The position numbers were made by a program, and so were the translations under genes. Shown here in pieces: positions 1 to 64,000 of a stretch of DNA of 64,000 nucleotides. Source of the DNA: Lachnospiraceae bacterium (GTDB lineage: Bacteria; Bacillota; Clostridia; Lachnospirales; Lachnospiraceae); assembly GCA_900771955.1 (NCBI GenBank), contig CAAGPW010000167.1, positions 15,951-79,950 of the forward strand. Reading direction: 5' to 3'. The notes below the pieces were generated by a model. The model was given only the letters and a program-made list of their open reading frames with translations, was not told the origin of the DNA and ran no database searches. Numbering within the stretch: position 1 is the first letter of the stretch; each line of letters starts with the position of its first letter.

Positions 1-874
1 AATAGGTGCTTTTCCCTTCCTGTCTGGATGCATATGCTGTCTGTCCCTCTTTGGTCAGACTGGCCGGTGTCTTCGTTGCAGGCTCTCCCTGTGCCGAGAA
101 ATCTCCTTCGTATGTAACTGCCTGTGAGCTGCGATTATGAAAAGCTTCCGATGCACCATTGCTCAGATCTGCAGTTCCCATGTGTACGGTAAATTTTCCT
201 TCGGGACGATTTCCCGCCGATAACGTTCCCTCATATCCCACATAGGTGCCATCTGTCATGTTCAGGCTTTCACTGATAAAAGCACCTGTCTGCTCCGCAG
301 CACATACATAATACCGGATCTCTGCATCCGTGGTCTGCACATAGAACTGTCTGCCATCCGCAAGCGGATATTCCACCGCGGTACAATGTTGTCCCAGTTC
401 GTCCGACAGAATCGTCATTTTCCACTCTCCTGCCTCTGCCGTTCCGGTATAATTTCTCTGTCCGATCAGAAGATCTGACAGCATCACAGTGTACCAGTCC
501 TCCGTCAGAATGCTGTCTACTGCACTCTCCACATTTTCTTCCGCCATGGCATCCAGCAGGCTCTTAGCCTTCTGCTGCACTTCCTCTGTATCCTGTGCCA
601 GTTCCACCGTAATCTCCGCCAGCTGCGCCTGTCTCTCCGTGGTATAATCCAAACGCTGCTCCCATTCCAAGGCATCCCTCTGTGCCAGCGGACTGTCAGT
701 CTCTGCTTCCGCCTTTGTATCCACAGCATTTTCCTGAACATTCTCTGCAGATGCCTCCGTGGCCTGCTCTACTACCGTCAGGGGCTGTGAATCCTGTGTT
801 CCGCAGGCAGTCAATGCCAAAGGTAACAGCAGGGCAAGAGTCGATGTTGCTTGTAAAATTTTCTTGTTTTTCAT
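1..874 (-). CDS. Partial lipoprotein. The 5' end and signal peptide are present; the gene runs off the window start.
   Basis: Reverse-strand ORF starts at the ATG at 874: MKNKKILQATSTLALLLPLALTACGTQ... The lipobox LTAC and hydrophobic signal region are visible. GC is about 55%, unlike the AT-rich block downstream. The frame was read by eye, so the extent is approximate. Confidence 0.45.
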   Translation of the reverse strand, partial: MKNKKILQATSTLALLLPLALTACGTQDSQPLTVVEQATEASAENVQENAVDTKAEAETDSPLAQRDALEWEQRLDYTTERQAQLAEITVELAQDTEEVQQKAKSLLDAMAEENVESAVDSILTEDWYTVMLSDLLIGQRNYTGTAEAGEWKMTILSDELGQHCTAVEYPLADGRQFYVQTTDAEIRYYVCAAEQTGAFISESLNMTDGTYVGYEGTLSAGNRPEGKFTVHMGTADLSNGASEAFHNRSSQAVTYEGDFSAQGEPATKTPASLTKEGQTAYASRQEGKSTY

Positions 875-1039
875 TCGAATTTTCTCTTTCTGTATTTTGG
901 TTTATATTATTATATCGGCAGGATTGGATCAGTGTATGAGAAGCTGTTCCAATTCTTTGTGTATTGCGTGAATCAGTGTATCATTTATAGAAATTGAATG
1001 CAATGGGCGCGTGTTAAATATTACATTATTTTGTCACTT

Positions 1040-1063
1040 AATGGATAATTCTTAGTTATCCAT
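1040..1063. promoter_or_regulatory. 24-bp perfect dyad aatggataattcttagttatccat, about 40 bp upstream of the GT2 start. Candidate operator or recombination site, copy 1.
   Basis: Seen directly. The half-sites atggataa and ttatccat are reverse complements around a 7-bp spacer. A near-identical copy (23/24) lies at 5401-5424 on the other strand. Confidence 0.4.
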
Positions 1064-1102
1064 CAGTTTTAGTACTAGAGGAAACGAGAGGAGAAATTGA
1101 TT

Positions 1103-2077
1103 ATGAAAATAAGTGTAATTATTACGACACACAATACGGAAAAGTATTTATTAAAATGCATGGATTCCATTATGAATCAAACTTTATCAGACATTGAAAT
1201 TATTATTGTAGATGATGCATCTACAGATGATACCCCCAAAACAGCTTCCCAACTGGCCTTGCGACACAAAAACATCAATTTTTTACCTCTATCTGCCAGT
1301 CTTGGTCCCGGGGGAGCAAGAAATAAAGCACTACAGCAGGCCACTGGAGAATACATATCTTTTATCGACAGCGATGACTGGATAGACTTAAATTATCTAG
1401 AGTTAATGTATAAGAAGGCACAAGAGGTAAATGCAGATATTGCTACTTGCAGTTTAATGCGTGAATACGATTATAATACAACTAATCCTATATATAAGTG
1501 TAAATATGATCAGACATATGTACTTTCTGGCGAAATCGCATTTCGTATTATGACAAACGAATATAATTATGGTATAAAATTTTTACCGTCAGCGTTGAAC
1601 AAAATATATCGGAAAACTTTTTTAACTGATAATTCATTAACATTCCCTGAACATATATTTTTTGAGGATCAGCCATTTTCATATAGCTGTACATTGGCTG
1701 CAAACAAAGTGGTCTGTGTTCCACATGTTGTTTATCACCATTATAAACGTTTAGGTTCTATTGTACAGTCATTTAGCAAAAAAAATATAGACGATATGAT
1801 GACTGCATATCAAATGATTAGAAATTACTTGAAAAGAAATAACGTTTATGAAAAATTCCGTTTTAACTATTATTCCTCTTTAGAACATTTTTATAATTTA
1901 ATTGTCCGACAAATATTTGAGTTTATCTCTGACGAAAATACTAAAAAAGATTATCTCAAATACTCTTTCAACCAATTAAAAAATGTTATTGATGTAGAAG
2001 AATATATCGATTTTTTATCTGCAGAAGAATTACGCAAACACATCCAGCCCAATATCACTGATACTACGATATATTAA
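1103..2077 (+). CDS. Family 2 glycosyltransferase (GT-A fold).
   Basis: N-terminus ISVIITTHNTEKYLLKCMDSIMNQTLSDIEIIIVDDASTDDT plus a DSDD (DxD) motif. RBS GAGGAGAA lies 7 nt upstream of the ATG at 1103 (the ORF track starts at the TTG at 1097). GC is very low (about 30%). Confidence 0.8.
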   Translation: MKISVIITTHNTEKYLLKCMDSIMNQTLSDIEIIIVDDASTDDTPKTASQLALRHKNINFLPLSASLGPGGARNKALQQATGEYISFIDSDDWIDLNYLELMYKKAQEVNADIATCSLMREYDYNTTNPIYKCKYDQTYVLSGEIAFRIMTNEYNYGIKFLPSALNKIYRKTFLTDNSLTFPEHIFFEDQPFSYSCTLAANKVVCVPHVVYHHYKRLGSIVQSFSKKNIDDMMTAYQMIRNYLKRNNVYEKFRFNYYSSLEHFYNLIVRQIFEFISDENTKKDYLKYSFNQLKNVIDVEEYIDFLSAEELRKHIQPNITDTTIY

Positions 2078-2088
2078 AAATAGTGTAT

Positions 2089-2123
2089 ATCCGCATGCTA
2101 TCGACTTAATATAGCATGCGGAT
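2089..2123. terminator. Bidirectional intrinsic terminator between the convergent GT2 and STAND genes.
   Basis: Perfect 13-bp stem atccgcatgctat / atagcatgcggat with a 9-nt loop. It has an A-rich 5' flank and a T-rich 3' flank. The stop codon of the minus-strand gene lies in the loop. Confidence 0.6.
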
Positions 2124-5100
2124 GTCTATATAGTATTTTTCTCTTTGAAGAGGATTTCCAATATAGAACTCCAAATTTTTTAGAGAGAATTCATATTGAC
2201 ATATGTATTTTTTATTATGTCTAATAATTGAAAGATATGTTTCCTTTTCAGAAAAAAATCCAGCTTCTCTTTCTAGTTCATTTAAAGCTGCCTCCTTTTT
2301 GTGATTATACAAGTGAACCAATGCTAAATAAGCTGCTTCAAAAGCAAGTTGGCGTGTTTTCATCGGTCTTTGTGTTTTCATATATTCCAATCTATATTGT
2401 TCACACAATGTTATTTCACCTTTGGATAACGCTAAAAGAGATGTCGCAAAAATGTGCCGGTTATAATCGTTGATAAAGTTTTCTTTTAAAATATTATTTG
2501 CTGCAATAACTTCACTAATATCAGAATCGTTGTTAACACAATCTAGGAATGTCACAGCGAACTTATACATATATTTGGTTTTGGTATCGCAATCCACCCT
2601 ATCTTCTACCATAGTATTAAATTTTCTAAGTAATTTTTCAGCCATCTGAAAATTATTTATCAGATTACATAAAAGCAATCTATACGTTGAAAACGGAATA
2701 TCCTTTTGGAAAAAATTCTCCTTTGCAGGAACTTTGTCCAAGCAATTAATTCCATTTTCGCTGTCAACAAACATCTTTACTGTATTTACAGCATATTTTA
2801 ACGATGGAAGGTCCCAATCAAACAGGATTATCCAATTATGTTGAATATTTGTTGGCATTTTATCAAAGCAAGCTATCTTTTCCAAAGCTTCCTGATATTT
2901 ATCATTCTCATAAAGTGAATTGATCATTTCCCATAATATGATGTAACGAATCTCCATCACAATATGCTCTGATACGAGCTTTGCCTCTGAATATAGTTTT
3001 TCAAATAAATCATATCCAGAAAAAGTGGTGCCTGCATTTGTATTTGCATATGTAAAATAAGCAAAAAATAGAAAATAATTTTGTATACTAATGTTCCTTT
3101 TAAACTGCTCTTTGGCAGATTCTGACAAAAAGATATTTTCCAAAATGTAATATATAGAATAATATTTTTGTTCAGCAAACAATTTTTGTATCTTGTTTAA
3201 TACATCCTCTATAGAGTCATCATCTCCACTTTTAAGTTCAAGTTGTAATTTTAAATGGTAAGCATCTTCAAAAGGAATATGTATGTCATTGTATGGTTTC
3301 AAAGTAAAATGGCTAATAAAAATCTCTCGATAGTATTCATGCCAACACACATAGAAATCATCATTATTCTTTCTTATCAATTCAGCATCTAATAGTAAAT
3401 CTAGCGTTTTTCTGGATTGTGGAATATCATGTAATAAGTTTCGTGATATTCCGGATCTGGTATAGTAAATACAAGAGCAAAGGGCTTCTGCATCCTCATT
3501 TTCTTTAAATATATTATTAAATTTAGATATTATTTCATTTTTTAAAAGTTCACAATGAACGAAAGATTGATATGCTAACTTAAAATCGCTGATACTTTTT
3601 ATGGAATCATTTAATGTTGTCAAATATTTCATAAAATACAATACTTCTATTACAGAACCAAAAAGTACTGTAATATGAGTTGTATCGAAATTAGTATACT
3701 TGTTAGTAAGAAGTGTGCGCATATCATCTTTTGTAACGGTTAACTCAACACTATCAAAAAATTGTCTTTTCCCAATTCTGTATTCTTCCAGTGAAATTTT
3801 CTGATGTGATGTCACAATACAAAAAATAGGATATTCACGACTTATTAATAGCCTAAGCATTTCCCTCAATACACCTTTATATTCTTTTGACAATTTTTGA
3901 ATATCATCCAAAATAATAATACGCGTATTTATGCATTTACTATCTAGGAAAATATCTCCCAATAGTTCTGGGTTTTGACTATATTTTACAAAATCATCAA
4001 TTTCCTTTGAGAAAAAAACAAAATCCCAAAATGTTTCTTTTAACTTCGGGAATTTTTTCCTCAAGTCATTTACATAGTTCAAATCTAAGTCTTCAAAATA
4101 TAAATAAGGAAAAAATAAATGAAATATAACTTTTTTGAGTACCTTTATGTCCTCTATTGTATCTCCTTTAAAAACATATATGTTACATAATATATCTTGT
4201 TTTTCTTCCATTAGCCTACTTATAAACAATTGTAGAACATATGATTTTCCGACCCCAGACTTTCCATATATTGAAGTTAATGAGAATATGCAATCAAGAT
4301 TTTTTCTGTAATCTAACAATTTACTGTATAACTGATCAACCACATTATCTTGGGAAGGAATGTCAAAAAACATATTTGCAGAATTTATAATTTTTATGGA
4401 TTGCGCCGGAATGATTTGTATTTTATTTTTATTTCTATTTTGTCCATTCTTATTTACTATTGAATATGTAATGGATATTGGCTGTAAAGTTTTATATTCA
4501 CCAAACGCATCCTTTTTTTGAATAGGTTCATATGTTAAATTCTCAGGTATAATGACATTAAAAATGAGGGGATTAATTCCTTTTTTTAGATGTAATTCCT
4601 TCGCATTTTCTGATATCAATTGAATATTATTCATGTCGGTCAATACGATATCTAAATCGCTTTGTACTGAAATTGAAAAACATATTTCATATTTAGCCCC
4701 AGTATATATAGTAGATAAGGGTTCTTGAAACAAATTATTTCCAAGGGTATAAAATGAAAGTTCTTCTATGCAATTAAATAGTGGTCTTTCTAATTTGTTA
4801 TATGTCTCTAAAGAACAAACAAACTTAGATTTGAAAAAAGCCTCTCCCTTATCCAAAATCCAATTTTCAAGGTGACTTTTGGTATAAAATTTCACCTCCC
4901 TGCAGCTATCAGAACATAATAGTGCTTCACGTATGTCAGCAATTGTTTTTGAAGCTATTTCTAAATTAGTCACAAAAATAATTTTTGAAATACCACGAGA
5001 TAAAATCGCACTTACAATAGTTGCATCCAGGCGATATCTACTTATTATTTTATTTTCAGAAGTATCAGTGGAATATTTAGCTTCCATCCACCAGACATCC

Positions 5101-5312
5101 ACATTGTTTGCATATCCTACAAATACTGCAAACTCTTGTTTTGGTTTTCCCAAAACTTCTCTGGAAAGAATTGCGTCATGATTTCTGTCTCTGCTCTTTT
5201 TTGTCTGTGCCCATTGGGAGCCATTTTGCGGCTCTTTTTCCGCAACAAACTCAACAGCCAATTCTTCAAATCCTTTGAAACCATTTATCAATTTTTCCCA
5301 TTCAATATTCAT
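2106..5312 (-). CDS. STAND-type P-loop NTPase (NACHT/NB-ARC-like) with a possible N-terminal PD-(D/E)xK (Mrr-like) domain and a long C-terminal helical repeat region. Candidate Avs-like antiphage protein.
   Basis: Walker A IYGKSGVGKSYVLQLF at about aa 350. Walker B RIIILDDIQKL at about aa 465. N-terminal ...NHDAIL...FAVFVGYANNVDVWWMEAKY fits a D...ExK nuclease core. About 600 aa of C-terminal alpha-helical repeats. Very AT-rich. Confidence 0.65.
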   Translation of the reverse strand: MNIEWEKLINGFKGFEELAVEFVAEKEPQNGSQWAQTKKSRDRNHDAILSREVLGKPKQEFAVFVGYANNVDVWWMEAKYSTDTSENKIISRYRLDATIVSAILSRGISKIIFVTNLEIASKTIADIREALLCSDSCREVKFYTKSHLENWILDKGEAFFKSKFVCSLETYNKLERPLFNCIEELSFYTLGNNLFQEPLSTIYTGAKYEICFSISVQSDLDIVLTDMNNIQLISENAKELHLKKGINPLIFNVIIPENLTYEPIQKKDAFGEYKTLQPISITYSIVNKNGQNRNKNKIQIIPAQSIKIINSANMFFDIPSQDNVVDQLYSKLLDYRKNLDCIFSLTSIYGKSGVGKSYVLQLFISRLMEEKQDILCNIYVFKGDTIEDIKVLKKVIFHLFFPYLYFEDLDLNYVNDLRKKFPKLKETFWDFVFFSKEIDDFVKYSQNPELLGDIFLDSKCINTRIIILDDIQKLSKEYKGVLREMLRLLISREYPIFCIVTSHQKISLEEYRIGKRQFFDSVELTVTKDDMRTLLTNKYTNFDTTHITVLFGSVIEVLYFMKYLTTLNDSIKSISDFKLAYQSFVHCELLKNEIISKFNNIFKENEDAEALCSCIYYTRSGISRNLLHDIPQSRKTLDLLLDAELIRKNNDDFYVCWHEYYREIFISHFTLKPYNDIHIPFEDAYHLKLQLELKSGDDDSIEDVLNKIQKLFAEQKYYSIYYILENIFLSESAKEQFKRNISIQNYFLFFAYFTYANTNAGTTFSGYDLFEKLYSEAKLVSEHIVMEIRYIILWEMINSLYENDKYQEALEKIACFDKMPTNIQHNWIILFDWDLPSLKYAVNTVKMFVDSENGINCLDKVPAKENFFQKDIPFSTYRLLLCNLINNFQMAEKLLRKFNTMVEDRVDCDTKTKYMYKFAVTFLDCVNNDSDISEVIAANNILKENFINDYNRHIFATSLLALSKGEITLCEQYRLEYMKTQRPMKTRQLAFEAAYLALVHLYNHKKEAALNELEREAGFFSEKETYLSIIRHNKKYICQYEFSLKNLEFYIGNPLQREKYYIDIRMLY

Positions 5313-5400
5313 TCTATATACATACTCCCATTTCCATAAACAATTGAAAAAATACGACTGATATTACGGGATTATCCATTAACGTTCTCAAAGTGAAGTA

Positions 5401-5424
5401 ACGGATAACTAAGAATTATCCATT
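5401..5424. promoter_or_regulatory. Second copy of the 24-bp dyad (aatggataattcttagttatccgt on the minus strand), about 90 bp upstream of the STAND gene start. An extra half-site attatccat lies at 5371-5379.
   Basis: Seen directly. 23/24 identical to the 1040-1063 copy. The AT-rich segment ends at about this position. Confidence 0.4.
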
Positions 5425-5427
5425 ATT

Positions 5428-7230
5428 TTATACTAATTTCGCCGCTAAATTCCGTAAAAATCTTTTCTGTTCCGTCATTTGCTCCCGGGCTATCACTTCA
5501 TCTGTTTTTCTTAACAGTTGACGCCCCTGCTCCAGCAGTTCCGTATTTTCCTGTTCGGCTCCCACTACTCTATAATAAATCACTTGATACAGCAGAGAAT
5601 TGATAACGCCATGCAGTGAAGAACCTTCCATATAATTATTTTTTGCCTGCAGAATATATCTGAGCGCTTCTTCCTTCCGGTCATAAATAAGCAGTTCTAT
5701 AACTCCCAGATTAATATAAGCCACATTGATCTCATCCAGTTCCACTGTATACTGGGCTCCCGCTTCACTAAAGCGCTTCCATAGATCCCATAGATCCTGC
5801 AGTTTTTTTCTATATAAAACTTTGAAAACCTGAAAAAACATACGGCTGCTATATACATATACCGTCAAAATCATTTTTCCAATATGATTTAAAGGAGTAA
5901 TGCAGTCCCAGCCTACGATTTCTTTCGAATCCAACGCCTTAAGCATGTGTTTCCGGTATTTATAGAATTGCAGCCACTCTGTAACTGCCCATCCGTATTT
6001 CTTATCTGCAACCCATTTGTCGGATCTGGCCAGCGCGGTTTTGTTGATATGTACATAAAAATGCTGGATATTCTCCTGCCGGTTTGCTCTGACACAGTTC
6101 TGAAAACCATAGTACCCAAGATATTGATTTGTGCCCTCTGGATCCATCAGGGAGAGTAACCGTTTTGTCCATCCCTCGTCGAATACCTCCTCAGGATTTA
6201 TGCCCAGCAGAAAAAGTGTGGCTAATATGCTTGCCTCTCTGAATTGTTCCGGGTATGGGCGGATGCTTTTCTCCAATCTATCTACCCAGCAAAATTTTTC
6301 TTCCTCTTTTATGTCCTCTTTAGCAATTCTCACAGAGAACAGTTCTGACAATTTCTCAACAAAATGTTCCGTTTGGGCCTTTACCGTATAGTTCTCCGCA
6401 AAACAACCTGTCAGCGTTTTCTCATTACTCCATGGATCCATAATCTCCATCTTATCGTCAAATCCATGCCGCACATAGATTCCCATGGAGGTATTGTTTC
6501 TGGAAATGCTTTGAAAAAAAGGATTTACATCTAAATAATCCCCTCCGCCATATCCTAAAAAAACGAAGCAATGTTTCTTCTGTATCCATCCTCTCAGTGT
6601 CTCCACAAATTGTTGTTTCAAAGGAATCTTTACTGTGGAAAGTGTTGCTCCTATTTTGGCAATATCCGTAGCGATCCCGTGAATATAGTATAGCTGTCCG
6701 CTCCCTGCGAAATCGCTTCGAAAGGTATAGATCCCTTCTCTTTGTTCCTCGTACAGTTCATAACCATCTTCAAAATACAGATTCTTGTACGCCTTCTGGA
6801 TACATATATCATAGTTTGTCGTAACTATATTGGCTCCCAAATGCAGCAGTGCCGCCAACATATAATGACAATAATTCGGTGGTGTCTCCTGAAAACTCTC
6901 CAGACCGTGAATTACCGAATACTGATTTTGTAATTCATCTTTTTCGAAGATGCGGAATCCTTCCAGCACCGTCTCCAGTCTGGGAATTCCCGACAAATAC
7001 ACATTTTCATCCATGATCGTCCGAAAGGTCTCCTGAGACTTCCGCCAGTTTTGCAATATCCTTTCCGTATATTTTATCCCACAGGCCTGCTCCAACAGCG
7101 TTTTCGTAAGTTCATTTCCCAACGGCAAACAGGACGGAGTATTGTTGTCAATTCCGGCTCCCACCCAGAAGACCAGTCCCTCCGTCCCATAGCTACTTAT
7201 TTTTTCAAACAATTCTTTTATCATAAGCAT
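5428..7230 (-). CDS. SIR2_2-family (SIR2-like, ThsA-type NADase fold) domain protein with a roughly 330-aa C-terminal helical domain. Candidate defense effector.
   Basis: Hallmark motifs in order: LVFWVGAGID...LPLGNEL, IVTTNYDICIQ, YYIHG, FVFLGYGGGDYLD. GC is intermediate (about 43%). Confidence 0.65.
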   Translation of the reverse strand: MLMIKELFEKISSYGTEGLVFWVGAGIDNNTPSCLPLGNELTKTLLEQACGIKYTERILQNWRKSQETFRTIMDENVYLSGIPRLETVLEGFRIFEKDELQNQYSVIHGLESFQETPPNYCHYMLAALLHLGANIVTTNYDICIQKAYKNLYFEDGYELYEEQREGIYTFRSDFAGSGQLYYIHGIATDIAKIGATLSTVKIPLKQQFVETLRGWIQKKHCFVFLGYGGGDYLDVNPFFQSISRNNTSMGIYVRHGFDDKMEIMDPWSNEKTLTGCFAENYTVKAQTEHFVEKLSELFSVRIAKEDIKEEEKFCWVDRLEKSIRPYPEQFREASILATLFLLGINPEEVFDEGWTKRLLSLMDPEGTNQYLGYYGFQNCVRANRQENIQHFYVHINKTALARSDKWVADKKYGWAVTEWLQFYKYRKHMLKALDSKEIVGWDCITPLNHIGKMILTVYVYSSRMFFQVFKVLYRKKLQDLWDLWKRFSEAGAQYTVELDEINVAYINLGVIELLIYDRKEEALRYILQAKNNYMEGSSLHGVINSLLYQVIYYRVVGAEQENTELLEQGRQLLRKTDEVIAREQMTEQKRFLRNLAAKLV

Positions 7231-7302
7231 TTTCCTATAAAAACATGTTCTCTGTTATTATAATACTACATCTTTTCCGCTTATGGTCTTTCTATTTATC
7301 GG

Positions 7303-8937
7303 CTATTTCTTTCGTTTTATCGAAATTCGTGGTTTCTCTTCATCTTTCTCTACGCTCAGCCCGTCTCTGGCGCCATAATAAAAGGCAATCCACATCAACG
7401 GAATCGTGATCTGCCCCAGGGTTACCGTCATTTCCGCCATTCCAAAGCATGCAATGGCGATTAGGAATACGGCACACTCCCATCGACCCTTACGGCACAT
7501 TCCCAACGCCTTAATCAGACTGTACAAATACATGCCCAGGAACAAAATTCCCACCGGGATTCCATAGCTGTAGGCCATCTGGAGAAACATATTGTGTGCA
7601 TGCTCATAATAGACGTCTTCCGTCAGGTAGAAGCCAAGAAAGAACCGGTTATGCCCTCTCATATTCAGATGATGCAAGAAATACGTGTAAATAATTTTCC
7701 TTGCATCCGTAGATGAATGCAGCGGATCCAGTCCCTCGATGTTAAATGGATTCTCCGGACTTTCGCCCGCACTCGCCTCCTGCGCATGTACCTTCATACC
7801 GCCCAGCAGATCCTGCATTTTCTCCATCATAACATCCGTATCGATTCCAACGATCTCCAGAATCCGGTTCACATCATGTTCCATTACCTCTTCAAATGAA
7901 ACGTATTTCCAGCTATTCCAAGGGTCAAAGGAGCACACGCTGACACCTTCCACGTATTCCCCCTCAAACCAGATCGGATGGTGCAAAATCGTTGGGAGAT
8001 AGCGGATGCAGCCGTAGACCACCGGAAAAGTGATCGTAATGCAAAGAATCATTGCCACACCATGGATCACCAGCCTGTAAAAAGATTTACAGCAAAAAAT
8101 ATCATACGCTACCATCAGAAAGAACCCCGTAACGATCACGCCGAGCAGCGGAGCTCGTCCACCGGTATAGACAATAAAGCTGACCATTCCCGCCGACATC
8201 AAAAAATAGAAACCCCGGATCCACCATTTTTTCTTCTGTTCCACGGCCTTCCTCCACCGGAGTAAAAAGGCACAAAATACAATCATATAAAATAATCCGT
8301 TCTGCGTGGTTCCGGTGTACATGCCCCGATACCGCACGGCATCGTACGGCCGGAATCCAAAGGCCAGGATCTGCTGAATGAAAAACCATACGATAAGTCC
8401 GATGGTCATTCCATTGAATAAATCCTCCGTTCGCTCTTCCGGTATCCCGATCAGGTAAAGTCCGCCGAAGACCAGCAGATACCATAGCGGCAAAATACCG
8501 CCATACACCGATATCTGCATCAGAAAGAACAGCAACACCATACACCAGAAAAACGGCTGTCGCATCTTCTTCCGGATCGCCATTTTCTCGTTCTTACGCT
8601 CTCTGACCATATAGATGATCAGATAACTCCACACCGTCAGATTCAGTACTCCAGAGATCCACTGCCCCGTGTATTTCCAGCAGAACTTTCCCACCACACA
8701 TGCCGCCACTGTCAGCAGTGCGCATACCGGAGTCCAGCGTAAATACACCTTCTCCCGAAATTTGCTCAGATCCATTCCAGGAAGCAGCATAAATGCAATG
8801 ACTACCCCCGTCAGATTTGCAAATATCATCTGTATTTGTCCCAGCGCGCTTCCCCGGCGCTGATCGATCCAGCCCAATACCAGAAAACATACCATGTACC
8901 AGAGAATGTATTTATTCGTCTTCAACCATTGTTTCAT
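7303..8937 (-). CDS. O-antigen ligase/Wzy_C-family polytopic membrane protein with a periplasmic loop domain.
   Basis: About 10 TM helices, with the segment FLQMAYSYGIPVGILFLGMYLYS and a large soluble loop. RBS AAAGGAG lies upstream of the ATG at 8937 (MKQWLK...). The ORF track starts further upstream at 9021. Confidence 0.55.
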   Translation of the reverse strand: MKQWLKTNKYILWYMVCFLVLGWIDQRRGSALGQIQMIFANLTGVVIAFMLLPGMDLSKFREKVYLRWTPVCALLTVAACVVGKFCWKYTGQWISGVLNLTVWSYLIIYMVRERKNEKMAIRKKMRQPFFWCMVLLFFLMQISVYGGILPLWYLLVFGGLYLIGIPEERTEDLFNGMTIGLIVWFFIQQILAFGFRPYDAVRYRGMYTGTTQNGLFYMIVFCAFLLRWRKAVEQKKKWWIRGFYFLMSAGMVSFIVYTGGRAPLLGVIVTGFFLMVAYDIFCCKSFYRLVIHGVAMILCITITFPVVYGCIRYLPTILHHPIWFEGEYVEGVSVCSFDPWNSWKYVSFEEVMEHDVNRILEIVGIDTDVMMEKMQDLLGGMKVHAQEASAGESPENPFNIEGLDPLHSSTDARKIIYTYFLHHLNMRGHNRFFLGFYLTEDVYYEHAHNMFLQMAYSYGIPVGILFLGMYLYSLIKALGMCRKGRWECAVFLIAIACFGMAEMTVTLGQITIPLMWIAFYYGARDGLSVEKDEEKPRISIKRKK

Positions 8938-9095
8938 GTTACAATGCTCCTTTAGTGCCACTTTGAGTTTCAATGTAGAATACATATTTATGTTATATGT
9001 AAGAAATCCTTTTGAAAACATCTTGTTTTTTTATTTTTTTTTGCTATTCTTTTATAAGTAGGCAATAGTATGGTGTCACGGGAGATTAATATACC

Positions 9096-9938
9096 TTGAA
9101 TATATCTGAAGAGAAAGAAATAATTGCATCGGCCCAGTCTATCGACTGTCCGGCGGAAGCGCATAAAGAACTCATAAACCTGCTGTGGTCCGAGCACAGT
9201 AGCTTTATAGCGGGACAGGTTTCGCATTTTTTCCGCAATAGTAATTATTGCGATTATGCAGACATCTATCAGGAATCCTTTCTCACTTTTTATGACGTCG
9301 TAATGAAATTTGATATTTCCCGAAACAATCGTCTGCGGACAGCCTTACTGCTGCCGCTCCATCATACGTTTTATCAATATATCAGTCGGGAAAACGGCCG
9401 TACCATTCACGAGAATCAGATGGTAACTCATTTTCAGGTTGTATTGGATCGTTACGGACTTACCGGTCAGGAGGATCTGGAGATTCTGACCCAATACTAT
9501 AACCTGACCTATCCTGCCAGTCCGATCACTGCAAAATCCATGTTCAAATACCGCCAATATTACCTGATGGGTTACAAAACCTCTCTGGATACAGTTGCGT
9601 ATGAATTCATGCCGGACGATTTCTCCGTCGAAAATCATATCGCATTACACGACACCAGAGAACAGTTACAGAAATGCATAACTGCTTTCAAAAAAACGGA
9701 ACAGCAATCACTGCTGCTGTTTTTGTTTCGCTTAAGCGATCATATCACACTGAATGGAATTCATTACGGAAATGATTTAAAGCATTTTCCCAAAAAACAA
9801 TTTAAGTGTTCTCTGGATAAACTGTTGCCAAGATTATTGAATGTTATGTACCAGAACGGATTGATTACAGAGAAATCCATGGAGGAATTTTATTTCTTTT
9901 TAGAAAGTTATTATGCCGATATACAGGCCGCGGGGTAG
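9096..9938 (+). CDS. Hypothetical protein, possibly a sigma-70/ECF-like regulator.
   Basis: Weak region-2-like DIYQESFLTFYDVV and region-4-like segments. TTG start in the ORF track. Confidence 0.3.
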   Translation: MNISEEKEIIASAQSIDCPAEAHKELINLLWSEHSSFIAGQVSHFFRNSNYCDYADIYQESFLTFYDVVMKFDISRNNRLRTALLLPLHHTFYQYISRENGRTIHENQMVTHFQVVLDRYGLTGQEDLEILTQYYNLTYPASPITAKSMFKYRQYYLMGYKTSLDTVAYEFMPDDFSVENHIALHDTREQLQKCITAFKKTEQQSLLLFLFRLSDHITLNGIHYGNDLKHFPKKQFKCSLDKLLPRLLNVMYQNGLITEKSMEEFYFFLESYYADIQAAG

Positions 9939-9964
9939 GCGGGTGTAAATCGGCATAATAGAGG

Positions 9965-10243
9965 CTATTCGATGGAAAAAACACTCATCAGCAGTCTAAA
10001 CCTTTCATCTGAAAGCTGATCTTTCTCCGCAAGATTGGAAACCAATCTCAAGATCTCCATTTTTTCACTATGTCGCATCATTTCTACCTGCATTTTGGCT
10101 TGATAAAGAAGTTCGCGGTTATTAGGCGCACTCAGCAATTTTTTTAAGATTCCACCCAAACCATATGAAATTGGTACAATAGCTCCATACAACCTCTCCA
10201 TCCCAACCTCCTCATAATTTGCATCTATAATTTCCTTTGCCAT
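9965..10243 (-). CDS. Small hypothetical protein.
   Basis: ORF present. Shares an AEKxQLS(D/E)E motif with the overlapping neighbour, suggesting duplication. Confidence 0.3.
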   Translation of the reverse strand: MAKEIIDANYEEVGMERLYGAIVPISYGLGGILKKLLSAPNNRELLYQAKMQVEMMRHSEKMEILRLVSNLAEKDQLSDERFRLLMSVFSIE

Positions 10244-10484
10244 CTTCGTGTATCCTCTCTTTCAAGTGCATTTTCAAGAAAATTTCACATTTTTCTTCGG
10301 ATAACTGTCCTTTTTCTGCCAGCAATATTGCACATTGGATCATCTTCTTGCGCAGTTGCCTCTCCTGTTGCTCCTTCCACATAATATATTCCCATTCCTG
10401 ATCAGCTCCATTGATTGCCCTTTTACTAAAACAAAACGTATTCCCCCCCTTCTTTAAAATAGCTTCCGTCGGTTGCGGTATCAT
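10212..10484 (-). CDS. Small hypothetical protein (paralogous motif to 9965-10243).
   Basis: ORF present. Contains LLAEKGQLSEEKCEIF. Confidence 0.3.
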   Translation of the reverse strand: MIPQPTEAILKKGGNTFCFSKRAINGADQEWEYIMWKEQQERQLRKKMIQCAILLAEKGQLSEEKCEIFLKMHLKERIHEDGKGNYRCKL

Positions 10485-11119
10485 CTGTATCCCTCCATTT
10501 CCAGGAGACCAACCATGATATTTACATTGTGTTGCTCGTTGCTGTTCAATTCCTCATACGAAACATTTCTCCACTTTCCTTTCATCTGCGCATACCATTC
10601 CTTAGCCTCAAATGTGCGAGCCATCTCTCCTCCTTTTTCGAACGCTTGTCCATGTAATGCGTATATATAATTGATATAAAATTGCAGGATCCTGACGTCC
10701 CCTCGTCCCTGCGCCTGTTGATAAACTTCGTCTTCTGTCAGGCACTCGGTTATACATCTCTCTATAAACAGCTCGTCCGTATCATAGGTTTGTCCCTGAT
10801 CTACTACCACCTTCTTTTCTTTTTTATCCTCTTCTATTTGGACATTTTTCTCTTGTGTGTGGCCGAGCATCTTTTCATCGCTTAAAGAAGCCACGATCTC
10901 AAATACCAGCAAGATAGCGGCCAGTAATAACAGTACCATGAAGCAAATTCTTACTAAATTTGCCCCAATTCGTCGGAGTTTTCTCATGTTAAAAGCCAGA
11001 TATTCTGTCTCGTACAAGGCCTTCTCTTTCGTTGCCAGATCATATTGTCTTCTTCTTACATAAACAATACTTTGCTTTCGCCAATTTTTCTGGTTCTCTA
11101 CAGTACAGGAATAATCCAT
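10481..11119 (-). CDS. Single-pass membrane protein with an extracytoplasmic YARHG-like domain.
   Basis: One TM helix (ICFMVLLLLAAILLVFEIV). C-terminal NYIYALHGQAF matches the YARHG motif. Confidence 0.45.
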   Translation of the reverse strand: MDYSCTVENQKNWRKQSIVYVRRRQYDLATKEKALYETEYLAFNMRKLRRIGANLVRICFMVLLLLAAILLVFEIVASLSDEKMLGHTQEKNVQIEEDKKEKKVVVDQGQTYDTDELFIERCITECLTEDEVYQQAQGRGDVRILQFYINYIYALHGQAFEKGGEMARTFEAKEWYAQMKGKWRNVSYEELNSNEQHNVNIMVGLLEMEGYR

Positions 11120-11288
11120 ATTCCACCTCCGATTTCTTGAAACCCTATTTTCTCTTGTTCCTACACCTCATATTTATGATAATGCCAATTAGATTATTCC
11201 ACAATTATTACTTTTTATTACAAATTATTCCAAAAATATGCAATTTGCATTACCTGTATACGACTAGATATCTAAATAATATACAAAG

Positions 11289-11321
11289 AATCCGTATCAC
11301 ATTAAATTTCAGCGATACGGA
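11289..11321. terminator. Hairpin downstream of the XRE regulator gene.
   Basis: aatccgtatc ... gatacggatt 10-bp stem with a T-rich flank on the minus strand. Confidence 0.35.
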
Positions 11322-11341
11322 TTTCCCCATTTTAAAAATTC

Positions 11342-12435
11342 TTATTCTTTTTGATCTTTATAGTATCCTCGTGATATCAATAATTGCCTTACTGTATCAT
11401 CAAGCTTTTTACTGACTTTGTTATATCTATTTTTTAAGGCTTTATCCCTTATAACAGATATATATTCGGGTATTTTTTTCTTATCATCCACAAGTTCTGT
11501 GATACTTCGAATCAAATTTTCCTTAAATTCATAAACGCTTTTGGGCGTAATCTGTTTTTTCAATTGCTCTAATATCTCCTGCGGAATCAATTCCTCCTTT
11601 TCCAAAGACTCCATATCTTCTTCACTTAAGATAATATCAGAGCAATTCATATTTAACATGGGCAGAATTAACTTTAAGTCTTCCTCTTTCAATTGCTGCC
11701 TTGAAAAAAACATTCTATGCACTGTCGGATAATGGCTTTCTCCAGCAGACACTGTCAGCACTTCTGCCATGCGACAATCCAATGGTGTTTTATTTAAATA
11801 TATATGTCGAAATGCCAAGAAACAAATTTCACTTAATTTATTACTTTTTAAAATGCAGTAACAACTCTGTAACCGATTCGATACGATAAGTGATCCCTCA
11901 TAATTTTTGCAGAAACTTCTGGCCGCAGGATCCTGTTTAGACGGGACATTAAGTTCCACGCTAACAGTATAGTCTGCAGAATCATCAGAGATTTTCATGA
12001 TACCCGTCAAAACATTTTTTTCAGAAGAAATAGTAGGGTATAAATAACAGTAATAAGTGCCTACATAACCATTAAATGCCTGATGATTTATATCCGTTAT
12101 TAATCCCTCCTGCGCAAGATCAAAATTACTTTTCAAATTATTAATAGAGAGTTTGTTTCCTTTTCCTCTTGCCACTTCTTGCAGATCTTGTGTAACCAAC
12201 TCCTCCAAGGAAACGTCAAAAATTTCACAGCACTTTATTAAAAACGGAATCGAACAATAATTGCCCTCCGAACCATTTACATATTTGGAAATCGTTCCCT
12301 GATTAATTTCCAAATCGTGTTCTTCCATTACCCTTCTTAAATGATTTTGACTATACCCGTCCCGTTTCATAAGGTAATTTAAATTCTTTGAAATCTTTTT
12401 GTTAAATTCTTTTTTCTTCTCTAACAAACTTGACA
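11342..12435 (-). CDS. XRE-family helix-turn-helix transcriptional regulator with a C-terminal domain of unknown function.
   Basis: HTH segment GYSQNHLRRVMEEHDLEINQGTISKYVNG. RBS AAGGAG lies 9 nt upstream of the ATG at 12435 (MSSLLEKKKEF). Confidence 0.7.
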
Positions 12436-12656
12436 TAATTTTTCTTCTCCTTATCATACGCAGTTCTCTCGCCACTTATATATTACAAGAAGTTACGGTC
12501 AAATAATTCTTCAACTGAGCTTTAAAAGTTCCAGCTTCCATCCCAGCCCCCTTTCGTACTTTCCTTTTATCCTTTAGATAAATGAGTGTTTTAATATTTC
12601 CTCTTTTACTTTGAATTCTTATGTATATGATACTATACTTTTCACTATTATTACAT

Positions 12657-12691
12657 TTCGATTTATCGAATACGGTTTTCGATTTATCGAA
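12657..12691. promoter_or_regulatory. Two tandem copies of the palindrome TTCGATttATCGAA, 21 bp apart, upstream of the XRE regulator gene. Candidate autoregulatory operator.
   Basis: Seen directly at 12657-12670 and 12678-12691. Confidence 0.3.
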
Positions 12692-12706
12692 ATAAAAATA
12701 ATGGCA

Positions 12707-12728
12707 CCGATTTGCCCCAGCAAATCGA
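12707..12728. terminator. Hairpin terminator downstream of the metalloprotease gene.
   Basis: ccgatttgc/gcaaatcga stem followed by a T-run on the minus strand. Confidence 0.4.
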
Positions 12729-12761
12729 TGCCTTCATCCCTATATATAATCCTCTTCCTTA

Positions 12762-15245
12762 CTATCCCCTATCACTTTTATCCCGCATTTTCCACTTTAC
12801 CCATGCAATCCAGCCGGCAATAACAACGCACAGGCCAATCCCGGCGACTACCAGCCACACAATACCTCCCGGCTGTTCTTCCGCCGCTTGTCCGGCGGGT
12901 TGTGAGGTGTCCTGTTTGTGGCCTATCACGATAGTATCCTCCGGTCTCTCTGTCGCCTTTGGCTCTTCAGATGCTGTTTCCGCTGGTTCCTTCGTTGCCG
13001 CTGGCCCTTTTGTCGTACTGGGAGTCTCTGTGGCCGCTGGCATTTTCATCGCGCTAGGTGTCTCCGTACTCGTTGGTGCTTTTGTCGCACTAGGTGTCTC
13101 CGTTGCTGCAGGTTCTTTCGTCGCACTAGGTGTCTCCGTTGCTGCAGGCGCTTTCGTCGCACTGGGCGTCTCCGTTGCTGCAGGCGCCTTCGTCGCACTG
13201 GGCGTCTCCGTTGCTGCAGGCGCTTTCGTCGCACTGGGCGTCTCTGTGGCCGCTGGCTCGTTTGTTACAGCAGGAACCCCCGTTGTCTCCGGTTCTTTCG
13301 TTGTACCGGGCGCTTCCGTCACCGCTGGAGCCTCTGTGGCCGTCGGTTCTTTCGTCTCTGTCGGGTTTTCCGCAGATCTCGTTACGGTGAATTCTGCTTC
13401 GGCAACTCCACCTGCAGATACGATACCAACAACATGCTTTCCATCGGCTAATGTCGCAATACATTCCGGTAACAAATGAACAATAATGCTCCCGGATTCC
13501 ACAGTATAATCCGCATCACGGACAAGTTCTTTCCCGTCCAGTTCTACGCGGATAAAATCATCAAATGCTGCATCCGACCGAAAAGTAGCTGTTTCGGCAT
13601 TTGCCGCATCAATCTGAGCACCCTCGCCCTCAATAATACTTGGCGCTGTTTTGGGAATAGATGTCCCCTTCTGTAATTCCTTGCCGCAGTCCTTACAGTA
13701 CAAGTCACCGGTATACCCGTTTTCCGTACTGTTTGGTTCCTTTCTGTCTCTCAGCTCCGTATTTTTATGATTGTCCGGATCCACATCCCCGTAGGCCTGC
13801 TGGCACACGGAGCAGATGGCTCTGGCGATGCAGGTAGCCTCTCCACCAGTATGAACATGCTCTTCTCCGATTCCCTTTATTTCAAAAGTCAGCACATTAT
13901 CCGCAATCTCCGTTACTGTAATGCTGATCTTCTCTGTGATTAATATATCTTCACCGGCCGCCAGTGCCGCATCATTTTTCGTGGCATGCTCTCCACCCAG
14001 AACCTCATAATTCCATCTGGGAGCACTGAAATTCATATTGCTGGGGAATTTTGTGTTGCTATCTACCAAATAGCATACCAGCCCTGATTTCAGAAAAATT
14101 GCATCCACCCGGGATTCGTTGGCCTTATACAGATTCTTTATCTGCGAATCATAATTATTTCCTGTCTCCGTGAAATTTCTGTATTCAAGATACAGTGTCT
14201 TGTCTTTTCCCGGAACATCCATCTTATACCCTGTAGCAAGAGAATTACCGCCGGTTCCCAATGCTGCCAGTCTATAATTTCCATCCGCTGCAAGCACAGG
14301 CAGATCCTCAGCATTGATCCATCCCAATGCCTCCTGTTCTTTCACCGAAATAAACTGCGGTACCGGAGAGATCGGCTTTGCCATAACCGACATAAAGTAT
14401 ACCGGAGAAGCATTCGCGGAATTATACAGATCCTTCAGTCCCATAATATGTCCTGTTTCATGGATCACTGTTCCCAGAGATATGAGGACATTTCCCGTTT
14501 TATCCTTATACAAATAACCATTCGTATCTCCGTCTCCCTTTGCATAGGAGTTCGTCAGTTGGACATAGTTTGCGCTTGTCAGCGTGACAGAGCCTGTATT
14601 TATTGTGACATAGTTCGCATAATCCTTATAATTCCACAGTGGCGAAGCCCAGCTCACCGAAATATTGCTTTGCGTCGTATTTTTATAAATAATTGTGATA
14701 GCATCTATAATGCCGTCTCCATTCTTATCCAGATCCGCATAGCTGTATTCCCGGGTTCCATCATAATTGGTGATCCTGTTTCCAGCAGCTATCGCATCAT
14801 TAATGGCCTTGGACCAGTCTAGTTTTAAGTCGTACATACGGCCATATTGTTCGACATTGCCCTGATATCCGAGGGTATTATCCGCACTATACTCCGCATA
14901 ATACCCTCTGGGATGAGACAGTGTCAATGAACCGCCTCCCGCAAACAGGTATACACTGTTCATGCGTAATTTTCCCGATGATACCGACTGGAAATAATCA
15001 GCCACATTATAACCCGCTGTATTGTAGGAATTGTCCGTAATCTTACGCACGGTGGTGTCTTCATATACATTATCTATAAATTCGTCTTCCCCGGAAAACT
15101 TTACAAAGACGATCAGGTTGGTAAAATTGCTTTCTGTCGAAACCGCTGTCGGCTCAACCTCCGCCGCCCGACTTATAAATGGTTCATTAAAAAATGTATT
15201 TGCTGCCAATACAAGCAGCAGTATCTTACAAAGTATCTTTTTCAT
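12762..15245 (-). CDS. Secreted zinc metalloprotease (HExxH zincin) with a Thr/Pro/Ala-rich repeat stalk and a C-terminal transmembrane anchor.
   Basis: Signal peptide MKKILCKILLLVLAANTF. Active-site motif VIHETGHIMGLKDLY. Multiple copies of PSATKAPAATET. C-terminal hydrophobic segment IVWLVVAGIGLCVVIAGWIAWV followed by KWKMRDK. Confidence 0.65.
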   Translation of the reverse strand: MKKILCKILLLVLAANTFFNEPFISRAAEVEPTAVSTESNFTNLIVFVKFSGEDEFIDNVYEDTTVRKITDNSYNTAGYNVADYFQSVSSGKLRMNSVYLFAGGGSLTLSHPRGYYAEYSADNTLGYQGNVEQYGRMYDLKLDWSKAINDAIAAGNRITNYDGTREYSYADLDKNGDGIIDAITIIYKNTTQSNISVSWASPLWNYKDYANYVTINTGSVTLTSANYVQLTNSYAKGDGDTNGYLYKDKTGNVLISLGTVIHETGHIMGLKDLYNSANASPVYFMSVMAKPISPVPQFISVKEQEALGWINAEDLPVLAADGNYRLAALGTGGNSLATGYKMDVPGKDKTLYLEYRNFTETGNNYDSQIKNLYKANESRVDAIFLKSGLVCYLVDSNTKFPSNMNFSAPRWNYEVLGGEHATKNDAALAAGEDILITEKISITVTEIADNVLTFEIKGIGEEHVHTGGEATCIARAICSVCQQAYGDVDPDNHKNTELRDRKEPNSTENGYTGDLYCKDCGKELQKGTSIPKTAPSIIEGEGAQIDAANAETATFRSDAAFDDFIRVELDGKELVRDADYTVESGSIIVHLLPECIATLADGKHVVGIVSAGGVAEAEFTVTRSAENPTETKEPTATEAPAVTEAPGTTKEPETTGVPAVTNEPAATETPSATKAPAATETPSATKAPAATETPSATKAPAATETPSATKEPAATETPSATKAPTSTETPSAMKMPAATETPSTTKGPAATKEPAETASEEPKATERPEDTIVIGHKQDTSQPAGQAAEEQPGGIVWLVVAGIGLCVVIAGWIAWVKWKMRDKSDRG
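13030..13270. repeat. Tandem in-frame 36-bp coding repeats (about 6 copies) encoding the TP-rich linker of the metalloprotease.
   Basis: Repeating unit ctaggtgtctccgttgctgcaggcgctttcgtcgca is seen directly. Confidence 0.7.
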
Positions 15246-15263
15246 CGTCCAACACCTTATCAA

Positions 15264-15620
15264 TAATATACTGCGGACGCCCCTTCACTTCAAAATTCAT
15301 TTTTCCAATATACAGGGCGATCACTGCCAGATTTATCACAATAATATCCGTAAACAGAAATCCCAGTGCCACCATAGCATATACAACGGTTTTATGCTGA
15401 ATGCTGTAACACCGTCTGTGGCCAGATGAAGCATTTTAGACATATTGTATTTTGAATATCCCGCCGCTCTTTCATGCCCTTCAAAGTAAACATAATCATG
15501 CTGGTATCCCAGAGAAGGAAATATCCCTCGCATAAAAATACTCTGCTCCTTGTATTTCCGCAACTCTTTCAATACCGGGTTGGCGACTTTCAAGATAACC
15601 GATATCACGTTTGATGTATG
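15264..15620 (-). pseudogene. 3' remnant of a GtrB-like polyprenyl-phosphate glycosyltransferase (GT2).
   Basis: The frame encodes YVYFEGHERAAGYSKYNMSKMLHLATDGVTAFSIKPLY, which matches the conserved C-terminal region of GtrB/ArnC-type enzymes. There is no intact N-terminal GT domain. It abuts the IS remnant. Confidence 0.4.
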
Positions 15621-16151
15621 CTAACTGTTTACGAATGATTGCTCTGATTTTCTTAGTGCTGCGTTTCTTTGCTTTCGCAAGTGCAAGGTAGTTCTTTCTG
15701 GCTTGCCTGCGATACATACGTGGTCTTGAAAATCCATAACTTTTACAGAAACGGATGATGATAGTCTCCAGTTTTTCTCTGGCTTCATTGAGCAATGAGA
15801 AATCCTGTTCAGGTTCTGTTTTTGATTCGCCATCTCCTAATACGGATTTTCAGTCAATTGATCCACCAATTCTCTGTCAGAATACTGATACTTGGTTTGG
15901 ATGATTAGCGAACCAAGGGCAAGACGCAGAGTTTTTGCAACGCGTCCATTCTTTCCTTTGAACAGACGGGAGTATTTCTTTTCGAATATTTCCCATGGGA
16001 TGTCATCTTCCATCTTTACCCATCTGTTTTCAGGATTCATATGAAGCCCTATTGGCTGGTTAAAACTGAGGAAGTTGCTTTGTGTATTATCAGTACATTT
16101 ATACATTGATTTTTCACTCCTGTAAGGGTACTTTTCTATAGAAAACTGCAC
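15496..16151 (-). mobile_element. Fragmented IS1182/IS5-superfamily transposase, degraded into 3 or more ORF pieces.
   Basis: The N-terminal piece PIGLHMNPENRWVKMEDDIPWEIFEKKYSRLFKGKNGRVAKTLRLALGSLIIQTKYQYSDRELVDQLTENPY is a typical DUF772 transposase N-terminus. The downstream pieces are out of frame. Confidence 0.6.
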
Positions 16152-16389
16152 GTAAAAAGATTTGATTACTTATAAAACCGTGCACTTTATTATATCATTT
16201 TCGAGTGAAAAATGCAGTAAAATCAATGGTTTCAAGCTGTTTTTCTATTAATCAGCAGACACTAATTAGATTATTTAAGGCTCATTTTTTGAAACATAGC
16301 GACAGTTATGTTTATTTCTTGCGTTCATTTTTACGTCCAAGAATAATATTTACTTTTCAAAGTTCAATGCCAGAGTTTTACTGGCATGA

Positions 16390-16602
16390 TCACTCAAGAT
16401 TCCGAGAGATCATTGCATTATTCGTATGGAAAATATGCGCACCATACTTGTGGAAATTGATGCCTTCTATCTTCTCTGTATAGATATTTCCCGCAATGTT
16501 TGGCCTCTTATCGATGACCAGAACAGACTTTCCGTGCGCCTTCGCCTGCTACGCAAATGTAGCTCCGTATAAGCCAGAGCCAACCACTAAATAATCATAC
16601 AT
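16390..16602 (-). pseudogene. glf: 5' fragment of UDP-galactopyranose mutase (glf) with an in-frame TAG at codon 18 and a truncation.
   Basis: Manual translation gives MYDYLVVGSGLYGATFA*QAKAHGKSVLVIDKRPNIAGNIYTEKIEGINFHKYGAHIFHTNN. The intact glf at 36367 reads MKYDYVIVGSGLFGAVFAHEAKTVGKKILVIDKRPHIGGNIYTERIEGINVHKYGAHIFHTNN. Confidence 0.6.
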
Positions 16603-16618
16603 ACCTAACGCCTCATTT

Positions 16619-17662
16619 CTATATTTCTATCATCCGCTTGACCCCGGGAATGCGCTTCATAACAGTGCATGCTACGGCGCTTATAACCAGAATGCCAACA
16701 AAAAAGGCAATGGATGCTGCAACAGTATCTATTGTAAAAACAAAATTTGTCACTTTCAAAATTAACGGATGTACAATGTAAACACCCATTGTTATCGGTG
16801 CAATCTGTTTGATCACAGTTACCGCTCTTGCCCTAAGTTCAAGCCTCATCATGAAAGCAAACAGAACAATAACCCACGCCAATGTCAAAATATCGTCGTA
16901 GAAATACTCTGCATACAAATTGTGAAGAACAAAACGCCCCATAAAATTTTGATATATTACAACCATTCCTGTTACAGCAATCAGTAAAAATCCATGCTGA
17001 CGCACCGTAATCTTCTTGAGAAAAGTCTTACGCTCTGACAGCAATCCTCCTAAGAGAAAATATTGAATCCAAGTCCACACCCGGAACGTCTGGATAAAGT
17101 ATTTCTGGACAGGCTCTCCGCAAATATAGGATGCGATTTGAAAACCAAATCCGACGGTAAGGCAAACAGCCCAGACCAATTTTGTTTTATTCTGTAGCTT
17201 AAACAGTAATGTCAAAACCGCATAGAGAATCATCAGAGCACCAAGATACCAGAACTGCCATAAGGGTCCCTTTTGCAACAGACTCTTAGCGACAATGATT
17301 GGAAAGTCCAAAAAAGAGGCAAGTTCAAGCTGTCCTTTTCGAATATCAACAAGTAATTCCGCAGCATATATCACTAATGACCACAGCAACACAATGCGAA
17401 AAATCGAGACAATCTTTTTTATCGCATAGGAAATCGTTGCGTCGTTTCTTTGTAGCAGCACATATCCGCTACACATGAAAAACACTGGAACAGCGAAGCC
17501 GCAGCAGTAATACAATGTCAAATTAATAGCAGATAAATCCTTCTGTAGCGTGTGCAAGCCAACCACAGCAATACATGCGATAATCTTAAGAAGGTCAAGG
17601 TTATAGTTTCTGCTTGCTAACAGATTGTCGCTCACTGCCTCATGTGTGTCAATAGATACCAT
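16619..17662 (-). CDS. Acyltransferase family 3 membrane protein (polysaccharide O-acyltransferase).
   Basis: N-terminus NLDLLKIIACIAVVGLHTL and about 10 TM helices. RBS AAGGAGG upstream. Confidence 0.7.
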   Translation of the reverse strand: MVSIDTHEAVSDNLLASRNYNLDLLKIIACIAVVGLHTLQKDLSAINLTLYYCCGFAVPVFFMCSGYVLLQRNDATISYAIKKIVSIFRIVLLWSLVIYAAELLVDIRKGQLELASFLDFPIIVAKSLLQKGPLWQFWYLGALMILYAVLTLLFKLQNKTKLVWAVCLTVGFGFQIASYICGEPVQKYFIQTFRVWTWIQYFLLGGLLSERKTFLKKITVRQHGFLLIAVTGMVVIYQNFMGRFVLHNLYAEYFYDDILTLAWVIVLFAFMMRLELRARAVTVIKQIAPITMGVYIVHPLILKVTNFVFTIDTVAASIAFFVGILVISAVACTVMKRIPGVKRMIEI

Positions 17663-17828
17663 TAGAATTTTCCTCCTTGTCTATTCCTTCAACTTCTACA
17701 CCTGATCCGTCTTTATCGTGAAACTTGTCCGAGGTGCTTATTTTCCAATCCTTGTAAATATATTAATACACAGCCTATATTACTGTTATATTTGTGTTGT
17801 TCTGTAACCTTAATATGTATAAATGCTT

Positions 17829-18203
17829 TTAGCATTTCCATAATCCATGCAGGTTACAATATGCATATACTTCTTCTACCTGTTCACCATCGCAAAGACA
17901 AAAATCTGCTACCGGCTCCTGCCCTGGATTTAACTGTTTTCTGTATATTCCCTGGTTTGTATTTAATGTAATCCACTCAATGAAATGCTCTTCAAGCATT
18001 GGATGTTTTGTCTCTCCGACCACGACATGAACATGACTGCCTTCTATCGTATATACAGGTATATGCTTCTCAACAGCAGCATCTGTCACTCCGGCTTTTA
18101 ATTCCTGCATAGGTTCTCCACAACAGATTACAGGTACACCCTTATCCTTTACCTTTTCAACAATGTTTCCACAATGCTTACAAATATAATACCTTACTTC
18201 CAT
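17829..18203 (-). CDS. dfx: Desulfoferrodoxin (superoxide reductase).
   Basis: N-terminal desulforedoxin Cys cluster CKHCGN...VICCGEPM. C-terminal neelaredoxin-like HxH...C region. Confidence 0.8.
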   Translation of the reverse strand: MEVRYYICKHCGNIVEKVKDKGVPVICCGEPMQELKAGVTDAAVEKHIPVYTIEGSHVHVVVGETKHPMLEEHFIEWITLNTNQGIYRKQLNPGQEPVADFCLCDGEQVEEVYAYCNLHGLWKC

Positions 18204-19522
18204 GCCTTTTTCTCCAAATCATACTTCTTCTTATCATCCACACTAATATCCTTACCCAGCTGCACTTCGATCACGCTCAGCTTTGTCTCAGCAATAAGGG
18301 TATGCTTACAGCCTGCCGGCATTGTTACCACGTCTCCGGGGCGAACCATGCGCTGCATGCCGTCTATGATGACACTTCCCATACCGCTCATGACTGTCCA
18401 TACTTCATCTCTATGCTCATGGCTGTGATAATGGAGACTGTGGCCGGGTAACAGTTCTACCTTGATCGTCATGCTGTCATCCTGAACATCCAATACGGTA
18501 AAGCTTCCCCAGGACTTTTCTGCATACATTGCCTGTCCTGCCAGCTTGTCCACGTACGGTTTGATCTGTGCACTCTGCTCCTTATCGGATACCAAGATTC
18601 CGTCCCCGCTGGCGGCAATGACCATGCTCTTGCAGCCCATGCACAGGATCGGGATGTTCAGCTCATTTACCACATGGGTATCCTCACAGGTGTCATTCAG
18701 CGTGGCGTTTCCCACCGCATTGGAACCCATGGCCTCCGTAAAGGTGTTCCAGGTTCCCAGGTCCTTCCATGATCCTTTATAGCGCAGCACCTGAATGCTC
18801 TTCTCCTGTTCAACAACCGCGTAGTCAAAACTGATCTTTTTCTGTTCACCGTAATGCTCATACAGATCCCTGTAATCCTGGAAATCCAGCAGTTCATGTG
18901 CCTTGTCCAGTAAATAGCGCAGTTGGAACGCAAACACGCCGCCGTTCCACAGCGCTCCCTGCGCAAGGTAGCCCTTCGCTGTCTCCACATCCGGCTTCTC
19001 CTTGAAGGTGCTCACGCGGCTGACCTCTTCCTTGGATTCCGGGATGATATAGCCGTATTTCTCACTGGGATAGGTCGGCTCCACCCCTAACAGGCTCATG
19101 TTCGCTCCTCCCTGCGCTGCAAGGTCTGACAGTTCCTTCAGTGCCTCAAAATAGGAATCTTCCACATAGGGATCCACCGGACATACCACCACCGGTTCCT
19201 CCGGGCGTACTCCCTTTTCATCATGCAGATAGGCTGCTGCCAGGCAGATGGCCGGGAAGGTATCCCTGCGGTCCGGTTCCACGCAGACGTTTACTTTATT
19301 TTCCAGCTGGTTCAAGATCATGCTGACCTGCTTTTTTCCGGTGGCGATGGTCACCTGCGCATCCGCATCCACCGTGGTGATCTGACGGTACACGCGCTGT
19401 ACCATGGACTCCAAGCCGCCATCCTCACCCTGCAGTACCTTGATGAACTGCTTGGATCTTACATTGTTGGACAGGGGCCACAGCCTCTGGCCGGATCCCC
19501 CTGATAACAAGATGATGTTCAT
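18194..19522 (-). CDS. manC: Mannose-1-phosphate guanylyltransferase / mannose-6-phosphate isomerase (nucleotidyltransferase plus cupin).
   Basis: MNIILLSGGSGQRLWPLS. C-terminal cupin HSHEHRDEVWTV. RBS GAGGAAAC lies upstream of the ATG at 19522. The ORF track extends further 5' but overlaps the neighbouring gene. Confidence 0.8.
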   Translation of the reverse strand: MNIILLSGGSGQRLWPLSNNVRSKQFIKVLQGEDGGLESMVQRVYRQITTVDADAQVTIATGKKQVSMILNQLENKVNVCVEPDRRDTFPAICLAAAYLHDEKGVRPEEPVVVCPVDPYVEDSYFEALKELSDLAAQGGANMSLLGVEPTYPSEKYGYIIPESKEEVSRVSTFKEKPDVETAKGYLAQGALWNGGVFAFQLRYLLDKAHELLDFQDYRDLYEHYGEQKKISFDYAVVEQEKSIQVLRYKGSWKDLGTWNTFTEAMGSNAVGNATLNDTCEDTHVVNELNIPILCMGCKSMVIAASGDGILVSDKEQSAQIKPYVDKLAGQAMYAEKSWGSFTVLDVQDDSMTIKVELLPGHSLHYHSHEHRDEVWTVMSGMGSVIIDGMQRMVRPGDVVTMPAGCKHTLIAETKLSVIEVQLGKDISVDDKKKYDLEKKAWK

Positions 19523-19559
19523 ATCGTTTGTTTCCTCGCTTCCTTTTTCTGTGTTCTGC

Positions 19560-20450
19560 CTAGCTGCGGATCCAGGCCGCCCATTTGGCACGGTATTCTT
19601 CCGCTGACATTCCCTCGTTGTCACGGAACATCTGCTGCATGGAGATCTGGTCCCCGATGCCGGATTCTTCCGCCACCTCCCCGATGGGCTTTATGCTGAA
19701 CCGCAGAAGCTCCTTCGCCGCATTGAACCGGCGGTTGCTGATGTATTCTTCCAGCGTGATCCCGAAGTATCGGCGGAATCTGTTGTTCAGGTCCTCCTCA
19801 GGCATCCCGAATCTCTGCTCCAGTTCCTTTAACACTCCGGCATCTGCATAGCTCGCATTGGCCTGCTCCCGGATCGCATTGGCTGTTGCCTTCTCCTCTT
19901 CACTGGCCGCGGCATCCAGATCCGCCACGCTCCCGATCACCTGATTCAGCAGGTGCTGCAGCAGTTCCCCGCAGTACAGCTCCGCCTGCAGGTTCCTTTC
20001 CTTCTGTCTGGCTAACAGCTTCCCTATCAGCTCCTCCCATTTTCCGGTGTCCGGTACGGTGAATACATTTTCCTCTTTATTGTATTTCAGGAACAGCTCG
20101 TAGTAGCCTCTGGCACTTCTTCCGTTAAAGTGCACCCAGCCTAACTTCCACGCCTCCTGTTCATCACTGATGTGTTCAAAATGCTCCATGCAGTCGATCA
20201 GGGCACAGTCTCCCTTCTGCACCTGGTAATGTTTTCCCTTCACATCCAGGCTTCCTCTGCCTTCCAGCACGATCAGGAACAGGAAGGAATCCAGGTTCTC
20301 ACGCACACACCGGTGGGGCTGTATGCTCTTAAGCTTTCCTACCTCCTGCACATACAGAAGATTCTCTTTGGCAAAGGTCCCCGGGGTATGCAGGCAGCGA
20401 TCCGACTGGGACATTCCTCCTGCCGCAAACAGGCTCTCTTTCTTGATCAT
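19560..20450 (-). CDS. AraC-family transcriptional regulator (N-terminal cupin sensor, C-terminal double HTH).
   Basis: C-terminal segment RYFGITLEEYISNRRFNAAKELLRFSIKPIGEVAEESG. Confidence 0.75.
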   Translation of the reverse strand: MIKKESLFAAGGMSQSDRCLHTPGTFAKENLLYVQEVGKLKSIQPHRCVRENLDSFLFLIVLEGRGSLDVKGKHYQVQKGDCALIDCMEHFEHISDEQEAWKLGWVHFNGRSARGYYELFLKYNKEENVFTVPDTGKWEELIGKLLARQKERNLQAELYCGELLQHLLNQVIGSVADLDAAASEEEKATANAIREQANASYADAGVLKELEQRFGMPEEDLNNRFRRYFGITLEEYISNRRFNAAKELLRFSIKPIGEVAEESGIGDQISMQQMFRDNEGMSAEEYRAKWAAWIRS

Positions 20451-20452
20451 AA

Positions 20453-21403
20453 TTATTCTACCTCCTGTAAATGGGCTCGCCAGTAATCCAGTGTCTCGCG
20501 GATCGTCTGTTCAATGGGGATCTCCGGCTTCCATCCGGTCAGCGCATGGATCTTGGAGATATCCGCCTCGATGATCGGCACATCCACAGGGCGCAGCTTG
20601 TTGGGGTCAGTCTCCACCTGTACCTCGGCATCCGACATGGAGATGATCCGGTCCAGAATGGAGCGGATCTCCTGGGCATTGCCGCTTCCGATGTTATAGG
20701 TCTCTCCCGGAACCCCCGTCTGCACCAGCATCACATAGGCCCTTACCACGTCACGGACATCGGTGAAATCCCTCTTTGCCGCCAGGTTTCCGACTTTCAT
20801 CACTGGCTCCCTCAGTCCCTTTTCGATCTCTACCACCTGTTTGCAGAAATCCGATACCACAAACATCGGGGCCTGTCCCGGACCGATATGGTTGAACGCC
20901 CGGACCATGATCAGTTCCATGTCGTATGCCTTGGAATAGATGCTTCCGATCATGTTCTGGCAGGCCTTGGTCGCCGCATAGATATTGCCCGGACGCAGCA
21001 GGTTCGTCTCCACAATGGGCGTCTCTCCCGGCTGGATATGGCCGTATTCCTCGCCGGAGCCGATCAGCAGGACTCTAGGCTTGTAATACAGTTCCCGGAC
21101 CGCATCCATCACGTTCAGGCTTCCCTTGATATTTACATCCACCGTAAGTCCCGGTTTTTTCCATGCCAGGCCCACAGAGCTCTGCGCTGCCAGATGGAAG
21201 ATAAAGTCCGGACGGATCTCAAACAGCAGCGCCGTCACTGCATCCTTATCCATGATGTCCAGGTCGTATACCTTTGCCGGAACCTCTTCCAGTGTCTCAT
21301 GGGGCAGCTTGGTCGCATATGCCTCGATATCATTTGCCACCATTTCCCGGATCAGATATTTTCCCACAAATCCCGCTGCACCGATCACTAAACCTTTTTT
21401 CAT
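20453..21403 (-). CDS. NAD-dependent epimerase/dehydratase, most likely a GDP-4-keto-6-deoxy-D-mannose reductase (Rmd-like) or GDP-fucose synthase.
   Basis: GAAGFVGKYL Rossmann motif. YAATK catalytic YxxxK. Immediately downstream of gmd in the same orientation. Confidence 0.6.
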   Translation of the reverse strand: MKKGLVIGAAGFVGKYLIREMVANDIEAYATKLPHETLEEVPAKVYDLDIMDKDAVTALLFEIRPDFIFHLAAQSSVGLAWKKPGLTVDVNIKGSLNVMDAVRELYYKPRVLLIGSGEEYGHIQPGETPIVETNLLRPGNIYAATKACQNMIGSIYSKAYDMELIMVRAFNHIGPGQAPMFVVSDFCKQVVEIEKGLREPVMKVGNLAAKRDFTDVRDVVRAYVMLVQTGVPGETYNIGSGNAQEIRSILDRIISMSDAEVQVETDPNKLRPVDVPIIEADISKIHALTGWKPEIPIEQTIRETLDYWRAHLQEVE

Positions 21404-21478
21404 ATTTTACCCTCTTACCGAAAAGGGGACTCCGCAACAGAATCCCCTCATTTTCGCTTATGCAATTCCTATTCTGCC

Positions 21479-22528
21479 TTATGTCGCAGCCTTCATAGCC
21501 TTTTCCTGTTTTGCACGTACTCTGTCATGCTTTGCCATGATCTCTACCAGTTCCGCATAGGTCGTCTTCTGCGGATTCCATCCCAGAACTGATTTCGCCT
21601 TCGTCGGATCTCCCCACAAATTATCCACATCCGTAGGCCGGAACCATTCCGGATTCACACATACCAGCATCCTGCCGGTAGCCTTATCATAGCCCTTTTC
21701 ATTGACACCGCTGCCTTCCCAGCGGATCTCGATGCCATTGGCACGGAAAGCACGCTCTGTAAAGTCTCTCACAGAATGCTGTTCTCCGGTAGCAATTACA
21801 AAATCCTCCGGTGTATCATGCTGTAAGATCATCCACATGCACTCTACATAATCCTTCGCATACCCCCAGTCACGCAGGGAATCCATGTTGCCCAGCTCCA
21901 GATGGTCCTGCAGGCCTTCCGCAATGCGTCCGGCTGCCAGAGTGATCTTTCTGGTAACGAAGTTCTCTCCGCGTCTCTCGGACTCATGGTTAAAGAGGAT
22001 ACCGTTTACTGCGAACATGCCATAGGCCTCGCGGTATTCCTTGGTGATCCAGAAGCCGTACTGCTTGGCTACCGCATAGGGGCTGTAGGGATGGAACGGG
22101 GTAGTCTCTCTCTGGGGCACTTCCTCCACCTTGCCATACAGTTCTGAAGTAGATGCCTGATAGAATTTGGTGTGTTCTGCCAGTCCCAGCATGCGGACTG
22201 CTTCCAGAATTCTCAGTACACCGATGGCATCCACATCTCCGGAATACTCCGGTACATCGAAGGATACCTGCACATGGGACTGTGCTGCCAGATTATATAT
22301 CTCATCCGGTCTTACCTGCGCCACAATGTTCGTAATGGACGCTGTGTCTGACAGATCTCCGTCATGGAGAGTGATGGCGCCGCGGGCAATGAGGTGGTCG
22401 ATACGTGCCGTGTTGGAAATAGATGCTCGGCGGGTGATTCCATGAACCTCATATCCCTTCTCCAGCAGAAACTCTGCCAGATAAGAACCATCCTGTCCTG
22501 TAATACCTGTAATAAGTGCTTTCTTCAT
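21479..22528 (-). CDS. gmd: GDP-mannose 4,6-dehydratase.
   Basis: [31 protein letters not shown] and the rest of the sequence are a canonical Gmd. Confidence 0.9.
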
Positions 22529-22628
22529 TTCAATCTCCGATCTGCTTATATATCACTTGAAAATAATACTCTTGCTTAAAATAATAACCTATTTTAAGTA
22601 ATATGGCAAGATTGAGCTTGCAAAAAAC

Positions 22629-24080
22629 CTATTCCAATCCATAGCTTTTTACAATTACCTGGAATTCCACAGATCTGGAGAAGCCCTCCAATACGGTCAT
22701 ACGATCCATACCGGCATCAAGGTTTCCTACCCAGTAGGCTTTTCCGGCGGCATCGGAAGCACGGTCCATAAAGGTCTGGTACAGTGTTTCCACATAATCG
22801 CTGTTGTTCAGCCTGCGGTTGATGAATTCCTCGGACTGGAAGAAGTTCTTCGCTGCATCCTCCGGTGTGATCTCCTTGTTGGCAATCCGTCTGGACCAGT
22901 AGGTGATTCCATCTTCTTCACCCTCTCTGTTCAGTGCCTTGTTATACAGACGCTTTACAAAATTACGGATTCCTTCGGTGATCCGGGGAACTGCTGTCTC
23001 TCCGTTGGTATCCATCGTGCCACGGATAATACCGTATCTGTTGCACAGATTGGTAAACTCCTCAGAATTTACAAATCCACAGAGTACAAAGTGTCTGGAA
23101 TTACCGCTCTCCAATGCTTCCATCCAGTCATTCTTTCCGGATTCGTCCGGTTCTCTGTCAAAAAAAGTACGATATAAGGTATCTACATACTCGCTGTTAC
23201 CGAGCTTTCGTGCAGCAAACTCATCACTTTCAATAAATCCGTTGGAAATACCGGCTCCATCGCAGAGTCCCAGAAGCAGGCGGTTGGTCCAGTCATGCAG
23301 TCCTTTTGCTTCTGCCTGACGTCCCAGTGCCTTACTGTACATTCTGCCCACAAAACCCTCTACATTATCCACATCCGCGCTGAAGGAATAAAACGTTGTA
23401 TTTCCGTTGTTCGTAACATACCAGGTAACACGGTTGTTGATGATCTCCGGCTTACAATCGGAAAGCTGGCCTTTGATCTGCTGCACATCTCCCAACAGAT
23501 TGCCGTTTCCGTCTACAAATGCCACCTTCACAACCTGATGATCATCTTCATTAAAATAGTAAGAGCCCTCTTTCACAGCCTCCTCCCAGAGGATCGCATA
23601 GTAGTCATCCGCTACCTTCACAAGCTGCGTATTCGATGCACTGTAAATACCACCTTCCTGATATTGTGAGATCAGATGATAGTTCATACTGCTGTCATCC
23701 AACTGGTCTTTGGGAACTGTTATAGTCAGACGATTTCCACTTTTGTCATACAGAGTTACCAACACTTCCAATCCACCGGTATAGTCTACGGTATAATAAG
23801 TGCCATTCTCTCCCGCTACAATATAAGATGTAACTACAGTTGCACAGACTCCACTGTAATTCTGTGCATGTGCATTGTCACCATTATAGTTTCTGCCATA
23901 GACAAGATTCTCCTCTGTCTCCAACGTTTCTGTACTTTCATAGGGAATACTGCCATCTTCGGCTGCCGTAACCGCTGCATGCACCTGTCCCAGTGATCCT
24001 GCCGGAAGCAGTCCCACAATCAGAGTTGCGGTCATTACACCTGCGATTCTGCTGCTGTTTTTTAACCATTTTCTCCTCAT
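22629..24080 (-). CDS. Secreted protein with an N-terminal domain of unknown function and two C-terminal DUF4214-like repeat units.
   Basis: Signal peptide. C-terminal repeats of type FVKRLYNKALNREGEEDGITYW...FQSEEF / YVETLYQTFMDRASDAAGKAYW...FSRSVEF. Confidence 0.6.
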   Translation of the reverse strand: MRRKWLKNSSRIAGVMTATLIVGLLPAGSLGQVHAAVTAAEDGSIPYESTETLETEENLVYGRNYNGDNAHAQNYSGVCATVVTSYIVAGENGTYYTVDYTGGLEVLVTLYDKSGNRLTITVPKDQLDDSSMNYHLISQYQEGGIYSASNTQLVKVADDYYAILWEEAVKEGSYYFNEDDHQVVKVAFVDGNGNLLGDVQQIKGQLSDCKPEIINNRVTWYVTNNGNTTFYSFSADVDNVEGFVGRMYSKALGRQAEAKGLHDWTNRLLLGLCDGAGISNGFIESDEFAARKLGNSEYVDTLYRTFFDREPDESGKNDWMEALESGNSRHFVLCGFVNSEEFTNLCNRYGIIRGTMDTNGETAVPRITEGIRNFVKRLYNKALNREGEEDGITYWSRRIANKEITPEDAAKNFFQSEEFINRRLNNSDYVETLYQTFMDRASDAAGKAYWVGNLDAGMDRMTVLEGFSRSVEFQVIVKSYGLE

Positions 24081-24393
24081 TTTCGTAAGCGCCAAATATT
24101 CCCGTGGCTAGCCAAAAACCCCCTCTAAAAAATACACTTTTCATTGCCTGCGCCATACCTTTGCCACCAGATGTATTGCTCATGGACTCAATTATAAGGT
24201 CGTCAGCGAACTTCTGGGACACAGCACGATCAATATTACTTTGAATATGTATGTTCATCCACAGATGTCTGAAAAATAAAAGTGCATTGAAACGATATAT
24301 ATGGAATAGATGGAAATATACAAATATATGGAAAAATATGGTATATTATGAAAAAACTGTTGTCGAAATAAAGTCGCAATTTTCTGTCAAATA

Positions 24394-24423
24394 TTGACAT
24401 TAGAATTATGCTGAAGGTATAAT
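24394..24423 (+). promoter_or_regulatory. Sigma-A type promoter for the rfbFGH-wzx-glf operon.
   Basis: TTGACA (24394-24399), an 18-nt spacer, then TATAAT (24418-24423). Strong RBS GGAGGAAACAA before the ATG at 24488. Confidence 0.45.
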
Positions 24424-24487
24424 ACAAGGAGCTAATCTTTAATCATCAAGAACAAAGTTCTTACAAATACACTTACGGAGGAAACAA

Positions 24488-25267
24488 ATGAAAGTAGTTG
24501 TGTTAGCAGGGGGATATGGTACCCGCATCAGTGAAGAAAGTCAATTCAAACCCAAGCCTATGATCGAGATCGGCGGAAAGCCTATCCTGTGGCATATCAT
24601 GAAGGAATACTCCTCCTATGGTTTTGATGAATTTATTATTTGTGCCGGTTACAAACAGCACTACATTAAAGAATGGTTTGCTGATTATTACCTATATAAC
24701 AGTGATGTAACATTTGATTTCACGAACAAAAACAGAATGACCATCCACAATAATGTGTCCGAACCCTGGAAAGTAACCATTGTCGATACCGGATTGAATA
24801 CCATGACCGGCGGTCGTATCAAGCGGATTCAGCCCTATGTTGGAAATGAAGATTTCCTGTTAACTTACGGTGATGGTGTTGCTGATGTGAATATTGCTAA
24901 AACGGTAGAGTTCCACAAGCAGCATGGGAAAATAGCAACCCTGACTGCCGTTCATGTGGAACAGCGATTTGGCGTATTGGATATCGACAGAGAAGACCTG
25001 ACAGTTAAGGCTTTCCGTGAAAAATCCATAGCGGACGGTTCCCGAATCAATGCCGGATATATGGTATTAAAACCGGAGGTTTTCAACTATATCGAGGGAG
25101 ACAGCACAGTATTTGAGCAGGAGCCTCTTCGCAGACTGGCAGAGGAAGGCCAGTTGAAGGCGTACAAACATAACGGCTACTGGCAGTGCATGGATACCAA
25201 ACGTGAAATGGAGAAGCTGGAAGAACTCTGGGCTTCCGGTAAGGCTCCCTGGAAAACATGGGAATAA
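24488..25267 (+). CDS. rfbF: Glucose-1-phosphate cytidylyltransferase.
   Basis: MKVVVLAGGYGTRISEESQFKPKPMIEIGGKPILWHIM is canonical RfbF/DdhA. Confidence 0.85.
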   Translation: MKVVVLAGGYGTRISEESQFKPKPMIEIGGKPILWHIMKEYSSYGFDEFIICAGYKQHYIKEWFADYYLYNSDVTFDFTNKNRMTIHNNVSEPWKVTIVDTGLNTMTGGRIKRIQPYVGNEDFLLTYGDGVADVNIAKTVEFHKQHGKIATLTAVHVEQRFGVLDIDREDLTVKAFREKSIADGSRINAGYMVLKPEVFNYIEGDSTVFEQEPLRRLAEEGQLKAYKHNGYWQCMDTKREMEKLEELWASGKAPWKTWE

Positions 25268-25279
25268 GGGGAAAGTGAC

Positions 25280-26332
25280 ATGGATTTGGAATTTTTCAAA
25301 GGTAAAAAAGTGTTGGTCACGGGACATACAGGATTCAAAGGATCCTGGCTGTCTCTGATCCTCAGCAATGCCGGTGCGGAGGTAACAGGGTATTCCCTGG
25401 AGCCTCCTACTTCGCCGTCTCTTTTTGCGTTATGCGGTTTAGCCTCCCGTATGCATTCCGTTATCGGAGATATCCGGGATCTGGAACATCTGAAACAGGT
25501 CTTTGCCGAGGTACAGCCGGAGATCGTACTGCATCTTGCGGCACAGCCAATCGTACGGGACTCCTATAAAGACCCGGTCTACACCTATGAGACGAATGTC
25601 ATGGGAACCGTCAACATTTGTGAATGTGTCCGTCTGAATCCCTGCGTGAAATCCTTCCTGAATGTAACAACGGATAAGGTATATCACAACAACGAATGGG
25701 AATGGGGCTATCGTGAGAATGAACCGTTGGATGGCTTTGATCCCTATTCTAACAGTAAATCCTGTTCGGAGCTGGTGACCCACAGCTATATCAATTCTTT
25801 CTTTAATGATATGGATGTCGCAGTGTCTACTGCCCGTGCAGGTAATGTTATAGGCGGCGGTGATTTTGCAAATGACCGCATTATTCCGGATTGTGTTCGC
25901 GCGGCTATCGATCATAAAGATATCATTGTCCGGAACCCACATTCCACGAGACCTTACCAGCATGTGCTGGAGCCTCTTGCCATTTACCTGACAATCGCAC
26001 AGGCGCAGTATGAGGATAAATCCAGGGCAGGATTCTACAATGTAGGACCGGATGACTGCGATTGTGTTACTACAGGGAAGTTGGTAGATTTGTTCTGTGA
26101 AAAATGGGGAGAAGACATTCGATGGGTCAACCGTTACGACGGAGGTCCTCACGAGGCGAACTTCCTGAAACTGGATTGCTCCAAGATCAAGAGAACCTTT
26201 GGATGGACTCCCCGCTGGGGCGTGGCAGATGCCGTGGAAAAGACCGTGGAGTGGTCCAAGGTCTATCGTGATGGCGGCGATATCACAGCATGTATGGAAC
26301 AGCAGATTGCAGAATTTTTTGAAAGGAATTAA
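25280..26332 (+). CDS. rfbG: CDP-glucose 4,6-dehydratase.
   Basis: KKVLVTGHTGFKGSWLSLIL, and YSNSKSCSE containing the catalytic YxxxK. Confidence 0.85.
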   Translation: MDLEFFKGKKVLVTGHTGFKGSWLSLILSNAGAEVTGYSLEPPTSPSLFALCGLASRMHSVIGDIRDLEHLKQVFAEVQPEIVLHLAAQPIVRDSYKDPVYTYETNVMGTVNICECVRLNPCVKSFLNVTTDKVYHNNEWEWGYRENEPLDGFDPYSNSKSCSELVTHSYINSFFNDMDVAVSTARAGNVIGGGDFANDRIIPDCVRAAIDHKDIIVRNPHSTRPYQHVLEPLAIYLTIAQAQYEDKSRAGFYNVGPDDCDCVTTGKLVDLFCEKWGEDIRWVNRYDGGPHEANFLKLDCSKIKRTFGWTPRWGVADAVEKTVEWSKVYRDGGDITACMEQQIAEFFERN

Positions 26333-26338
26333 ACAAAG

Positions 26339-27694
26339 ATGAATAACAGATGGAACAATGAAGCAGAAGCCCGGGAACAGATCAAGGGACTGGTAGCAGA
26401 ATATTATAACGATTTTAAGAAGCCGGAGCAGGAAAAGCCTTTTCAGCCGGGAGACAGACTCTCTTATGCAAGCCGTGTCTATGATGAAAAGGAAATGTGC
26501 TCGCTGGTAGATGCAGCGCTGGATTTCTGGCTGACGACCGGTCGGTTTTCCGATGAATTTGAGAAAAAGTTTGCCGAATGGATCGGCGTGAAATATGCAA
26601 ATCTTGTCAATAGTGGATCTTCTGCCAACCTGATCGCATTTATGACACTGACGGCACAGGAACTGGGCGATCGTCAGATCAAAAAGGGTGATGAAATTAT
26701 CACCGTAGCAGCAGGATTTCCAACCACCATCACTCCGGCATTGCAGTATGGTGCAGTACCGGTATTCGTGGATGTGACAGTGCCGCAGTACAACATTGAT
26801 GTGACCAGACTGGAAGCAGCACTCAGTCCCAAGACCAAGGCAGTTATGATCGCACATACATTAGGCAATCCCTTTGACCTGAAAGAAGTAAAAGCCTTCT
26901 GCGATAAGCATAATCTGTGGCTTGTTGAGGACAACTGTGATGCGCTGGGCACAAAATACACCATTGACGGCGAGACCAGATTTACCGGTACCTGGGGAGA
27001 TATCGGTACTTCCAGCTTCTATCCCCCTCATCATATGACCATGGGAGAAGGCGGATGTGTTTATACTAACAGCCCGCTGCTGAATCGTCTGATCAAGAGC
27101 TTCCGTGACTGGGGCCGCGACTGTGTATGTCCTTCCGGACGGGATAATCTGTGCGGACATCGTTTCGATGGACAGTTTGGTGAACTGCCTCAGGGCTATG
27201 ATCACAAATATGTCTACAGCCATTTCGGATATAATCTGAAAGTGACCGACATGCAGGCTGCAGTCGGCGTGGAACAGCTCAAGAAGTTCCCCTCCTTTAT
27301 CGAAGCCCGCAGACATAACTGGGCAAGACTGCGTGCAGCACTGGAGCCTGTAGCAGACAAGTTGATTCTGCCGGAGCCTGCTGAGAACAGCGAGCCTTCC
27401 TGGTTTGGCTTTATCGTCAGCGTAAAGCCGGAAAGCGGTCTTACCAGAAATCAGGTAACCAGATATATAGAAGATCACAATATTCAGACCCGACTGCTGT
27501 TCAGCGGCAACCTGATCAAGCACCCCTGCTTTGACCAGATTCGTGGCACAGAGGCTTACCGCGTTGTAGGAGGTCTGGAACAGACAGATTACATTATGAA
27601 CAATTCCTTCTGGGTAGGAGTATATCCCGGAATGACCGATGAAAAGATCGATTATATGGCACAGATCATTACAGAGGCTGTAAACGGAAAATAA
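26339..27694 (+). CDS. rfbH: CDP-4-keto-6-deoxy-D-glucose 3-dehydrase (E1, PMP-dependent, DegT-family with an Fe-S cysteine motif).
   Basis: DegT/DnrJ-type fold. Cys-rich CVCPSGRDNLCGHRF segment typical of RfbH/DdhC. Confidence 0.75.
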   Translation: MNNRWNNEAEAREQIKGLVAEYYNDFKKPEQEKPFQPGDRLSYASRVYDEKEMCSLVDAALDFWLTTGRFSDEFEKKFAEWIGVKYANLVNSGSSANLIAFMTLTAQELGDRQIKKGDEIITVAAGFPTTITPALQYGAVPVFVDVTVPQYNIDVTRLEAALSPKTKAVMIAHTLGNPFDLKEVKAFCDKHNLWLVEDNCDALGTKYTIDGETRFTGTWGDIGTSSFYPPHHMTMGEGGCVYTNSPLLNRLIKSFRDWGRDCVCPSGRDNLCGHRFDGQFGELPQGYDHKYVYSHFGYNLKVTDMQAAVGVEQLKKFPSFIEARRHNWARLRAALEPVADKLILPEPAENSEPSWFGFIVSVKPESGLTRNQVTRYIEDHNIQTRLLFSGNLIKHPCFDQIRGTEAYRVVGGLEQTDYIMNNSFWVGVYPGMTDEKIDYMAQIITEAVNGK

Positions 27695-27706
27695 ACACAA
27701 AAGAAA

Positions 27707-29569
27707 ATGCAAAACGGAGGGGAACGGATGAAACAGAGACTGGCAGATTATGTAGCGGATTTTTTGGTGGCTCACGGAGTGACCGACTGCTTTAGCGTGG
27801 TAGGCGGAGGAGCCATGCATCTGAACGATGCGCTGGGACATAAAGAGGGTTTGAAGGTTACCTATAACCATCATGAACAGGCATGTGCCATGGCGGCAGA
27901 GGCTTATGCAAGACTGGACAACCGGATCGCTGCCGTCTGTGTTACTACCGGCCCCGGCGGAACCAATGCACTGACCGGAGTGGTAGGCGGCTGGCTGGAT
28001 TCTATCCCGATGTTTATCATCAGCGGACAGGTCAGATACGATACTACGGCCCGTTATGCGTCACAGTTTACGGAAGGATATTCCCTGCGTGCTATGGGGG
28101 ATCAGGAATATGACATTGTAAAGTCTGTGGAACCCATGACAAAATATGCGGTCATGATCGAGGATCCCTTACAGATCCGCTATGCACTGGAAAAAGCGTG
28201 GCATCTGGCAACGACCGGAAGACCCGGCCCCGTGTGGATCGATATTCCGGTCAACTTTCAGGGCGGATACATTGAGACAGAAGAACTGACGGGATATGAT
28301 CCTGCGGAGGACGATGCAGAGCTTCCTCCCGCAGTGGAGGAACAGACCGTTCAAATCATTCTGGAAAAGATCAAAAATGCAAAGCGTCCGGTATTTCATG
28401 CCGGCTATGGAATCCGTCTGTCCGGTGGCTATGATGTATTCCGCCGTGTGGCAGAAAAACTGAACATTCCGATCGTAACCTATTGGAATGCTGTGGATCT
28501 GATCGAGGATGAAAATCCGCTGTATTGTGGACGCGCCGGTAATATGGGGGACCGCCCCGGCAACTGGGCTATTCAGAATGCGGATCTGATCCTTGCCCTC
28601 GGCACACGAATTTCCATTCGTCAGGTCGGATATAACTGGAAGACCTGGGCAAGAGCTGCCGAGGTAATAATGGTAGATATTGACCGGGCAGAGATGAAGA
28701 AGCCGACACTTCATGTGGACATGCCAGTTTGGGCAGACGCCAAAGATTTTCTTCAGCAGATGGAGCATGCCATCGGTGATGATGCGCCGGTAAGTACCTG
28801 TAAAGACTGGCTGGCTGCCTGCCAACGTTGGAAGGCAGAATATCCTGCAGTACTTCCCAAACATTGGGAGGAAAACGGAAAAACCGCCAACGTTTATGCT
28901 TTTATCCGCTATCTGAGCAGTCAGCTTCCGGAAAACAGTCTGACCGCTGTATCCAACGGAGCCTGCTGCGTGGTGGGAAATCAGGCATATGTGATCCAGA
29001 AGGGAAGCCGTATGGCGAACAACAGCGCCATCGCCAGCATGGGATACGGTCTGCCAGCGGCTATCGGGACCTGTATCGGTGGTGGACGCAGGACGACCAT
29101 CTGTCTGGAAGGTGACGGAAGTATTATGATGAATCTGCAGGAGCTACAGACAGTATTGACCAATAAATTACCGGTCAAATTGTTTCTGATCAACAATAAC
29201 GGTTATCATTCCATCCGTATCACACAGAACAATCTCTTCAAAGAGCATTGTAAGATCGGTATCGGACCGGAATCCGGCGATCTCTCCTTCCCGGAGTTTC
29301 GCAAGATTGCAGAAGCATTTGGTTACCCCTACCATTCTGCCAGCAGTAATGCGGAGATGAAAAAGGTGGTGGATGAAGTACTGGCATTGGATGGCCCTGT
29401 ATTCTGTGAGATTTTCACAGACACTACGCAGGTATGGGAGCCTAAGAGCAGCACCAAACGACTGCCGGACGGAACATTGGTAAGTCCTCCACTGGAGGAT
29501 CTGGCACCGTTCCTGCCGAGGGAAGAACTGGAGAAGAATATGTTTATTCCGCTGATGCCGGAAGAATAA
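27707..29569 (+). CDS. Thiamine-diphosphate-dependent enzyme (acetolactate-synthase-like, YerE-type candidate).
   Basis: N-terminal TPP Pyr domain. C-terminal TPP-binding GDGS...N motif (LEGDGSIMMNLQELQT...NNNGY). Located within the CDP-sugar gene set. Confidence 0.7.
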   Translation: MQNGGERMKQRLADYVADFLVAHGVTDCFSVVGGGAMHLNDALGHKEGLKVTYNHHEQACAMAAEAYARLDNRIAAVCVTTGPGGTNALTGVVGGWLDSIPMFIISGQVRYDTTARYASQFTEGYSLRAMGDQEYDIVKSVEPMTKYAVMIEDPLQIRYALEKAWHLATTGRPGPVWIDIPVNFQGGYIETEELTGYDPAEDDAELPPAVEEQTVQIILEKIKNAKRPVFHAGYGIRLSGGYDVFRRVAEKLNIPIVTYWNAVDLIEDENPLYCGRAGNMGDRPGNWAIQNADLILALGTRISIRQVGYNWKTWARAAEVIMVDIDRAEMKKPTLHVDMPVWADAKDFLQQMEHAIGDDAPVSTCKDWLAACQRWKAEYPAVLPKHWEENGKTANVYAFIRYLSSQLPENSLTAVSNGACCVVGNQAYVIQKGSRMANNSAIASMGYGLPAAIGTCIGGGRRTTICLEGDGSIMMNLQELQTVLTNKLPVKLFLINNNGYHSIRITQNNLFKEHCKIGIGPESGDLSFPEFRKIAEAFGYPYHSASSNAEMKKVVDEVLALDGPVFCEIFTDTTQVWEPKSSTKRLPDGTLVSPPLEDLAPFLPREELEKNMFIPLMPEE

Positions 29570-29585
29570 CGGAGTACATAACGAT

Positions 29586-30503
29586 ATGAAAAAAGCAATT
29601 ATCACCGGTGCAACCGGAGCTATCGGTTCTGCACTGGTGCGGGAACTGATTTCCCATGATATAAAAGTATTAGTCCTCTGCCGGAAAGATTCCGGCCGCA
29701 TTGATCGAATTCCGGAACATCCGCTTGTGGAAAAATGTTTCTGTGATCTGCGTGAATTGGATCAATTAGAAAACACAAGCAAAGAAACTTACGATGTATT
29801 TTATCATTTTGCGTGGAGAGGTACTATCGGTCCGGAACGCAACGACATGTATCTGCAAAATGAAAATGTCAAAAATTCATTGGATGCCGTTCGGCTGGCG
29901 CAACGTTTTGGATGCCATACCTTTATCGGTGCCGGGTCTCAGGCGGAATATGGACGCGTTGAGGGTCTTTTGCGTGCAGATACACCGACGCATCCGGAAA
30001 CTGGGTACGGCATTGCAAAATTATGCAGTGGCCAAATGACCCGTGAACTGGCCCATTCATTGGGAATGAAGCATATCTGGACCCGCATTTTAAGTGTTTA
30101 CGGTCCTTATGATGGTGAACGGACAATGGTAATGTCTGTTATGAACAGCTTATGTAATCACATTGCTCCGAAATGCACTAAGGGAGAACAAAAATGGGAT
30201 TATCTGTACAGTAAAGATGCCGCCAGAGCCTTCCGTATGCTTGGTGAAAACGGCGCCGATGGAAAAGTTTACGTGCTTGGAAGCGGAAATGTGATGCCAC
30301 TATCCCGGTATATTCAGGCAATTTGCACCTGTGCAGCCCCGGATATTCAAGCAGTGTTCGGCGCTATTCCCTATGCTCCCAGACAGGTAATGTATTTAGG
30401 TGCAGATATATCTGAATTACAGGAAGATACAGGATTTGTACCGGAGTATTCTTTTGAAAAGGGTATTCAGGAAACAATCCAATGGTACAAGGAGAATTAT
30501 TAA
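29586..30503 (+). CDS. NAD(P)-dependent sugar epimerase/reductase (SDR).
   Basis: GATGAIGSALVREL Rossmann motif. YGIAK catalytic YxxxK. Confidence 0.7.
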   Translation: MKKAIITGATGAIGSALVRELISHDIKVLVLCRKDSGRIDRIPEHPLVEKCFCDLRELDQLENTSKETYDVFYHFAWRGTIGPERNDMYLQNENVKNSLDAVRLAQRFGCHTFIGAGSQAEYGRVEGLLRADTPTHPETGYGIAKLCSGQMTRELAHSLGMKHIWTRILSVYGPYDGERTMVMSVMNSLCNHIAPKCTKGEQKWDYLYSKDAARAFRMLGENGADGKVYVLGSGNVMPLSRYIQAICTCAAPDIQAVFGAIPYAPRQVMYLGADISELQEDTGFVPEYSFEKGIQETIQWYKENY

Positions 30504-30504
30504 A

Positions 30505-31455
30505 ATGAAAAAGATCAGTATACTTATCCCCTGCTATAACGAAGAGGATAATGTAGTTCCTATGAGTGAAGCTATTGTGAATCTGTTTACCACAGAATTA
30601 AAGGCTTATGATTATGAGCTTCTGTTTATAGACAATGATTCACATGACAATACCAGACCGTTATTGCGTGAAATCTGTGCGAAAAATCCTAAGATTAAGG
30701 CCATTTTTAATGCGAAAAATTTCGGTCAGTTCAATTCTCCCTATTATGGAATCCTGCAAACCACAGGTGACTGCACTATCTCCATGGTATGTGATTTTCA
30801 GGATCCCATCGAGCTGATCCCTCAATACATTAAAGAATGGGAAAACGGCTATAAAATCGTTATAGGAATCAAAACCAGCAGCAAAGAGAATCCGATCATG
30901 TATCATTTGCGTGGTTTATATTATAAATTCATCAAGAAATTCTCGGACGTAGAACAGATTGAGCACTTTACCGGATCCGGATTGTACGACAAAGATTTTG
31001 TGGAAGTCCTGCGGAATCTCAAAGATCCTACTCCGTTTTTGCGTGGCATCGTAGCTGAACTTGGCTATCGCAGAAAAGAAATTCCTTATGAACAGCCTAA
31101 GCGCCGGGCAGGAAAAACGCACAACAACTTTTACAGCTTGTATGATGCTGCAATGCTCAGCATTACCTCATATACCAAGATTGGATTGCGTTTGTGTACC
31201 TTCTTCGGTGTAATCTGTGGAACTGCCAGTGTTATTATTGGTTTGATTTATCTGATTATGAAACTGATAAAATGGAATTCGTTTGCTCCCGGAATGGCAC
31301 CTGTGTTGATAGGAATGTTTTTCCTTGGAGCCATACAGTTATTTTTCATTGGTTTTATTGGGGAATATATTTTGAGTATTAACCAGAGAGTGATGAACAG
31401 ACCATTGGTTATTGAAGAAGAACGGATTAATTTCAAGGAGAAACATCATGGATAA
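30505..31455 (+). CDS. GtrB-like polyprenyl-phosphate glycosyltransferase (GT2 with two C-terminal TM helices).
   Basis: MKKISILIPCYNEEDNV and FIDNDSHDNT. C-terminal TM pair. RBS AAGGAGAA upstream of the ATG at 30505. Confidence 0.75.
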   Translation: MKKISILIPCYNEEDNVVPMSEAIVNLFTTELKAYDYELLFIDNDSHDNTRPLLREICAKNPKIKAIFNAKNFGQFNSPYYGILQTTGDCTISMVCDFQDPIELIPQYIKEWENGYKIVIGIKTSSKENPIMYHLRGLYYKFIKKFSDVEQIEHFTGSGLYDKDFVEVLRNLKDPTPFLRGIVAELGYRRKEIPYEQPKRRAGKTHNNFYSLYDAAMLSITSYTKIGLRLCTFFGVICGTASVIIGLIYLIMKLIKWNSFAPGMAPVLIGMFFLGAIQLFFIGFIGEYILSINQRVMNRPLVIEEERINFKEKHHG

Positions 31456-31456
31456 A

Positions 31457-32455
31457 TTAGATGTAGTATATGCCTGCGATAACAATTATGCACCCTACGC
31501 ATGTATTTCCATGTGCTCACTGTTGGAGAACAACAGAGGATTTGAGAAAATTAATATTTATGTAGTATTGTCGCAGGTGACACAGGAAAATCAGGAAAAA
31601 CTGAGAAAACAGGCGGAACGTTATCATGCCAATTTTATTCCGGTAGATGCGGCAGAAATTATCCGTGAGATCAAGGAATTGAATATTCCGGAATACAGAG
31701 GATCGTATGCAACCAACTTCCGGCTGTTTTTCCACAAATACATGGCGGAAGATGCGGAAAAATTCTTTTATCTTGATTGCGATACTATTATCTGCGGTGA
31801 TTTGTCTGAAATATATAATCGAAATATGGGAGAAAGATGTGCGTATGTAGTACAAGATTCTCTTACCAATAAATATAAGCAACTGATAGGCTTCCGGCCG
31901 GAGGAACCCTATTTTAATGCAGGGGTAATGCTTGTAAATGTGAAGAACTGGAAAGAGAAGAAGTGTACGGAACGTATGCTGGAACATCTGCGTACGGAGC
32001 GTTCTGCGTATTGTAATCCGGATCAGGATCTGTTGAATATTGTTCTGAGAGACAGCTTGGAATTTGTGGGACCGGAGTATAATTTTCAGCCGATCCATCG
32101 AATGTTAGAGTATTCAAAGTATATAAAATTATATGAGAATCCTTCCTACTATACGGAAAAACAGATCCAATATGCAAAGGAACACCCCTTGATCCTTCAC
32201 ACCTATCGTTTTTTGGGAGAATTTCCCTGGCATGCCGGAAATCGACATCCGGATACAGAAATTTTTGATCATTATATGGCATTATCGGAGCAAAGAGATT
32301 TTTGTAAGAAATCGGCAAATGCAAATTGGCTCATGAAAATCGAAAAAGCACTGTTTATTCTGTTACCTCGTACTTGGTTCTTCCGCCTGTTTAAGTTGGC
32401 ACAGGATCACGATTTTGCCGTAAGAAACACGCAACTAAAACAAATGAATTATTGA
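31457..32455 (+). CDS. Family 8 glycosyltransferase (LPS 1,2/1,3-glycosyltransferase-like).
   Basis: LDVVYACDNNYAPYACISMCS, YLDCDTIICGDL (DxD) and AGVMLVNVKNW are GT8 hallmarks. Confidence 0.7.
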   Translation, partial: LDVVYACDNNYAPYACISMCSLLENNRGFEKINIYVVLSQVTQENQEKLRKQAERYHANFIPVDAAEIIREIKELNIPEYRGSYATNFRLFFHKYMAEDAEKFFYLDCDTIICGDLSEIYNRNMGERCAYVVQDSLTNKYKQLIGFRPEEPYFNAGVMLVNVKNWKEKKCTERMLEHLRTERSAYCNPDQDLLNIVLRDSLEFVGPEYNFQPIHRMLEYSKYIKLYENPSYYTEKQIQYAKEHPLILHTYRFLGEFPWHAGNRHPDTEIFDHYMALSEQRDFCKKSANANWLMKIEKALFILLPRTWFFRLFKLAQDHDFAVRNTQLKQMNY

Positions 32456-33198
32456 GGTTAATTATGCAGATTTATATTATTGCACACAAAATGGGCAATT
32501 TTCCTGTGCTGTCTGATATCTACAAGCCATTGCAGGTGGGAACGGCATTGCATGAACGCCTGAAAGGTAATTGGGTTTACGATAATGAGGGAGAAAATAT
32601 TTCCGATAAAAACCTTAGCTACAATGAATTGACAGGCTTGTACTGGATGTGGAAAAATTCCAGAGAAGATATTGTTGGATTATGCCATTACAGACGCTAT
32701 TTTGTAAAAGCATCGGGAAAGGTGCAAAATCTGCTGTTTGGAAAGCAGAACCATTTTTTACAGGAAGAAGATATTCGGAAAGCCTTGGAACATCATGACA
32801 TGATCGTTCACAATAAGACCTTTTTTAAGGAGGGCTGCGGTCAGCAGTTCCAGAGGACACAGAAACACCCAGAGGACCTGGATCTGTTAAGAAAAGTGAT
32901 CGAAAAAGAGTATCCGGAATATCAGAAGGCCTTTGAACAGGTATTTTCCGGAAAGACCTGTCATTTACTGAATGTGATGATTGCCAGAAAAGAAATTCTG
33001 GACAGCTATTGTAGCTGGTTGTTTTCTGTGTTGGAAAAGGTCGAAACAGAATTAATAGAACGGGGTGAGACGGATTTTTCCCGCAGACTGGGAATGATCG
33101 GAGAACGCCTTTTGGATGTGTGGATCGTACAGAATCAGATACGGATCAAGGAATGTTTTATGATCAATACGGAGCGGAATGACTGGAAACCATGGTAA
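32452..33198 (+). CDS. DUF4422-like putative glycosyltransferase.
   Basis: About 250 aa, MQIYIIAHK...YNELTGLYWMWKN pattern. This family recurs in polysaccharide loci. Confidence 0.45.
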   Translation: MRLIMQIYIIAHKMGNFPVLSDIYKPLQVGTALHERLKGNWVYDNEGENISDKNLSYNELTGLYWMWKNSREDIVGLCHYRRYFVKASGKVQNLLFGKQNHFLQEEDIRKALEHHDMIVHNKTFFKEGCGQQFQRTQKHPEDLDLLRKVIEKEYPEYQKAFEQVFSGKTCHLLNVMIARKEILDSYCSWLFSVLEKVETELIERGETDFSRRLGMIGERLLDVWIVQNQIRIKECFMINTERNDWKPW

Positions 33199-34664
33199 GG
33201 AAGAGTAACAAGGAACAGCACACCGGCAACAGTGTAGGAAGCAATTACATATTTAGTCTCATTTATCAGGTGGTGAACCTGCTGGTACAGGTGATTCTGC
33301 TGCGATATCTGACGATGGTCATTGGGGCAAAGGGAATTGGGATTCAGAGCTATACCAATTCGGTGGTGTCCTATTTTGTCATGTTCAGTGCCTTGGGAAT
33401 CAACTGGTATGGGCAGAAAGAAATAGCACTTCGACTGGGGGATAAAAAAAGTCTGTCCCAGTGCTTTTGGAAACTGTTTACACTCAAGGCAGTATGGTCG
33501 TTGATTGTACTTCCGGTGTATGGAATTCTGATTATTGCAAGCAGCGAATACAGGATCTATTACATAGCCATGTTTTTCACATATTTTGCAGGTTTGCTGG
33601 ATATTTCCTGGCTGTATCAGGGACTGGAACGTTTTGACATCATTGCCATCCGCAATACAGTTATCAAAGTATTGGGAATGATTCTGACATTTGCTTTTGT
33701 GAAAACGGAAGAAGATGTCCTACTTTACGTGGTTTTTGTTGCTATTTCCAATTTCGCGGGAAATGCGTCCATGTGGTTAAAATTGTCGAAAATGATTCTT
33801 CCTCCCGGAAAGGACTGTTTTCACTTCCGGGAATGTATCCGACCGGCGGTGCAGTATTTTATACCGACAATCGCTACAACACTATATCTGACCATGGACA
33901 AGACTATGATCGGTATGATCACAGCAGACAATTATGAAAACGGATATTATGAACAGGCGATTCAGATCACAAATATGCTAAAGACTATTGTACTGTCCTA
34001 CAATGCAGTTATGGTCTCAAGAATGGCTTTTTTATTTGCACAAAAGGAAGAGAAACATATCAAAGAACATTTTGCAAGTTCCCGGGAATTGATTCTGACG
34101 ATCAGTTGGCCGATAGTATTTGGTTTTGCCATGGTGGAAAGGGAATTTGTCACTTTATATTTCGGTGCGGGAAATGAGAGAATCGGTGATGTGCTATTGG
34201 TATTTGCACCGGTGATCTTGATCGTTGGACTCAGCAATATGGTGGAAAGCCATGTTATTACACCATTAAATAAACGAGAGATTGGTAACAAAATCGTGAT
34301 TATCGGAGCAATCGTCAATTTTGTTCTGAATCTGCTGCTGATCCGTCCGGCTGGAGCGGTGGGAGCTGCTGGAGCCTCCGTGATTTCCGAAGTGATTGTG
34401 ACGATTCTTTACGTCAAAAATTCCATGGGAATGTTGACATGGAAAGATGTTTTTCAATCCAGTATCAAAAAAATACTTGCAGCGTTCATGATGTCTGTAG
34501 TGATCTGTCTGCTAAAACAAGTTATGAACGTAAGCGTGATAGCACTTGCGGTACAAATCGTATTAGGCAGTATAACATATATAGGTGTCCTTATTTTATT
34601 AAAAGATAGTTATATAACTAATAAAATTTCATTTTTTTTCAGAGGGAAGGAGTTTAAAAAATGA
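33192..34664 (+). CDS. Wzx-type polysaccharide flippase (MOP superfamily).
   Basis: About 12 TM helices with the typical oligosaccharide flippase layout. Confidence 0.7.
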   Translation: MVRKSNKEQHTGNSVGSNYIFSLIYQVVNLLVQVILLRYLTMVIGAKGIGIQSYTNSVVSYFVMFSALGINWYGQKEIALRLGDKKSLSQCFWKLFTLKAVWSLIVLPVYGILIIASSEYRIYYIAMFFTYFAGLLDISWLYQGLERFDIIAIRNTVIKVLGMILTFAFVKTEEDVLLYVVFVAISNFAGNASMWLKLSKMILPPGKDCFHFRECIRPAVQYFIPTIATTLYLTMDKTMIGMITADNYENGYYEQAIQITNMLKTIVLSYNAVMVSRMAFLFAQKEEKHIKEHFASSRELILTISWPIVFGFAMVEREFVTLYFGAGNERIGDVLLVFAPVILIVGLSNMVESHVITPLNKREIGNKIVIIGAIVNFVLNLLLIRPAGAVGAAGASVISEVIVTILYVKNSMGMLTWKDVFQSSIKKILAAFMMSVVICLLKQVMNVSVIALAVQIVLGSITYIGVLILLKDSYITNKISFFFRGKEFKK

Positions 34665-36349
34665 CATTACAGCAGTATATTAAAGATGCATATTATTCAA
34701 TTAAAAAATTACTAAATGTTTTTTTTGTATTTTCAGCAGCTATTATGAGTTTTATTATGACTCTCAATTATTCCGTTTTTATAGAATATAATGGAACCAC
34801 TGGTATATCATACAATGTGCAACCTTTCTTTGCTGTAGCTGCTGCAATAATTACGTTGCCTTTATATCTATACCTTATAATAAAAAAGAACTTTGTAGAA
34901 TCATTAGAATTTGATAAATCACCTTGTATTTTTTTTGTTTCAGGTGCTGAAGCTGTTTTACTAATGTATCAAATGTTACAAGATACTTTTAAAAATATGT
35001 CTTCTATTATGCTATCTATTCATCTTGATTCAAATTTGTATCAGAATTTTTGCTATAATGTACTAACTTTATTATGTATTGTATCAGTATTGGCTTTATT
35101 TATATTTTCTTTTTATGTAAATAAATTATTATTCTGTTTTATAAAAGAGTATTGTCAAAAAGCTGATATTTATGAAAAAATATTCTTTGGAGTTGGAATT
35201 TCCATTTGTCTTTCTCTTATTTGTGTATTTTATACAAAAAGTAATGCTTTATGGTCTTCCTTGGATTTAGTTTATCAAACCGATTCTATGCTTGTATATG
35301 ACCATTATTACCCTGTCTTTACTTATGGTTATGACTTTGACTGGGACATTGGAATTGGCGGAATCAGGCATCCGTTAGCCACTTTTTTACTATATCCAAT
35401 TAATTTAATCGTAGTATTTTTATCAAATATGCTGTTCTGGATTCCAAATATTAGACCAATTTTATTTGCTTTATTCCAATCAATTATGTTAATTATAACA
35501 GTTATTACATTAAAACGTATTGTCAAAAGTAATTGGGTCTACTTTATTTTTACTGCTTCTTTTCCTTTTTTATTTTTTACTATTTTTATCGAAAAATATC
35601 AAATTGCCGTTTTGCTAATTGTAATGTTTGTATATGTAAAGCTTACGGATGATAGGAAAGAACTTCACGATTATTTTCTAATAGCTGCAAGCGGTATGAT
35701 GATAACATCTGCAATATATGGTTTATTCTGTGGTAACATAAATAAACTGAAAGAAAAAATTATAGAATATTTTAGAATCTTCTTTCTTTTCATACTCACA
35801 TTAATTGGAACTGGGCGAATAAATTACTTGATTAATTTCAGATATTTGTTAAATCAAAATTCCGTCATGTTTTATAAGGATTTGCATACTAAAATATCTT
35901 ACGCCGAAAGATTTAATGGTTTTACAAATTTAATTGCTTCAAGTTTTATTCCTGTTCAATATGAGGTAATGGGCGAACAAGGTAATCAGCTATACTGGCC
36001 TCACTTAATAGATAAAATAAATATATTAGGCTTATTAGTATTCCTTTTTATTATTGTAACAATTTTTTGCATGCGAAAAGAAAAAAATGTGCAACTTTTA
36101 TCTTTATGGTTCATATTTGCATTTGTCCAATTTATAATTACAGGTTTTGGCTCTAATTGCGAACCCTTATTTTCTCTTTATTTTTCTTGGGCAATAGTTG
36201 CTCTTTTAATTATAGGTATCAATCATTTTGTTAAAAAACCTATTTTGCAAGTTGTTTTGTACGGTTCGTTACTATGCGGAATGTGCTATACAAACTTTAC
36301 ACATATTACGTTTTTACTACAATTTCTTATTGAGAAAGCACCATTATAA
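34661..36349 (+). CDS. Polytopic membrane protein, putative Wzy-type polymerase.
   Basis: 562 aa, more than 12 TM helices, extremely AT-rich (about 28% GC). Lies between the flippase and glf. Confidence 0.45.
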   Translation: MTLQQYIKDAYYSIKKLLNVFFVFSAAIMSFIMTLNYSVFIEYNGTTGISYNVQPFFAVAAAIITLPLYLYLIIKKNFVESLEFDKSPCIFFVSGAEAVLLMYQMLQDTFKNMSSIMLSIHLDSNLYQNFCYNVLTLLCIVSVLALFIFSFYVNKLLFCFIKEYCQKADIYEKIFFGVGISICLSLICVFYTKSNALWSSLDLVYQTDSMLVYDHYYPVFTYGYDFDWDIGIGGIRHPLATFLLYPINLIVVFLSNMLFWIPNIRPILFALFQSIMLIITVITLKRIVKSNWVYFIFTASFPFLFFTIFIEKYQIAVLLIVMFVYVKLTDDRKELHDYFLIAASGMMITSAIYGLFCGNINKLKEKIIEYFRIFFLFILTLIGTGRINYLINFRYLLNQNSVMFYKDLHTKISYAERFNGFTNLIASSFIPVQYEVMGEQGNQLYWPHLIDKINILGLLVFLFIIVTIFCMRKEKNVQLLSLWFIFAFVQFIITGFGSNCEPLFSLYFSWAIVALLIIGINHFVKKPILQVVLYGSLLCGMCYTNFTHITFLLQFLIEKAPL

Positions 36350-36366
36350 TGCATGGAGATTAAAGC

Positions 36367-37485
36367 ATGAAATACGATTATGTTATAGTAGGAAGTGGTT
36401 TATTCGGAGCAGTATTTGCTCACGAAGCCAAAACTGTCGGCAAAAAAATTTTAGTTATTGATAAGCGTCCTCATATCGGCGGAAATATATACACGGAACG
36501 TATTGAGGGCATTAATGTCCACAAGTATGGCGCACACATTTTCCATACAAATAATCACACAGTATGGAATTACGTGAATAATTTTGCAAATTTCAATCGT
36601 TTCACCAATTCACCTGTTGCAAATTATAAAGGCGAACTGTATTCCCTCCCATTTAATATGTACACCTTTAACAAGATGTGGGGAGTTATCACCCCCGATG
36701 AGGCGGCTGCTAAAATTAACGAGCAACGCGCTGAAATCATCGGCATTCCGTCCAATCTGGAAGAACAGGCTATTTCTCTTGTAGGACGCGATATTTTTGA
36801 AAAATTGATCAAAGGCTACACTGAGAAACAATGGGGCCGGGATTGCAAAGATCTCCCCCCCTTTATTATCAAACGTCTGCCTGTACGCCTGACATTTGAT
36901 AATAATTATTTTAACGCACTTTATCAGGGAATTCCTATCGGTGGGTATACGCATTTGGTGGAAAACCTGTTAAAGGGTATCGAGGTTCAACTTAATACCG
37001 ATTATTTTGACAACAGAAATCAATTTGACGAGATAGCTGATAAAATCATTTACACGGGGCCTATAGACGCTTTCTTTGAATATCGTTTAGGTGCACTTGA
37101 ATATCGCTCCGTCCGCTTTGAAAATACGCTGTTAGATCAATCCAATTTTCAGGGAAATGCCGCTGTAAATTACACGGACAGAGAAACTCCCTGGACAAGA
37201 ATTATTGAGCATAAATGGTTTGAATTCGGCAAAGATGAAAACGGAAATGATTTAACCAAGACAGTTATCAGCAAAGAATACAGCTCTGAGTGGAAAATAG
37301 GCGATGAGCCATACTATCCTGTCAATGATGAAAAAAATACAGAACGATATCAAAAATACAAACAACTTGCACTGCAAAAAAAGAATATTATTTTTGGCGG
37401 ACGTTTAGGCGAGTATAAATATTATGATATGGATGCCGTTATTGCCGCTGCATTGGATTTATGTGCCCGAGAACTACATTGCTAA
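36367..37485 (+). CDS. glf: UDP-galactopyranose mutase.
   Basis: MKYDYVIVGSGLFGAVFAHE FAD motif. Canonical Glf throughout. Confidence 0.9.
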   Translation: MKYDYVIVGSGLFGAVFAHEAKTVGKKILVIDKRPHIGGNIYTERIEGINVHKYGAHIFHTNNHTVWNYVNNFANFNRFTNSPVANYKGELYSLPFNMYTFNKMWGVITPDEAAAKINEQRAEIIGIPSNLEEQAISLVGRDIFEKLIKGYTEKQWGRDCKDLPPFIIKRLPVRLTFDNNYFNALYQGIPIGGYTHLVENLLKGIEVQLNTDYFDNRNQFDEIADKIIYTGPIDAFFEYRLGALEYRSVRFENTLLDQSNFQGNAAVNYTDRETPWTRIIEHKWFEFGKDENGNDLTKTVISKEYSSEWKIGDEPYYPVNDEKNTERYQKYKQLALQKKNIIFGGRLGEYKYYDMDAVIAAALDLCARELHC

Positions 37486-37513
37486 TGGCTATCTGTCTAT
37501 TACACTACAATTT

Positions 37514-37545
37514 AAAGGAGGTGCCAACGACACCTCCTTTTTCTG
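37514..37545. terminator. Bidirectional intrinsic terminator.
   Basis: aaaggaggtg-ccaacga-cacctccttt followed by ttct. Confidence 0.65.
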
Positions 37546-37548
37546 CTC

Positions 37549-38274
37549 TTACTCTTTCACTTTAAAAGTCACACTCTTAATATTAATTCCCAATTCTCTA
37601 TAATCATCCTCTTTGAAGTCGCTTGGTTTCCAAGGCTCTCCCGAGAAGGTAATGGTATTCTCCCCTTCCACAAGATATTGACTCGGCAGCCGGAATACAA
37701 TGTTTTTGTTCTTATTTGCCCGTAATTTGCCGAGGTAGACTCCATTCGCATACACCTCCAGCCCATAGTACTCTACTCCATAGATTTCCACCGGTACTGT
37801 CTGGCTCTGATGAACTGTCACAATATAATCTCCGAGAGCCAGATAAGCCTGTAGTCCATACTCAGAACCATAGCCCCATCGGGAACCATCCTCCAACACC
37901 GGTGACATATTGAACCATACATCTTCTTCCGCAGTGTATTCATATTGTTCCGTCATATACTCCTGCAGTCGGATCACTTTCTGCTCTTTTTCAAAGGAAG
38001 TGGGTAGTCCGATCCAGCCGCGCTCACCGTCCTGCGTGTCCTCACTAATCTCTTCCGTAATGCGCAAGACCTGTCTTGTTCCTGTGATATCAACATCCCC
38101 CGACAGATAATACACACTTCCCTCTGTATGGAAATGTTCCTGTACAGACTCATAAGAATACCCCATCTGCGGTATAATATAAGCCTTATTCATAAACTCC
38201 AGCGGCAATAAATATTGTGACACCAGCGTGTCGTTCTTCTCCATATCGAACCATTTCCGCGATCGTCCCGGCAA
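37549..38274 (-). CDS. Hypothetical extracytoplasmic domain protein. May be the out-of-frame continuation of 38186-38866.
   Basis: ORF with no signal peptide of its own. Overlaps the upstream membrane ORF by 88 nt in another frame. Confidence 0.35.
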   Translation of the reverse strand: MPGRSRKWFDMEKNDTLVSQYLLPLEFMNKAYIIPQMGYSYESVQEHFHTEGSVYYLSGDVDITGTRQVLRITEEISEDTQDGERGWIGLPTSFEKEQKVIRLQEYMTEQYEYTAEEDVWFNMSPVLEDGSRWGYGSEYGLQAYLALGDYIVTVHQSQTVPVEIYGVEYYGLEVYANGVYLGKLRANKNKNIVFRLPSQYLVEGENTITFSGEPWKPSDFKEDDYRELGINIKSVTFKVKE

Positions 38275-38866
38275 GGCAGCCCAGAATCAATATGCGGATG
38301 CCCCACAGATATATCTTTTCTCTGGGAATCTTCTTATGTTCTTTCGCCCGGAAAATCCAGATCTCCTTTTTCGACTTCTGGACCTTTTTTGTTTTCTCCT
38401 TTTTTACTTTAATTTTTTTCTTCGGTTTTGACGGTATTCTCCCATACAGAATCCCCCAGACCAAAAATGCGACCGCTACAGCAAGAGACCCCCACAGAAG
38501 AATTGGATAAATATTTTCATTTGACAAAAACGGTAACAGCCCTGTCAGTGGCGGAATATTTCGATAAAAATATTCTGTACTTACGCTGCGCACCAGTACA
38601 ATTCCCATGGCAAAACCTACCGTTGCACCGGTTCCGGCATATAAGTATACCTTCTGTCTGCGCATCAGGAATAATCCCAGATATAGCAACACTACCACAG
38701 GAATCATCGTATAAATCGTGAGGTGCAAAAAAGCAAATCCCCAGATGCACAAAGATGACAGCAAAATGGATGCTTTATCCTCTTTTACCACAAAATAAAA
38801 ATAGCCCATGAAAAAAGTGGCGATCAACATCTCTGTTAAAGCGGCTTTTCCTACCCAGATCACCAA
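38186..38866 (-). CDS. Hypothetical membrane protein with a Lys-rich linker.
   Basis: 4-5 TM helices and KPKKKIKVKKEKTKKVQKSKKE. Weak TTG/GTG start. Confidence 0.3.
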   Translation of the reverse strand: MVIWVGKAALTEMLIATFFMGYFYFVVKEDKASILLSSLCIWGFAFLHLTIYTMIPVVVLLYLGLFLMRRQKVYLYAGTGATVGFAMGIVLVRSVSTEYFYRNIPPLTGLLPFLSNENIYPILLWGSLAVAVAFLVWGILYGRIPSKPKKKIKVKKEKTKKVQKSKKEIWIFRAKEHKKIPREKIYLWGIRILILGCLAGTIAEMVRYGEERHAGVTIFIAAGVYE

Positions 38867-38969
38867 CGGCGAAAGAGTCCATGTGGCACAGCCACGATAA
38901 CCAGTGCGCTTCTCAAAAAAATCATGATATAGTTCAAAATATCAGCTCTACACGCTTCCCAAATCTGTA

Positions 38970-41312
38970 TCATTGCAATCCCTCTTTACTTGCTGTTTCT
39001 TCGGAATGTACTACCTTACCGAGCACATCCCCTCTGGATAATCCCTGCTCTAATTGTTTCATCCAATCAGAAAACTCTTCGTCTGTGGGTCTCCGTCCCA
39101 ATAAAAATCTATAAATCTGTTGTAAAAATTCATCGTCTGTTATTTGTTTTTGGCTCTCATAATACTTTTCGTATAATAGATTAATATTATCCAATAGCCC
39201 CTTTTCCTCAAACGCCTTGTAGGTACTTTTCAATTCATTCCCGTCCATAGATCTGCTATATAAAAGTGCAAAGTGTACATTTAATCTGCGCACCAGCGTC
39301 CCTTTTTCAGTTTCATCTATTTTTTCTCTATAGTATATTCCATCTTTCTGATCCACCATCTGAATCGCCCTTGGTGCATCCTGTTCCTCTTCCCAGCGAT
39401 AATAGAAATTGTTGGCCTCTTCCGCTGTTTCCTGTTCGCCCAATGCCATATTTACACCGCCATCCAGATATCTTCTGGCGTAAACTGCACCGTTTTTCGT
39501 TTCTACTACAATATCTACTTTCTGCTCTTCACTGATATTATAGCCCCATCCGGTGAGAATCTTACTTCCATCTTCTGTTTCTGTAATGCGATAATCCAAA
39601 ATGCAGTCTGTATCGTTACCTTCTGTCCCTGTTTCTTCCTCATAAGGGGTATACTCTGTCCGCTTCAGGAGGTAATAGAGTACTTTTCCTCCCAGTTTCT
39701 TATATTCCCCTTCCAGTGTTACGGTATATCCGCATTCCTGCAGGCTCCTGACCACCTGTTCATTTGCTTCCCTTTGATAGGGGAGCACTACTACAATAAT
39801 CCTGTCCGGATATAATTCTGTTTCCTCAAGCCCACTCATATCTCCGTTTTCCGGAAGAAATACCTGTCGGATGGGAATTGCATTCTGTCCTTCCTCCAGC
39901 ACTCTCTTCTTTCCGTTTATATCCCAATAGCAAGGCAGTCTGTCCTCTTCATTTCCAATCTGCATCGCTGTACTGTCTTCGTCGCTATAGATCACCGTGT
40001 TTTCATCATAACTGCATTTCTTCAAAGCCTTGTTATATGCCCTGTTCAGGAAAGTATACTGGTGATTATAGCACATGCCATCCCCATAATAAATGCCCCT
40101 CGTTTCATCACAGGCATAGACCATGTCTATCATACCTGTCTCCACTTTCTGAAACGCCAGATGTGTCAAAGGATCTATCGTCACAAAAGCTTCCACTGCA
40201 AAAAGTACAAGCATTCCCACCATAGCTTTACAAACTTTAGATCCATAGCTGTATCTGCTCCGTAGAATTGCATTCCAGATCAATGCTGTCATAAGCAGAA
40301 GCGCCATATCGGATATAATATTATAGCGGGGCAATGCTGCCGTAATATAAAACAGTCCGAACAAAACAAAGGTAGTTTCCACCGCGGCCGTTAAAATCAA
40401 TATTCTTTTTTCCTGCCAATGCAGTCGTATCTTCTGTTTCCATAATACTACAATTCCGACAGCCAGACACAGACAGACGATCCACTGAAAGTTTAGTACA
40501 AAAAAGGACTTTAGCTTGGTTAAGATATAATGTCCTTCCCAGCCAAAAATATTATATCGATCCTCGGAAACATAGGTATTGACATCATTCCAGCCACCTC
40601 CTTCTTCGTTCATCAGAAGGTACAGATAGGCAAATGCTGCGGGTGCCATCGCCCATAATTTCAGGTCAAAGAGTGTTTTCCGCACTCGGGTCAGGATCTT
40701 TGCTTTATTTTCCACAAAAAGGATTACAATATAAGTAATTCCAAAAACTCCTAATAATAAAGCTCCCGTCTCCTTGGATTCACTCATTCCAAGCGCCGCA
40801 ATACATACGACTAATTTTCTGTCATATACCATTCCATAGATCAGATATACAAAGAATAATGCCACTCCAAGATCCAGGTGCACATAAACTGACAATCCAA
40901 AAAATAATGGAAGCACTGAAAAAAGTGCTGTCTCCAGCACCAGAATTGTTTCCTTTACTTCCGGAAACAGCTTATGCAGAATACGGTAAAAGCACCAGAT
41001 GGCCAGAAGTTCCATAATGACATTGATTATTTGTGGTCCAATGGCTTTTCCCGGCAGCAGGAACTCACCAATCCCCAGAATCAATGCATAAAACAGGGAT
41101 CTGTGACTTGCCAGTGAGAAGATTTTCATAATATAATCTCCCCATAGCACAAAATTCTTACAGGCAAATCGCAGTCCATCATAGTAGATTGCGCTGTCCC
41201 ATCTGGGGATTTCCCCTACCATAAGAAATCGCGCGATCCCGGCAATCAATAACAGAATTTCTATTTTATATTGTTTTTGGATTTTAGTTTTGAAGTTTTC
41301 TTTCACTCGCAT
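38970..41312 (-). CDS. GT-C-like (ArnT/PMT-type) polytopic membrane glycosyltransferase with a C-terminal extracytoplasmic DUF4214-like repeat.
   Basis: About 12 N-terminal TM helices. C-terminal soluble region ends in FLQQIYRFLLGRRPTDEEFSDWMKQLEQGLSRGDVLGKVVHSEE. Confidence 0.5.
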   Translation of the reverse strand: MRVKENFKTKIQKQYKIEILLLIAGIARFLMVGEIPRWDSAIYYDGLRFACKNFVLWGDYIMKIFSLASHRSLFYALILGIGEFLLPGKAIGPQIINVIMELLAIWCFYRILHKLFPEVKETILVLETALFSVLPLFFGLSVYVHLDLGVALFFVYLIYGMVYDRKLVVCIAALGMSESKETGALLLGVFGITYIVILFVENKAKILTRVRKTLFDLKLWAMAPAAFAYLYLLMNEEGGGWNDVNTYVSEDRYNIFGWEGHYILTKLKSFFVLNFQWIVCLCLAVGIVVLWKQKIRLHWQEKRILILTAAVETTFVLFGLFYITAALPRYNIISDMALLLMTALIWNAILRSRYSYGSKVCKAMVGMLVLFAVEAFVTIDPLTHLAFQKVETGMIDMVYACDETRGIYYGDGMCYNHQYTFLNRAYNKALKKCSYDENTVIYSDEDSTAMQIGNEEDRLPCYWDINGKKRVLEEGQNAIPIRQVFLPENGDMSGLEETELYPDRIIVVVLPYQREANEQVVRSLQECGYTVTLEGEYKKLGGKVLYYLLKRTEYTPYEEETGTEGNDTDCILDYRITETEDGSKILTGWGYNISEEQKVDIVVETKNGAVYARRYLDGGVNMALGEQETAEEANNFYYRWEEEQDAPRAIQMVDQKDGIYYREKIDETEKGTLVRRLNVHFALLYSRSMDGNELKSTYKAFEEKGLLDNINLLYEKYYESQKQITDDEFLQQIYRFLLGRRPTDEEFSDWMKQLEQGLSRGDVLGKVVHSEETASKEGLQ

Positions 41313-41331
41313 CCTCTATCATAAACCTTTA

Positions 41332-42429
41332 TTATGTCAATCTCTCCAGCACCTCCAGAAGTCTCCCGGATGTCTTCTCCTGTCCGAACTGCTTCCACCT
41401 CTGCCGCTGTCCTTCCAGTACACGCTTCCGCAGTTCTTCATCTTCTTCCAGTGCTGCAATTTTCCCTGCAGCTTCCTCCGGCCGGCTGTTCGAAAGAAGT
41501 ACACCGGCACCGCCCAGTGTCTCTCCTACCGCAGCGGCATCCAGAGCAACTACCGGAATGTCAAAGTACATTGCTTCCACCAGCGGAATGCAGAAGCCCT
41601 CATGCTCACTCATGCACAGAAAAATATCCGCACAGCGGTAGTATGCCAGCAGTTCCGGAAATGTAGTATGTCCTGTAAAAACAACCTTTTCCTGTAGTCC
41701 CAGATGCACTGCATAGGCCTGAAGATTTTTACGGTACTGCTCCGTTCCCGCGTCATTTCCTACCAGAAAAAGTCTTGTATTCGTATTATAGTTATAATAA
41801 TATGCCGCAAAAGCAGCGATCAAATGCTCTATTTTCTTATTCGGTGCAACCCTTCCGGTAAACAGAAGATTCACCGTGTCTCCGTTTTGATAGTGTTCCA
41901 GTATTGCCTTCTGTGGTGTTTTCTCATAATCTGCAAAGGGAATCAGGATCGGGATGATCTCCATGGGACAGGTATAGCCCATGTGGACAAGGCCCTGCCT
42001 GTTATAGTCCGATACTGCCAGAACAGCATCGGGAATATCCCTCATCTGTTCCGCTTCCCGAAGGCCGTCCTCGCATTTTTTCTCCAGAAACGGATTATAC
42101 CCCCGGTAGAATTCCGGAGGCGTAATATTGTGATAACGAAACAGGATCTTACAGCCCTGTGCCTTACCTCTGCGAAGCATTTCCTGCAAATGGCTTCCGG
42201 TCGAGAGGTGGAACAGGATTACATCCCCCGTTCCCACCTCCGGCAGGTCACCCACCGGGGATACCGCCTGAGGATCCACGCCATTGCCGATATACTCTGC
42301 ATAAATATGAGATTCCAGACCTGCTCTTACCAGCGTCCGGTGAATCTCCATGGCATCATTGCTGACAGCGTCTCCTCTGGTAACAGACGGTAACAGTTGC
42401 AATATTCTTCTATTGTCTGATCTGTCCAT
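41332..42429 (-). CDS. GT4 glycosyltransferase.
   Basis: C-terminal E...EGFCIPLVEAM motif. Paralogous to 46047-47120. Confidence 0.75.
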   Translation of the reverse strand: MDRSDNRRILQLLPSVTRGDAVSNDAMEIHRTLVRAGLESHIYAEYIGNGVDPQAVSPVGDLPEVGTGDVILFHLSTGSHLQEMLRRGKAQGCKILFRYHNITPPEFYRGYNPFLEKKCEDGLREAEQMRDIPDAVLAVSDYNRQGLVHMGYTCPMEIIPILIPFADYEKTPQKAILEHYQNGDTVNLLFTGRVAPNKKIEHLIAAFAAYYYNYNTNTRLFLVGNDAGTEQYRKNLQAYAVHLGLQEKVVFTGHTTFPELLAYYRCADIFLCMSEHEGFCIPLVEAMYFDIPVVALDAAAVGETLGGAGVLLSNSRPEEAAGKIAALEEDEELRKRVLEGQRQRWKQFGQEKTSGRLLEVLERLT

Positions 42430-42443
42430 GGCATTCCCTTTCG

Positions 42444-42815
42444 CTAGTTATTTTCTGTGTTCCCGGTGCTGATTCTGTGCTCGATCTCTTCCAGTTCTCT
42501 GACGATCTGATTCAGGCAGCTCTGCTGTGCCAGATTTACTGCATTCTGCTGTTGAATCACCGGTCCCATGGTTGCCGTCAATATCTTTTTCATCAGTTTC
42601 TTGATGAGGCTGCCCCCCGGAACAGACGATGCGGTGGAGAAGTCCATCACCACCGTATTCTGCTGTTCCAATAATTTCACCTGCATACGAAGTTGTACGA
42701 TTCGTTCCGGGAGATCCGTTGTCTTCTCTCCCAACAGAAATTCTTCATAGGATTCCGGTTGATATTTCTGCTTATTTGTCTGCTCCATCTGCTCCCTCAC
42801 TGATCTTCCACTCAT
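42444..42815 (-). CDS. Small coiled-coil protein of unknown function, coupled to the downstream GT4.
   Basis: ORF of 123 aa with a Q/E-rich helix. Weakly similar to 47117-47554. Confidence 0.4.
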   Translation of the reverse strand: MSGRSVREQMEQTNKQKYQPESYEEFLLGEKTTDLPERIVQLRMQVKLLEQQNTVVMDFSTASSVPGGSLIKKLMKKILTATMGPVIQQQNAVNLAQQSCLNQIVRELEEIEHRISTGNTENN

Positions 42816-44028
42816 GGTCTACGCTGAATACGCCGACTTCCTCCGTGTCGGAAGTGATGTCGATCTGCGCCGCCTCGCGGAAGAAATCTACCGGGTCCCC
42901 TTCTGCATTTTCAATCGAAAAATCAAGAACATAGCGGGAAGGGAGGAGGTGGATATCCTTTAACACCAGCTCCGCCGTTCCGTCCTCGGAGAGATCAAAG
43001 CATTTATGCTTGTCGATCCTCGTATTGGTGCCGTAACAGTGCTGACCGTCGAGACGGTAAATAGCCAGACCCAGGATCGCATTTTTTACCGGTGCCTTTA
43101 CGCTGTATCCCAGCTTGATATAGACATCTCCGCCCATAGGGAATGATTCCTGTTCTTCTCCGTCTGCATCCGTGATCTGAACGCTCTCAAACTTCGCTTC
43201 CCCGTTACCCCAGCGTTTTGCGTCTTCCTCGGGATCGATATTACCCAGTGCGATCTGACGCTCTCTCTCCTTCTCTTCGATCTGCTTGCGCTTCTCATCC
43301 ATGTAGTCGAGATACTGTGCATGTACCTCCTTGGGTCTGCCCTCTGCACGGATCAGTCCCTTATGGATCCAGATGGACCGGTCACAGATCTGTTCGATCT
43401 GGTCCAGAGAATGAGATACAATAACGATAGTCGTTCCATTTTTCTTGATCTCTTTCAGCTTATCAAAGCATTTTCTCTGGAAGTTGGCATCACCTACCGC
43501 AAGGATCTCATCGATCAGCAACACCTCTGCATCCACATTGATAGCTACGGAAAAGGCAAGTCTCATATACATTCCCGAAGAGTAAGTTCTCACAGGGTTG
43601 TCAATGAACTCTTCCAGCTCAGAAAAAGCAATAATATCATCCACACGGCGGTCGATCTCTTTTTTGCTCAATCCGAAAATGGAAGCATTGATATAAATGT
43701 TCTCTCTGCCGCTCATATCCGGATGGAATCCCGCACCCAGCTCGATCAGGCTGGACACTCTGCCTGCTACCTCAATGGTTCCGCTCTCCGGATACATGAT
43801 CCTGCTGAGGAGCTTCAGGGTCGTACTTTTACCGCAGCCATTATGGCCGATCAGTCCGACAGCCTCACCTCTGGCTACATCGAAGCTGATTCCCCGCAGT
43901 ACTTCGCGCTTTTCATATTTTCTTCTTTTCTGAAAAAGGGTAAATTCCTTGATACTTTTTCCACGATCCAGATAGACTTTGAAGCTTCTGGTCACATCTT
44001 TCACTTCTATGGCATTTCCTGGTTTCAT
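42772..44028 (-). CDS. ABC transporter ATP-binding protein of Wzt/TagH type with a C-terminal carbohydrate-binding-like extension.
   Basis: Walker A GHNGCGKST. Signature YSSGMYMRLAF. Walker B LLIDE. About 170 extra C-terminal residues. The start is overlapped by the upstream stop (TAATG). Confidence 0.85.
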   Translation of the reverse strand: MKPGNAIEVKDVTRSFKVYLDRGKSIKEFTLFQKRRKYEKREVLRGISFDVARGEAVGLIGHNGCGKSTTLKLLSRIMYPESGTIEVAGRVSSLIELGAGFHPDMSGRENIYINASIFGLSKKEIDRRVDDIIAFSELEEFIDNPVRTYSSGMYMRLAFSVAINVDAEVLLIDEILAVGDANFQRKCFDKLKEIKKNGTTIVIVSHSLDQIEQICDRSIWIHKGLIRAEGRPKEVHAQYLDYMDEKRKQIEEKERERQIALGNIDPEEDAKRWGNGEAKFESVQITDADGEEQESFPMGGDVYIKLGYSVKAPVKNAILGLAIYRLDGQHCYGTNTRIDKHKCFDLSEDGTAELVLKDIHLLPSRYVLDFSIENAEGDPVDFFREAAQIDITSDTEEVGVFSVDHEWKISEGADGADK

Positions 44029-44807
44029 TACAGTTCCTCCGAAAAATGACGTTGTAAGTGCTGGAATACGATATATCCGATGACCAGCAATGCAACGGAC
44101 AGTACGCCGCCCATTACAAGAGTTCTAAGCTGCGGAACCTGCTTGTAATAGAAAATATCGCGGTAGGCATTGATGATCGGTGTCATGGGATTCAGTTCAT
44201 AAATAGGACGGATCCTCTCCGGCACATAATCCATAGGGTACATAACAGGAGTCAGGAACTGCCATGCCATTGTTACGATTCCCAAGATGTATTCCATATC
44301 CCGGAAAAATACCGTAATAGCGGATGCAATCAGTGCAAATCCCAATGCCAGAATATATTCCATGATCACAACAATAGGGAAATACAGGATCGCATGGAAA
44401 TTAAACCCGATCCCCGAGAAAACGATCACGACAACAACTACGATAAAGGACAGCAGCATATTGACCAGCATGCTTGTCACATAGGAGATCGGAAGGACCA
44501 TTCTCGGAAAATATATTTTGTTCACCATATCCTTCTGTGCTTTGATACATCCTGCACCGCCGGAGACAGAGGTACTGAAAAACAGCCAGGGGATCAATGC
44601 TACAAACAGGAACAGATAATAGCGGTCCACCATACGGTTCGGGAGGATATAGCCGAACACAAAGGTATACACCAGCAGTTGGAACAAAGGATTGATAAAT
44701 GTCCACAAAAATCCCAATACGGATCCTTTATATCTGCCCCGCAGATCTCTTCTGACGAGACTGAATATCATTTCTCTGTAATCATATATTTCTCTTAGAC
44801 TCTTCAA
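44028..44807 (-). CDS. ABC-2 type polysaccharide/teichoic-acid export permease (Wzm/TagG-like).
   Basis: 6 TM helices with an ABC-2 layout. Overlaps the ATPase gene. Confidence 0.8.
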   Translation of the reverse strand: MKSLREIYDYREMIFSLVRRDLRGRYKGSVLGFLWTFINPLFQLLVYTFVFGYILPNRMVDRYYLFLFVALIPWLFFSTSVSGGAGCIKAQKDMVNKIYFPRMVLPISYVTSMLVNMLLSFIVVVVVIVFSGIGFNFHAILYFPIVVIMEYILALGFALIASAITVFFRDMEYILGIVTMAWQFLTPVMYPMDYVPERIRPIYELNPMTPIINAYRDIFYYKQVPQLRTLVMGGVLSVALLVIGYIVFQHLQRHFSEEL

Positions 44808-46006
44808 GACTTCTCTCCTTTAGACAACTTTTCAAAGTACTCTGTATATTTACGCACAATAACGTCCCATGCGAAATTGTCCAACACAAACTGTCTTCCC
44901 AGCTTACCCATAGCGGAAGCCTTCTCGGGATTGTTCAGATAAAAATCGATTGCTTTCTCAAATTCATAATAATTTGCAAAATACAGACCGCCATTGGATG
45001 TCTCGGCAAAATGTTTTGTCACCCTGCAGGACTCATGTACCAGCACCGGTCTCTCACACAGCCAGCTTTCCATAATAACCAGGGAAAAGCTCTCATTTTT
45101 GGACGGCTGACACAGTACAGTGGCTGCTCCATACGCATCAAATTTATCCTGCAGATCCAGAAATCCCAGATCAATCACATCATGCTCGATCGTATCGGGA
45201 ACCTCTACCTTGCCGCCGCCGATCAATACAAGTTTCAGGTTATTATCATGATGCGCCTTATATTCTTCAAACTGATAGATTAAAGAATAGATATTTTTTC
45301 CCGCATCCTTACGTCCTGCGTAGAGGATAAACGGATCATGGATCTTATATTTTTCACGAAACCGCTCTGCATCATAGGTAAGATCCGTATCCACGCCTTC
45401 TCCCAGTACTTCATGGTGGACGGAGGACAGATCATAAGCTCTCTCTGCAAGCTGCTGCTCCGGCAGTGCATGGAAGATCATTCCCTTAACCTGTGAAAAG
45501 GCTTTTTTGAAAATTTCCATGTAGATATAGCTTTCATCATGGAAGCAGGGAATCAGTACCGCCTTGTCAAAGCACTCCTGAATTCCATTGTAGGTCGTTC
45601 CGAACATATATGGAATAAATACGAACAGGCTGTATTCCTCCTTATGCTTCCGGATATATTCATACAGCGCAGGACTGTTGACCATCTCACGTTCAAATGC
45701 CTCTTCCTCTTCCGCCGACAAAGGGATCTGTCCCTTCATCAGTTTAGCATTGACTTTGGCAAACGTTCTGGTGTCTCTCTTCTTACGGACACGGAAACGG
45801 CGCACTACGATTCCGTTTTCAATGCTTGTTCCGGCTCTTTTTGCATTTTTGCTCCAGTCCGATGCGAACTGTTTTACACAGGTGGTCAGAATCTCCAGTT
45901 CCACACCTGCATCATGCATATGCTTGGTCAGTCCCCGCAGCTCTGCTTCTGCACCGCCCGGAATATCGAGTCCGAACCAGGGGATCACAAATCCTAATTT
46001 TTTCAC
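44804..46006 (-). CDS. GT4 glycosyltransferase.
   Basis: GT-B fold. C-terminal E-x7-E-like region (SFSLVIMESWLCERPVLVH). Confidence 0.7.
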   Translation of the reverse strand: MKKLGFVIPWFGLDIPGGAEAELRGLTKHMHDAGVELEILTTCVKQFASDWSKNAKRAGTSIENGIVVRRFRVRKKRDTRTFAKVNAKLMKGQIPLSAEEEEAFEREMVNSPALYEYIRKHKEEYSLFVFIPYMFGTTYNGIQECFDKAVLIPCFHDESYIYMEIFKKAFSQVKGMIFHALPEQQLAERAYDLSSVHHEVLGEGVDTDLTYDAERFREKYKIHDPFILYAGRKDAGKNIYSLIYQFEEYKAHHDNNLKLVLIGGGKVEVPDTIEHDVIDLGFLDLQDKFDAYGAATVLCQPSKNESFSLVIMESWLCERPVLVHESCRVTKHFAETSNGGLYFANYYEFEKAIDFYLNNPEKASAMGKLGRQFVLDNFAWDVIVRKYTEYFEKLSKGEKS

Positions 46007-46046
46007 TCTATTGCCCTCGCTCTAATTCTTTCTATGCGTTTACGAT

Positions 46047-47120
46047 TTATGCCTGTAAAAACGGCTGGAGGAAGTCCATATACGCCTTCTCCACTCTCTC
46101 GTGGGAAAATGCTTCCAGACGTTCCTTCTGGTTCGCCAGGATCTTGTCCCTCAGTTCCGCATGCTTCACCAGATAGTCGATCATTCCGGCTGTTTCCAAC
46201 GGTTTCTTCTCTTTGAGCAGAATGCCTCCGCCTCCCATGGTATCGCCTACTGCCGTACTGTCATAGGCGATGATCGGATCTCCGAAATACATCGCTTCCA
46301 CTACAGGCACACAGAATCCTTCATGCTCACTCATGCACAGAAATACATCTGCCGCCCGGTAACACGCCAGAATCTTGGGAAAGCTGATCTGCCCGGTAAA
46401 GATCACATCGTCCTTGATTCCCAGAATATCTGCATATACTTTAAGGCTTTCTCCGTAAGTATCCACTCCTGCAAAGGAACCTACCAGGATCAGGCGGGAC
46501 TTCGGATTGTAATACTTCTTATAATAATAAAAGGCCTCGATCAGGTCTTCCTGTTTCTTGTTGGGCACTACCCGGCCGACAAATACGATGTTCGTATAAT
46601 CATCGTCACGGTACTGCTGCAGCGTCTCCGCATCCGGCTCCTTTTTGTAGTCATCAAATGCGATCAGGATCGGAATATCCGTCATAGGACAGGCATAGCC
46701 TAATTCCTCCAGTTCCTGCTGATTATATTTGGAGTCGGAAACACAGGCATCCATTTTCCCTGCCATGTACGCCAGGTCTTCTCTTGCCTCGATACATCCC
46801 TTCTCCGCCGCACTCAGGTATCCACGGAAAAAATGTGCCGGTGTGATATTGTGGTAATTCATGATCTTGGGTGCCTGATATTCCAGCACCTTACGGTTCA
46901 ACGGAGATCCTGTTGACATATGATAAAGGATCACATCACCTTTTTGTTCTTTGTAATAGTCGATGGGTTCCGCCTTTCCTCTGGGAATCCGGGAATCCAC
47001 CATTTCTGCGTATATTTTATTCTTGTAGCCTCTTCGGGTAAACGCGTCCGATAATGCCAGAACATGATTGCCGATGGCATCTCCGAAAGCGATCACGGGC
47101 AGGATCTGTATGATTCTCAT
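46047..47120 (-). CDS. GT4 glycosyltransferase (paralog of 41332-42429).
   Basis: LCMSEHEGFCVPVVEAMYF motif. Confidence 0.75.
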   Translation of the reverse strand: MRIIQILPVIAFGDAIGNHVLALSDAFTRRGYKNKIYAEMVDSRIPRGKAEPIDYYKEQKGDVILYHMSTGSPLNRKVLEYQAPKIMNYHNITPAHFFRGYLSAAEKGCIEAREDLAYMAGKMDACVSDSKYNQQELEELGYACPMTDIPILIAFDDYKKEPDAETLQQYRDDDYTNIVFVGRVVPNKKQEDLIEAFYYYKKYYNPKSRLILVGSFAGVDTYGESLKVYADILGIKDDVIFTGQISFPKILACYRAADVFLCMSEHEGFCVPVVEAMYFGDPIIAYDSTAVGDTMGGGGILLKEKKPLETAGMIDYLVKHAELRDKILANQKERLEAFSHERVEKAYMDFLQPFLQA

Positions 47121-47554
47121 AATGTTTTTCCCTTTTTCAGCGTCTCAATTTCCTGTTTCAGCAGATTGATCTCCTCCTGCTGAGCAGCCAGTCTCTTGTC
47201 GGTCTGGCGGATATAGTTACGCATCTGCTGGATACAGTGTTCAGTGCCATTATTAAAAGCATTCTGATACTGGAAGGCCGGATAAATCACGAACAAAAGT
47301 ACTCTTCTGACCGCCCTCTGCAGAAATACCTTGACCGGATTGCCTTTCAGCGGGAAATATACCGGGTTGGCATAATGTTTGCTGATATATTCCAGTTTGA
47401 TATCCAGCTCTTTTTCATTATATCTCTTCTCAAGATCCGACACATCCACATTGGCAAGTGCAGTCATATAGTTCATCTGCTCCTCCGTATAGCCCTTTTC
47501 GGCGATCTCGCTGCGGATGCCTTTCATAATCTCATCTACATTTATATCGTACAC
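47117..47554 (-). CDS. Small coiled-coil protein of unknown function, coupled to the downstream GT4. GTG start.
   Basis: RBS TAGGAGGT lies 7 nt upstream of the GTG. ATGA-type overlap with the downstream gene. Confidence 0.4.
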   Translation of the reverse strand: MYDINVDEIMKGIRSEIAEKGYTEEQMNYMTALANVDVSDLEKRYNEKELDIKLEYISKHYANPVYFPLKGNPVKVFLQRAVRRVLLFVIYPAFQYQNAFNNGTEHCIQQMRNYIRQTDKRLAAQQEEINLLKQEIETLKKGKTL

Positions 47555-47578
47555 GCAGTTACCTCCTAAATATCTCTA

Positions 47579-47614
47579 AGACAGCCAGCACCCTTCTGAA
47601 AGCGCTGGCTGTCT
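47579..47614. terminator. Hairpin downstream of the beta-helix protein gene.
   Basis: 11-bp perfect stem agacagccagc/gctggctgtct with a 14-nt loop. Confidence 0.4.
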
Positions 47615-47652
47615 CATTGTTTGCGGCAGTTATGAAATTGCCTGCCTTCCTA

Positions 47653-50421
47653 TTATAAACCGAAAGATTTTACCAGATTATAGAACTCCTGAGAACCGGA
47701 GAATCCGTTGACAACGTCTTCTCTGGTCGCACCGGAATTCATTCTGTTCATCCAGTCATTGTATCCGTCTGTATCTGCCTCACGGTCAAAATAAGTCTCA
47801 TACATAACCTTGATGAACTGGTCATTGTTCAGGTTTCTGTTCTTGAACTCATCAGAGAAGATGAAGCCCCATACAACCTCTGCGGGATCCTTGCCATTGA
47901 GGATCTGTCCGGTCCAGTTGTTCATTCCTTCATCATCCAGATAGCTTCTGTTCAGCGCTTTGTAATAGATTCTTGCCACAAATGCACTGACATTTTCATT
48001 CTGGTCTCTTGCCTGGCTCAGTTCTACGGAACCACGGATGATTCCGAAACGGTTGCACAGATTCTGGAACTCATCAGACTCTGCAAAACCATGATATACG
48101 AATTCTCTGGACATACCGTTTCTCAGGCTCTTCATCCAGTCGCTCTTGCCGCCTTCGTCAGCATCTCTGTCGAACATGGTACGATAGAGAACATTAACAT
48201 ATGCATCCTCGGAAAGATTCTTATTCTTGAATTCATCGGAGAAGAAGAAGCCCTGTGCTACCTGTGCACCGCTCTCCCGACCGGTCATCAGACGGTTGGT
48301 CCAGTCATCCAGACCTGCCTGCTCCGCATCACGTCCCAGTGCTACGGTATACAGACGGCTTACAAATGCACGGATCTGCTTCTCATCACCGTTACCGGAA
48401 CCATTGTTGGAGGAGCCGTTCAGTCCCTCCAGGCTGTTCATACCCAGATACAGAGTATTTCCAGCATGATCCTCTGCGAACACACCTACCTTGGAAGCAT
48501 CGGTGGACGGATAGGTTACGCTGAAGCTGCCGGAATCATTCGTTGTTACGGTCTGCTTCGTATTGTTAATAACTACGCCTGCTTTTGTATTGGCAATATC
48601 GCAGTATGCGTTTGTCTCAGTTGCAGTAATATTAAGGCCCTGAATGTAATTGGTCTGAATCGTGCTGCTGGTTCCATCGATCAGGATACCATTTCTTCCC
48701 CTAAAGCTCTGTCCACTGATAAATACACTGTTGTTCTTCGCATCTATCGTACCGCTCTGTACATAGATTCCCAGATAACCGAAGTTACCGATGCTGTTGT
48801 TGTTCAGTGTTACTTTACTGTTCTTTGCATGGATGCCGTATCCATCAGCATCCAGTTTGCTCTGGTATACATTGACATTCTCGATGGATGCCGTTGCTCC
48901 ATCAACGGTAATACCAAAGTTTCCGTTGCTTTCATAAATATTACCACCATTCATGGTAACATTGGACTTTTCAATAACTACACCGCTTCCACTGGTGCTT
49001 CTTACAGTACAGTTCGTTATGGAACCGGAAGAAGTTCCTGTCTTGCCATCGAAATCCTTACCGTCAAATACGATACCGTTCTTAGCACCCTCAACGGTAT
49101 TGCCGCTCAGATCTGCCTGCGTACCTCTGGAAATAGAGATACCGCCGTTAGCAGCATTCTTTACCGTGTTGTTCTTGATAGTGGTGCCGGAGGACTGGTA
49201 ACTTGTCTGAATACCATGGTTTCCGGAATTCTGTACGGTGTTGCCTTCTACTGTAACATTCTGACAGCGATTTACGATAATACCGTTACCGATGTTTGCT
49301 TTGAAGCTCTTGGTATCCGTGATCGTATTATTCACCAGCTTGGTACCGTTACAACTGTAATCCAGTACCACACCTTCTCCGTTGCCGCCTTCGGTGACAG
49401 CATTACCGCTGAAGGTATTGTCGTGAATATTGGAATTGGTATCACCCATCATATAAAATCCCATGAAACCACTGTTTTTCACGGTATTGTTTCCAATATC
49501 ATTATTGGCTCCGCGCTGAAAATAGATACCTACATGGGTAGAATTTTCAATCGTGTTGTTTGAAATTTTGGTATTGCCTGCGGCAACATAGATACCGTTA
49601 CCACCGGAATTACGGATGGTGTTATTCTGGACAACAGTATTATCCACCTGTACCATAATACCGTTATTGCTGCTGCCATTCAGTTCACAGGCCGTAATCT
49701 CTACGCCGGACGCACCGCTCAGTACCTGGATCTGTTTCAGGCCGGTAACGCCATTCAAAACATAGTTGCTGCCGGTAATGTTGAAGGTACCTTCTGTATT
49801 ACCACCCAGATTACAATTCTTGAGAGTAACATTGGCAGTACTCTCAAAGATAAACGGCTGGGTTGCTCCGGTATAAGTACCTCCGTTCACCGTAACACTG
49901 TTGGAACCTGCAAAGTATACACAATCCGCACTGCCGCTGTTCAACGTACAGTTCTCCAGATTAATGCCGGTGGCATTCTGGATTACGAAGCGGTGATCTA
50001 CCTTTGCGGAGGTTGCGGGGATCGTCATATTCTTAAGATTGATATTGGACGCTTCGTTGAAATCCACTACAGAACCGGTATCGCTGATCCAGGTACCACC
50101 GTTGACGGTCACATTGCTCAGTGTGGTGCTTCCGTCACTGGTCAGGATCGGTGTGTTCTGATTATTGTTGCGGATCGTTGCACCGTTTGCATTGATCGTT
50201 GTGTTCGGGTATACATACAGGAAACGGCTGATGGTATAATCTCCTGCCGGAATGGTTACCGTAACCGCCTCACTGCTTCCTTTTGCCTGATCCAAAGCAG
50301 CCTGGATATCGCCGTTCTGCACCGTCGCTTCCTTTGCACTGACAGGCAGTACGAACAGGAATGCTGCTGCAAAGACACTGCAGGCCATTTTTGCTATGGA
50401 ACCTAATTTTGTTCTTTTCAT
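47653..50421 (-). CDS. Secreted right-handed parallel beta-helix (PbH1 repeat) protein with three C-terminal DUF4214-like units.
   Basis: Signal peptide. Repeated NNTIxNSGxxGIYV motifs. C-terminal FVSRLYTVALGRDAEQAGLDDW-type repeats. Confidence 0.7.
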   Translation of the reverse strand: MKRTKLGSIAKMACSVFAAAFLFVLPVSAKEATVQNGDIQAALDQAKGSSEAVTVTIPAGDYTISRFLYVYPNTTINANGATIRNNNQNTPILTSDGSTTLSNVTVNGGTWISDTGSVVDFNEASNINLKNMTIPATSAKVDHRFVIQNATGINLENCTLNSGSADCVYFAGSNSVTVNGGTYTGATQPFIFESTANVTLKNCNLGGNTEGTFNITGSNYVLNGVTGLKQIQVLSGASGVEITACELNGSSNNGIMVQVDNTVVQNNTIRNSGGNGIYVAAGNTKISNNTIENSTHVGIYFQRGANNDIGNNTVKNSGFMGFYMMGDTNSNIHDNTFSGNAVTEGGNGEGVVLDYSCNGTKLVNNTITDTKSFKANIGNGIIVNRCQNVTVEGNTVQNSGNHGIQTSYQSSGTTIKNNTVKNAANGGISISRGTQADLSGNTVEGAKNGIVFDGKDFDGKTGTSSGSITNCTVRSTSGSGVVIEKSNVTMNGGNIYESNGNFGITVDGATASIENVNVYQSKLDADGYGIHAKNSKVTLNNNSIGNFGYLGIYVQSGTIDAKNNSVFISGQSFRGRNGILIDGTSSTIQTNYIQGLNITATETNAYCDIANTKAGVVINNTKQTVTTNDSGSFSVTYPSTDASKVGVFAEDHAGNTLYLGMNSLEGLNGSSNNGSGNGDEKQIRAFVSRLYTVALGRDAEQAGLDDWTNRLMTGRESGAQVAQGFFFSDEFKNKNLSEDAYVNVLYRTMFDRDADEGGKSDWMKSLRNGMSREFVYHGFAESDEFQNLCNRFGIIRGSVELSQARDQNENVSAFVARIYYKALNRSYLDDEGMNNWTGQILNGKDPAEVVWGFIFSDEFKNRNLNNDQFIKVMYETYFDREADTDGYNDWMNRMNSGATREDVVNGFSGSQEFYNLVKSFGL

Positions 50422-50499
50422 TTTGTTTCCTATCTCCCTCCTCTGGGTATCTTAAGTCCTTTTTACTCTAACCTATCATAAACCTATCATATCACGATA

Positions 50500-50536
50500 A
50501 CCGTGAAAAAACAACAAAAAAGACCTTCCGCAGAAG
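50500..50536. terminator. Strong bidirectional intrinsic terminator.
   Basis: aaaaagaccttc-cgca-gaaggtcttttt with an A-run and a T-run. Confidence 0.7.
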
Positions 50537-50564
50537 GTCTTTTCCGATATCCTGCCTTCAGACC

Positions 50565-51800
50565 TTATTTCAGTCCGTAAGCCTTTACAATATTGTTAAA
50601 TTCCACGCTGTCTGCAAATCCGTCAAATACCTTCTCTCTGGTGGTACCTGCCTGCAGCTTTGCCACCCAGTCATCCAGTCCTGCCGCATCCGGCTCTCTG
50701 TCCATCATGGTACGGTAAAGCATGGTGACAAACTCACGGTTGCTCAGATTGCGGTTGGTCATCTCCTTGGAGAATACGAATCCGGAAGCTACCTGCTTGG
50801 GTGTCTGCTGCTTCTCTAACAGTTTGCCCGTCCAGTCATTCAGGCCGTTGACATCTGCGGAACGATCCAGAGCGATGGTGTACAGACGGCTTACAAAAGC
50901 AGTTACCTGACGATTCTTGTCTCTGTTTTCCTTGGTCTCCACCTTGCCCTGCTGAATCGAATAAGTATTGCACAGTGCATTAAATTCTGCGGACTCCGCA
51001 AATCCCTTCAATACATAGGTACGGGACATGCCGTTGTCCAGAGCATCTACCCAGTCAGCCTTGCCGTCCGCATCCCCTGCGCGGTCAAACAGTGCCTGAT
51101 ATAAGATCTCTACATATTCCTCATTGGAAGTGTTCTTGTTGCCAAATTCCGGGCTGAAGAAGAAATTCCATGCCGTGGTCGCGCCTGTGGTGCTTCCGTT
51201 GTAAAGCTTCTCACTCCACTCCTTCAATCCTGCGGCATCAGCCTTTCTCTGGAATACCTTGTTGTACAGACGCTCTACGAACTGTCTGTCCAGGATCAGA
51301 TGATAATCCTCCAGAGTCACGGTGTAAGACTCCGTGTTGTTCACAGCATCACCCTTGTCGGAATTGTAGAAGGATGTGCAGCTGATCGTATATACACCGG
51401 GTGTAAATACCTTGCAGTCGGTCGTATCCCAAGTATATGTAATATCAGAGCTTCCCTTCACTGCCTCAAAGTCAGCATTCTTTCTTGCTACCAGATTAGA
51501 AGCTGCCACGCTGTCTCCCTTGAAAATACGGATCTCGTAGCGCTCCATACTGTTGCCAAACGTTCTGACATTGAACAGCAGATTGATCTTGGTGTTGTTG
51601 GAATAGGTTGCATCATACATGGTGGGATCGGGATAAATCGCAGCATGTGCATCTGCCTCCACCAGATCCTCATCCTGTGCTGTCTGCACTACAGATGTCA
51701 GTGCCAGTTCCTGTACATCTTCCTCCGCTGCCAGTGCAGTAGCAGAAAAAGTCAGGCACAGAGCCACTGTAGCGATCATGCCTTTGAACATCTTTTTCAT
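50565..51800 (-). CDS. Secreted protein with an N-terminal Ig-like domain and DUF4214-like repeats.
   Basis: Signal peptide MKKMFKGMIATVALCLTFSATALA. C-terminal FVERLYNKVFQRKADAAGLKEW-type repeats. Confidence 0.6.
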   Translation of the reverse strand: MKKMFKGMIATVALCLTFSATALAAEEDVQELALTSVVQTAQDEDLVEADAHAAIYPDPTMYDATYSNNTKINLLFNVRTFGNSMERYEIRIFKGDSVAASNLVARKNADFEAVKGSSDITYTWDTTDCKVFTPGVYTISCTSFYNSDKGDAVNNTESYTVTLEDYHLILDRQFVERLYNKVFQRKADAAGLKEWSEKLYNGSTTGATTAWNFFFSPEFGNKNTSNEEYVEILYQALFDRAGDADGKADWVDALDNGMSRTYVLKGFAESAEFNALCNTYSIQQGKVETKENRDKNRQVTAFVSRLYTIALDRSADVNGLNDWTGKLLEKQQTPKQVASGFVFSKEMTNRNLSNREFVTMLYRTMMDREPDAAGLDDWVAKLQAGTTREKVFDGFADSVEFNNIVKAYGLK

Positions 51801-51889
51801 TTTGCTTCCTCCTTATTAATTGTCAGATTCTGTTTTCATTATAGCTTGTTCTGTATTTGTTTGACAATCATAATATCCTTAATTTTATT

Positions 51890-53932
51890 TTAATTTTTAC
51901 AGCGGCCGTTCCGATATTCTTCGGAATCCTCAAATCCTCTCCGAAGTACTGTCTCCTCTGCTCCCAGGCTTTTCTGCTCTGCCCAGTAGGTCAGTCCCGG
52001 AAGATCAAAGGTACGATTCAGAAATTCCCTGTAATACCCACAGATATCCTCCAGCGTCACCTCGTATTGCCGCTCCAGGCACTGTTTCAATATCTCCTGC
52101 CTGTCCGTGATCTCCGGATGCAGCATCCGAAATTCCTCTGATGCCAGGAATCCTTCCAGAAGCTGTATTCCATTCCAGCCATTCTGTCGTCTTTCGATCC
52201 AGTCTGCCAGTCCTGCTCCCTCTCCCTGTCTCTGCAAAAGCCCCTGATACAGTCCGTCTATTGCGTTCTCTGTCTCCGCACCGGCAGCCCCTTCGGGAAG
52301 TTTTTTCAAAAATTCCTCATAGATCTCCAGGATCCGGTCCTCCGAAAGTTCCCGGTCCTCCTCCGGAACTGTTCCCTTCTTTACAAGCAGTTTGATCCGG
52401 AAATTTCTCCCCCGGGTACTTCCATAGTCCGTCCACGATCCGCCCGTTTTGAGATAGCTGGTCTGTTCTCCTCCCAGTGCGGTACAGTGTGTGCGTCCCA
52501 GAGAGGCCGTCGCATCCGTGTAAATGCCTGCTTTGTCACCAATGATTTCCAGAACAATGGAAATTTTTGTTCCTGCCTCCTGTTCCTGTACCGTTGGCAG
52601 ATCTATGGTATAGCTTCCGGGTTCCTCCAGATATCCCTCCACCGGTTCCTTCCACAGGGCTTCTCCCGATTGCGGATCCGTTGCATTGGAATTTCGATAT
52701 AACTGCAGACGATAAGACAGATTTCCATAAGGGACAGCCACGCTGACCGCCGCAGGGATCTCCCGGCTTCCACCGGTTCCTTCCAGTGTATAGCAGTTTG
52801 CCACTGTCAATGTTCCCTCTGTACTCTCGATACCATCCAACAGGGTGTTGTCACACTGATAAATATTGTCATAGGCATCTGCGCCAGACGCCTCCATCAC
52901 ATAGACCTTTTCCGCCACCGAAGCATCCTCATAGGACAGCCAGAAATATCCCCCGCTTCCGAATATGGTTCCCCAGGTGTTTTTCACCAGCCACGCCCCA
53001 TCTGCAGAGGGTTTCGTCCTGAAATTATCTCTGGAATATGCATCGTCCCAGCCCACGATCACCACCGCATGATCCGCCCGAAGATCCATAGGACTGAACT
53101 GCGCACCGGTATCGTAATTGTAATATTCCAGTCCGCTGTAATAAGTGATCCCCGCCGCACCGTAAGCAAGGATTGCTTCCTTTACCGCTCTCCGGTCCCC
53201 GGAAGAGATCCAATAACCGTTCTGCAGGCGGAGCTGCGCATTGCGGTAGACATAGGCACTCGTCTGATCCGGTATCTGTCCCGCCAGATCATAGGGGGCT
53301 GTGCTCTCCCCGGCGGCCCCGGCATAGCTTCCCAGTGTTCTTAACGCATAGTCATATTTTCCACCATTGCGGAAGCAGACGGATGCCACGCCGGAATCTG
53401 CATACCCGGTTCCTTCCCCCTCCTGCTGCCCCGGGGTCCCCGTAACGGAATGAAAGGTAAAATAAACCAGATGTCGTTCTGACAGATCTGTCACACCTGC
53501 AATTCCCTTTTTCAGGGCATTCAGCTCCAGAAGCTCCAGTGATGAAAATGCCCAGCAGTCCCCATATTTTTGTGTCTTAACACTGGTCTCTATTCCTTCT
53601 TCCCTTGCATCGTAACGTTCCGGCAGCTCCGGATCTGCAAGGGAAAAGGTACTGATCTGCGCCGGAGCATCCCACAGGGAATCCGCGTCATCTTCCAGAT
53701 ATTCTCCCTGCCCGGCATATGCTGCTACCGCATCCCGGACTGCCTCCCGTTCCGCTTCCGTCATCGGGCGTCCGTAAATATAATCCTGTATCCGGGCATC
53801 CCCGCCGGATACGCTTGCCGTTTCCGCTGCATTGGCCCCTATTTGAGGAAAGCCTGCCAGCCAAAATGCCAGCAGACCTCCTGCAAAAAGCCAAAGAATT
53901 CTTTTCCTGTTGTTACTCTTATTCCACACCAT
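51890..53932 (-). CDS. Secreted papain-like (C1 family) cysteine peptidase with C-terminal DUF4214-like repeats.
   Basis: QKYGDCWAFSS (catalytic Cys). ADHAVVIVGWDD (catalytic His). C-terminal repeats. Confidence 0.65.
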   Translation of the reverse strand: MVWNKSNNRKRILWLFAGGLLAFWLAGFPQIGANAAETASVSGGDARIQDYIYGRPMTEAEREAVRDAVAAYAGQGEYLEDDADSLWDAPAQISTFSLADPELPERYDAREEGIETSVKTQKYGDCWAFSSLELLELNALKKGIAGVTDLSERHLVYFTFHSVTGTPGQQEGEGTGYADSGVASVCFRNGGKYDYALRTLGSYAGAAGESTAPYDLAGQIPDQTSAYVYRNAQLRLQNGYWISSGDRRAVKEAILAYGAAGITYYSGLEYYNYDTGAQFSPMDLRADHAVVIVGWDDAYSRDNFRTKPSADGAWLVKNTWGTIFGSGGYFWLSYEDASVAEKVYVMEASGADAYDNIYQCDNTLLDGIESTEGTLTVANCYTLEGTGGSREIPAAVSVAVPYGNLSYRLQLYRNSNATDPQSGEALWKEPVEGYLEEPGSYTIDLPTVQEQEAGTKISIVLEIIGDKAGIYTDATASLGRTHCTALGGEQTSYLKTGGSWTDYGSTRGRNFRIKLLVKKGTVPEEDRELSEDRILEIYEEFLKKLPEGAAGAETENAIDGLYQGLLQRQGEGAGLADWIERRQNGWNGIQLLEGFLASEEFRMLHPEITDRQEILKQCLERQYEVTLEDICGYYREFLNRTFDLPGLTYWAEQKSLGAEETVLRRGFEDSEEYRNGRCKN

Positions 53933-56078
53933 ATGCCTTCATTAATTCATGGAACTCTGTACTTCTGGCGAATCCACGAAATACCTCTTCTCTGTCTGTA
54001 CCGCTGTTCAGTCTTCCGACCCAGTCTTCCAGTCCTGCCTCATCGTATTCCCGGTCCAGGAAAGTACGATACATGATCTTTACAAAGTCCTCATTGGAGG
54101 TTTCCCGGTTCAGGAACTCCTGGGAAAATACGAATCCGTGAGCCACATTTTCTGTCGTGTCTGCTTTCGTCAGGATCGTCTTGCACCAGTTTTCAATGCC
54201 ATCATCCTCACCCTGTCTGTCCAACAGCTTATTGTACAGCCGGTTCACAAAAGAGGTCACGCCCTCGTTCTGGTCACGATAGCTGCCCAGGGTTACCGTT
54301 CCCTGGATCACTCCATACTGGCTGCAGACATTTGCAAATTCCTCCGAATTGGCAAATCCGCGGTATACATATTCTCTGCTCATTCCCATATTCAGTTTTG
54401 CCATCCAGTTATCCATGCCGCCTTCATCCGCGGTTCTGTCAAACATGACCTTATAGAGCACTTCTATGTAGTCCTTATTGCCCAGTCCCTTGTTGCGGAA
54501 TTCATCACTGAAGAAAAATCCCTGTGCCACTTCCGCGCCGGTCTTGTCCCCCTTGCGAAGAGCTTCGTACCAGTAGTCGATCTCGGAATCCTCATAAGAG
54601 GTTCTGCCCAGGGCATCCTGATACAGTCTGACTACAAATGCGCGAAGCTTCTGTGTCTGTTCCTCGGGGATCGTATCCGGATCCACCTGTCCGGAGCTGC
54701 TGTTACCGCTGTCCGGAGAAGGACAGGCTGAGGCCGGCATATTATTGTACACCGGGATCTTGAATACAAACGGATTCTCCAGTGCTCCCGCACGATTATA
54801 TGCGGTACGGATCTGTGATCCCTCGGACATGGGAGCCGTAATATTCTGCTGATACTGATGGGAATATAGTCCGTTGTAGGAAGCATCCACATCAAACTTT
54901 TGCAGATACAAAGTATCCTGTCCTTTGAGAATATAGTTCTTCGAGATAAACTCCGCTCCGCCGGACAGAGATTTCAGTCTGGTATCCCAGCCTTTGTTCT
55001 TTGCCGTAGTAAGTCCATTGACATAGATGGTCTCCTCTGAACCGCCGGAAGCCCCGATATTGTAATAATTGTAATACCCTTCATATCCGGGATAAGTTCC
55101 GGAGATCAGCGGAGAAGTTCCCGATGTTCCCTGCTCCTGATACACCCGGCACGCCAGATGGAACGGACTTACTCCCAGACTGTTGCCAATGTTGTAAAAT
55201 GCCTGTGCATACGTGGTTCCTTCTCCCGGAACTTCGCCCTCCATAAAGGATCCGTTCAAAATATTCTGCACCGCAGCCTCTGTATGATTCTGGGCATTAT
55301 AGGTTAGCTGCTCAAACATGAAAATATAGGGATCACTGGTAAAATTACGGGGATCCAGACAATATTCCACTGCTGACCGGGATGCAATATACCATCCGTT
55401 CTGTGCCGCCGGTTCCGCTTTCCAGCCGTCCCCTTTTGTCCTGTAGACCCAGCTCCGGTTATTCTGCATCTCTGCATCCACCACATCGCTCCAGTTAAGG
55501 TTCGTCCGCATGGGAACAAAGGTCCAGTTGGGATGTGCCGCTTTTAGCTGTACCAATGCTGCCCGGTAGGATTCCGGAAAAGACAGAATATCTTCATTTC
55601 CGCTTCTCACCAGATCCTCCGCACACTCTCCGTGTGCGGATGCTACCTGTTCCTCCCAGCTTCTGAAATCCGCATCCGCAGATACCAGATTTGCCGCCTC
55701 TATGTACCCTTGGCTTTCCACATCATTCACGGCAAATGTTACTTCATACCACACAACGCCTTCTGCCAGTCTCGCCCCACGGATCAGCACCTGGCTTCCC
55801 GAAGGAAGCTCTCCCACAATCTCTGCCGTCTCATCGGGACTTCTGCGGACAGCATATTCCTCTGTAAGATATACCGTTGCCATGACTACCCTGCTGTCCA
55901 GGATCTGCTGCAGTTGTTCCTGTTCTTCCCCGGACAGTGAATCCTCCTGCACATCGGTCTCCGTTCCACCGGAAATGCCCTGTGTTCCGGACGCATACAC
56001 CGGGAATGAATTTACGGACAGTAACATTGCCGCAGTCAGTCCTGCCGCCATCTGTCTGTATAACCATTTCTTTTTCAT
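53919..56078 (-). CDS. Secreted cell-wall hydrolase-like protein (SH3b-like plus a glucosaminidase-like domain) with C-terminal DUF4214-like repeats.
   Basis: Signal peptide. GAEFISKNYILKGQDTLYLQKF segment resembles GH73/FlgJ-type glucosaminidases. Three C-terminal repeats. Confidence 0.5.
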   Translation of the reverse strand: MKKKWLYRQMAAGLTAAMLLSVNSFPVYASGTQGISGGTETDVQEDSLSGEEQEQLQQILDSRVVMATVYLTEEYAVRRSPDETAEIVGELPSGSQVLIRGARLAEGVVWYEVTFAVNDVESQGYIEAANLVSADADFRSWEEQVASAHGECAEDLVRSGNEDILSFPESYRAALVQLKAAHPNWTFVPMRTNLNWSDVVDAEMQNNRSWVYRTKGDGWKAEPAAQNGWYIASRSAVEYCLDPRNFTSDPYIFMFEQLTYNAQNHTEAAVQNILNGSFMEGEVPGEGTTYAQAFYNIGNSLGVSPFHLACRVYQEQGTSGTSPLISGTYPGYEGYYNYYNIGASGGSEETIYVNGLTTAKNKGWDTRLKSLSGGAEFISKNYILKGQDTLYLQKFDVDASYNGLYSHQYQQNITAPMSEGSQIRTAYNRAGALENPFVFKIPVYNNMPASACPSPDSGNSSSGQVDPDTIPEEQTQKLRAFVVRLYQDALGRTSYEDSEIDYWYEALRKGDKTGAEVAQGFFFSDEFRNKGLGNKDYIEVLYKVMFDRTADEGGMDNWMAKLNMGMSREYVYRGFANSEEFANVCSQYGVIQGTVTLGSYRDQNEGVTSFVNRLYNKLLDRQGEDDGIENWCKTILTKADTTENVAHGFVFSQEFLNRETSNEDFVKIMYRTFLDREYDEAGLEDWVGRLNSGTDREEVFRGFARSTEFHELMKAYGVE

Positions 56079-56129
56079 AAATGCTCCTACTCCTCTCTGC
56101 GGATCTGCTCCTCCTCCTCCGATCCTGTC

Positions 56130-58622
56130 TCAGGTACATTCCAATATCATACCACAACCGACCTGCTTATGTTCTGTAAAAAGATTCCATTCTACCCGGT
56201 ATTCCCCCGGCTCCTCCGGCAGCATAAGCAGTGCCTCCAGCAGGGTATCTCCGGTATGAAATCTGGCTGTTCCGATCGTTCCGACCATACGGTCCCCCTG
56301 ATACACTTCCCAGGTCAGCCTCCATTCTGTTCCCAGCTCTGCCCCTGGGGTTCTCTCCGGTGCCAGATAATTTTTCCAGTCCTGCAACAGGATCCGGATC
56401 TCCTGTCTCACGAAATCCCCCGCAGGGAGCGTGAGTTTTTCCGGCACAATCACTTTGGGATCGCCGCCATCCTCCTGCCGGGTCACAGCAAATACCGGCT
56501 CCTCACCATAAGTTTCCCGGTATTCCTCCTGCCATTTTGCATATTGCTGTCTGCATGCCGCATGTTTCTCTTCTGCCCTGTGCACTCTGCGTTCTTTTTC
56601 CATACTCTCCGTCAGTGACTGCTCACCAAAATCCCGGTGCAGCCCCGCGAACTGGCCTTTTCTTCCATACGGGGTGATTTCCTCATAGACCCCCTCATAA
56701 TAATTTTCAAACATTGCTTCGGGACGTTTTACGATTCCTTCCCAGTCCTCCGGATAGCCCGGCCAGTTGAGCACGGCATAGGGCTCTATGCGGATCAGTT
56801 CCGGATATTCCGCCAGTACATAATTAAAATATCCGTTCCACTCGCTGGCGGCGCAGTCTTTTTCGATCTCCGGATATCTGTCCAGCAGTTCCCGGTAGAT
56901 TCTGCGGTCCATGACCTGTGGCATATGCGAGTCAAAGATATAGGTCGGATAATTGTGAGTTGTTGTAAAATCCCTCGCCCGGAACATCAGCCGGTCAAAG
57001 GGTACATAGCTGCCCTGGGCGCCTCTCCATTTCACCAGATCATGACAGTATCTTCCGATATATTTTCCGTCCCGGATATAATACTCCTGGGTGACAGGAT
57101 ACAGCGGTCTGTAATCATCATCTCCCATAAGAAATACATCCTGCAGTTCCTCTCTCCGCAGCAGCCTTGCCCGCAGGAACAGATTGCGGACGGAATGATC
57201 AGCCGGCAGCTCGGATCCCGCCAGCAGCATGGCATCCGTGATAAAAGTGATCTTCAGCCGTCCTCTGTAATTCTCTCTGACTTCCTCCATGGTAAAATCC
57301 GGGCATGCCAGCACCAGTTCCGTGATAAACGGCATATAATGTTCCATATAAGGAAGACTTGCCAGCAGATCATCTGCTCTCGCTGTCAGGATCACAAGCT
57401 GGGCCAATTTCTCCGGAGCGCAGGCAGTATAAAGTGCCTTTTTCCCAAACGTATCATAAATGGCATCCGCGATCTTCCGTCCGCACTCCTGCCAGGTATT
57501 GGGATGATACTTCTCCAGCCGCTGTTTCCACTCCCTGTATTTCTCCGGGTGGTTCCGGTATTTTTCCACACATGCGGTAAATTCTTCCGGTTTCCGGGGA
57601 TCGATATATTCACACCATTCTCCGCCCACCTCCTGCAGAACCGGATGTTTGGAGGTGATCACGGGAATTCCTCTGGCACAGGCTTCTGCCACCGGAAGTC
57701 CATACCCTTCCGCAAAGCTGGGAAATGCCAGCAGATAACTGTGGCTATATAACAGAGCAATCTCTGCATCCGTGGCTTTTTCAATGAAAAACAGTTTTTT
57801 CCCAAGCTCCGGATGATTTCTTATCCTCTGCTCCAGATCGCCGATATTCCATCCGATCTTGCCCGCAATTATGAGATTCATTCCCTCGGAAAACAATTTG
57901 TCATCAAAAGCATCCAGTACTGATCTATGATTTTTCCGTGCTTCCACAGTTCCCACCATCAGAACGTAGTCCCGGCTCTCCGCCGCTTCCCGGACCTCTC
58001 TGCGGATCCTGTCCGGTGCATTTAGCGGATGTGCGAAATCCATACCCAGTGCAGCCACCGCACAGGAAATCTGTCTGTGCACGCCGACCTTCTCCATGGC
58101 CTCCTGCATGTATGTGATATTCGCCTGTGTGGAGGAGATCAGCAGATCCGCACAGTGCATCACTGCATCCAGATATCCCAGAAAGTCCATCGTTGTCTGT
58201 GCATCTACATACCGTGGCCACAGAAGCGGAATAATATCGTGGAAAAATACTGCGATCTTTAGTCCACGGTTTTTTAATAACGGATAGAGATCCATTCTCT
58301 TCCAGGGGGCATGCCACACACTGTCCATGTCCAGAAAGATCTCGCCCGGCTCCATATCCTCAATGCCATAGCTTTTTTCTCTGCGTATTTCGTCCCGGGA
58401 AATCGTTTCCTCCAGAAAACACCGCCGGAAGTCTTCTCCCCGCAGTGCTGCAAAGGTCTGTTCCTCCGGCAGATATTTTAGCAGTACCAGTTCCATGTCC
58501 TGCTCACAAAGCAGAAAAAGTGCGATCTCCCGCACCACTCTCTGAATTCCGGTAATGAAATTGACCTGCATGAGGTTCGTCACATCCATGTATACTTTAC
58601 GGTCTTTGTTCCATTTTTCCAT
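56130..58622 (-). CDS. Multidomain glycosyltransferase (N-terminal GT4 domain plus a C-terminal DxD-containing domain).
   Basis: FITGIQRVVREIA, EGYGLPVAEACARGIPVI and FLMGDDDYRPL. 830 aa. Confidence 0.65.
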   Translation of the reverse strand: MEKWNKDRKVYMDVTNLMQVNFITGIQRVVREIALFLLCEQDMELVLLKYLPEEQTFAALRGEDFRRCFLEETISRDEIRREKSYGIEDMEPGEIFLDMDSVWHAPWKRMDLYPLLKNRGLKIAVFFHDIIPLLWPRYVDAQTTMDFLGYLDAVMHCADLLISSTQANITYMQEAMEKVGVHRQISCAVAALGMDFAHPLNAPDRIRREVREAAESRDYVLMVGTVEARKNHRSVLDAFDDKLFSEGMNLIIAGKIGWNIGDLEQRIRNHPELGKKLFFIEKATDAEIALLYSHSYLLAFPSFAEGYGLPVAEACARGIPVITSKHPVLQEVGGEWCEYIDPRKPEEFTACVEKYRNHPEKYREWKQRLEKYHPNTWQECGRKIADAIYDTFGKKALYTACAPEKLAQLVILTARADDLLASLPYMEHYMPFITELVLACPDFTMEEVRENYRGRLKITFITDAMLLAGSELPADHSVRNLFLRARLLRREELQDVFLMGDDDYRPLYPVTQEYYIRDGKYIGRYCHDLVKWRGAQGSYVPFDRLMFRARDFTTTHNYPTYIFDSHMPQVMDRRIYRELLDRYPEIEKDCAASEWNGYFNYVLAEYPELIRIEPYAVLNWPGYPEDWEGIVKRPEAMFENYYEGVYEEITPYGRKGQFAGLHRDFGEQSLTESMEKERRVHRAEEKHAACRQQYAKWQEEYRETYGEEPVFAVTRQEDGGDPKVIVPEKLTLPAGDFVRQEIRILLQDWKNYLAPERTPGAELGTEWRLTWEVYQGDRMVGTIGTARFHTGDTLLEALLMLPEEPGEYRVEWNLFTEHKQVGCGMILECT

Positions 58623-58659
58623 GCGTTTTCTCCTGTCATTACAGTCTGCTTCCGCAGTA

Positions 58660-59166
58660 TCAGCGAATCAGAAATTTCATTGCCATCTCTTTCAACGGCT
58701 TTTTGATGCTCAACGGAAGCATCCTTCCAAGTCCGTATCCGGCATACAGGATTCGTTGCTTTATAGTCTTTCGTGCCCTGGGCTGTCGGTTCTGTGCGGT
58801 ATAAACATCATTCACGATGCGGATCCCGCGCCGCTGTACATCCGGCAGACTTTTCAGACTTTCCATTACGCTCCGGCGGAATTCCCACGGTGTCTGGTCT
58901 TGGCGTTCCTTCCAGTTGGCAAGAACTCTCTGATCCGGAAGCGTCCCCAGCAGTGTATAATATGCCATCGTGAGAAATTCCATATTGTCTGCTCCGAGAG
59001 TATCCTGCAGGTCAAACACGCCGGGGCGGCAGCTATTGCGATAGATCAGAAAGCGGTCTGTCAGAAGCTCCGGTCTGTCATATCCGTTTTCTTCCGCCAG
59101 GCCATTCAGTTTTTCCAGTGTAACAAACATTTCTTTTTGTTTTGCTGTATATTCTTTTTCCTGCAT
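58660..59166 (-). CDS. Small cytoplasmic protein with a DUF4214-like half-domain.
   Basis: No signal peptide. FLTMAYYTLLGTLPDQRVLANW...FRRSVMESL pattern. Confidence 0.4.
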   Translation of the reverse strand: MQEKEYTAKQKEMFVTLEKLNGLAEENGYDRPELLTDRFLIYRNSCRPGVFDLQDTLGADNMEFLTMAYYTLLGTLPDQRVLANWKERQDQTPWEFRRSVMESLKSLPDVQRRGIRIVNDVYTAQNRQPRARKTIKQRILYAGYGLGRMLPLSIKKPLKEMAMKFLIR

Positions 59167-59188
59167 GCCCCATCACCTCTGTCCTTCC

Positions 59189-60340
59189 TTATGCTTCCAG
59201 CACTTCCTGCATCTGTCTGCTGCAGTCTTCCCAGGTTACCGGCCGGTATTCCGCCAGCCTTACTTTCCAAGCATCATATTCCCGGCAATCGGCAGTGTAA
59301 TGTTCTACGATCCGGCAGAGTGCCTGCGCATCATCCTGTGGAAACCACCGGGGATAGTCTCCTCCCACTTCTCTGGATACCGGAATATCCGCCGCGATCA
59401 CAGGGGTTCCTCTCAGAATCGACTCTATGATCGGAAGTCCAAAGCCTTCTGTATAACTGCAAAATGCCAGAAATTTTGCATTCTGGTATAAATACGTGAT
59501 TCCCTTATCATCTAATCCTTCAAAATGGAAGATCCCTTTTCCGAAATCCGGATGCTTTTTTAATTGCTCTTCGAATGTTTCCATATTCCATCCCATGTAT
59601 CCTGCAAAGATCACATGGTAGCCCAACTGTTTCAGGCCCTTCTCATACGCTTCCAGCACCAGCTTATGATTCTTTCTCGGCTCGATCGTACCCACCATCA
59701 AAACATAGGGTCCCGACTGCACCGCCAGCTTTAATTCTTCCGGAACCTGCTCCTCTGTCACCTCTGCCTTTCTGGAAAAATCAGCTCCCAGAGGAACCAC
59801 ATGGCAGGCCGGAAGTGCTATCTGCAACTGATCCGCCAGCTTCTGCAATTCCGTCACGGTTGCCTGTGCATTCACAATAATGTCATCCGCATATTGCAGG
59901 TGTGCCCCTACAAAATCCATGAAATTGTATACACCACGTTCCAGACAGTACTGCGGATGCGTCACGGAGATGATGTCATAAATATGTGCCACGATCCTGA
60001 CTCCCTGCTTTTTCAGTATCGGCAGTAACCAGCTTCTTTTCACCCTGCACATCCACGCCGCATCCAGATCAAAAAACACACTTCCCTCTTTCATCTCGGA
60101 AAGCTCTATCTTTTGCCCGGTAATCATTTTATTTTTTACACCGGTCCCATGACGATAGTATTCGCTGAACATGGTATTGTCGATTCTATGGTAGACATTG
60201 TCTCTGGCGTTGTAGTGCAGCAGCACAACATCCTCTTTTTTTGTCTCCAGCAGGCGGATAATGATTTCCCTGGTCACTCGCTGGATTCCCGTTACAAAGG
60301 TAGCCAGTGTCAGGACACTGACATCTATATATATTTTCAT
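59189..60340 (-). CDS. GT4 glycosyltransferase.
   Basis: MKIYIDVSVLTLATFVTGIQRVTREI and EGFGLPIIESILRGTPVI. RBS AAAGGTG lies upstream of the ATG at 60340. The ORF track starts further upstream. Confidence 0.7.
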   Translation of the reverse strand: MKIYIDVSVLTLATFVTGIQRVTREIIIRLLETKKEDVVLLHYNARDNVYHRIDNTMFSEYYRHGTGVKNKMITGQKIELSEMKEGSVFFDLDAAWMCRVKRSWLLPILKKQGVRIVAHIYDIISVTHPQYCLERGVYNFMDFVGAHLQYADDIIVNAQATVTELQKLADQLQIALPACHVVPLGADFSRKAEVTEEQVPEELKLAVQSGPYVLMVGTIEPRKNHKLVLEAYEKGLKQLGYHVIFAGYMGWNMETFEEQLKKHPDFGKGIFHFEGLDDKGITYLYQNAKFLAFCSYTEGFGLPIIESILRGTPVIAADIPVSREVGGDYPRWFPQDDAQALCRIVEHYTADCREYDAWKVRLAEYRPVTWEDCSRQMQEVLEA

Positions 60341-60822
60341 AGGAACACCTTTCTGATGATCTGTTGTATGGGATCCGGCAGCTTCTTGCCAAACTCTCTG
60401 AGATTGGATTTGTCCGTCAGTCCGTAAAGCACTCCCAGCGTCTTGTACCGCAGTCCCCTTTTCTGTACAAAATAGGGATTGTCCTCCAGTCGGATATGGT
60501 TGATTGCCACCACACTGGAACCTGCCAGGCATTGCAGTACCTCCCGCTGGAATGTCTCCTTCGGAAGGACATACTTTTCTTCCCAGAACTTCCGGGTGCG
60601 CTCGTCCGGCAGCCGTTTTAATGCTGCCACATACATTGCTTCCATAAACTCTTCATTGGGCAGCCCCAGATATTTTGACACAGTAATATCCTGCGGATGC
60701 GACATCACATCACATAGGAAAGTACTTTTTCCATATCCGAACTGTTTTCCGGCAGCTTTCATATTGTCAGCCACTACATCATAAATTCCTGCATATACCT
60801 CTGCTTCTCTGCTTTCAGGCAT
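60337..60822 (-). CDS. Small cytoplasmic protein with a DUF4214-like half-domain. Its stop overlaps the downstream GT4 start (ATGA).
   Basis: EEFMEAMYVAALKRLPDERTRKFWEE...FQREVLQCL pattern. Confidence 0.4.
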   Translation of the reverse strand: MPESREAEVYAGIYDVVADNMKAAGKQFGYGKSTFLCDVMSHPQDITVSKYLGLPNEEFMEAMYVAALKRLPDERTRKFWEEKYVLPKETFQREVLQCLAGSSVVAINHIRLEDNPYFVQKRGLRYKTLGVLYGLTDKSNLREFGKKLPDPIQQIIRKVFL

Positions 60823-60914
60823 TGTTTTTCTCCTGCATCTGTTTCTCCTGATTTTCCGGTTGCTTCCTCTGGATTGTTTTAGTATATAACGATTCCTCTG
60901 CTATTGCAAACTGC

Positions 60915-62024
60915 TCAGACTCCTGCTGCCTCCGCAAGCACTTTGAGATACCCCGCTGTCACAGCAGCAAGATCATATTCCGGGAAATCTTCCACCTTTT
61001 CCGGCCGTTGCAACGCTTCTTCTACTCTCTGGTTCCACTCCTCGGGGTCAAACGGATCATCAACATAAACTGCCTTCCCCTTTGTGATCTCTCTCAGACA
61101 GGTGCGGTCCGTCATTACCACGTTCTTTCCCTTGCGCATGGCTTCGATGGGCGGCATTCCGAAGCCCTCGAAGATGCTGGGGAACAGGAAGACATCGCAG
61201 TTCTCATACAGGCAGTCTCTCTCTTCATCCGATACAAAGCCGGTAAACACCAACATTTCCTTTATATCCAGACTGGCTACCAGTTCCTGCATCTTACTGT
61301 CGTCCCCCCCTACTCCGCTAAGGACGAGTTTTTCTTCCGTTTCACCTCTTTGTTTGCGCAGCTGCATCATTTTCAGGACTGTCGACAGATTTTTATGAGG
61401 CAGCATGGAGCTTACACAGTAGAAATATTTTCCCGGTTCGAGGTCGAATTTTTCAGCCAGCCGGGAAAATGGGATCTCCGATTGCCTGCTCAGGATGGGA
61501 TCGTATATCGTTACCAGTTTATCTGCTGCAAAGGGATACTGTTTTGCAATATCTTCTTTCACGAAATCCGAGATTGCTATGATCTTTTCCGATGTGCGGC
61601 AGGTCTTTCTCCATGCGTATTTTAAGAACAGCCTTTTGACGGCAGAAAAATATTGGGGATAATGAAGAGCCTGAAGATCATGGATCACACTTACATACGG
61701 AATTTTGCTGTGTGCCGTAGGTTTGCTGTATACAGGGATCAACATAGCATCTACCCGTTCGCTTACCGCCGTTTTATCGAGATGCAGATTCTCCCACAGG
61801 ATTCTTTTGGCCGGATTCGCACAATCCATGGGGCATACATGTATTTTTACACAAGAATGTTCCGTATAATGTTGAAAGCTTTCCGCATTGTCCCTGGCCA
61901 CAAGCAGGACATATTCATGTTGTGGGGCATATTGGGTAAAGCCATCCAGCAGATTCCGGACGACACTCTCCGTTCCTCCGCAGATTCCTACGCGGACCCA
62001 TAGCAGATCAATTCCTATTCTCAT
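60915..62024 (-). CDS. GT4 glycosyltransferase.
   Basis: MRIGIDLLWVRVGICGGTESVVRNL and EGFGMPPIEAMRKGKNVV. Confidence 0.75.
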   Translation of the reverse strand: MRIGIDLLWVRVGICGGTESVVRNLLDGFTQYAPQHEYVLLVARDNAESFQHYTEHSCVKIHVCPMDCANPAKRILWENLHLDKTAVSERVDAMLIPVYSKPTAHSKIPYVSVIHDLQALHYPQYFSAVKRLFLKYAWRKTCRTSEKIIAISDFVKEDIAKQYPFAADKLVTIYDPILSRQSEIPFSRLAEKFDLEPGKYFYCVSSMLPHKNLSTVLKMMQLRKQRGETEEKLVLSGVGGDDSKMQELVASLDIKEMLVFTGFVSDEERDCLYENCDVFLFPSIFEGFGMPPIEAMRKGKNVVMTDRTCLREITKGKAVYVDDPFDPEEWNQRVEEALQRPEKVEDFPEYDLAAVTAGYLKVLAEAAGV

Positions 62025-62046
62025 TGCTCTTTTCCTTCTCTGATCT

Positions 62047-63765
62047 TCATAAGTCGGGTGCCATCGTTTTCTCCGCTACCACCCTGCACCTCTTCTTGCA
62101 GAATGCGATTCCATACAGCAGAATATCCTGTCTGTCATCGTTTTGCAGGTATTCCTGATATCTTCTGTCCCTGATCTGCTCCAGAGCCTTCCTGCAGGCC
62201 TGTTCCATCTCCCGGAATTCTTTCACATACTTCAATTCCACCACTACACCGGCATCGGGATCATCCGTTTCCACAATAATATCCGCAAACCCTTCTCCTG
62301 CTTCCACGTTGGACTTTACCAGCCAGCCAGCATTTCCTGTTAAAATGCCTACCAAGAGATTATGGTAAGAACTTTCTTTCTCTTCCTTTCTGGCTTTCGT
62401 ATCAAATACGCTGACAGAATTACTCAGTACCTTATTCAGATACTTTTCCATAATTTCCGTATTTCCCTCTTCAAAAGCCTTCCAGAAGGCCTGCAGCTGT
62501 TCTGTATTCGAGAAGATAGACCGTTTAAACCATTCCTGTATCTGCAGTCGGAATACCTCTCTGACTTCTTTGTTGGGAATAAGCAGTCGGTAGGCACCGT
62601 CTTCACCAATTCCGGTATAGGTCAGATATCCGGTAGTAAATAATACGCTCCACAAATTATCAATGCTGCTGTCGATCTCATCGTAGGTAAGATCCAGGCG
62701 GATCTGCTTTTCTATGGCCTCTCCTGCAATCAGCCTCTCGATTTCGTTTCTGGTCGTTTTACCGGCTTTATCAACAAATCTCTTTACCAGATCATTTCCA
62801 CTGGTGTTGATCCAGTAGGCCTCCGGTCTGGCATCAGGATCATCCTTGATCCGGTCCACATGGTTGATCACGTCCCACGGGCAATAGACATCCACGTTAC
62901 CAAAACGGTATCCGTCATACCATTCTTTTGTCTCGGAAAAGCGGTTTCCCACATGATAATAAGTCAGTAGTTTCTTCACCTCTTCATCTGTAAATCCAAA
63001 CTGTTCCTCAAATCTGGTATCGGTAATAGATAATATCTTAAAGTTATTCAGTCCTGTAAAGATGCTTTCTTTGGACACACGAAGGCAGCCGGTTAATACT
63101 GCAAATTCCAATGCATCGTTGGTCTTTAATGCTTTTCCAAACATGGCACGCATCAGAGCTACCATTTCTCTATAGTATCCGTGTTGGAAAGCCTTATCTA
63201 AAGGCACATCGTATTCATCAATCAGAATGACCGTTTTCTTTCCATAATGCTTATATAAAAGTCTGGAAAGTATATGCAGGGAAGCATATAGCGTATTATC
63301 TTCCATAACATATTGTCCGCCATTCATTTTGCATAAGGAACAATAGGTTTCTCTGTCATAGGCGTCCAGTGCATCGCTGTTCTGCAAAAACGGGAATCTT
63401 CTTGCCTCTGTACCAATCAGTTCCGCCATCTGATATTTTGCCGTCTCAAAATCCAGTCCCTCTCCATTCTTAAACGATAAAAAGATCACCGGATACTTTC
63501 CCATATGTTCATCGCACAGTTGCTTATTACCTGAAATATACAACCCGTCAAACAATGCAGCATCTGCGCCGATTTCAAAGAAGGACTTCAGCATGCTCAT
63601 ATTGAGTGTTTTCCCAAAGCGGCGGGGACGTGTAAAAAGATTGACCTCCCCCCAATTAGAAAACAGTTGTTCAATCAGTCTGGTCTTATCAATATAATAG
63701 AACCCATTTCTACGAATTTTTTCAAAATTATCAATCCCAACCGGTAACTTCATGGATTCGTTCAC
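62047..63765 (-). CDS. AAA-ATPase_like (PF09820) plus PD-(D/E)xK (DUF1703) family protein.
   Basis: N-terminus LPVGIDNFEKIRRNGFYYIDKTRLIEQL and FTRPRRFGKTLNMSML. C-terminal ...VVELKYVK... nuclease-like core. Confidence 0.7.
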   Translation of the reverse strand: MNESMKLPVGIDNFEKIRRNGFYYIDKTRLIEQLFSNWGEVNLFTRPRRFGKTLNMSMLKSFFEIGADAALFDGLYISGNKQLCDEHMGKYPVIFLSFKNGEGLDFETAKYQMAELIGTEARRFPFLQNSDALDAYDRETYCSLCKMNGGQYVMEDNTLYASLHILSRLLYKHYGKKTVILIDEYDVPLDKAFQHGYYREMVALMRAMFGKALKTNDALEFAVLTGCLRVSKESIFTGLNNFKILSITDTRFEEQFGFTDEEVKKLLTYYHVGNRFSETKEWYDGYRFGNVDVYCPWDVINHVDRIKDDPDARPEAYWINTSGNDLVKRFVDKAGKTTRNEIERLIAGEAIEKQIRLDLTYDEIDSSIDNLWSVLFTTGYLTYTGIGEDGAYRLLIPNKEVREVFRLQIQEWFKRSIFSNTEQLQAFWKAFEEGNTEIMEKYLNKVLSNSVSVFDTKARKEEKESSYHNLLVGILTGNAGWLVKSNVEAGEGFADIIVETDDPDAGVVVELKYVKEFREMEQACRKALEQIRDRRYQEYLQNDDRQDILLYGIAFCKKRCRVVAEKTMAPDL

Positions 63766-64000
63766 ACCATCTGCCCTCCTTTTAAGAAATTATAGAATTT
63801 ATTCATTAAATAAGCATCCCTTAACGCCAACGGAGCCTTATTAAATAATGATTTTAATTCATCTCAATTTATCATAGTTAGCCACTCCTCCCATAAGCAT
63901 TCTTCCGAAAACGCAATTTTCAATTACATTATAAGGAAATAGTAACATTTCTCCTATATTTGTCAACGCTTTTTATATCTCCTAAATTCCATAGACAAAT

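Follow-up and report, generated by a model that had tools for sequence, protein, structure and literature searches.

The locus considered here lies within a 64-kb stretch of DNA from a Lachnospiraceae bacterium, referred to below as the window (64,000 nucleotides), and its features are collected in Table 1. At its centre is a cassette of 4.34 kb between two short dyads, dyad-L and dyad-R, which carries two convergent genes: one encodes a soluble glycosyltransferase (GT2), and the other a large STAND protein. The gene on the left flank is called at 316 aa in L001 and L003. On the right flank, the SIR2-like gene is transcribed into dyad-R, and the 572-aa gene has been kept together with it in sister strains. 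As for the start of the SIR2-like gene, gene callers use a 598-aa version as opposed to the 600-aa open reading frame.

Table 1. Positions of the genes, dyads and hairpin of the locus, numbered from the first letter of the window
Feature	Position	Strand	Remarks
Left-flank gene	1..873	-	5' part of a 316-aa gene, cut at the window start; outside the cassette; GC 0.51
dyad-L	1040-1063	+	AATGGATAATTCTTAGTTATCCAT, 24 bp; putative tyrosine-recombinase crossover site
dyad-L core	1043-1061		GGATAATTCTTAGTTATCC
GT2	1103-2077	+	Soluble family-2 glycosyltransferase, 324 aa; Pfam Glycos_transf_2, E = 3.4e-36
Intergenic hairpin	2089-2123	.	Likely bidirectional terminator; 13-bp perfect stem (2089-2101/2111-2123), 9-nt loop
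STAND gene	2106-5312	-	1068 aa, predicted Avs4-like architecture; open reading frame
Weaker dyad	5359-5377	.	TGATATTACGGGATTATCC; 2 arm mismatches; within the cassette, STAND side, just inside dyad-R
dyad-R	5401-5424	-	Reverse complement of AATGGATAATTCTTAGTTATCCAT with one mismatch (…CCGT); inverted partner of dyad-L
SIR2-like gene	5428..7230	-	598-600 aa, right flank; Pfam SIR2_2, E = 2.7e-7
572-aa gene	7303..9021	-	Right flank; no family match; upstream of and co-directional with the SIR2-like gene

Both dyads are of the type GGATAAT-N5-ATTATCC, that is, two inverted arms of ~7 bp around a short asymmetric spacer. They are identical at 23 of 24 positions, lie in inverted orientation and share the centre TTCTTAG; because these seven bases are non-palindromic, each copy has a defined polarity. 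The two are inverted to each other, and each is oriented alike toward its own inner gene: dyad-L ends 39 nt before the start codon of GT2, and dyad-R lies upstream of the STAND gene, 88 nt from its start codon and 3 nt past the stop codon of the SIR2-like gene. With up to three mismatches allowed, the window holds these two copies only, and none arose in 100 shuffles (0 expected by chance). Paired dyads are likewise present at each cassette end in L061 and L062. A second, weaker dyad, omitted from an earlier note on this DNA, is overlapped by a half-site, AATGGATAAT, at 5371-5380; L082 and L083 both have it along with the cassette, and it may serve for accessory binding.

The base composition of the cassette is distinct. 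GC across positions 1000-5000 is 0.26-0.36, with about 0.50 to the left of the block, 0.37-0.42 over the SIR2-like gene and then 0.45-0.49 further right; GC3 is 0.27 in GT2 and 0.24 in the STAND gene, as against 0.45-0.59 in neighbouring genes. Between the two cargo genes, the hairpin folds as RNA at -26.2 kcal/mol (z = -6.2). Its stem overlaps the final codons of the STAND gene, and an identical stem, ATCCGCATGC…GCATGCGGAT, occurs in the homologous cassettes L061, L065 and L066; a scan for consensus terminators did not pick it up. The features that the earlier note had read from the letters alone thus largely hold. The inverted 24-bp dyads are confirmed as near-identical and as the sole copies in the window, and so is the convergent pair with a strong hairpin between its genes. 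Of the low-GC block bounded by the dyads, the ~30% GC and the ~0.50 on the left stand, but the recovery on the right flank reaches about 40% only.

With regard to the cargo, GT2 has only sub-threshold matches in NCBIfam, all of them to polysaccharide glycosyltransferases, and it is 76-86% identical across all homologous cassettes. The STAND protein is more elusive: Pfam gives only sub-threshold matches to AAA_22, AAA_16 and Mrr_cat, and since a sequence-profile search of the family against the PDB returned weak P-loop matches only, structure prediction was needed. In the predicted model, an N-terminal PD-(D/E)xK nuclease domain that matches the Mrr/MspJI type, with an invariant D…ExK motif, is followed by a beta-rich linker, a STAND/AAA+ NTPase and C-terminal helical repeats. 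The whole protein has fold matches to STAND-TPR proteins, Avs4, MalT and NLRs, and Avs4 (8dgf) is among the best structural matches both of the whole protein and of its nuclease domain. Modelled in this way, the protein has the Avs layout, with its effector at the N-terminus, a STAND NTPase core and a repeat sensor at the C-terminus, and it is likely to be an Avs4-like nuclease/NTPase of antiviral type. The likeness to Avs4, which concerns the cargo only, lies in the same domain order and the Mrr-like nuclease at the N-terminus; the STAND protein differs in its overall identity of ~12%, in an extra beta-rich domain at residues ~175-310 and in being always paired with GT2. No defence HMM matches it, the Avs models of PADLOC included: a PADLOC scan of GT2, the STAND protein, the SIR2-like protein and the 572-aa protein gave no match (for the STAND protein, none at E <= 0.01), and NCBIfam has no match for the last three.

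Where else does this dyad occur? With the 19-nt dyad core as the sole query, eight genome and 47 metagenome stretches were retrieved, and a gene for an Xer-like recombinase lies within the stretch in 3 of the 8 and 20 of the 47, respectively, mostly abutting the dyad; in several loci, the recombinase stop codon even falls within the outer dyad arm (…GGA TAA). The recombinases are proteins of ~306 aa of the tyrosine type, with Phage_integrase and SAM_1 domains, which align over their full length to XerD (1a0p, the best solved match, E = 2.6e-33) and possess the R, K, HxxR and H…Y motifs. Pairwise identity among them is 44-69%, and they have a common C-terminal KHPR(N/K) tail. The family is large, with at least 8000 matches at E <= 1e-20, and the named ones among the matches listed are mostly from Lachnospiraceae. 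The same arm sequence is found at unrelated cassettes and in different phyla. Arms are conserved, and spacers vary by locus (TCTTA, CAAAT, CATGT, TGAAT, TCTGT), with no difference inside any one pair, a pattern that points to a recombination constraint and not to an operator constraint; among the exact matches to the core, spacer conservation is by construction, because the query fixed the spacer.

The recombinase is not always accompanied by a cassette. A complete Roseburia genome has it with a lone dyad that lacks a partner within 10 kb, and the dyad-recombinase pairs of soil and peat contigs, mostly without cassettes, may serve another role. The dyad core was absent from the viral contigs searched. 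Neither the 64-kb window nor the ~10 kb of DNA adjoining it on the left encodes a member of the family. A recombinase-like remnant at 24124-24258 was considered as the cognate enzyme and rejected, for it is the C-terminal fragment of a different integrase (…YVHPQMSEK, no KHPR tail).

Evidence on what the dyads do comes from the comparison of related loci. Against a sister strain (L076), the flanks of the window are 94% and, on the left, 88% identical up to the dyads, and the DNA between is unrelated: homology begins at 1063 and extends outward from dyad-L, and at the same locus sister strains hold a different cassette of 1.76 kb between the conserved flanks. A third cargo, also present in L058, sits at the same dyad in L075, which comes from another sample. 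The SIR2-like gene stays the same as the cargo beyond the dyad changes, with 94-98% identity in strains that carry other cargos. The converse is found in L082, where a copy of the cassette that matches over 4382 bp from dyad to dyad, at 99.43% identity, is set in foreign flanks and homology stops at 1040, the end of dyad-L. Dyad-R is a homology breakpoint against L007, L075, L076 and L082, and at least five of the comparisons place the breakpoint within the 19-bp core. Together, these alignments show that different cassettes replace one another at this locus, with breakpoints inside that core. A single-dyad (empty) form of the locus was looked for, and none was found.

STAND-GT2 pairs are known from five unrelated contexts. 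In four of them a recombinase gene is directly beside the cassette; the fifth is that of the sister strains of the window's locus, where a recombinase of the family lies about 5 kb off, at 18661-19581 in L076. The two genes co-diverge, and the pairs remain at 27-30% GC in whichever host they are found. A tblastn search with the STAND protein against plasmid and phage collections gave no match, so that no carrier has been identified. Judged from these comparisons, the 4.34-kb cassette is a self-contained unit that travels between hosts. Several of the cargos found between dyads belong to no known family.

Cassettes are not only exchanged. Between two sister strains at the window's own locus (L076 and L077), a segment of 1807 bp with the 1.76-kb cassette is reversed at 100% identity, and its flanks match at 100% along 7.9 and 6.1 kb. 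A STAND-GT2 cassette homologous to that of the window (56% identical, 4311 bp) occurs in both orientations in L066 and L067, again at 100% identity, and a segment of 1957 bp is reversed between L040 and L027. These pairs show that such cassettes undergo inversion between their dyads. For the window's own cassette, a single orientation relative to the SIR2-like gene and the left flank was seen, and its inverted form was not observed; contigs break at its dyads in L002 and L013, which is suggestive only. Contigs of cassette length (L002, L068, L083) end exactly at dyads, as would be expected from branching assembly junctions.

Taken together, these data support the reading, to which we assign a probability of about 85%, that the dyads are the core recombination sites of a dedicated family of ~306-aa Xer-like tyrosine recombinases and that the AT-rich block is a mobile cassette, an interpretation drawn from sequence comparison. 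The two suggestions made at the outset, that the block was horizontally acquired and that the dyads could be recombinase sites, are supported by the copy with 99.4% identity from dyad to dyad in foreign flanks, by the homology breaks at the dyads with unrelated DNA between them, by the inversions and by the linked recombinase genes. A third suggestion, that the dyads are operators of a shared repressor, is not needed, and as an exclusive explanation it is contradicted by the inversions and the cassette swaps.

In its broader form, this last alternative would make the dyads solely operators or promoter elements of a shared transcription factor that co-regulates both cargo genes, the rearrangements being incidental. 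Their placement, 39-88 nt upstream of a cargo start codon and with the same polarity, would suit such a role, as would a near-palindrome typical of the sites of dimeric HTH proteins; moreover, the arms read GATAAT, a -10-like hexamer, and the outer arm of dyad-L forms part of one weak match to a promoter (ATTACA-18-GATAAT, 1020-1049). By eye, neither the spacing nor the arms of the dyad fit the Fur box, the LexA/Cheo box or the DnaA box. The breakpoints within the core, the perfect identity of the inverted segments, a linked gene that encodes a recombinase and no regulator, and spacers that differ between loci yet match within pairs make an exclusively regulatory role highly unlikely, even if recombinase binding at the dyads could have a regulatory side effect as well. 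Inverted repeats can also mediate inversion through RecA, with no dedicated recombinase, and the window's cassette indeed has no adjoining recombinase gene. Yet the repeats are merely 18-30 bp in most loci, which is short for efficient RecA recombination; one arm sequence recurs at unrelated cassettes and in different phyla, a recombinase gene abuts the dyad in many loci, and the swap of non-homologous cargos is impossible from homology within the cassettes, so that this route is highly improbable too.

Could the dyads instead be terminal inverted repeats of a non-autonomous, MITE- or IS-like transposon moved by a transposase? A low-GC insert with such repeats in several genomic contexts invites the comparison, but no target-site duplication in the form of direct repeats flanks the dyads, no transposase lies in or near any cassette, and either end consists of a palindrome around a spacer, like the core sites of tyrosine recombinases. 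The dyads also stay at the locus when the cargo changes, so that they are as much a part of the site as of the insert; a transposon is extremely unlikely. The last alternative is that the housekeeping XerC/XerD-dif machinery is exploited, in the manner of IMEX elements or the pdif modules of Acinetobacter, in place of a dedicated recombinase. The dyad has an ATAA…TTAT inner-arm pattern like that of dif sites, and the recombinases resemble Xer proteins, with XerD as the best solved match. There are known modules with inverted Xer sites on either side (PMC7399989, PMC6449649). Against this, the XerC/XerD models give the recombinases about 245 bits, where the equivalog cut-offs are 330-335 (246 against 335; 240 against 330), and the genes adjoin cassettes located in regions of polysaccharide and defence genes. 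With its symmetric 7-5-7 layout, the dyad fits one recombinase, unlike the 11-6-11 site of XerC/XerD, and in Roseburia sp. 499 the recombinase gene is found at 2.65 Mb out of 3.38 Mb, which would not obviously be the terminus. We regard this explanation as very unlikely.

If the dyads are sites of a dedicated recombinase, how do the cassettes compare with known systems? The Acinetobacter pdif modules, found in many contexts, are bounded by inversely oriented Xer-type sites, with exchange between replicons and inversion between sites (PMC6449649, PMC7399989, PMC9947245), and the cassettes here are likewise bounded by inversely oriented sites and present in multiple contexts. However, pdif modules use 28-bp sites (11-6-11) and the housekeeping XerC/XerD pair in place of a symmetric ~19-bp dyad and a dedicated single Xer-like paralogue, and they reside on plasmids with resistance and toxin-antitoxin genes, whereas the present cassettes are chromosomal, in Lachnospiraceae, and their cargo is two convergent genes, frequently related to defence or conflict, each of which starts directly behind a site. 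Inversion switches and shufflons of tyrosine recombinases, such as Rci/sfx of R64, the pneumococcal PsrA/CreX hsdS system and RecV of C. difficile (PMC7096588, PMC11852207, PMC6837544) also flip a segment between short inverted repeats and produce two states in otherwise identical genomes. What they flip is a promoter (about 0.1-0.8 kb) or the ends of genes; here it is a cassette of 1.8-4.4 kb with two complete convergent genes, which is moreover replaceable and found in unrelated loci and hosts. With integrons, including the sedentary chromosomal ones with anti-phage cassettes (bioRxiv 10.1101/2024.07.02.601686, PMC12614218), the likeness is that of a platform made of recombinase and site, where promoterless cassettes, many for defence, are captured, exchanged and expressed from outside. 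The sites differ, being duplex-type dyads of ~19-30 bp in inverted pairs and not folded single strands of the attC type, and so do the cassettes, which are double-ended, with two inverted sites and two convergent genes, in contrast to one-site units arranged head to tail; inversion is among the outcomes. An integrase of the IntI type was rejected on the NCBIfam integron-integrase models (105-109 bits, cut-off 265; 64-72 bits, cut-off 435).

On the reading that the dyads are recombination sites, a recombinase of the family would act in trans in the window's strain, since none is encoded in the window. Because the dyads are inverted, recombination between them would flip the cassette without its being lost, excision being barred, and replacement would proceed through two site-specific crossovers, as in recombinase-mediated cassette exchange. 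Cargo genes start 16-90 nt inside their dyads and outside genes read inward (here the 572-aa gene, then the SIR2-like gene, then dyad-R), so that a flip would probably exchange which cargo gene an outside promoter feeds. In the present case, this would toggle between an intracellular Avs-like sensor and a glycosyltransferase. A promoter scan gave 37 sigma-70-like sites against 35.1 +/- 6.5 in shuffled sequence, and as this is no excess, the expression toggle is without direct support.

A literature search of non-subscription papers, the dyad sequence included, found no description of a system of dyads and cassettes, and none is reported in Milman 2023 (PMC9881135) or Kaur 2020 (PMC7159879). 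A 2025 paper states that the function of recombinases beside anti-phage genes is unknown (PMC12529663). The odds are about even that the locus represents an undescribed platform of Lachnospiraceae, and possibly of other phyla, in which a dedicated Xer-like recombinase acts at a ~19-bp dyad to shuttle double-ended two-gene cassettes from one chromosomal site or strain to another and to flip them, flipping being a phase-variable either/or switch of expression. Its cargos would include Avs-like STAND proteins, TIR proteins, other NTPases, methyltransferases and glycosyltransferases. In function, such a platform would correspond to integrons, but for genes of immunity and surface modification in Firmicutes of the gut.

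The recombinases of defence islands hereby gain a testable role, because family, site and substrates can be named and inversions and swaps are visible in public assemblies. The dyad pairs are also a handle for discovery, the DNA between them being a candidate conflict gene pair, and a compact recombinase with a 19-bp site and cassette exchange may serve as a tool for genome engineering in Clostridia. For the Lachnospiraceae themselves, which are abundant gut commensals, the implication is that they may both trade genes for immunity and surface modification and diversify them inside a single clone, with no obvious plasmid or phage carriers.

The AT-rich block at the left of the window is best read as a mobile cassette and its two bounding dyads as recombination sites, a reading to which we give a probability of about 85%. 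The dyads form the near-identical inverse pair claimed in the earlier note, and they are the only copies in the 64-kb window at up to 3 mismatches; shuffled sequence gives none. Their central seven bases are asymmetric, so that each copy has a polarity, and both point alike towards their own inner gene, with 39 nt from dyad to start codon for the family-2 glycosyltransferase (GT2) and 88 nt for the STAND gene. On the outside, dyad-R starts 3 nt past the stop codon of the SIR2-like gene. Composition follows these limits: GC is 0.26-0.36 across about 1000-5000 and about 0.50 leftward, so the drop described earlier holds, and the recovery described with it is only partial on the right (0.37-0.42 over the next gene, 0.45-0.49 beyond). 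Third-codon GC sets the inner genes apart as well, at 0.27 and 0.24 against 0.45-0.59 in their neighbours.

Features of the window cassette and its borders, with gene pairs of other dyad-bounded cassettes
Feature	Position	Strand	Remarks
Dyad-L	1040-1063	+	AATGGATAATTCTTAGTTATCCAT
GT2 gene	1103-2077	+	Pfam E = 3e-36
1068-aa ORF (STAND)	2106-5312	-	
Weaker second dyad	5359-5377		
Dyad-R	5401-5424	-	reverse complement of AATGGATAATTCTTAGTTATCCAT with one change
SIR2-like gene	5428-7230	-	598-600 aa; reads towards dyad-R
Other cassette pair			pentapeptide-repeat protein + ATP-grasp/radical-SAM protein
Other cassette pair			TIR protein + small NTPases
Other cassette pair			two proteins of unknown family

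The cargo is the convergent gene pair reported before, and the terminator placed between the genes is there, as a 13-bp perfect stem (fold -26.2 kcal/mol, z = -6.2). The 1068-aa protein has no match in the defence library or NCBIfam, only weak P-loop matches by sequence, and sequence models do not assign it to an Avs family. Its AlphaFold model, built with 32 homologues, is confident (pLDDT 83), and in structure it comes closest to a STAND-TPR protein, Avs4 in complex with a phage portal, MalT, NLRs, CED-4 and ORC/Cdc6; the modelled architecture is Avs4-like. Throughout the family there is no change at D42, N44, D46 or E77-A-K79 or in the Walker A motif. The GT2, 324 aa long and soluble, is of the GT-A type, and all its matches to polysaccharide glycosyltransferases are sub-threshold. 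Further dyad-bounded cassettes likewise hold convergent pairs, and among their neighbours are an NB-ARC/TPR STAND protein and a "GT4-conflict" glycosyltransferase.

The clearest view of exchange comes from L076, a sister strain with the same locus. On the right its DNA matches the window at 94% between 9070 and 5403, where the dyad-R core has its inner edge; on the left it matches at 88% between position 1 and 1063, where dyad-L has its inner edge. The DNA enclosed by the dyads is unrelated: the window has 4337 bp with STAND and GT2, and L076 has about 1.76 kb with a methyltransferase and a 328-aa protein of unknown family, likewise a convergent pair. A third sample (L075) has the SIR2-like flank and dyad as in the window, followed by a different P-loop NTPase, and its cassette end is identical to that of contig L058, where it stands behind another flank. 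Other cargo between the dyads in relatives, a prospect raised by the earlier note, is thus found, and horizontal acquisition is supported by contig L082, which carries the window cassette at 99.43% over 4382 bp. That match starts and stops at the dyads, and the L082 flanks have no similarity to the window, L076 or the compared stretch L001. Since the outside DNA differs up to the core and the inside DNA directly behind it, the joints lie within the core's 19 bp.

More STAND-GT2 pairs (56-71% identity for STAND, 76-86% for GT2) lie in unrelated contexts, each beside a recombinase of the dyad-linked family; these homologous cassettes keep the terminator stem and have a GC of 27-30%, while their flanks range from 31 to 48%. 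For many homologues the longest contig is 4.3-4.5 kb, and the cassette-length contigs L002, L068 and L083 end exactly at the dyads; L083 holds the same cassette as the window, with an apparent recombinase 3' end outside the GT2-side dyad. The L068 repeat is only 18 nt, shorter than the k-mer of the Logan assembler, which we take to be 31, so the break in that contig would suggest that the junctions branch within the sample. The L076 cassette (11845-13549) has a partly decayed counterpart behind a dyad of Waltera acetigignens (L010, 3247-4398), and two other cargos follow the same Waltera flank in metagenome contigs L025 and L045.

Besides being replaced, the segments are inverted. In three independent assembly pairs the sole difference is which way round a segment between dyads lies: 1957 bp reversed at 99.9% between flanks more than 99.5% identical (L040 and L027); a 4311-bp cassette reversed at 100% between flanks 99.9% identical (L066 and L067), with STAND and GT2 proteins 56% and 76% identical to those of the window; and 1807 bp reversed at 100% between flanks of 7.9 kb and 6.1 kb at 100%. 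The last pair, L076 and L077, is the window's own locus in sister strains, and about 16 kb without a substitution beside the inversion indicate that flipping outpaces point mutation. Six more contigs from other samples carry the L076-type cassette in one or the other orientation; for the window's own cassette no inverted form was seen at its locus. The dyads are the points of rejoining in inversions and replacements alike.

Which enzyme might act on them? The exact 19-nt core, GGATAATTCTTAGTTATCC, was searched in species-representative genomes, metagenomes and viral contigs, and matched 8 genome stretches, mostly Lachnospiraceae, and 47 metagenome stretches, with no exact match in the viral contigs; such searches favour one spacer among the sites recovered. 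The stretches were chosen by the core alone, without selecting for a recombinase, and a tyrosine recombinase of about 301-308 aa is encoded in 3 of the 8 and 20 of the 47, mostly beside the dyad. A specific Xer-like family is thus genetically linked to the dyads. Its members have Phage_integrase and SAM-like domains and align over their full length with E. coli XerD, catalytic motifs intact; identity between members is 44-69%, and a KHPR(N/K) tail is common to them. In the low-GC group the outer dyad arm (…GGA TAA) overlaps the final recombinase codons. The family is very large, with at least 8000 homologues at E <= 1e-20, and the named homologues among the matches listed are mostly Lachnospiraceae with generic names only. 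In the complete genome of Roseburia sp. 499 a single perfect dyad follows the recombinase gene by 74 nt.

Loci found through protein homology rather than the dyad have the same type of site with different centres: the arms GGATAAT and ATTATCC are constant, the five central bases vary by locus (TCTTA, CAAAT, CATGT, TGAAT, TCTGT), and the two sites of any one pair have the same central bases. At a tyrosine-recombinase crossover site the arms are conserved and the spacer need match only between partners, which is not expected of operators. Of the two roles offered in the earlier note, recombination sites or operators of a shared repressor, the first is therefore favoured, and pure operators cannot explain the breakpoints, the inversions or the recombinase linkage. 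RecA is also an unlikely source of the rearrangements: repeats of 18-30 bp are short for efficient RecA recombination, and the recurring arm sequence would be left unaccounted for. Were the block a transposon, a transposase and a target duplication might be looked for, and it has neither. The closest rival is the housekeeping XerCD/dif machinery; against it, the linked enzymes reach about 245 bits with the models for XerC and XerD, whose cut-offs are 330-335, and the site is a symmetric dyad.

With the dyads read as recombination sites, the linked Xer-like recombinase would catalyse both inversion and replacement. In the window's strain it would act in trans, since the 64-kb window encodes no recombinase of this family; sister strains have the gene about 5 kb beyond the cassette, where the window's strain has another gene. 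By analogy with recombinase-mediated cassette exchange, replacement would take two crossovers, one per dyad, with an incoming dyad-flanked segment, and the inverted arrangement would guard the cassette against excision. From the repeats inward it is 16-90 nt to the start codons of the cargo, and recombinase, SIR2-like, AAA_23 and GT4-conflict genes commonly read into the dyad from outside. Flipping would then probably switch which convergent gene receives outside transcription; this is the most speculative step, and we regard such an expression toggle as a tentative idea, somewhat closer to doubt than to acceptance.

The sites themselves are varied. Recombinase-proximal dyads in L076 (19668-19686) and stretch L071 (10995-11013) have spacers TAGGA and TCTGT, and nearby cassette dyads have TCTTA; judged by sequence, this mismatch would bar the former from recombining with the cassette sites. 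In L082 a further dyad, GGATAATATAGGATTATCT (6227-6245), stands 39 nt upstream of a gene at 6266-7372, 1.7 kb past the cassette; a single region may hold an array of sites that differ in spacer. The end inverted repeats of a 71%-identical cassette (L061, 9852-9940 and 14267-14357; also L062 and L063) are about 93 nt long, each with a pair of dyads spaced by about 20 nt (CTGATAATTGAATATTATCGG and GGATA(A/T)TTTTTAGTTATC). This pairing suggests core and accessory sites, and the weaker second dyad of the window may be a degenerate equivalent.

The window cassette lies in a variable region beside cell-wall polysaccharide genes. To go by the name on the ≥90% cluster that contains its GDP-mannose dehydratase, the host is probably Gallintestinimicrobium-like. 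The SIR2-like gene and the 572-aa gene upstream form a conserved pair (5428-9021, minus strand); neither protein has a PADLOC or NCBIfam match, and the 572-aa protein has no Pfam match either. About 60 SIR2-like homologues at 25-38% identity often lie on 2-5-kb contigs. Possibly the two genes are a defence pair of SIR2 type that has yet to be described, and some of the homologues may in turn be carried in cassettes. Between the genes for an 833-aa protein and an acyltransferase, a gap without long ORFs (about 15300-16600; 1119-1889 of contig L012), whose short ORFs match DUF772 (transposase) in metagenome annotation, is probably a decayed insertion sequence. A short ORF at 24124-24258 (plus strand), preceded by a stop codon and bearing C-terminal tyrosine-recombinase catalytic motifs (…HCLRHTFAT…LLGHSTINITLNMYVHPQMSEK*), is a truncated remnant, of a subfamily other than the dyad-linked one, that opens the polysaccharide gene cluster. 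That biosynthesis cluster, on the plus strand at about 24.5-37.5 kb, contains another block of sharply raised AT content (34000-37000, GC 0.27-0.36), with no dyad of the cassette type nearby.

The identical core and spacer also occur in nine soil-, peat- or sediment-type contigs (L008, L023, L026, L032, L034, L042, L049, L057 and L059; one an Acidobacteriota MAG), with a GC of 0.43-0.61 beside the dyad. An identical site is thus shared between phyla. The core there adjoins Xer-like recombinases of 30-46% identity, which face the dyad from its opposite side with their 3' end some 90 nt away; usually no gene follows directly behind the dyad. In soil and peat contigs most dyad-recombinase pairs come with no recognisable cassette and with the dyad pointing the other way with respect to the recombinase gene, and the module may serve other purposes in them.

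Each single ingredient is already known: tyrosine-recombinase inversion switches and shufflons, which the inversion part resembles, integrons whose cassettes store defence genes, and Acinetobacter pdif modules bounded by inverted Xer sites. Their combination was not found in the literature open without subscription, where the site sequence itself was also searched for. It unites a dedicated paralogue of Xer type, a dyad of 19 bp, and cassettes with two convergent genes and a site at either end; these cassettes, chromosomal in Lachnospiraceae, can be flipped as well as swapped, and their cargo is of the conflict type.

Follow-up and report, generated by a model that had tools for sequence, protein, structure and literature searches.

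The G segment of phage Mu, inverted by Gin, and the C segment of phage P1, inverted by Cin, are multi-kb segments bounded by short inverted repeats (IRs), in which opposed gene sets are read from outside and the invertase gene lies adjacent. Another kind of unit bounded by recombination sites is represented by the pdif modules of Acinetobacter plasmids, i.e. discrete gene modules found in varied contexts between inverted Xer-type sites. These modules are plasmid-borne, carry mostly resistance genes, and have dif-like sites of 28 bp that are served by the XerC/D of the host. Inversion by tyrosine recombinases is also described as diversifying a defence function in the hsdS invertons of Type I restriction-modification systems, such as the pneumococcal SpnIII/ivr with CreX/PsrA (PMC7672463, PMC7096588). 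As for the STAND NTPases of bacterial immunity, at least 90 families are counted in a 2026 survey of antiviral STAND (Avs) proteins (PMC13581612), and Kaur et al. (2021) described a glycosyltransferase (GT) linked to a STAND NTPase as a predicted counter-invader system (PMC8195603). A literature search returned no description of an invertible STAND/GT cassette or of recombinase-bounded defence-type cassettes. In this paper, we have analysed a 64-kb window, i.e. the whole stretch of 64,000 nucleotides from a contig of a Lachnospiraceae bacterium, in which one gene had originally been predicted to encode an Avs-like STAND protein. The reading that we prefer, with moderate confidence, is that this Avs-type sensor-nuclease forms one arm of a GT-paired cassette that is bounded by recombinase sites, can be flipped and exchanged, and is transcribed from its flanks.

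The STAND gene occupies positions 2106..5312 on the minus strand, and encodes, from an ATG start, a protein of 1068 aa. The family to which it belongs numbers 334 clusters when grouped at 50% identity (cut-off E<=1e-3; 1.84 billion representatives searched), nearly all of them 1020-1080 aa long, and the open reading frame (ORF) therefore encodes a conserved protein and is not a chance ORF. Two AF2 models of the protein were obtained with pLDDT values of 84.6 and 80.2, the repeat region lying mostly at 85-95. The N-terminal domain (aa 1-165; 4818..5312, minus strand) shows the alpha-beta-beta-beta-alpha-beta core of Mrr-like PD-(D/E)xK nucleases, on which the predicted catalytic residues D46, E77 and K79 form the D...(D/E)xK signature; its fold matches are Mrr-type nucleases, the Avs4 nuclease among them, and it is nearest to modification-dependent restriction enzymes. 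It is followed by an all-beta sandwich (aa 179-310; 4383..4778, minus strand), which bears out the original suggestion that the long N-terminal region holds an extra domain. The third module (aa 319-670; 3303..4358, minus strand) comprises the P-loop NTPase core with Walker A at 350-357 and Walker B at 465-470, a helical domain (helices at 528-642) and a winged helix with a beta-hairpin at 646-656. The AF2 secondary structure places a TPR-like helical repeat region, the presumed sensor, at aa 684-1040 (2193..3263, minus strand). The C-terminus is thus helical as first proposed, over about 540 aa and not about 600, and it is divided into the helical/winged-helix module (528-670) and the repeats proper.

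Of all the domains of the family, the nuclease shows the strongest conservation, and the remaining domains are fast-diverging. In an alignment of 50 sequences, down to 23% identity, the residues D42, N44, D46, W74-W-M-E77-A-K79-Y-S81, R92, D96, T98, F113, T115 and N116 are invariant in the nuclease, and the D...ExK pattern noticed earlier in the N-terminal region is therefore real and lies in the best-conserved part of the protein. The Walker A (G350-K-S-G-V-G-K356-S) and Walker B (I465-I-I-L-D469-D) motifs, likewise noticed in the middle of the protein, are both present, with G355, K356 and D469 invariant and G350, S352, G353 and R464 nearly so. H658 in the winged-helix region is also nearly invariant, and we read it as MHD-like. 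The best Foldseek match is 6mfv, a STAND-TPR protein (3e-8), and the other STAND matches include Avs4, SAMD9, CED-4, EfAvs5, MalT, NLRP9 and NRC2. Both the P-loop STAND fold, with its succession of NTPase, helical domain, winged helix and repeat sensor, and the Mrr-type nuclease fold were therefore recovered by structure prediction.

Profile searches gave a more divided picture. The window protein itself yielded only generic AAA matches to Pfam, all below threshold, and the match to Mrr_cat (PF04471; aa 13-120, E 0.042) reached 14.4 bits against a gathering cut-off of 21. Its relative P0028, on the other hand, exceeds the gathering score of AAA_16 (33.8 vs 32.6), and also matches nSTAND_NTPase5 and NACHT below threshold. 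Among the PADLOC v2 models, which include the AVAST types, none matched except mad8 at E 0.018; NCBIfam returned nothing relevant for this protein, and PDB searches by sequence or profile gave marginal P-loop matches (TnsC, Cdc6, Rab) but no solved Avs.

The partner gene, at 1097..2077 on the plus strand, encodes a GT2 glycosyltransferase of the GT-A fold (326 aa; the true start is likely the ATG at 1103), and runs tail-to-tail towards the STAND gene, 28 bp from the stop codon of the latter. It matches Pfam Glycos_transf_2 at E 3.5e-36 (125.1 bits against a gathering score of 23.3), and reaches the cut-off of no equivalog in NCBIfam. Its nearest solved relatives are 3bcv, GalT1, TarS (5e-22), TarP and SpsA, and the nearest characterised ones decorate those glycopolymers of the cell wall that phages use as receptors; a role in surface glycans is predicted for GT2 from these homologues only. 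Of 39 genome loci, which span Bacillota as well as metagenome-assembled genomes labelled Bacteroidetes and Cloacimonadota, 37 keep the gene as the convergent, abutting partner, and so do all further contexts looked up. The identities of the ATPase and GT2 co-vary across loci (Pearson 0.93), whereas that of the recombinase does not. In some cassettes the GT arm also holds a second GT, or else a radical-SAM enzyme, and the additional GT of locus L035 matches Pfam GT4-conflict.

The cassette as a whole, delimited by the IR pair and by the homology limits, extends from 1039 to 5425 (4387 bp), and its G+C content is low (~0.29-0.33). The GT2-side IR arm (1039..1068) contains the core GGATAATTCTTAGTTATCC at 1043-1061, in which 8-bp palindromic arms, ATGGATAA and TTATCCAT, surround the 7-bp spacer TTCTTAG. 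The STAND-side arm (5396..5425), with its core at 5403-5421, lies 2 nt after the stop codon of an upstream SIR2-like gene. The two arms share a perfect core match of 23 nt, the 64-kb window contains exactly two copies of the core, and the gene pair is bracketed by IRs with a recombinase-type core, as in an inverton. An extra half-site, TAATGGATAAT, read from the sequence at 5371..5381 on the minus strand, lies ~25 nt inside the STAND-side arm and is a possible accessory binding site of the recombinase. IRs with GATAA..TTATC-type cores flank the gene pair in 34 of the 39 loci, and the core consensus across cassettes is GGATAA-N7-TTATCC. The junctions predicted to arise by recombination are ...GTATAAAATAATGGATAATTCTTAGTTATCCATCAGTTTTAGTACTAG from the SIR2 flank to GT2, and ...TTTTGTCACTTAATGGATAATTCTTAGTTATCCGTTACTTCACTTTGAG from the left flank to the STAND gene.

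A gene for an XerC/D-like tyrosine recombinase adjoins the cassette in 24 of the 29 loci with usable flanks, next to the STAND arm in 11 and next to the GT arm in 13. In the 64-kb window, a recombinase HMM gave zero matches, and tblastn detected only a weak fragment of 39-47 aa at 24124-24276 without an intact ORF; the cognate recombinase would therefore have to act in trans at this locus. Inversion is seen when L041 is compared with L042 and L043, where the cassette runs forward at 99.3-99.4% identity, both flanks are swapped and inverted (91-95%), and the breakpoints fall in the IR; the same pattern recurs with different cargo between L065 and L078. The window locus is found in a single orientation in the available data, and L010 stops within the cores, an observation compatible with heterogeneity. 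Exchange is equally apparent: L009 and L010 agree with the window at 99.4% identity over 1040-5421 only and have unrelated flanks, and L099 keeps the flank and core of the window up to 5399, inside the STAND-side arm, from where it carries other cargo that is 100% identical to the L096 cassette. L065 and L091 have common flanks and unlike cargo, and comparison of L011, L012 and L004 supports exchange as well. As in an exchangeable module, a given cargo thus recurs between unrelated flanks, shared flanks enclose different cargo, and the homology limits lie at the sites. As judged by genome comparison of family members, the cassettes both invert in place and are exchanged between genomes. The STAND/GT2 cassette was absent from the phage and plasmid collections searched. 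Its cultivable carriers include S. mitis BCC17, Waltera acetigignens and Paenibacillus athensensis.

Since hardly any space, if any, remains inside the cassette for promoters, transcription would enter from the flanks. The convergent genes are separated by gaps of 5-30 bp across loci, the ribosome binding site (RBS) lies in the IR in Streptococcus, and both the RBS and the ATG lie in the IR in Paenibacillus. In L020 a third gene on the GT strand starts ~13 nt from the STAND start. A top-percentile promoter was scored on one flank in 9 of 20 loci and on both flanks in none, and neither flank had a strong consensus promoter in the other 11; as sites resembling promoters are no commoner in the window than in shuffled sequence, such consensus scans cannot settle the promoter logic, and the flank scoring is suggestive in those 9 loci only. 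In Paenibacillus both arms share the same promoter-like/RBS/ATG sequence, -35/-10-like elements included, and inversion there may leave expression unchanged. At the window locus, it is the STAND arm that is turned towards the SIR2-like gene (5428..7230, minus strand; 600 aa; Pfam SIR2_2, E 2.7e-7), which lies outside the cassette and is co-directional with the STAND gene; no terminator-like site was found between the two, and the arm is probably read through from the SIR2-like gene.

The SIR2-like gene was also considered as a functional partner in a SIR2 plus STAND system, and was rejected: it is missing from all other loci examined, lies outside the cassette, and pairs with a HamA-domain gene in other genomes. 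An exact look-up of its protein returned no record. The wider surroundings include AAA_21 and TIR genes in the neighbourhood of L002, a KwaB-like gene beside L096, and, in the window, abundant surface-polysaccharide genes. Sister cassettes carry TIR or STAND-TPR cargo: a kinase-like protein accompanies a TIR protein, and a STAND-TPR protein without a recognisable effector domain is accompanied by an SHMT-like enzyme.

Several other explanations have to be weighed against these data. In the original prediction the protein was a self-contained single-gene Avs, to which the GT, the repeats and the recombinase would be incidental defence-island neighbours. The complete effector-NTPase-sensor layout, as in Avs4, which works alone, speaks for it, and the sensor-nuclease architecture does stand; as a stand-alone system, however, it is quite improbable, given that a convergent GT2 gene abuts it in 37 of 39 loci, that the IRs bracket exactly the gene pair, and that the homology limits between contexts coincide with the cassette boundaries, which make it one half of a two-gene cassette. 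A phase-variable switch of surface glycosylation, in which the cassette toggles the GT and the large protein is a regulator or a housekeeping ATPase, would fit the surface-polysaccharide genes of the window, the kinship of the GT arm with TarS/TarP-type enzymes, and the frequent control of surface structures by gut-bacterial invertons (PMC11892184). We consider it improbable, since the invariant Mrr D/E/K residues, the full STAND core and the fast-diverging repeats are the signature of immune STAND proteins and not of regulators, and the sister cassettes of the same platform hold TIR and STAND-TPR genes. It is highly improbable that the nuclease-ATPase is the mobility machinery of the cassette, like the TnsA nuclease and TnsC AAA+ regulator of Tn7-type elements: the cassette is mobile and the top PDB profile matches, though marginal (E 0.0065-0.016), are TnsC and Cdc6, but these are confined to the Walker A region, fold searches lead to STAND/NLR proteins, the ends consist of core sites for a tyrosine recombinase, of which the cognate enzyme is present in the family, and sister cassettes with entirely different cargo use the same sites.

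A possible, though on balance doubtful, alternative is a two-component immune module, in which the STAND nuclease and the GT are always co-expressed from promoter elements in or at the IRs, inversion is neutral to orientation, and flipping is a by-product of mobility; the GT would then be a co-effector or regulator, e.g. by glycosylating a molecule of the invader or by marking self. That the STAND and GT2 genes are strictly paired and co-vary across phyla argues for it, as do the resemblance of the sister cassettes to sensor-plus-enzyme systems, the equal elements supplied to both genes by the Paenibacillus IR, and the directly documented exchange. Furthermore, GT4 domains have been predicted as STAND-fused effectors (PMC8195603), in line with the GT4-conflict match in L035. 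With stop codons so close and no terminator between them, however, two promoters directed inwards would collide along the entire cassette, and several loci have a strong promoter on one flank only, the other flank having a terminator in L011. In L020 and L030, moreover, the enzymes are all on one strand and the STAND gene stands alone on the opposite one, back-to-back with ~13 nt between starts, which is better explained by strand selection.

Under the preferred reading of a flippable cassette, a mechanism can be proposed by analogy with Avs4, for which the fold and the catalytic residues are established here. The C-terminal repeats would bind a phage-derived ligand; with ATP, the STAND NTPase would then oligomerise, and the Mrr-type nuclease domains at the N-terminus would cut DNA, aborting the infection. 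The Xer-like recombinase would invert the cassette, orientation would decide which flank's promoter serves which arm, and whole cassettes would be exchanged between loci with the same site pair. More tentatively, and with less than even confidence, we propose that the recombinase and the GGATAA-N7-TTATCC core constitute a widespread platform that stores, flips and swaps convergent two-gene defence-type cassettes between genomes, orientation selecting the expressed strand. If so, the platform would be a functional analogue of the integron for immune genes, and the expressed strand would be either the sensor/effector or the modifying enzyme, giving mixed immune and surface states within clonal populations.

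If confirmed, the protein would represent a new Avs-like family, as judged against PADLOC, NCBIfam and PDB profiles, that is common in gut Lachnospiraceae and oral streptococci. Likewise if confirmed, the genetic linkage of an intracellular immune sensor to a glycosyltransferase would be obligate, and would bear on the question of whether glycosylation acts as an immune effector or as a first defence at the surface coordinated with abortive infection. It would also follow that defence-type genes can be packaged by tyrosine-recombinase sites into cassettes that flip and swap, which would help explain why defence genes turn over rapidly at fixed positions of the chromosome, and why metagenome assemblies contain many contigs of cassette length. 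The 19-nt core offers a simple sequence handle to find more cargo.

Compared with Avs4 (EcAvs4; PDB 8dgf), the window protein has no sequence-level membership by PADLOC, NCBIfam or PDB profile, is shorter (1068 vs ~1540 aa), adds a beta-sandwich between nuclease and NTPase, and is encoded beside a convergent glycosyltransferase gene inside a recombinase-site-bounded cassette. In the GT4 systems of Kaur et al. a GT-B-fold GT4 domain is fused as the effector, and no recombinase or inversion is mentioned (PMC8195603), whereas here the constant partner, a GT-A GT2, is encoded by a gene of its own on the opposite strand, and the STAND protein already has a nuclease effector. The hsdS invertons shuffle domains within one specificity gene; the cassettes consist of whole unrelated genes on opposite strands and form an exchangeable unit. 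With the Mu G and P1 C segments they share an IR-bounded segment with two oppositely oriented gene sets, but those phage segments use serine invertases and swap variants of one tail-fibre function, whereas the cassettes use an Xer-like tyrosine recombinase, have arms of unrelated function, and are also exchanged between loci. In this last respect they resemble the pdif modules, since identical cargo is found between unrelated flanks and identical flanks are found around different cargo, and differ from them in being chromosomal (no plasmid match), in usually having a dedicated recombinase, in their GGATAA-N7-TTATCC core, and in carrying a convergent gene pair.

The open reading frame at window positions 2106..5312 (- strand) starts with ATG, encodes a protein of 1068 aa exactly where the original prediction had placed it, and lies in a patch of low G+C content (0.29-0.33, vs 0.40-0.52 across most of the window). 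A word-indexed search of 5.8 billion proteins returned 166 relatives, mostly of full length (~1030-1068 aa) and almost all devoid of annotation, while 1.84 billion cluster representatives, searched exhaustively with a profile, gave only 334 matches at E<=1e-3, of which 179 reach E<=1e-30, and nearly all have a single architecture; the family is small and sharply delimited. The motifs proposed earlier are borne out by an alignment of 50 sequences with identities down to 23%, which shows no variation at G355 and K356 of Walker A or at D469 of Walker B, and almost none at G350, S352 and G353 of Walker A. The N-terminal D...ExK pattern (D42/N44/D46 ... W74-W-M-E77-A-K79-Y-S81) is likewise invariant, and is the most conserved stretch in the entire protein; further invariant residues of this region are R92/D96/T98 and F113/T115/N116.

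Family libraries capture this protein poorly. The Pfam matches (AAA_22, AAA_16 and ATPase_2, on aa 345-509) are all sub-threshold, the sole PADLOC match is mad8 (E 0.018), NCBIfam gives no relevant match, and sequence and profile searches of the PDB yield only marginal matches to the P-loops of TnsC, Cdc6 and Rab. A distant relative, P0028, scores above the AAA_16 gathering score, and also touches nSTAND_NTPase5 and NACHT. The AlphaFold2 model computed from the alignment is confident (pLDDT 84.6, pTM 0.72), and consists of an alpha/beta domain (aa 1-165), an all-beta domain (aa 179-310), a P-loop NTPase (aa 319-525), a helical and winged-helix module (aa 528-670) and helical repeats (aa 684-1040). 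When the whole model was compared with the PDB by Foldseek, it matched the STAND-TPR protein 6mfv (E 3e-8) and Avs4 (7e-7), followed by SAMD9, CED-4, EfAvs5, MalT, NLRP9 and NRC2, so that its predicted fold puts the entire protein with the STAND proteins. It is not recognized by the HMMs of the Avs families as modelled in PADLOC. The analysis establishes its folds and catalytic residues; by analogy with Avs4, we infer that it works in an Avs-like manner, in which the helical repeats would bind a ligand, the STAND NTPase would oligomerise in an ATP-dependent way, and the N-terminal Mrr domains would cleave DNA.

The original prediction was right about the domains, but its picture of the system was incomplete. 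A convergent GT2 glycosyltransferase of ~325 aa, located 5-30 bp from the STAND stop codon, is the neighbour conserved in every context fetched (Paenibacillus, Clostridiales Family XIII, Lachnospiraceae and a Clostridium MAG). In the window it occupies 1097..2077 (+ strand; Pfam Glycos_transf_2, E 3.5e-36). A scan of one genome per species found 41 STAND loci, in hosts including Lachnospiraceae, Waltera, Oscillospiraceae, Desulfosporosinus, Paenibacillus, Streptococcus mitis and suis, and Christensenella on the Bacillota side, as well as MAGs labelled Cloacimonadota and Bacteroidetes. The convergent GT2 is present in 37 of the 39 loci analysed, the exceptions being one truncated contig and one degenerate copy. 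Pairwise identities of the ATPase and the GT2 co-vary (Pearson 0.93 over 276 locus pairs), indicating that the pair is inherited as a unit. The nearest matches of the GT arm are TarS (5e-22), GalT1, TarP and SpsA, enzymes that decorate wall glycopolymers. Longer cassettes carry a second GT beside the GT2. In another variant the extra gene, GT2-like or radical-SAM, lies on the same strand as the GT2 and back-to-back with the start of the STAND gene, at a distance of only ~13 nt in locus L020. In locus L011 (10239-11263) the GT2 is split into two overlapping ORFs by an apparent frameshift, with a strong flank promoter facing this arm; this could reflect a pseudogene, an assembly error or slippage.

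A SIR2-like gene just upstream (5428..7230, - strand; SIR2_2 E 2.7e-7; 600 aa with a helical C-terminal half) was first suspected to be the functional partner, and was rejected since it is not conserved in the contexts fetched. Its product belongs to a small unannotated family (30 matches) without a PADLOC match, and in other genomes it is followed by a HamA-domain gene, suggesting a separate defence pair of the SIR2-HamA type. Just upstream of the SIR2-like gene lies a 572-aa multi-pass membrane protein without a Pfam match (7303-9021). A sigma-70 region-2-like protein (9096-9938, +; weak match) and an HTH_26/Cro-C1-type regulator whose C-terminal extension is long (11342-12475, -) are found a few kb from the cassette. 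Genes at 21479-26332 resemble, as judged from sequence, those of surface-polysaccharide biosynthesis (dehydratase-, nucleotidyltransferase- and epimerase-like), and together with the membrane protein they place the cassette in a cell-surface glycan region.

The longest inverted repeat of each locus encloses the STAND/GT2 gene set and nothing else. In the window its arms (1039-1068 and 5396-5425) have in common a perfect 23-nt sequence, TAATGGATAATTCTTAGTTATCC, whose 8-bp palindromic arms and asymmetric 7-bp spacer have the layout of a tyrosine-recombinase core site; this core is present exactly twice in the 64 kb. A wider search detected inverted repeats with cores of the GATAA..TTATC type at 34 of the 39 genome loci. 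Furthermore, a XerC/D-like tyrosine recombinase of ~300-315 aa adjoins the cassette in 24 of the 29 loci with usable flanks, on the STAND-arm side in 11 and on the GT-arm side in 13, and shows no sequence co-variation with the cassette (Spearman about 0). No cassette-type recombinase was found within the 64-kb window; a short tblastn match to its C-terminal catalytic region at 24124-24276 (+; 39-47 aa, 34-46% identity, no intact ORF) may be a remnant. Many MAG and SRA contigs are of cassette length (4.3-5.5 kb) with both ends exactly in the repeats, the outcome expected of assemblers at repeats or inversion boundaries. One 897-aa cluster of the STAND family (P0007) has 2421 member sequences, all on contigs <=4.3 kb, indicating that this cassette type abounds in public sequencing runs, where it regularly ends up as an isolated contig of its own length. 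Around the cassette of locus L040 (5458-12682) there are three core sites together with two long inverted duplications (of about 380 and 440 nt), which suggests a shufflon-like arrangement with multiple sites and not a simple two-site inverton.

Both inversion and exchange are directly visible by genome comparison. When S. mitis BCC17 (L041) is compared with two other Streptococcus genomes (L042, L043), the cassettes are in forward alignment (99.3-99.4%), while both flanks are swapped and reverse-complemented (91-95%), with breakpoints within the 30-nt repeat. Two loci (L009, L010) match the window at 99.4% over 1040 to 5421 and nowhere else, and L011, L012 and L004 have the cassette in common at 91-95% in unrelated flanks. 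The clearest case is locus L099: its match to the window (97.7%) runs across the SIR2-like gene and reaches into the core (7343..5399), after which it carries a different cargo, 100% identical to a 3.84-kb cassette of L096; the window's own chromosomal position therefore holds different cassettes in different samples.

The exact 19-nt core GGATAATTCTTAGTTATCC (window 1043-1061) occurs in 47 metagenome stretches (L052-L098), including a high-G+C locus; none of them encodes the STAND ATPase or its GT2, and about 20 have the same recombinase family abutting the site. The core is a remarkably conserved recombination site with many different cargoes. Stretches with two cores in inverted orientation again have a convergent gene pair between the cores: two proteins without assigned function (185 and 413 aa), a pentapeptide-repeat protein with either an ATP-grasp/radical-SAM protein or a protein without assigned function, or a methyltransferase with a weakly GNAT-like protein. 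One such sister cassette is inverted in place between L065 and L078 (flanks forward 99.5%, cassette inverted 99.9%), and in L091 the same flanks enclose a different pair again, a TIR protein and one resembling a P-loop kinase, between whose genes lies a 413-aa ORF (1386-2627) that by inspection resembles an IS-type transposase. In the L096 cassette, an NTPase of the KAP/AAA_16 type with TPR repeats is partnered by an SHMT-family enzyme; immediately outside the cassette is a KwaB-like (Kiwa) gene (7705-8682), with a recombinase 1.6 kb from the site, and these surroundings are a defence-island context. The sister cargo proteins have no PADLOC matches. Overall, immune-type domains are enriched among the cargo, and the STAND/GT2 pair thus represents one cassette type on a general flip-and-swap platform.

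Expression of the cassette appears to come from outside. The inverted repeat carries an RBS in Streptococcus, and an RBS, ATG and first codons in Paenibacillus; the genes are packed without terminators, and in the L020/L030 variant, in which the enzymes and the STAND gene occupy opposite strands, hardly any intergenic space is left. One flank, never both, has a top-percentile promoter in 9 of 20 loci, 28-38 nt before the repeat (86 nt in L027), e.g. TTGAAA-N18-TGnTATAAT before the STAND arm in L004, and TATAAT before the GT2 in L011, where the opposite flank holds the recombinase gene and a terminator hairpin. On this evidence we favour a model, uncertain in this part, in which cassette orientation would decide which arm receives the stronger flank promoter. 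No strong flank promoter was found in the other 11 of the 20 loci, and consensus promoters in the window are at chance level; there the STAND arm is turned towards the SIR2-like gene, which ends with a stop codon 2 nt from the repeat and is not followed by a terminator. Alternatively, the two arms may be co-expressed and act together, which is favoured by the strict STAND/GT2 pairing, by the resemblance of sister cassettes to sensor-plus-enzyme systems, and by the prediction of GT domains as STAND-linked effectors (PMC8195603). The Paenibacillus repeat would supply identical signals to both genes. The orientation-dependent model remains our preferred reading.

In a 2026 survey of at least 90 STAND families (PMC13581612), recombinases, inversion and glycosyltransferases are all unmentioned. 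A recent study (PMC13552941) notes recombinases as markers of defence loci and offers the speculation that these loci may be regulated by inversion; such cassettes are not described there. The systematic inversion surveys examined do not mention the STAND/GT2 cassette, and public accessions of family members are absent from searchable papers. We rate the cassette as a variant of kinds already known, namely Avs-like STAND proteins and recombinase-driven inversion and cassette exchange, and there is a good chance that the platform is a new one for packaging defence genes. A similar cassette logic is seen in the Mu G segment, the pneumococcal hsdS invertons and the Acinetobacter pdif modules; however, the type of recombinase differs from each of these, and, unlike them, the cassette places two unrelated genes on opposite strands and combines inversion with exchange.

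Follow-up and report, generated by a model that had tools for sequence, protein, structure and literature searches.

Analysis of a 64,000-nucleotide stretch of DNA from a Lachnospiraceae bacterium (the window) revealed a gene for a SIR2-TPR protein that is probably a self-contained, single-protein abortive-infection sensor-effector, in which an N-terminal SIR2 domain, predicted from its sequence to be a NAD+ hydrolase, is joined to a C-terminal TPR-like domain. The gene stands alone, with no conserved partner, and is independent of its STAND neighbor, which lies within an exchangeable cassette. The family to which it belongs is sparse and patchy, and its members occupy variable, defense-rich or mobile contexts.

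The SIR2-TPR gene and its two domains

The minus-strand ORF claimed in the earlier note proved to be real, with 600 codons counted from an upstream ATG at 7230. The second ATG, at 7224, is the likely start, because gene callers recorded exactly the 598-aa product in public assemblies, where the 600-aa version has no record; the spacing of an AGGA Shine-Dalgarno sequence was also judged to favor 7224. The features of the gene are as follows, with residues in the 600-aa numbering unless stated otherwise.

5428-7224, minus strand: SIR2-TPR gene, starting at ATG 7224 and encoding 598 aa (translation and public records)
5428-7230, minus strand: longer version of the ORF, 600 codons from the ATG at 7230
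5428-5430, minus strand: SIR2-TPR stop codon (ORF translation)
6346-7188, minus strand: N-terminal SIR2_2 (SIRim-type) Rossmann domain, predicted NADase effector, residues ~15-295
7147-7161, minus strand: GAGID, Rossmann NAD-binding glycine loop, residues 24-28
6808-6822, minus strand: TTNYD, residues 137-141, with the predicted catalytic Asn139 (Asn137 in the 598-aa numbering)
6676-6684, minus strand: IHG, residues 183-185, with the predicted catalytic His184 (His182 in the 598-aa numbering)
6538-6555, minus strand: GYGGGD, β-strand and loop closing the NAD pocket, residues 226-231
5431-6303, minus strand: all-α TPR-like solenoid, predicted sensor or regulatory domain, residues ~310-600

The four SIR2_2 motifs occur in the order first reported, GAGID, TTNYD, IHG and GYGGGD, and an extra IHG at residues 107-109 is non-catalytic. 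In 20,000 shuffles of the protein, only 11 gave rise to any of the three motifs of five or six residues. Assignment to the SIR2_2 class, originally made by eye, held when the Pfam model PF13289 was applied, giving 31.2 bits against a gathering threshold of 24.5 over residues 134-247, with the catalytic Asn and His kept; this model represents the core of the domain only, and the full fold extends over residues ~15-295 in the predicted structure. The protein has the sirtuin fold and lacks the zinc-binding module. On these grounds SIR2-TPR is assigned to the SIR2_2/SIRim superfamily (PF13289).

Conservation of the predicted active site, on which the original assignment depended, was borne out by an alignment of 31 sequences, in which both the TTNYD Asn and the IHG His are invariant among relatives of 27-37% identity. 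The two threonines and the tyrosine of TTNYD are likewise invariant, as are the two glycines and the aspartate of GAGID, whose alanine and isoleucine are nearly so, and the G and Y of GYGGGD. TTNYD aligns with the TTNFD of FAM118B and the SPARSA SIR2 protein, and IHG aligns with their HG.

The remainder of the protein had been described as an uncharacterized helical C-terminus of ~330 aa. Its helical and uncharacterized nature was upheld, as the C-terminal region is all-helical in an AF2 model (mean pLDDT 89, pTM 0.86), and its extent was reduced to ~300 residues. Structural matches of this region to generic TPR scaffolds such as TONSOKU, 14-3-3 and LGN are equally good. Many functions of TPR domains lie outside immunity. 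Mean pairwise identity is 44% for the SIR2 head and 30% for the TPR-like tail, as would be expected if an effector were joined to a sensor that evolves rapidly.

Distribution of the family

Searching 5.8 billion protein clusters yielded 30 homologue clusters at 90% identity, for 29 of which PF13289 was precomputed. These 30 relatives are ~530-625 aa long and align over their full length at 27-37% identity, except for one near-copy at 97%. A profile search of a library of 50%-identity representatives gave 183 proteins at E≤1e-30, with lengths mostly of ~560-640 aa. Related contigs derive both from metagenomes of the human gut and from MAGs assigned to Lachnospiraceae, Roseburia and Mediterraneibacter.

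Direct searches of three other libraries were negative: the protein had zero matches to PADLOC models at E≤0.1, zero to NCBIfam models, and zero in the PDB by phmmer. A profile search of the PDB reached FAM118B and the SPARSA SIR2 protein only, weakly (E 0.001-0.008), through a shared TTN[YF]D...HG...LG core, and did not reach DSR2. A literature search for a "SIR2-TPR" system found nothing specific. A published sirtuin tree does mention that TPR-fused SIR2_2 proteins exist, and for this reason we rank SIR2-TPR with the known single-protein SIR2 sensor-effectors, as what is probably an uncharacterized family within a kind already known.

Searches of mobile replicons were largely negative. The plasmid search gave distant matches to the N-terminal domain only, on Ralstonia megaplasmids, and IMG/VR viral contigs contained zero SIR2-TPR relatives. 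A phage-borne origin was considered and set aside. A homologue is present on a single contig labelled "UNVERIFIED Bacteriophage sp." (MT836594, fecal). That contig, a putative phage or mobile-element contig, carries the homologue next to an SSB, clamp and helicase module.

Genomic contexts of the homologues

Comparison of 13 distinct contexts revealed no partner gene conserved either upstream or downstream. The expectation that homologues would be found near defense genes was confirmed, with PADLOC matches to HamA/HamB, ThsA-Macro and ThsB, TIR, RdrA and RdrB. In L004, HamA and a HamB fragment lie directly downstream of the homologue, with serine recombinases and a transposase around them. TIR or Thoeris genes lie less than 10 kb from the homologue at two loci, consisting of ThsA-Macro and ThsB ~4.5 kb upstream in L010 and a ThsB-like TIR protein in L008.

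RADAR genes adjoin three further homologues. PADLOC identified RdrA in L013 and RdrB in L016, and Pfam alone identified a RdrB-like deaminase in L015; where RdrA would lie, L016 has a 909-aa gene that lacks a PADLOC match and is 27% identical to the RdrA of L013. Since these three homologues are only 29-41% identical to one another, the RADAR associations are independent. L013 also encodes a ThsA-like SIR2-SLOG protein two genes upstream of the homologue, and the 174-aa gene between them is overlapped at its end by 4 bp by the start of the homologue.

Other contexts are mobile in character. Homologues adjoin an integrase and a HTH gene in L001-L003 and lie within a conjugative element (ICE) carrying MobL and TraG in L011; integrases or serine recombinases were found in the L001, L004 and L011 contexts. 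Two homologues, in L008 and L018, adjoin polysaccharide-synthesis genes. In the species represented by the window, the SIR2 gene is part of the conserved backbone, near cell-envelope genes and directly downstream, with a gap of 72 bp, of a gene for a multi-pass membrane protein (544-572 aa in this species), and there is no obvious defense island. The 572-aa membrane protein is kept beside the SIR2 gene within this species only.

Because no PADLOC or NCBIfam model matches the protein, the case for a defense role is one of guilt by association over these 13 contexts only. The neighborhoods of bacterial SIR2 genes of the SIRim clade show a 12-fold enrichment of defense systems (bioRxiv 10.1101/2024.09.18.613514).

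The STAND gene belongs to an exchangeable cassette

The SIR2 and STAND genes were correctly reported to lie tail-to-head on the same strand, separated by a gap of 115 bp. The gap contains an inverted-repeat arm whose partner lies beyond a convergent GT2 glycosyltransferase gene.

1039-5425: STAND and GT2 cassette, 4.4 kb, 30% GC, two convergent genes, inverted repeats at its edges
2106-5312, minus strand: STAND, ORF in the cassette
1097-2077, plus strand: GT2 glycosyltransferase, ORF in the cassette, convergent with STAND
5396-5425: inverted-repeat arm by the SIR2 gene, core ATGGATAA-TTCTTAG-TTATCC, two bases past the SIR2 stop
1039-1068: inverted-repeat arm on the far side (pair I2), 30 nt, 90% complementary to 5396-5425

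The repeat core ATGGATAATTCTTAGTTATCC occurs in exactly two copies in the window, against zero expected. The arm at 5396-5425 is the border between conserved backbone and exchangeable cassette, as comparison from either side demonstrated. On the cassette side, window positions 1040-5421 are 99.4% identical by blastn to two other loci (L020 and L021), which have another gene upstream and no SIR2 gene, and similarity to the cassettes of L020-L023 ends at window positions 5421-5423. The GT2 gene also accompanies STAND relatives at 71% and 68% protein identity, and what occupies the position of the SIR2 gene at those loci is an integrase in L022 and an AAA_21 pair in L024. On the backbone side, L025 matches the window at 97.7% identity through the SIR2 gene, then diverges at 5399 and continues into a different P-loop gene. 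Two further loci, L026 and L027, carry a SIR2 gene belonging to the same 90%-identity cluster as that of the window, followed by a 1.78-kb cassette of a methyltransferase and a 328-aa gene; to either side of this cassette, L026 has the same backbone as the window, at 94% and 88% DNA identity. SIR2 genes 94-98% identical to that of the window have other cassettes downstream.

L026 and L027 are 100% identical to each other, with the 1.78-kb segment between the repeats inverted. The two opposite orientations indicate that the segment inverts in nature, and its content varies between strains.

Base composition follows the same border. The GC content of the SIR2 gene, previously put at about 43%, was measured as 41.7%, near the window mean of 44.0%, and the reported difference from the adjoining cassette stands, with STAND at 29.5%. 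The proposal of independent acquisition at a hotspot is strongly supported, because the STAND and GT2 unit is bounded by inverted repeats and exchangeable. The companion suggestion that SIR2 could be a partner effector of STAND was not sustained: STAND-family genes were found by tblastn at 0 of 26 SIR2-bearing loci and SIR2-family genes at 0 of 5 STAND-bearing loci, and the cassette that carries STAND is exchangeable. Members of the STAND family share a conserved nuclease-like D...ExK motif at the N-terminus, a sequence feature suggesting that STAND has a nuclease effector of its own, so that it would not be short of one.

Among six other SIR2 loci searched for downstream repeats (L001, L004, L007, L008, L010 and L016), a related cassette was found in L010 only. 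It is repeat-bounded, contains a methyltransferase and a 332-aa gene, and lies 2.9 kb from the SIR2 homologue rather than adjacent to it.

Comparison with known SIR2 defense systems

SIR2-TPR resembles a short DSR1 or DSR2 in its proposed logic and is a separate family. In broad layout it is like these proteins, the product of a single gene, with an N-terminal SIR2 domain of the NADase type, a catalytic Asn and His, and an all-α solenoid C-terminus presumed to be the sensor, and an abortive-infection logic is likewise proposed for it. DSR2 was the top Foldseek match in the PDB (E 1.4e-4), with a global TM-score of only 0.26-0.28. In contrast to SIR2-TPR, which at ~600 aa is roughly half as large, DSR2 chains have 932-995 residues and Dsr1 profiles ~1250 positions, and DSR2 has MID and CTD regions where SIR2-TPR has a compact TPR-like superhelix. 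The lack of any PADLOC match at the threshold given above extends to the Dsr1 models, which do match the control SIR2 protein taken from L013.

The label "ThsA-type" given to the domain in the earlier note was not retained, as the protein has no SLOG or Macro domain, PADLOC ThsA match or ThsB neighbor. The C-terminus of Thoeris ThsA is a SLOG/STALD or Macro domain, whereas that of SIR2-TPR is TPR-like, and no TIR (ThsB) protein was found in the flanking genes with Pfam, PADLOC or NCBIfam. In Avs5 (AVAST type 5), SIR2 and a STAND NTPase form one polypeptide, whereas the 598-aa protein contains neither a P-loop nor an NTPase domain. SIR2-HerA (Nezha) differs in its HerA neighbor, which is absent at the SIR2 gene of the window, where the match of STAND to DUF87 was sub-threshold (E 0.035, 14.6 bits vs a cut-off of 23.2). 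In SPARSA, SIR2 is found with APAZ and a short pAgo; the C-terminus of SIR2-TPR is TPR-like, not APAZ, and no PIWI or Argonaute protein was detected in the neighboring genes with Pfam, PADLOC or NCBIfam. The FAM118B/SIRim sirtuins and SPARSA SIR2-APAZ share with SIR2-TPR the SIR2_2 class and the absence of the zinc module, but the likeness is limited to ~100 core residues, and there is no TPR-like domain in either FAM118B or SIR2-APAZ.

Proposed function and alternative explanations

We infer an anti-phage role for SIR2-TPR and propose a mechanism that follows DSR2 logic (PMC11850899). At rest, the N-terminal SIR2 NAD+ hydrolase would be kept inactive. The C-terminal TPR-like solenoid would recognize a phage-derived protein or peptide, and binding, probably coupled to oligomerization as in other defense sirtuins, would switch on the NADase. 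The resulting collapse of NAD+ would leave the infected cell no longer able to support phage growth.

An arrangement in which SIR2 is the killing effector and the adjacent STAND is the sensor, as a split Avs5-like system of two genes, would account for the tail-to-head order of the genes on one strand 115 bp apart with no terminator-like site in the gap, and for the fused SIR2-STAND proteins of Avs5, which structurally resemble the SIR2 domain. This partnership is highly improbable and close to refuted. The STAND and GT2 unit is a repeat-bounded block of 30% GC next to a SIR2 gene of 41.7%, its 99.4%-identical copy sits in another backbone behind a different upstream gene, an integrase or AAA_21 pair stands in place of SIR2 beside the STANDs of 71% and 68% identity, the 94-98%-identical SIR2 genes lead into a methyltransferase cassette or another P-loop gene, co-occurrence was seen at 0 of 26 and 0 of 5 loci, and STAND has its own nuclease-like motif. 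It is also unlikely that SIR2-TPR is a non-immune housekeeping or regulatory sirtuin-like enzyme (a protein ADP-ribosyltransferase, deacylase or NAD-sensing regulator) tied to envelope or polysaccharide genes. Although its place in the species backbone downstream of the membrane protein gene, its near-genomic GC and the polysaccharide-synthesis genes adjoining the L008 and L018 homologues fit such a role, neither the membrane protein nor the polysaccharide genes are kept beside other family members, and the family is thinly and unevenly distributed, with 30 clusters in all, and is frequently found on mobile elements or next to Thoeris, Hachiman or RADAR genes. In addition, its SIR2_2-type domain has no zinc module, which canonical sirtuins require for deacetylation according to the FAM118 paper.

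A third explanation retains the NADase and moves the sensing elsewhere: the TPR-like domain would bind a small peptide or a nucleotide-type second messenger produced by a system encoded in trans, making SIR2-TPR a shared downstream effector rather than the primary sensor. The 4-bp overlap in L013 with the 174-aa gene that trails a ThsA-like SIR2-SLOG gene, and the TIR or Thoeris genes within 10 kb in L008 and L010, point in this direction. We nevertheless regard a signal-activated NADase as rather improbable, given that generic TPR scaffolds match the C-terminal domain equally well, that no signal-producing gene is conserved beside the family and that the genes adjoining SIR2 in the window include neither a TIR nor a cyclase gene.

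If the sensor-effector function is confirmed, SIR2-TPR would constitute a compact family of ~600-aa SIR2 sensor-effectors in human-gut Firmicutes that is undetected by PADLOC and NCBIfam, and would offer a small, tractable model of a TPR sensor gating a defense sirtuin. Splitting SIR2 from STAND also keeps a false "SIR2+STAND two-gene system" out of catalogues.

A widespread class of invertible two-gene cassettes

Analysis of the cassette boundaries also revealed a widespread invertible two-gene cassette with a tyrosine recombinase family of its own; at this locus, the cassette system is more unusual than the SIR2 gene. No description of this class of inverted-repeat two-gene cassette was found in the literature. 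The core site GGATAATTYTTAGTTATCC occurs in at least 119 metagenome stretches, many labelled human gut, and among the matches listed none of these stretches contains a SIR2 gene. Two sites in the plus-then-minus arrangement of the window were present at at least 13 loci among the matches listed. At 12 of these 13, two convergent genes lie between the sites and their GC is below that of the flanks; at the remaining locus, L133, hardly any flank is available for comparison of GC.

Each cassette sampled contains an immune-type or sensor-type gene together with a small-molecule-modifying enzyme. The sensor-type genes encode AAA_16/AAA_22 NTPases (720-826 aa), a TIR protein, a pentapeptide protein and a TPR protein, and the enzymes are Ddl-like ATP-grasp ligases, an aminotransferase, a SHMT-like protein, a kinase-like P-loop protein and a methyltransferase; GT2 takes the enzyme role in the cassette of the window. 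This recurrent combination of an immune-type gene, NTPase or TIR, with an enzyme that modifies small molecules suggests phase-variable immunity, or a trade-off between immunity and surface, in gut bacteria.

A reading that combines the two parts of the locus, which we offer tentatively and as a doubtful prospect, is that SIR2-TPR is a new stand-alone abortive-infection family and that the SIR2 gene is the fixed edge of a recombinase-driven toggle. The family, in gut Firmicutes, may sense a phage-encoded peptide or protein through a RRNPP-like TPR pocket. Transcription from the SIR2 gene may enter the repeat-bounded cassette of two convergent genes, where DNA inversion may select either the immune-type sensor (the nuclease-STAND) or the surface- or metabolite-modifying enzyme (GT2) for expression.

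As for the recombinase itself, no member of the cassette recombinase family was found in the window beyond a fragment-like match of 41 aa at 24136-24258. At least 66 of the at least 119 metagenome stretches with the core site also encode a XerC/D-like tyrosine recombinase, usually a few tens of bases away from that site, and these recombinases form a single family whose members are 44-52% identical to one another.

An exchangeable, invertible cassette beside the SIR2 gene

The segment next to the gene for the predicted NADase SIR2 is an exchangeable cassette that inverts naturally. It holds two convergent genes, encoding a STAND NTPase and a GT2 glycosyltransferase, and is bounded by inverted repeats.

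Features of the window (coordinates, strand, description)
1-830, −, lipoprotein-like ORF (MKNKKILQATSTLALLLPLALTACG...), start at about 830, incomplete at the left end of the window
1039-5425, STAND and GT2 cassette, 4.4 kb, 30% GC
1039-1068 and 5396-5425, 30-nt inverted repeats at the cassette edges
1097-2077, +, GT2
2106-5312, −, STAND, whose N-terminal region of about 130 residues carries a nuclease-like motif
5369-5381, −, partial third copy of a repeat arm, TAATGGATAATCC
7303-9021, −, multi-pass membrane protein, 572 aa, directly upstream of SIR2 with a gap of 72 bp

Analysis of contigs with a closely similar SIR2 revealed both the exchange and the inversion. At the same site as the window cassette, sister strains carry a 1.78-kb cassette encoding a methyltransferase and a 328-aa protein; L026 and L027 have this cassette in opposite orientations, with 100% identity between them. 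A further contig, L025, carries a third type of cassette. The flanks belong to a conserved backbone. Beyond the cassette edge distal to SIR2, the lipoprotein-like ORF is retained in L026 at 88% identity, and on the near side the 572-aa membrane protein and SIR2 are kept together in the backbone of this species. Relatives of this membrane protein are mostly 544 aa long; it had no hits in Pfam, NCBIfam or PADLOC and was not found beside other members of the SIR2-TPR family.

The repeats of the window cassette share a quasi-palindromic core, ATGGATAA-TTCTTAG-TTATCC. By our reading of the sequence, the partial arm copy TAATGGATAATCC lies 15 nt inward of the SIR2-proximal repeat and before the STAND start codon, and may be an accessory half-site for recombinase binding.

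STAND belongs to a family of at least 166 clusters of proteins of about 1030-1075 aa each. The family's invariant N-terminal residues (D42/N44/D46 ... W74-W75-M76-E77-A78-K79 ... R92 ... D96) resemble a PD-(D/E)xK nuclease motif, which suggests a protein of the Avs-like nuclease-NTPase-sensor kind. Searches with PADLOC and Pfam returned weak P-loop hits for STAND and no recognition past those.

A widespread recombination site

The core site GGATAATTYTTAGTTATCC occurs in at least 119 metagenome stretches (L031-L149), many with a human gut label. Among the stretches listed, a single family of XerC/D-like tyrosine recombinases was present within 66 of the 119 fetched, in most cases a few dozen bases away from the core site. 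At least 13 loci among them had two sites in plus-then-minus order, as in the window, and in 12 of these 13 the sites enclose a pair of convergent genes, with a GC content between the sites below that of the flanking DNA. One partner is an AAA_16/22 NTPase, TIR, pentapeptide or TPR protein, and the other is a Ddl-like ATP-grasp enzyme, an aminotransferase, or an SHMT-like, methyltransferase or kinase-like protein. Our searches turned up no published account of elements of this class.

Neighbours of other SIR2-TPR homologues

Recombinase-associated convergent gene pairs also lie near two other, divergent SIR2-TPR homologues. In L001 (2440-9827), a pentapeptide and aminotransferase pair, with SIR2 2 kb downstream, is accompanied by an integrase from the same family as the GGATAATTYTTAGTTATCC-site recombinases. 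In L010 (12694-14488), a cassette encoding a methyltransferase and a 332-aa protein lies 2.9 kb downstream of the homologue, bounded by 25-nt repeats that are 96% complementary (core GGATAAT-AGAGG-ATTATCC).

Other homologues have defence genes as neighbours.

Regions at or near SIR2-TPR homologues (coordinates, description)
L013 13661-17767, proximity of a homologue and RADAR-type genes
L016 11918-17192, proximity of a homologue and RADAR-type genes
L015 887-3514, proximity of a homologue and RADAR-type genes
L013 6000-9767, homologue P0026, a 174-aa gene and a ThsA-like gene

The three homologues with RADAR-type genes a few kb away share 29-41% mutual identity, and the RADAR-type genes are likewise divergent from one another. 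PADLOC identified RdrA in L013 and RdrB in L016, and L015 encodes an A_deaminase-type protein of about 875 aa, recognised by Pfam alone. This proximity may reflect a repeated association or merely common defence islands.

Finally, the gene order in L013 is a ThsA-like SIR2-SLOG gene, the uncharacterised 174-aa gene, and P0026, the start of which overlaps the end of the 174-aa gene by 4 bp; these may form a three-gene operon, in contrast to the stand-alone SIR2-TPR genes at other loci.

Follow-up and report, generated by a model that had tools for sequence, protein, structure and literature searches.

Remnants of a glf and a GT2 gene linked by relics of two mobile elements in a Lachnospiraceae bacterium

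Within the 64-kb stretch of Lachnospiraceae bacterium DNA analysed here (the window, whose first letter is position 1), a segment of ~1.4 kb consists of stumps of two genes for sugar pathways, with what is left of two mobile elements between them. This raises the questions of how such wreckage arose and whether any part of it still works. A sequence-only reading had seen in it the scar of an IS-mediated deletion or inactivation in an older or alternative polysaccharide locus, with an IS1182-family element that had since decayed. We find it very probable that the segment is non-functional DNA lying between the tail of an old polysaccharide cluster (...wzx-acyltransferase-glf) and a GT2-protease pair, and that it was produced by insertions followed by ordinary deletions.

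Layout of the segment and authenticity of its sequence

All features of the segment lie on the minus strand between two intact genes (Table 1). The start at 15264 given by the sequence-only reading is too far inside, since the glycosyltransferase remnant (GT2') reaches 15226. No working enzyme or transposase can be encoded by 15226-16602. Homology to the polysaccharide locus of L030 starts only at 17752, so that the acyltransferase gene and the glf remnant (glf') together look like an orphaned locus tail. The desulfoferrodoxin gene just beyond is out of place amid sugar genes.

Table 1. Features of the segment and its flanks in window coordinates
Feature	Position	Strand	Basis
Desulfoferrodoxin gene, between manC and the acyltransferase gene	17829-18203	-	
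Acyltransferase-3 gene, intact, 347 aa	16619-17662	-	Pfam PF01757, E=3e-36
glf', codons 1-62 of a UDP-galactopyranose mutase gene	16417-16602	-	tblastn and TIGR00031
In-frame TAG at glf' codon 18	16549-16551	-	sequence read
Remnant of element X, one end, last ~112-120 bp	16297-16416	-	96-99% identity to L032, L033, L034
31-bp stretch ending in CTAA	16266-16296	-	without match in the loci compared
IS5-family remnant, 679 bp	15587-16265	-	DNA identity to L004-L011 and family profile
GT2', 3' part (~40%) of a GtrB/PgfS-like GT2 gene	15226-15586	-	NF047588, P0121, L028/L036 alignment
M6-like zinc metalloprotease/surface protein gene, intact, 827 aa	12762-15245	-	TIGR03296, E=1.5e-13

Elsewhere the window holds a second, complete polysaccharide locus (24.5-37.5 kb), which ends in glf. 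Two patches, at 2000-5000 and 35000-36000, have a markedly low GC content of 0.27-0.31, as against about 0.45-0.5 in the rest. A 1068-aa ORF falls in one of them, and the second sits within the plus-strand polysaccharide locus. Low GC is typical of horizontally acquired or wzy-type genes. An Rfam scan of 14500-17800 gave a chance-level match only (Ysr206, E=0.09) and no known RNA in the spacer, and a scan for promoters and terminators returned counts equal to those expected from shuffled sequence.

Because the source is metagenomic, and repeats such as IS are frequent sites of mis-joining, we considered whether the genes might be intact in the real genome and broken only by assembly or sequencing; a contig in the Logan assembly moreover stops at 16385, within X. 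Against such an artefact, the segment is 100% identical over 7 kb, including all junctions, in two ENA metagenome assemblies, and the Logan assembly is identical as far as its contig reaches and carries the TAG, the reads behind all of these being possibly the same or overlapping. Base-calling errors cannot account for five separate deletions together with the loss of >80% of glf and >50% of the GT2 gene, and both a sibling strain and L030 have comparable but different scars (see below). An artefact is thus extremely improbable. We did not keep the Logan contig end as a sign of a repeat boundary, because strain polymorphism would end a contig likewise.

The two gene stumps and their neighbours

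The 5' fragment of glf, with its stop at codon 18, is as the sequence-only reading had described it. The fragment holds 62 of ~370 codons, with about 310 missing, and its protein is 77% identical to the product of the intact glf at 36367-37485 (tblastn E=6e-31). Residues 1-66 match positions 1-67 of TIGR00031 (E=2e-23) as well as PF13450 (E=5e-18), so what is left is the FAD-binding N-terminus only, in which the Rossmann motif GxGxxG and glf-specific sequence are present; a search of glf' for PF03275, the GLF catalytic/substrate domain, gave no match. With a score of 82.8 bits against a TIGR00031 cut-off of 303.75, glf' is a pseudogene fragment without function as Glf. The later frameshift that had also been proposed is not there: the homology runs out after codon 62, where the terminus of X lies. 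In L030 and L031 the orthologous codon 18 is CAG (Gln). Immediately upstream of glf', the acyltransferase gene itself ends in TAG, which rules out TAG as a sense codon and makes the one in glf' a genuine stop in this host.

How old is this inactivation? Compared with the full-length glf of L031, glf' retains 60 of 62 residues at 80% DNA identity and with synonymous sites saturated, which places its inactivation as recent relative to the divergence from L031 and means that the gene was under purifying selection for most of its history. Its neighbour, with dN/dS = 0.22 against the 88% identical L030 orthologue, looks functional and is the only intact gene left of the module. The intact genes at 36367-37485 and 30505-31455, which had been taken for intact versions of the two stumps, are not copies of them. 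At the DNA level glf' and the intact window glf agree at 68% over 61 aligned codons (75% over a local 102-bp BLAST match), which makes them old paralogues or xenologues and not a recent duplicate, and the product of the GT2 gene at 30505-31455 is 30% identical to GT2' over 56 residues and is best regarded as a distant paralogue within the same broad family.

The start of glf lies closely 3' of an acyltransferase homologue in L012, L014, L016, L017, L018, L021, L030 and L031. The gap is within about 20 bp in Clostridia loci (11-17 bp in those from the genome collection) and about 100-180 bp in L021 and L018. Both L031 (65% identity, full glf) and L030 (88%) have the order wzx-acyltransferase-glf; acyltransferase-glf is a conserved terminal gene pair, seen in loci of Clostridia, Streptococcus and Gemella. 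The acyltransferase homologues in the genome collection, from Clostridia, Lachnospiraceae, Streptococcus and Gemella, have 31-47% identity; the search of that collection found none closer than 47% and no same-species reference with an intact locus.

At the other end of the segment, GT2' is the C-terminal part of a GtrB-type GT2, in keeping with the sequence-only reading. Two stretches of the 308-position PgfS model NF047588 are recognisable in it, 163-230 (E=4e-9) and 270-304 (E=9e-7), and the ArnC model picks up its tail (E=3.6e-4); its scores lie far below the family cut-offs. Its best relative, P0121, is 57% identical (E=1e-45). With GtrB/PgfS/ArnC-type enzymes GT2' has in common the C-terminal sequence that follows the GT-A fold, and the last transmembrane helix, but it differs from them in having neither the catalytic domain nor the first of the two transmembrane helices: a search of GT2' for PF00535, the GT-A catalytic domain, gave no match, and GT2' aligns to the profile only from position 163 (of 308) onward. 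When its DNA is aligned with that of L028 and L036, an 82-nt deletion appears at 15367|15366, and this single event explains both the missing first helix and the shift of frame.

Protein searches with GT2' returned four matches only, with no clean full-length close orthologue among them, and the closest relatives (P0121/L036 and P0122/P0123) are themselves split or truncated. In L036 (818-1746, a JGI metagenome contig, 57% identical to GT2') the gene is split into ORFs of 148 and 155 aa, which is either another pseudogene or a sequencing error. L028 and L029 carry another truncated GT2 tail, in a different arrangement and from a more distant relative.

Downstream, the ATG of the protease gene (15245) overlaps the GT2' stop codon (15228-15226) by 20 nt, so the GT2 gene and the protease gene were probably once co-transcribed; a regulatory side-effect of the remnants on the protease gene is possible. 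Besides a signal peptide and a C-terminal membrane anchor, the M6-like protease has an HETGH zinc motif and 12-residue Thr/Pro/Ala-rich tandem repeats (TETPSATKAPAA) in a long run at about 12950-13260.

Remains of two mobile elements between the stumps

The DNA directly beyond glf' belongs to an element that we call X. A search with an exact 26-mer of the spacer led to three metagenome contigs from the human gut (L032, L033 and L034), to which the window is 99% identical over 16297-16414 (L032 and L034) and 96% identical over 16303-16427 (L033), with no further match between these contigs and the rest of the window. Full copies of X are non-coding and 435-539 bp in length, with terminal inverted repeats of 16-17 nt at their borders (AATAATCTCTCGGAAT / ATTCCGAGAGATCATT). 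They sit between polysaccharide-synthesis genes, in at least two distinct gene contexts besides that of the window. Being short, non-coding, bounded by inverted repeats and present at several sites, X has the traits of a MITE, and it is apparently an undescribed, MITE-like element. Pfam and NCBIfam scans of an ORF-like stretch within it gave only IS1182 at E=0.2 and a spurious lectin match, and with nothing beyond the former the idea that X is a transposase remnant was not upheld.

In the window, the terminal inverted repeat of X (ATGATCTCTCGGAATCTTGAG, 16413-16393) directly abuts codon 62 of glf', which makes X, and not the IS, the proximate cause of the glf truncation. The second end of X was sought across the 64-kb window and was not found. 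The window copy appears to carry the 121-nt internal deletion junction of the L032/L034 type, as judged from 6 nt. We also observed that X lies just downstream of a polysaccharide gene, in the window orientation, in three copies, L032 and L034 looking like the same locus and the number being too small to weigh. The 31 bp that follow (16296-16266) match nothing in any locus compared.

Beyond these 31 bp lies the broken transposase gene that the sequence-only reading had noticed, with pieces in two frames matching positions 4-79 (E=4e-24) and 156-231 (E=3e-11) of the IS5-family model NF033578. The family it had been assigned to was another one, IS1182. To place it, we used a full-length transposase reconstructed from close relatives (P0002 and the second ORF of L006), which reached 419 bits with the IS5 model, well over its cutoff of 275, whereas the IS1182 model NF033551, with a cutoff of 270, gave it 61 bits. 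IS1182 is thereby ruled out, the comparison having been made with the reconstructed protein of the element family. IS copies in L004-L011 have 96-99% DNA identity to the remnant.

The L011 copy has terminal inverted repeats of 18-21 nt (TTAGTGCCTGCTGATTAA / TTAATCAGCAGACACTAA) and a 4-bp ATAA duplication, and since it has an 86-nt deletion, the complete element should be about 1.65 kb long. Of these about 1,650 bp the window holds the left 941, minus 257 nt deleted internally: 190 nt at 15838|15837 and 67 nt at about 15808|15807, the latter with 2-nt microhomology. The left inverted repeat is present (16265-16248), with the transposase start codon at 16105 and, just before the repeat, CTAA as a candidate target half-site. 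The remnant stops abruptly at 15587, inside the transposase gene. Its junction with GT2' (15587|15586) shows no more than 1-2 nt of microhomology, and the ~700 bp that would make up its right part, with the DDE domain and the right inverted repeat, are gone. Thus, of the inverted repeats and target duplication that would mark a complete insertion, the left repeat and a candidate half-site can be pointed to, while no second repeat was found within the 64-kb window. Having one end only, the remnant cannot move. Like other IS5-family elements of the NF033578 type (DUF772 plus DDE_Tnp_1_2) it has the N-terminal DUF772 region, but unlike mobile members it has neither the DDE domain nor the right repeat and is a dead fragment.

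L004-L010 (for example L006:2026-3465) contain, in at least two genomic contexts, an IS5 derivative that has lost 181 nt internally and whose protein (P0120, 187 aa) is frame-shifted, which suggests that the derivative is non-autonomous and was mobilised in trans. The 190-nt deletion of the window copy has its left breakpoint in common with this 181-nt deletion, and since copies at other sites share that breakpoint, the window IS was probably already defective on arrival. It would then have lost 9 more nt after insertion. The view that the IS decayed in place therefore holds only in part.

Turnover in related loci and a possible order of events

Comparison with relatives brings out how unstable this neighbourhood is. 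In a sibling strain (L025-L027) the protease gene is 99.8% identical at the DNA level from window position 15345 onward, and yet L025 is without 18211-15346, that is, the desulfoferrodoxin gene, the acyltransferase gene, glf', the X and IS remnants and most of GT2'. In their place it has about 190 bp that include another MITE-like element (terminal inverted repeat GGATATTCCG), and manC on the far side is only 95% identical. The missing segment and the step in identity indicate turnover of the neighbourhood among closely related strains and recombination across the junction. A remnant of the desulfoferrodoxin gene was sought in L025 after manC, and the alignment was unconvincing.

This second MITE-like element has terminal repeats GGATATTCCG...CGGAATATCC and was seen at L025:605-695 and L006:3466-3757. 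It is about 92 bp long in L025, exactly at the manC/GT2' junction, and 288 bp long in L006, where it replaces the right inverted repeat of the IS5 copy; a search of the window for it found no paired copy.

L030, which is 88% identical at the DNA level to the acyltransferase-glf' module, has a full polysaccharide cluster upstream; there glf breaks off at codon 52 against the end of another element, one with ACTTAAAACTGACCC repeats (L030:11072-11406). This is an independent truncation of the same glf lineage. The proposal of a non-functional scar in a polysaccharide-gene neighbourhood that turns over between strains is borne out by these comparisons of synteny, L025 being without the segment and L030 being cut differently. 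The identity and extent of the fragments, the positions of their junctions and the variation from strain to strain are direct observations.

In a rabbit-gut Clostridia MAG (L014:9959-17290), an acyltransferase homologue is followed by a 101-codon glf stump, and this partial glf and a full glf bracket a 4.8-kb cassette with genes for a LicD-like protein, an IspD-like cytidylyltransferase, two RpiB-like isomerases and a TPP enzyme; an IS110 transposase follows the full glf. Loci of Gemella and S. mitis (L019, L020 and L024) have, immediately upstream of the acyltransferase homologue, short glf fragments that cover about codons 3-77 in two frames, and these echo the fragmented glf reported in S. 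mitis cps loci.

Streptococcal cps loci have the terminal order Wzx-acetyltransferase-Glf, with fragmented glf and transposase remnants at the edge, and such fragments are read as the degradation of once-complete loci together with horizontal exchange, some loci being down to a few genes (PMC5111408). The 3' ends of cps loci in S. pneumoniae, S. mitis and S. oralis (PMC5111408) thus resemble the present segment in their flippase-acyl/acetyltransferase-glf order, glf fragments and partial transposases. They differ in the host, here a gut Clostridia/Lachnospiraceae-like bacterium, in the elements, here of the IS5 family and an unnamed MITE-like type as against IS1167/IS1381/RUP, and in the flank, here a GT2-protease pair as against aliA.

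Is the IS itself responsible for the deletion, as the sequence-only reading had supposed? Had the visible IS catalysed an adjacent deletion between glf and GT2 and decayed later, its remnant would lie between both stumps, as it does, and an abundance of IS elements is known from polysaccharide loci (PMC5111408). The junctions, however, are of the wrong kind. The left end of the IS (16265) is parted from glf' by the 31 bp and 120 bp of X, the glf stump abutting X about 150 bp from that end, and on the GT2 side the break falls midway along the transposase gene. An adjacent deletion mediated by an IS has a complete IS terminus at its endpoint. Since neither stump abuts an intact IS5 end, transposase-catalysed deletion by the visible IS is not supported; and as its main internal deletion is common to copies elsewhere, the window copy probably never encoded a transposase at this site. 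We regard such a deletion as quite improbable. The GT2 stump joined to the middle of a transposase gene is instead the signature of an ordinary deletion that took the right half of the IS along with the 5' half of GT2.

The L014 structure, with its 101-codon glf stump and full glf around a cassette, brings up another origin for the glf stump, namely as the by-product of a recombinational cassette exchange through glf homology. The step from 95% to 99.8% identity in L025 likewise speaks of recombination nearby, and the window does contain a second complete locus ending in glf. Yet the stump ends precisely at the terminus of a transposable element and not at a homology crossover, and the intact glf lies 20 kb away on the opposite strand and, at only 68% DNA identity, is too diverged to have served as a recombination partner, which leaves exchange of this kind very improbable. 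A broader proposal starts from the fact that glf is truncated at codon 62 in the window, 52 in L030 and 101 in L014, and that S. mitis and Gemella have it in fragments. The acyltransferase-glf pair might then be a recurrent site of landing or breakage, and X a polysaccharide-locus-associated element that drives or regulates switching of galactofuranose decoration in gut Firmicutes; we consider this unlikely.

The explanation that we favour, of insertions followed by ordinary deletions, can be set out as a sequence of steps. The small MITE-like element X would have interrupted the terminal glf at codon 62/63, and an IS5-family element, probably already defective, would have landed nearby. Non-homologous deletions would next have taken away what remained of glf, the greater part of X, the IS from its middle rightward, the DNA between and the 5' 160 codons of GT2; after them would have come deletions of smaller size (9, 67 and 82 nt) and a single change from CAG to TAG. 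The tally would be at least three larger non-homologous deletions, three small ones and one nonsense mutation, a pattern typical of the deletion-biased decay of unselected DNA. We infer the order of these events, and their neutrality, from the junctions and from comparison with relatives, among which no strain was found with the ancestral arrangement intact from full glf to full GT2; the number of events and what was lost between the stumps are likewise reconstructed. The stumps probably survive because they adjoin genes that are kept, the acyltransferase and protease genes, deletions into which would be selected against.

For annotation, the four short ORFs of the segment (104, 99, 90 and 49 aa) are pseudogene or IS fragments and not genes, and the GT2 and glf stumps are not to be counted as pathway capacity. 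Decay at the edges is already well known for the capsule loci of streptococci, and the segment described here belongs with them, although its genome is of the gut Clostridia type and its elements differ. It adds one more documented case of insertion by mobile elements, together with deletion, causing erosion and turnover at the edges of polysaccharide loci in gut Clostridia, and the acyltransferase-glf pair, together with the GT2'-protease flank, could anchor the comparison of such loci between strains.
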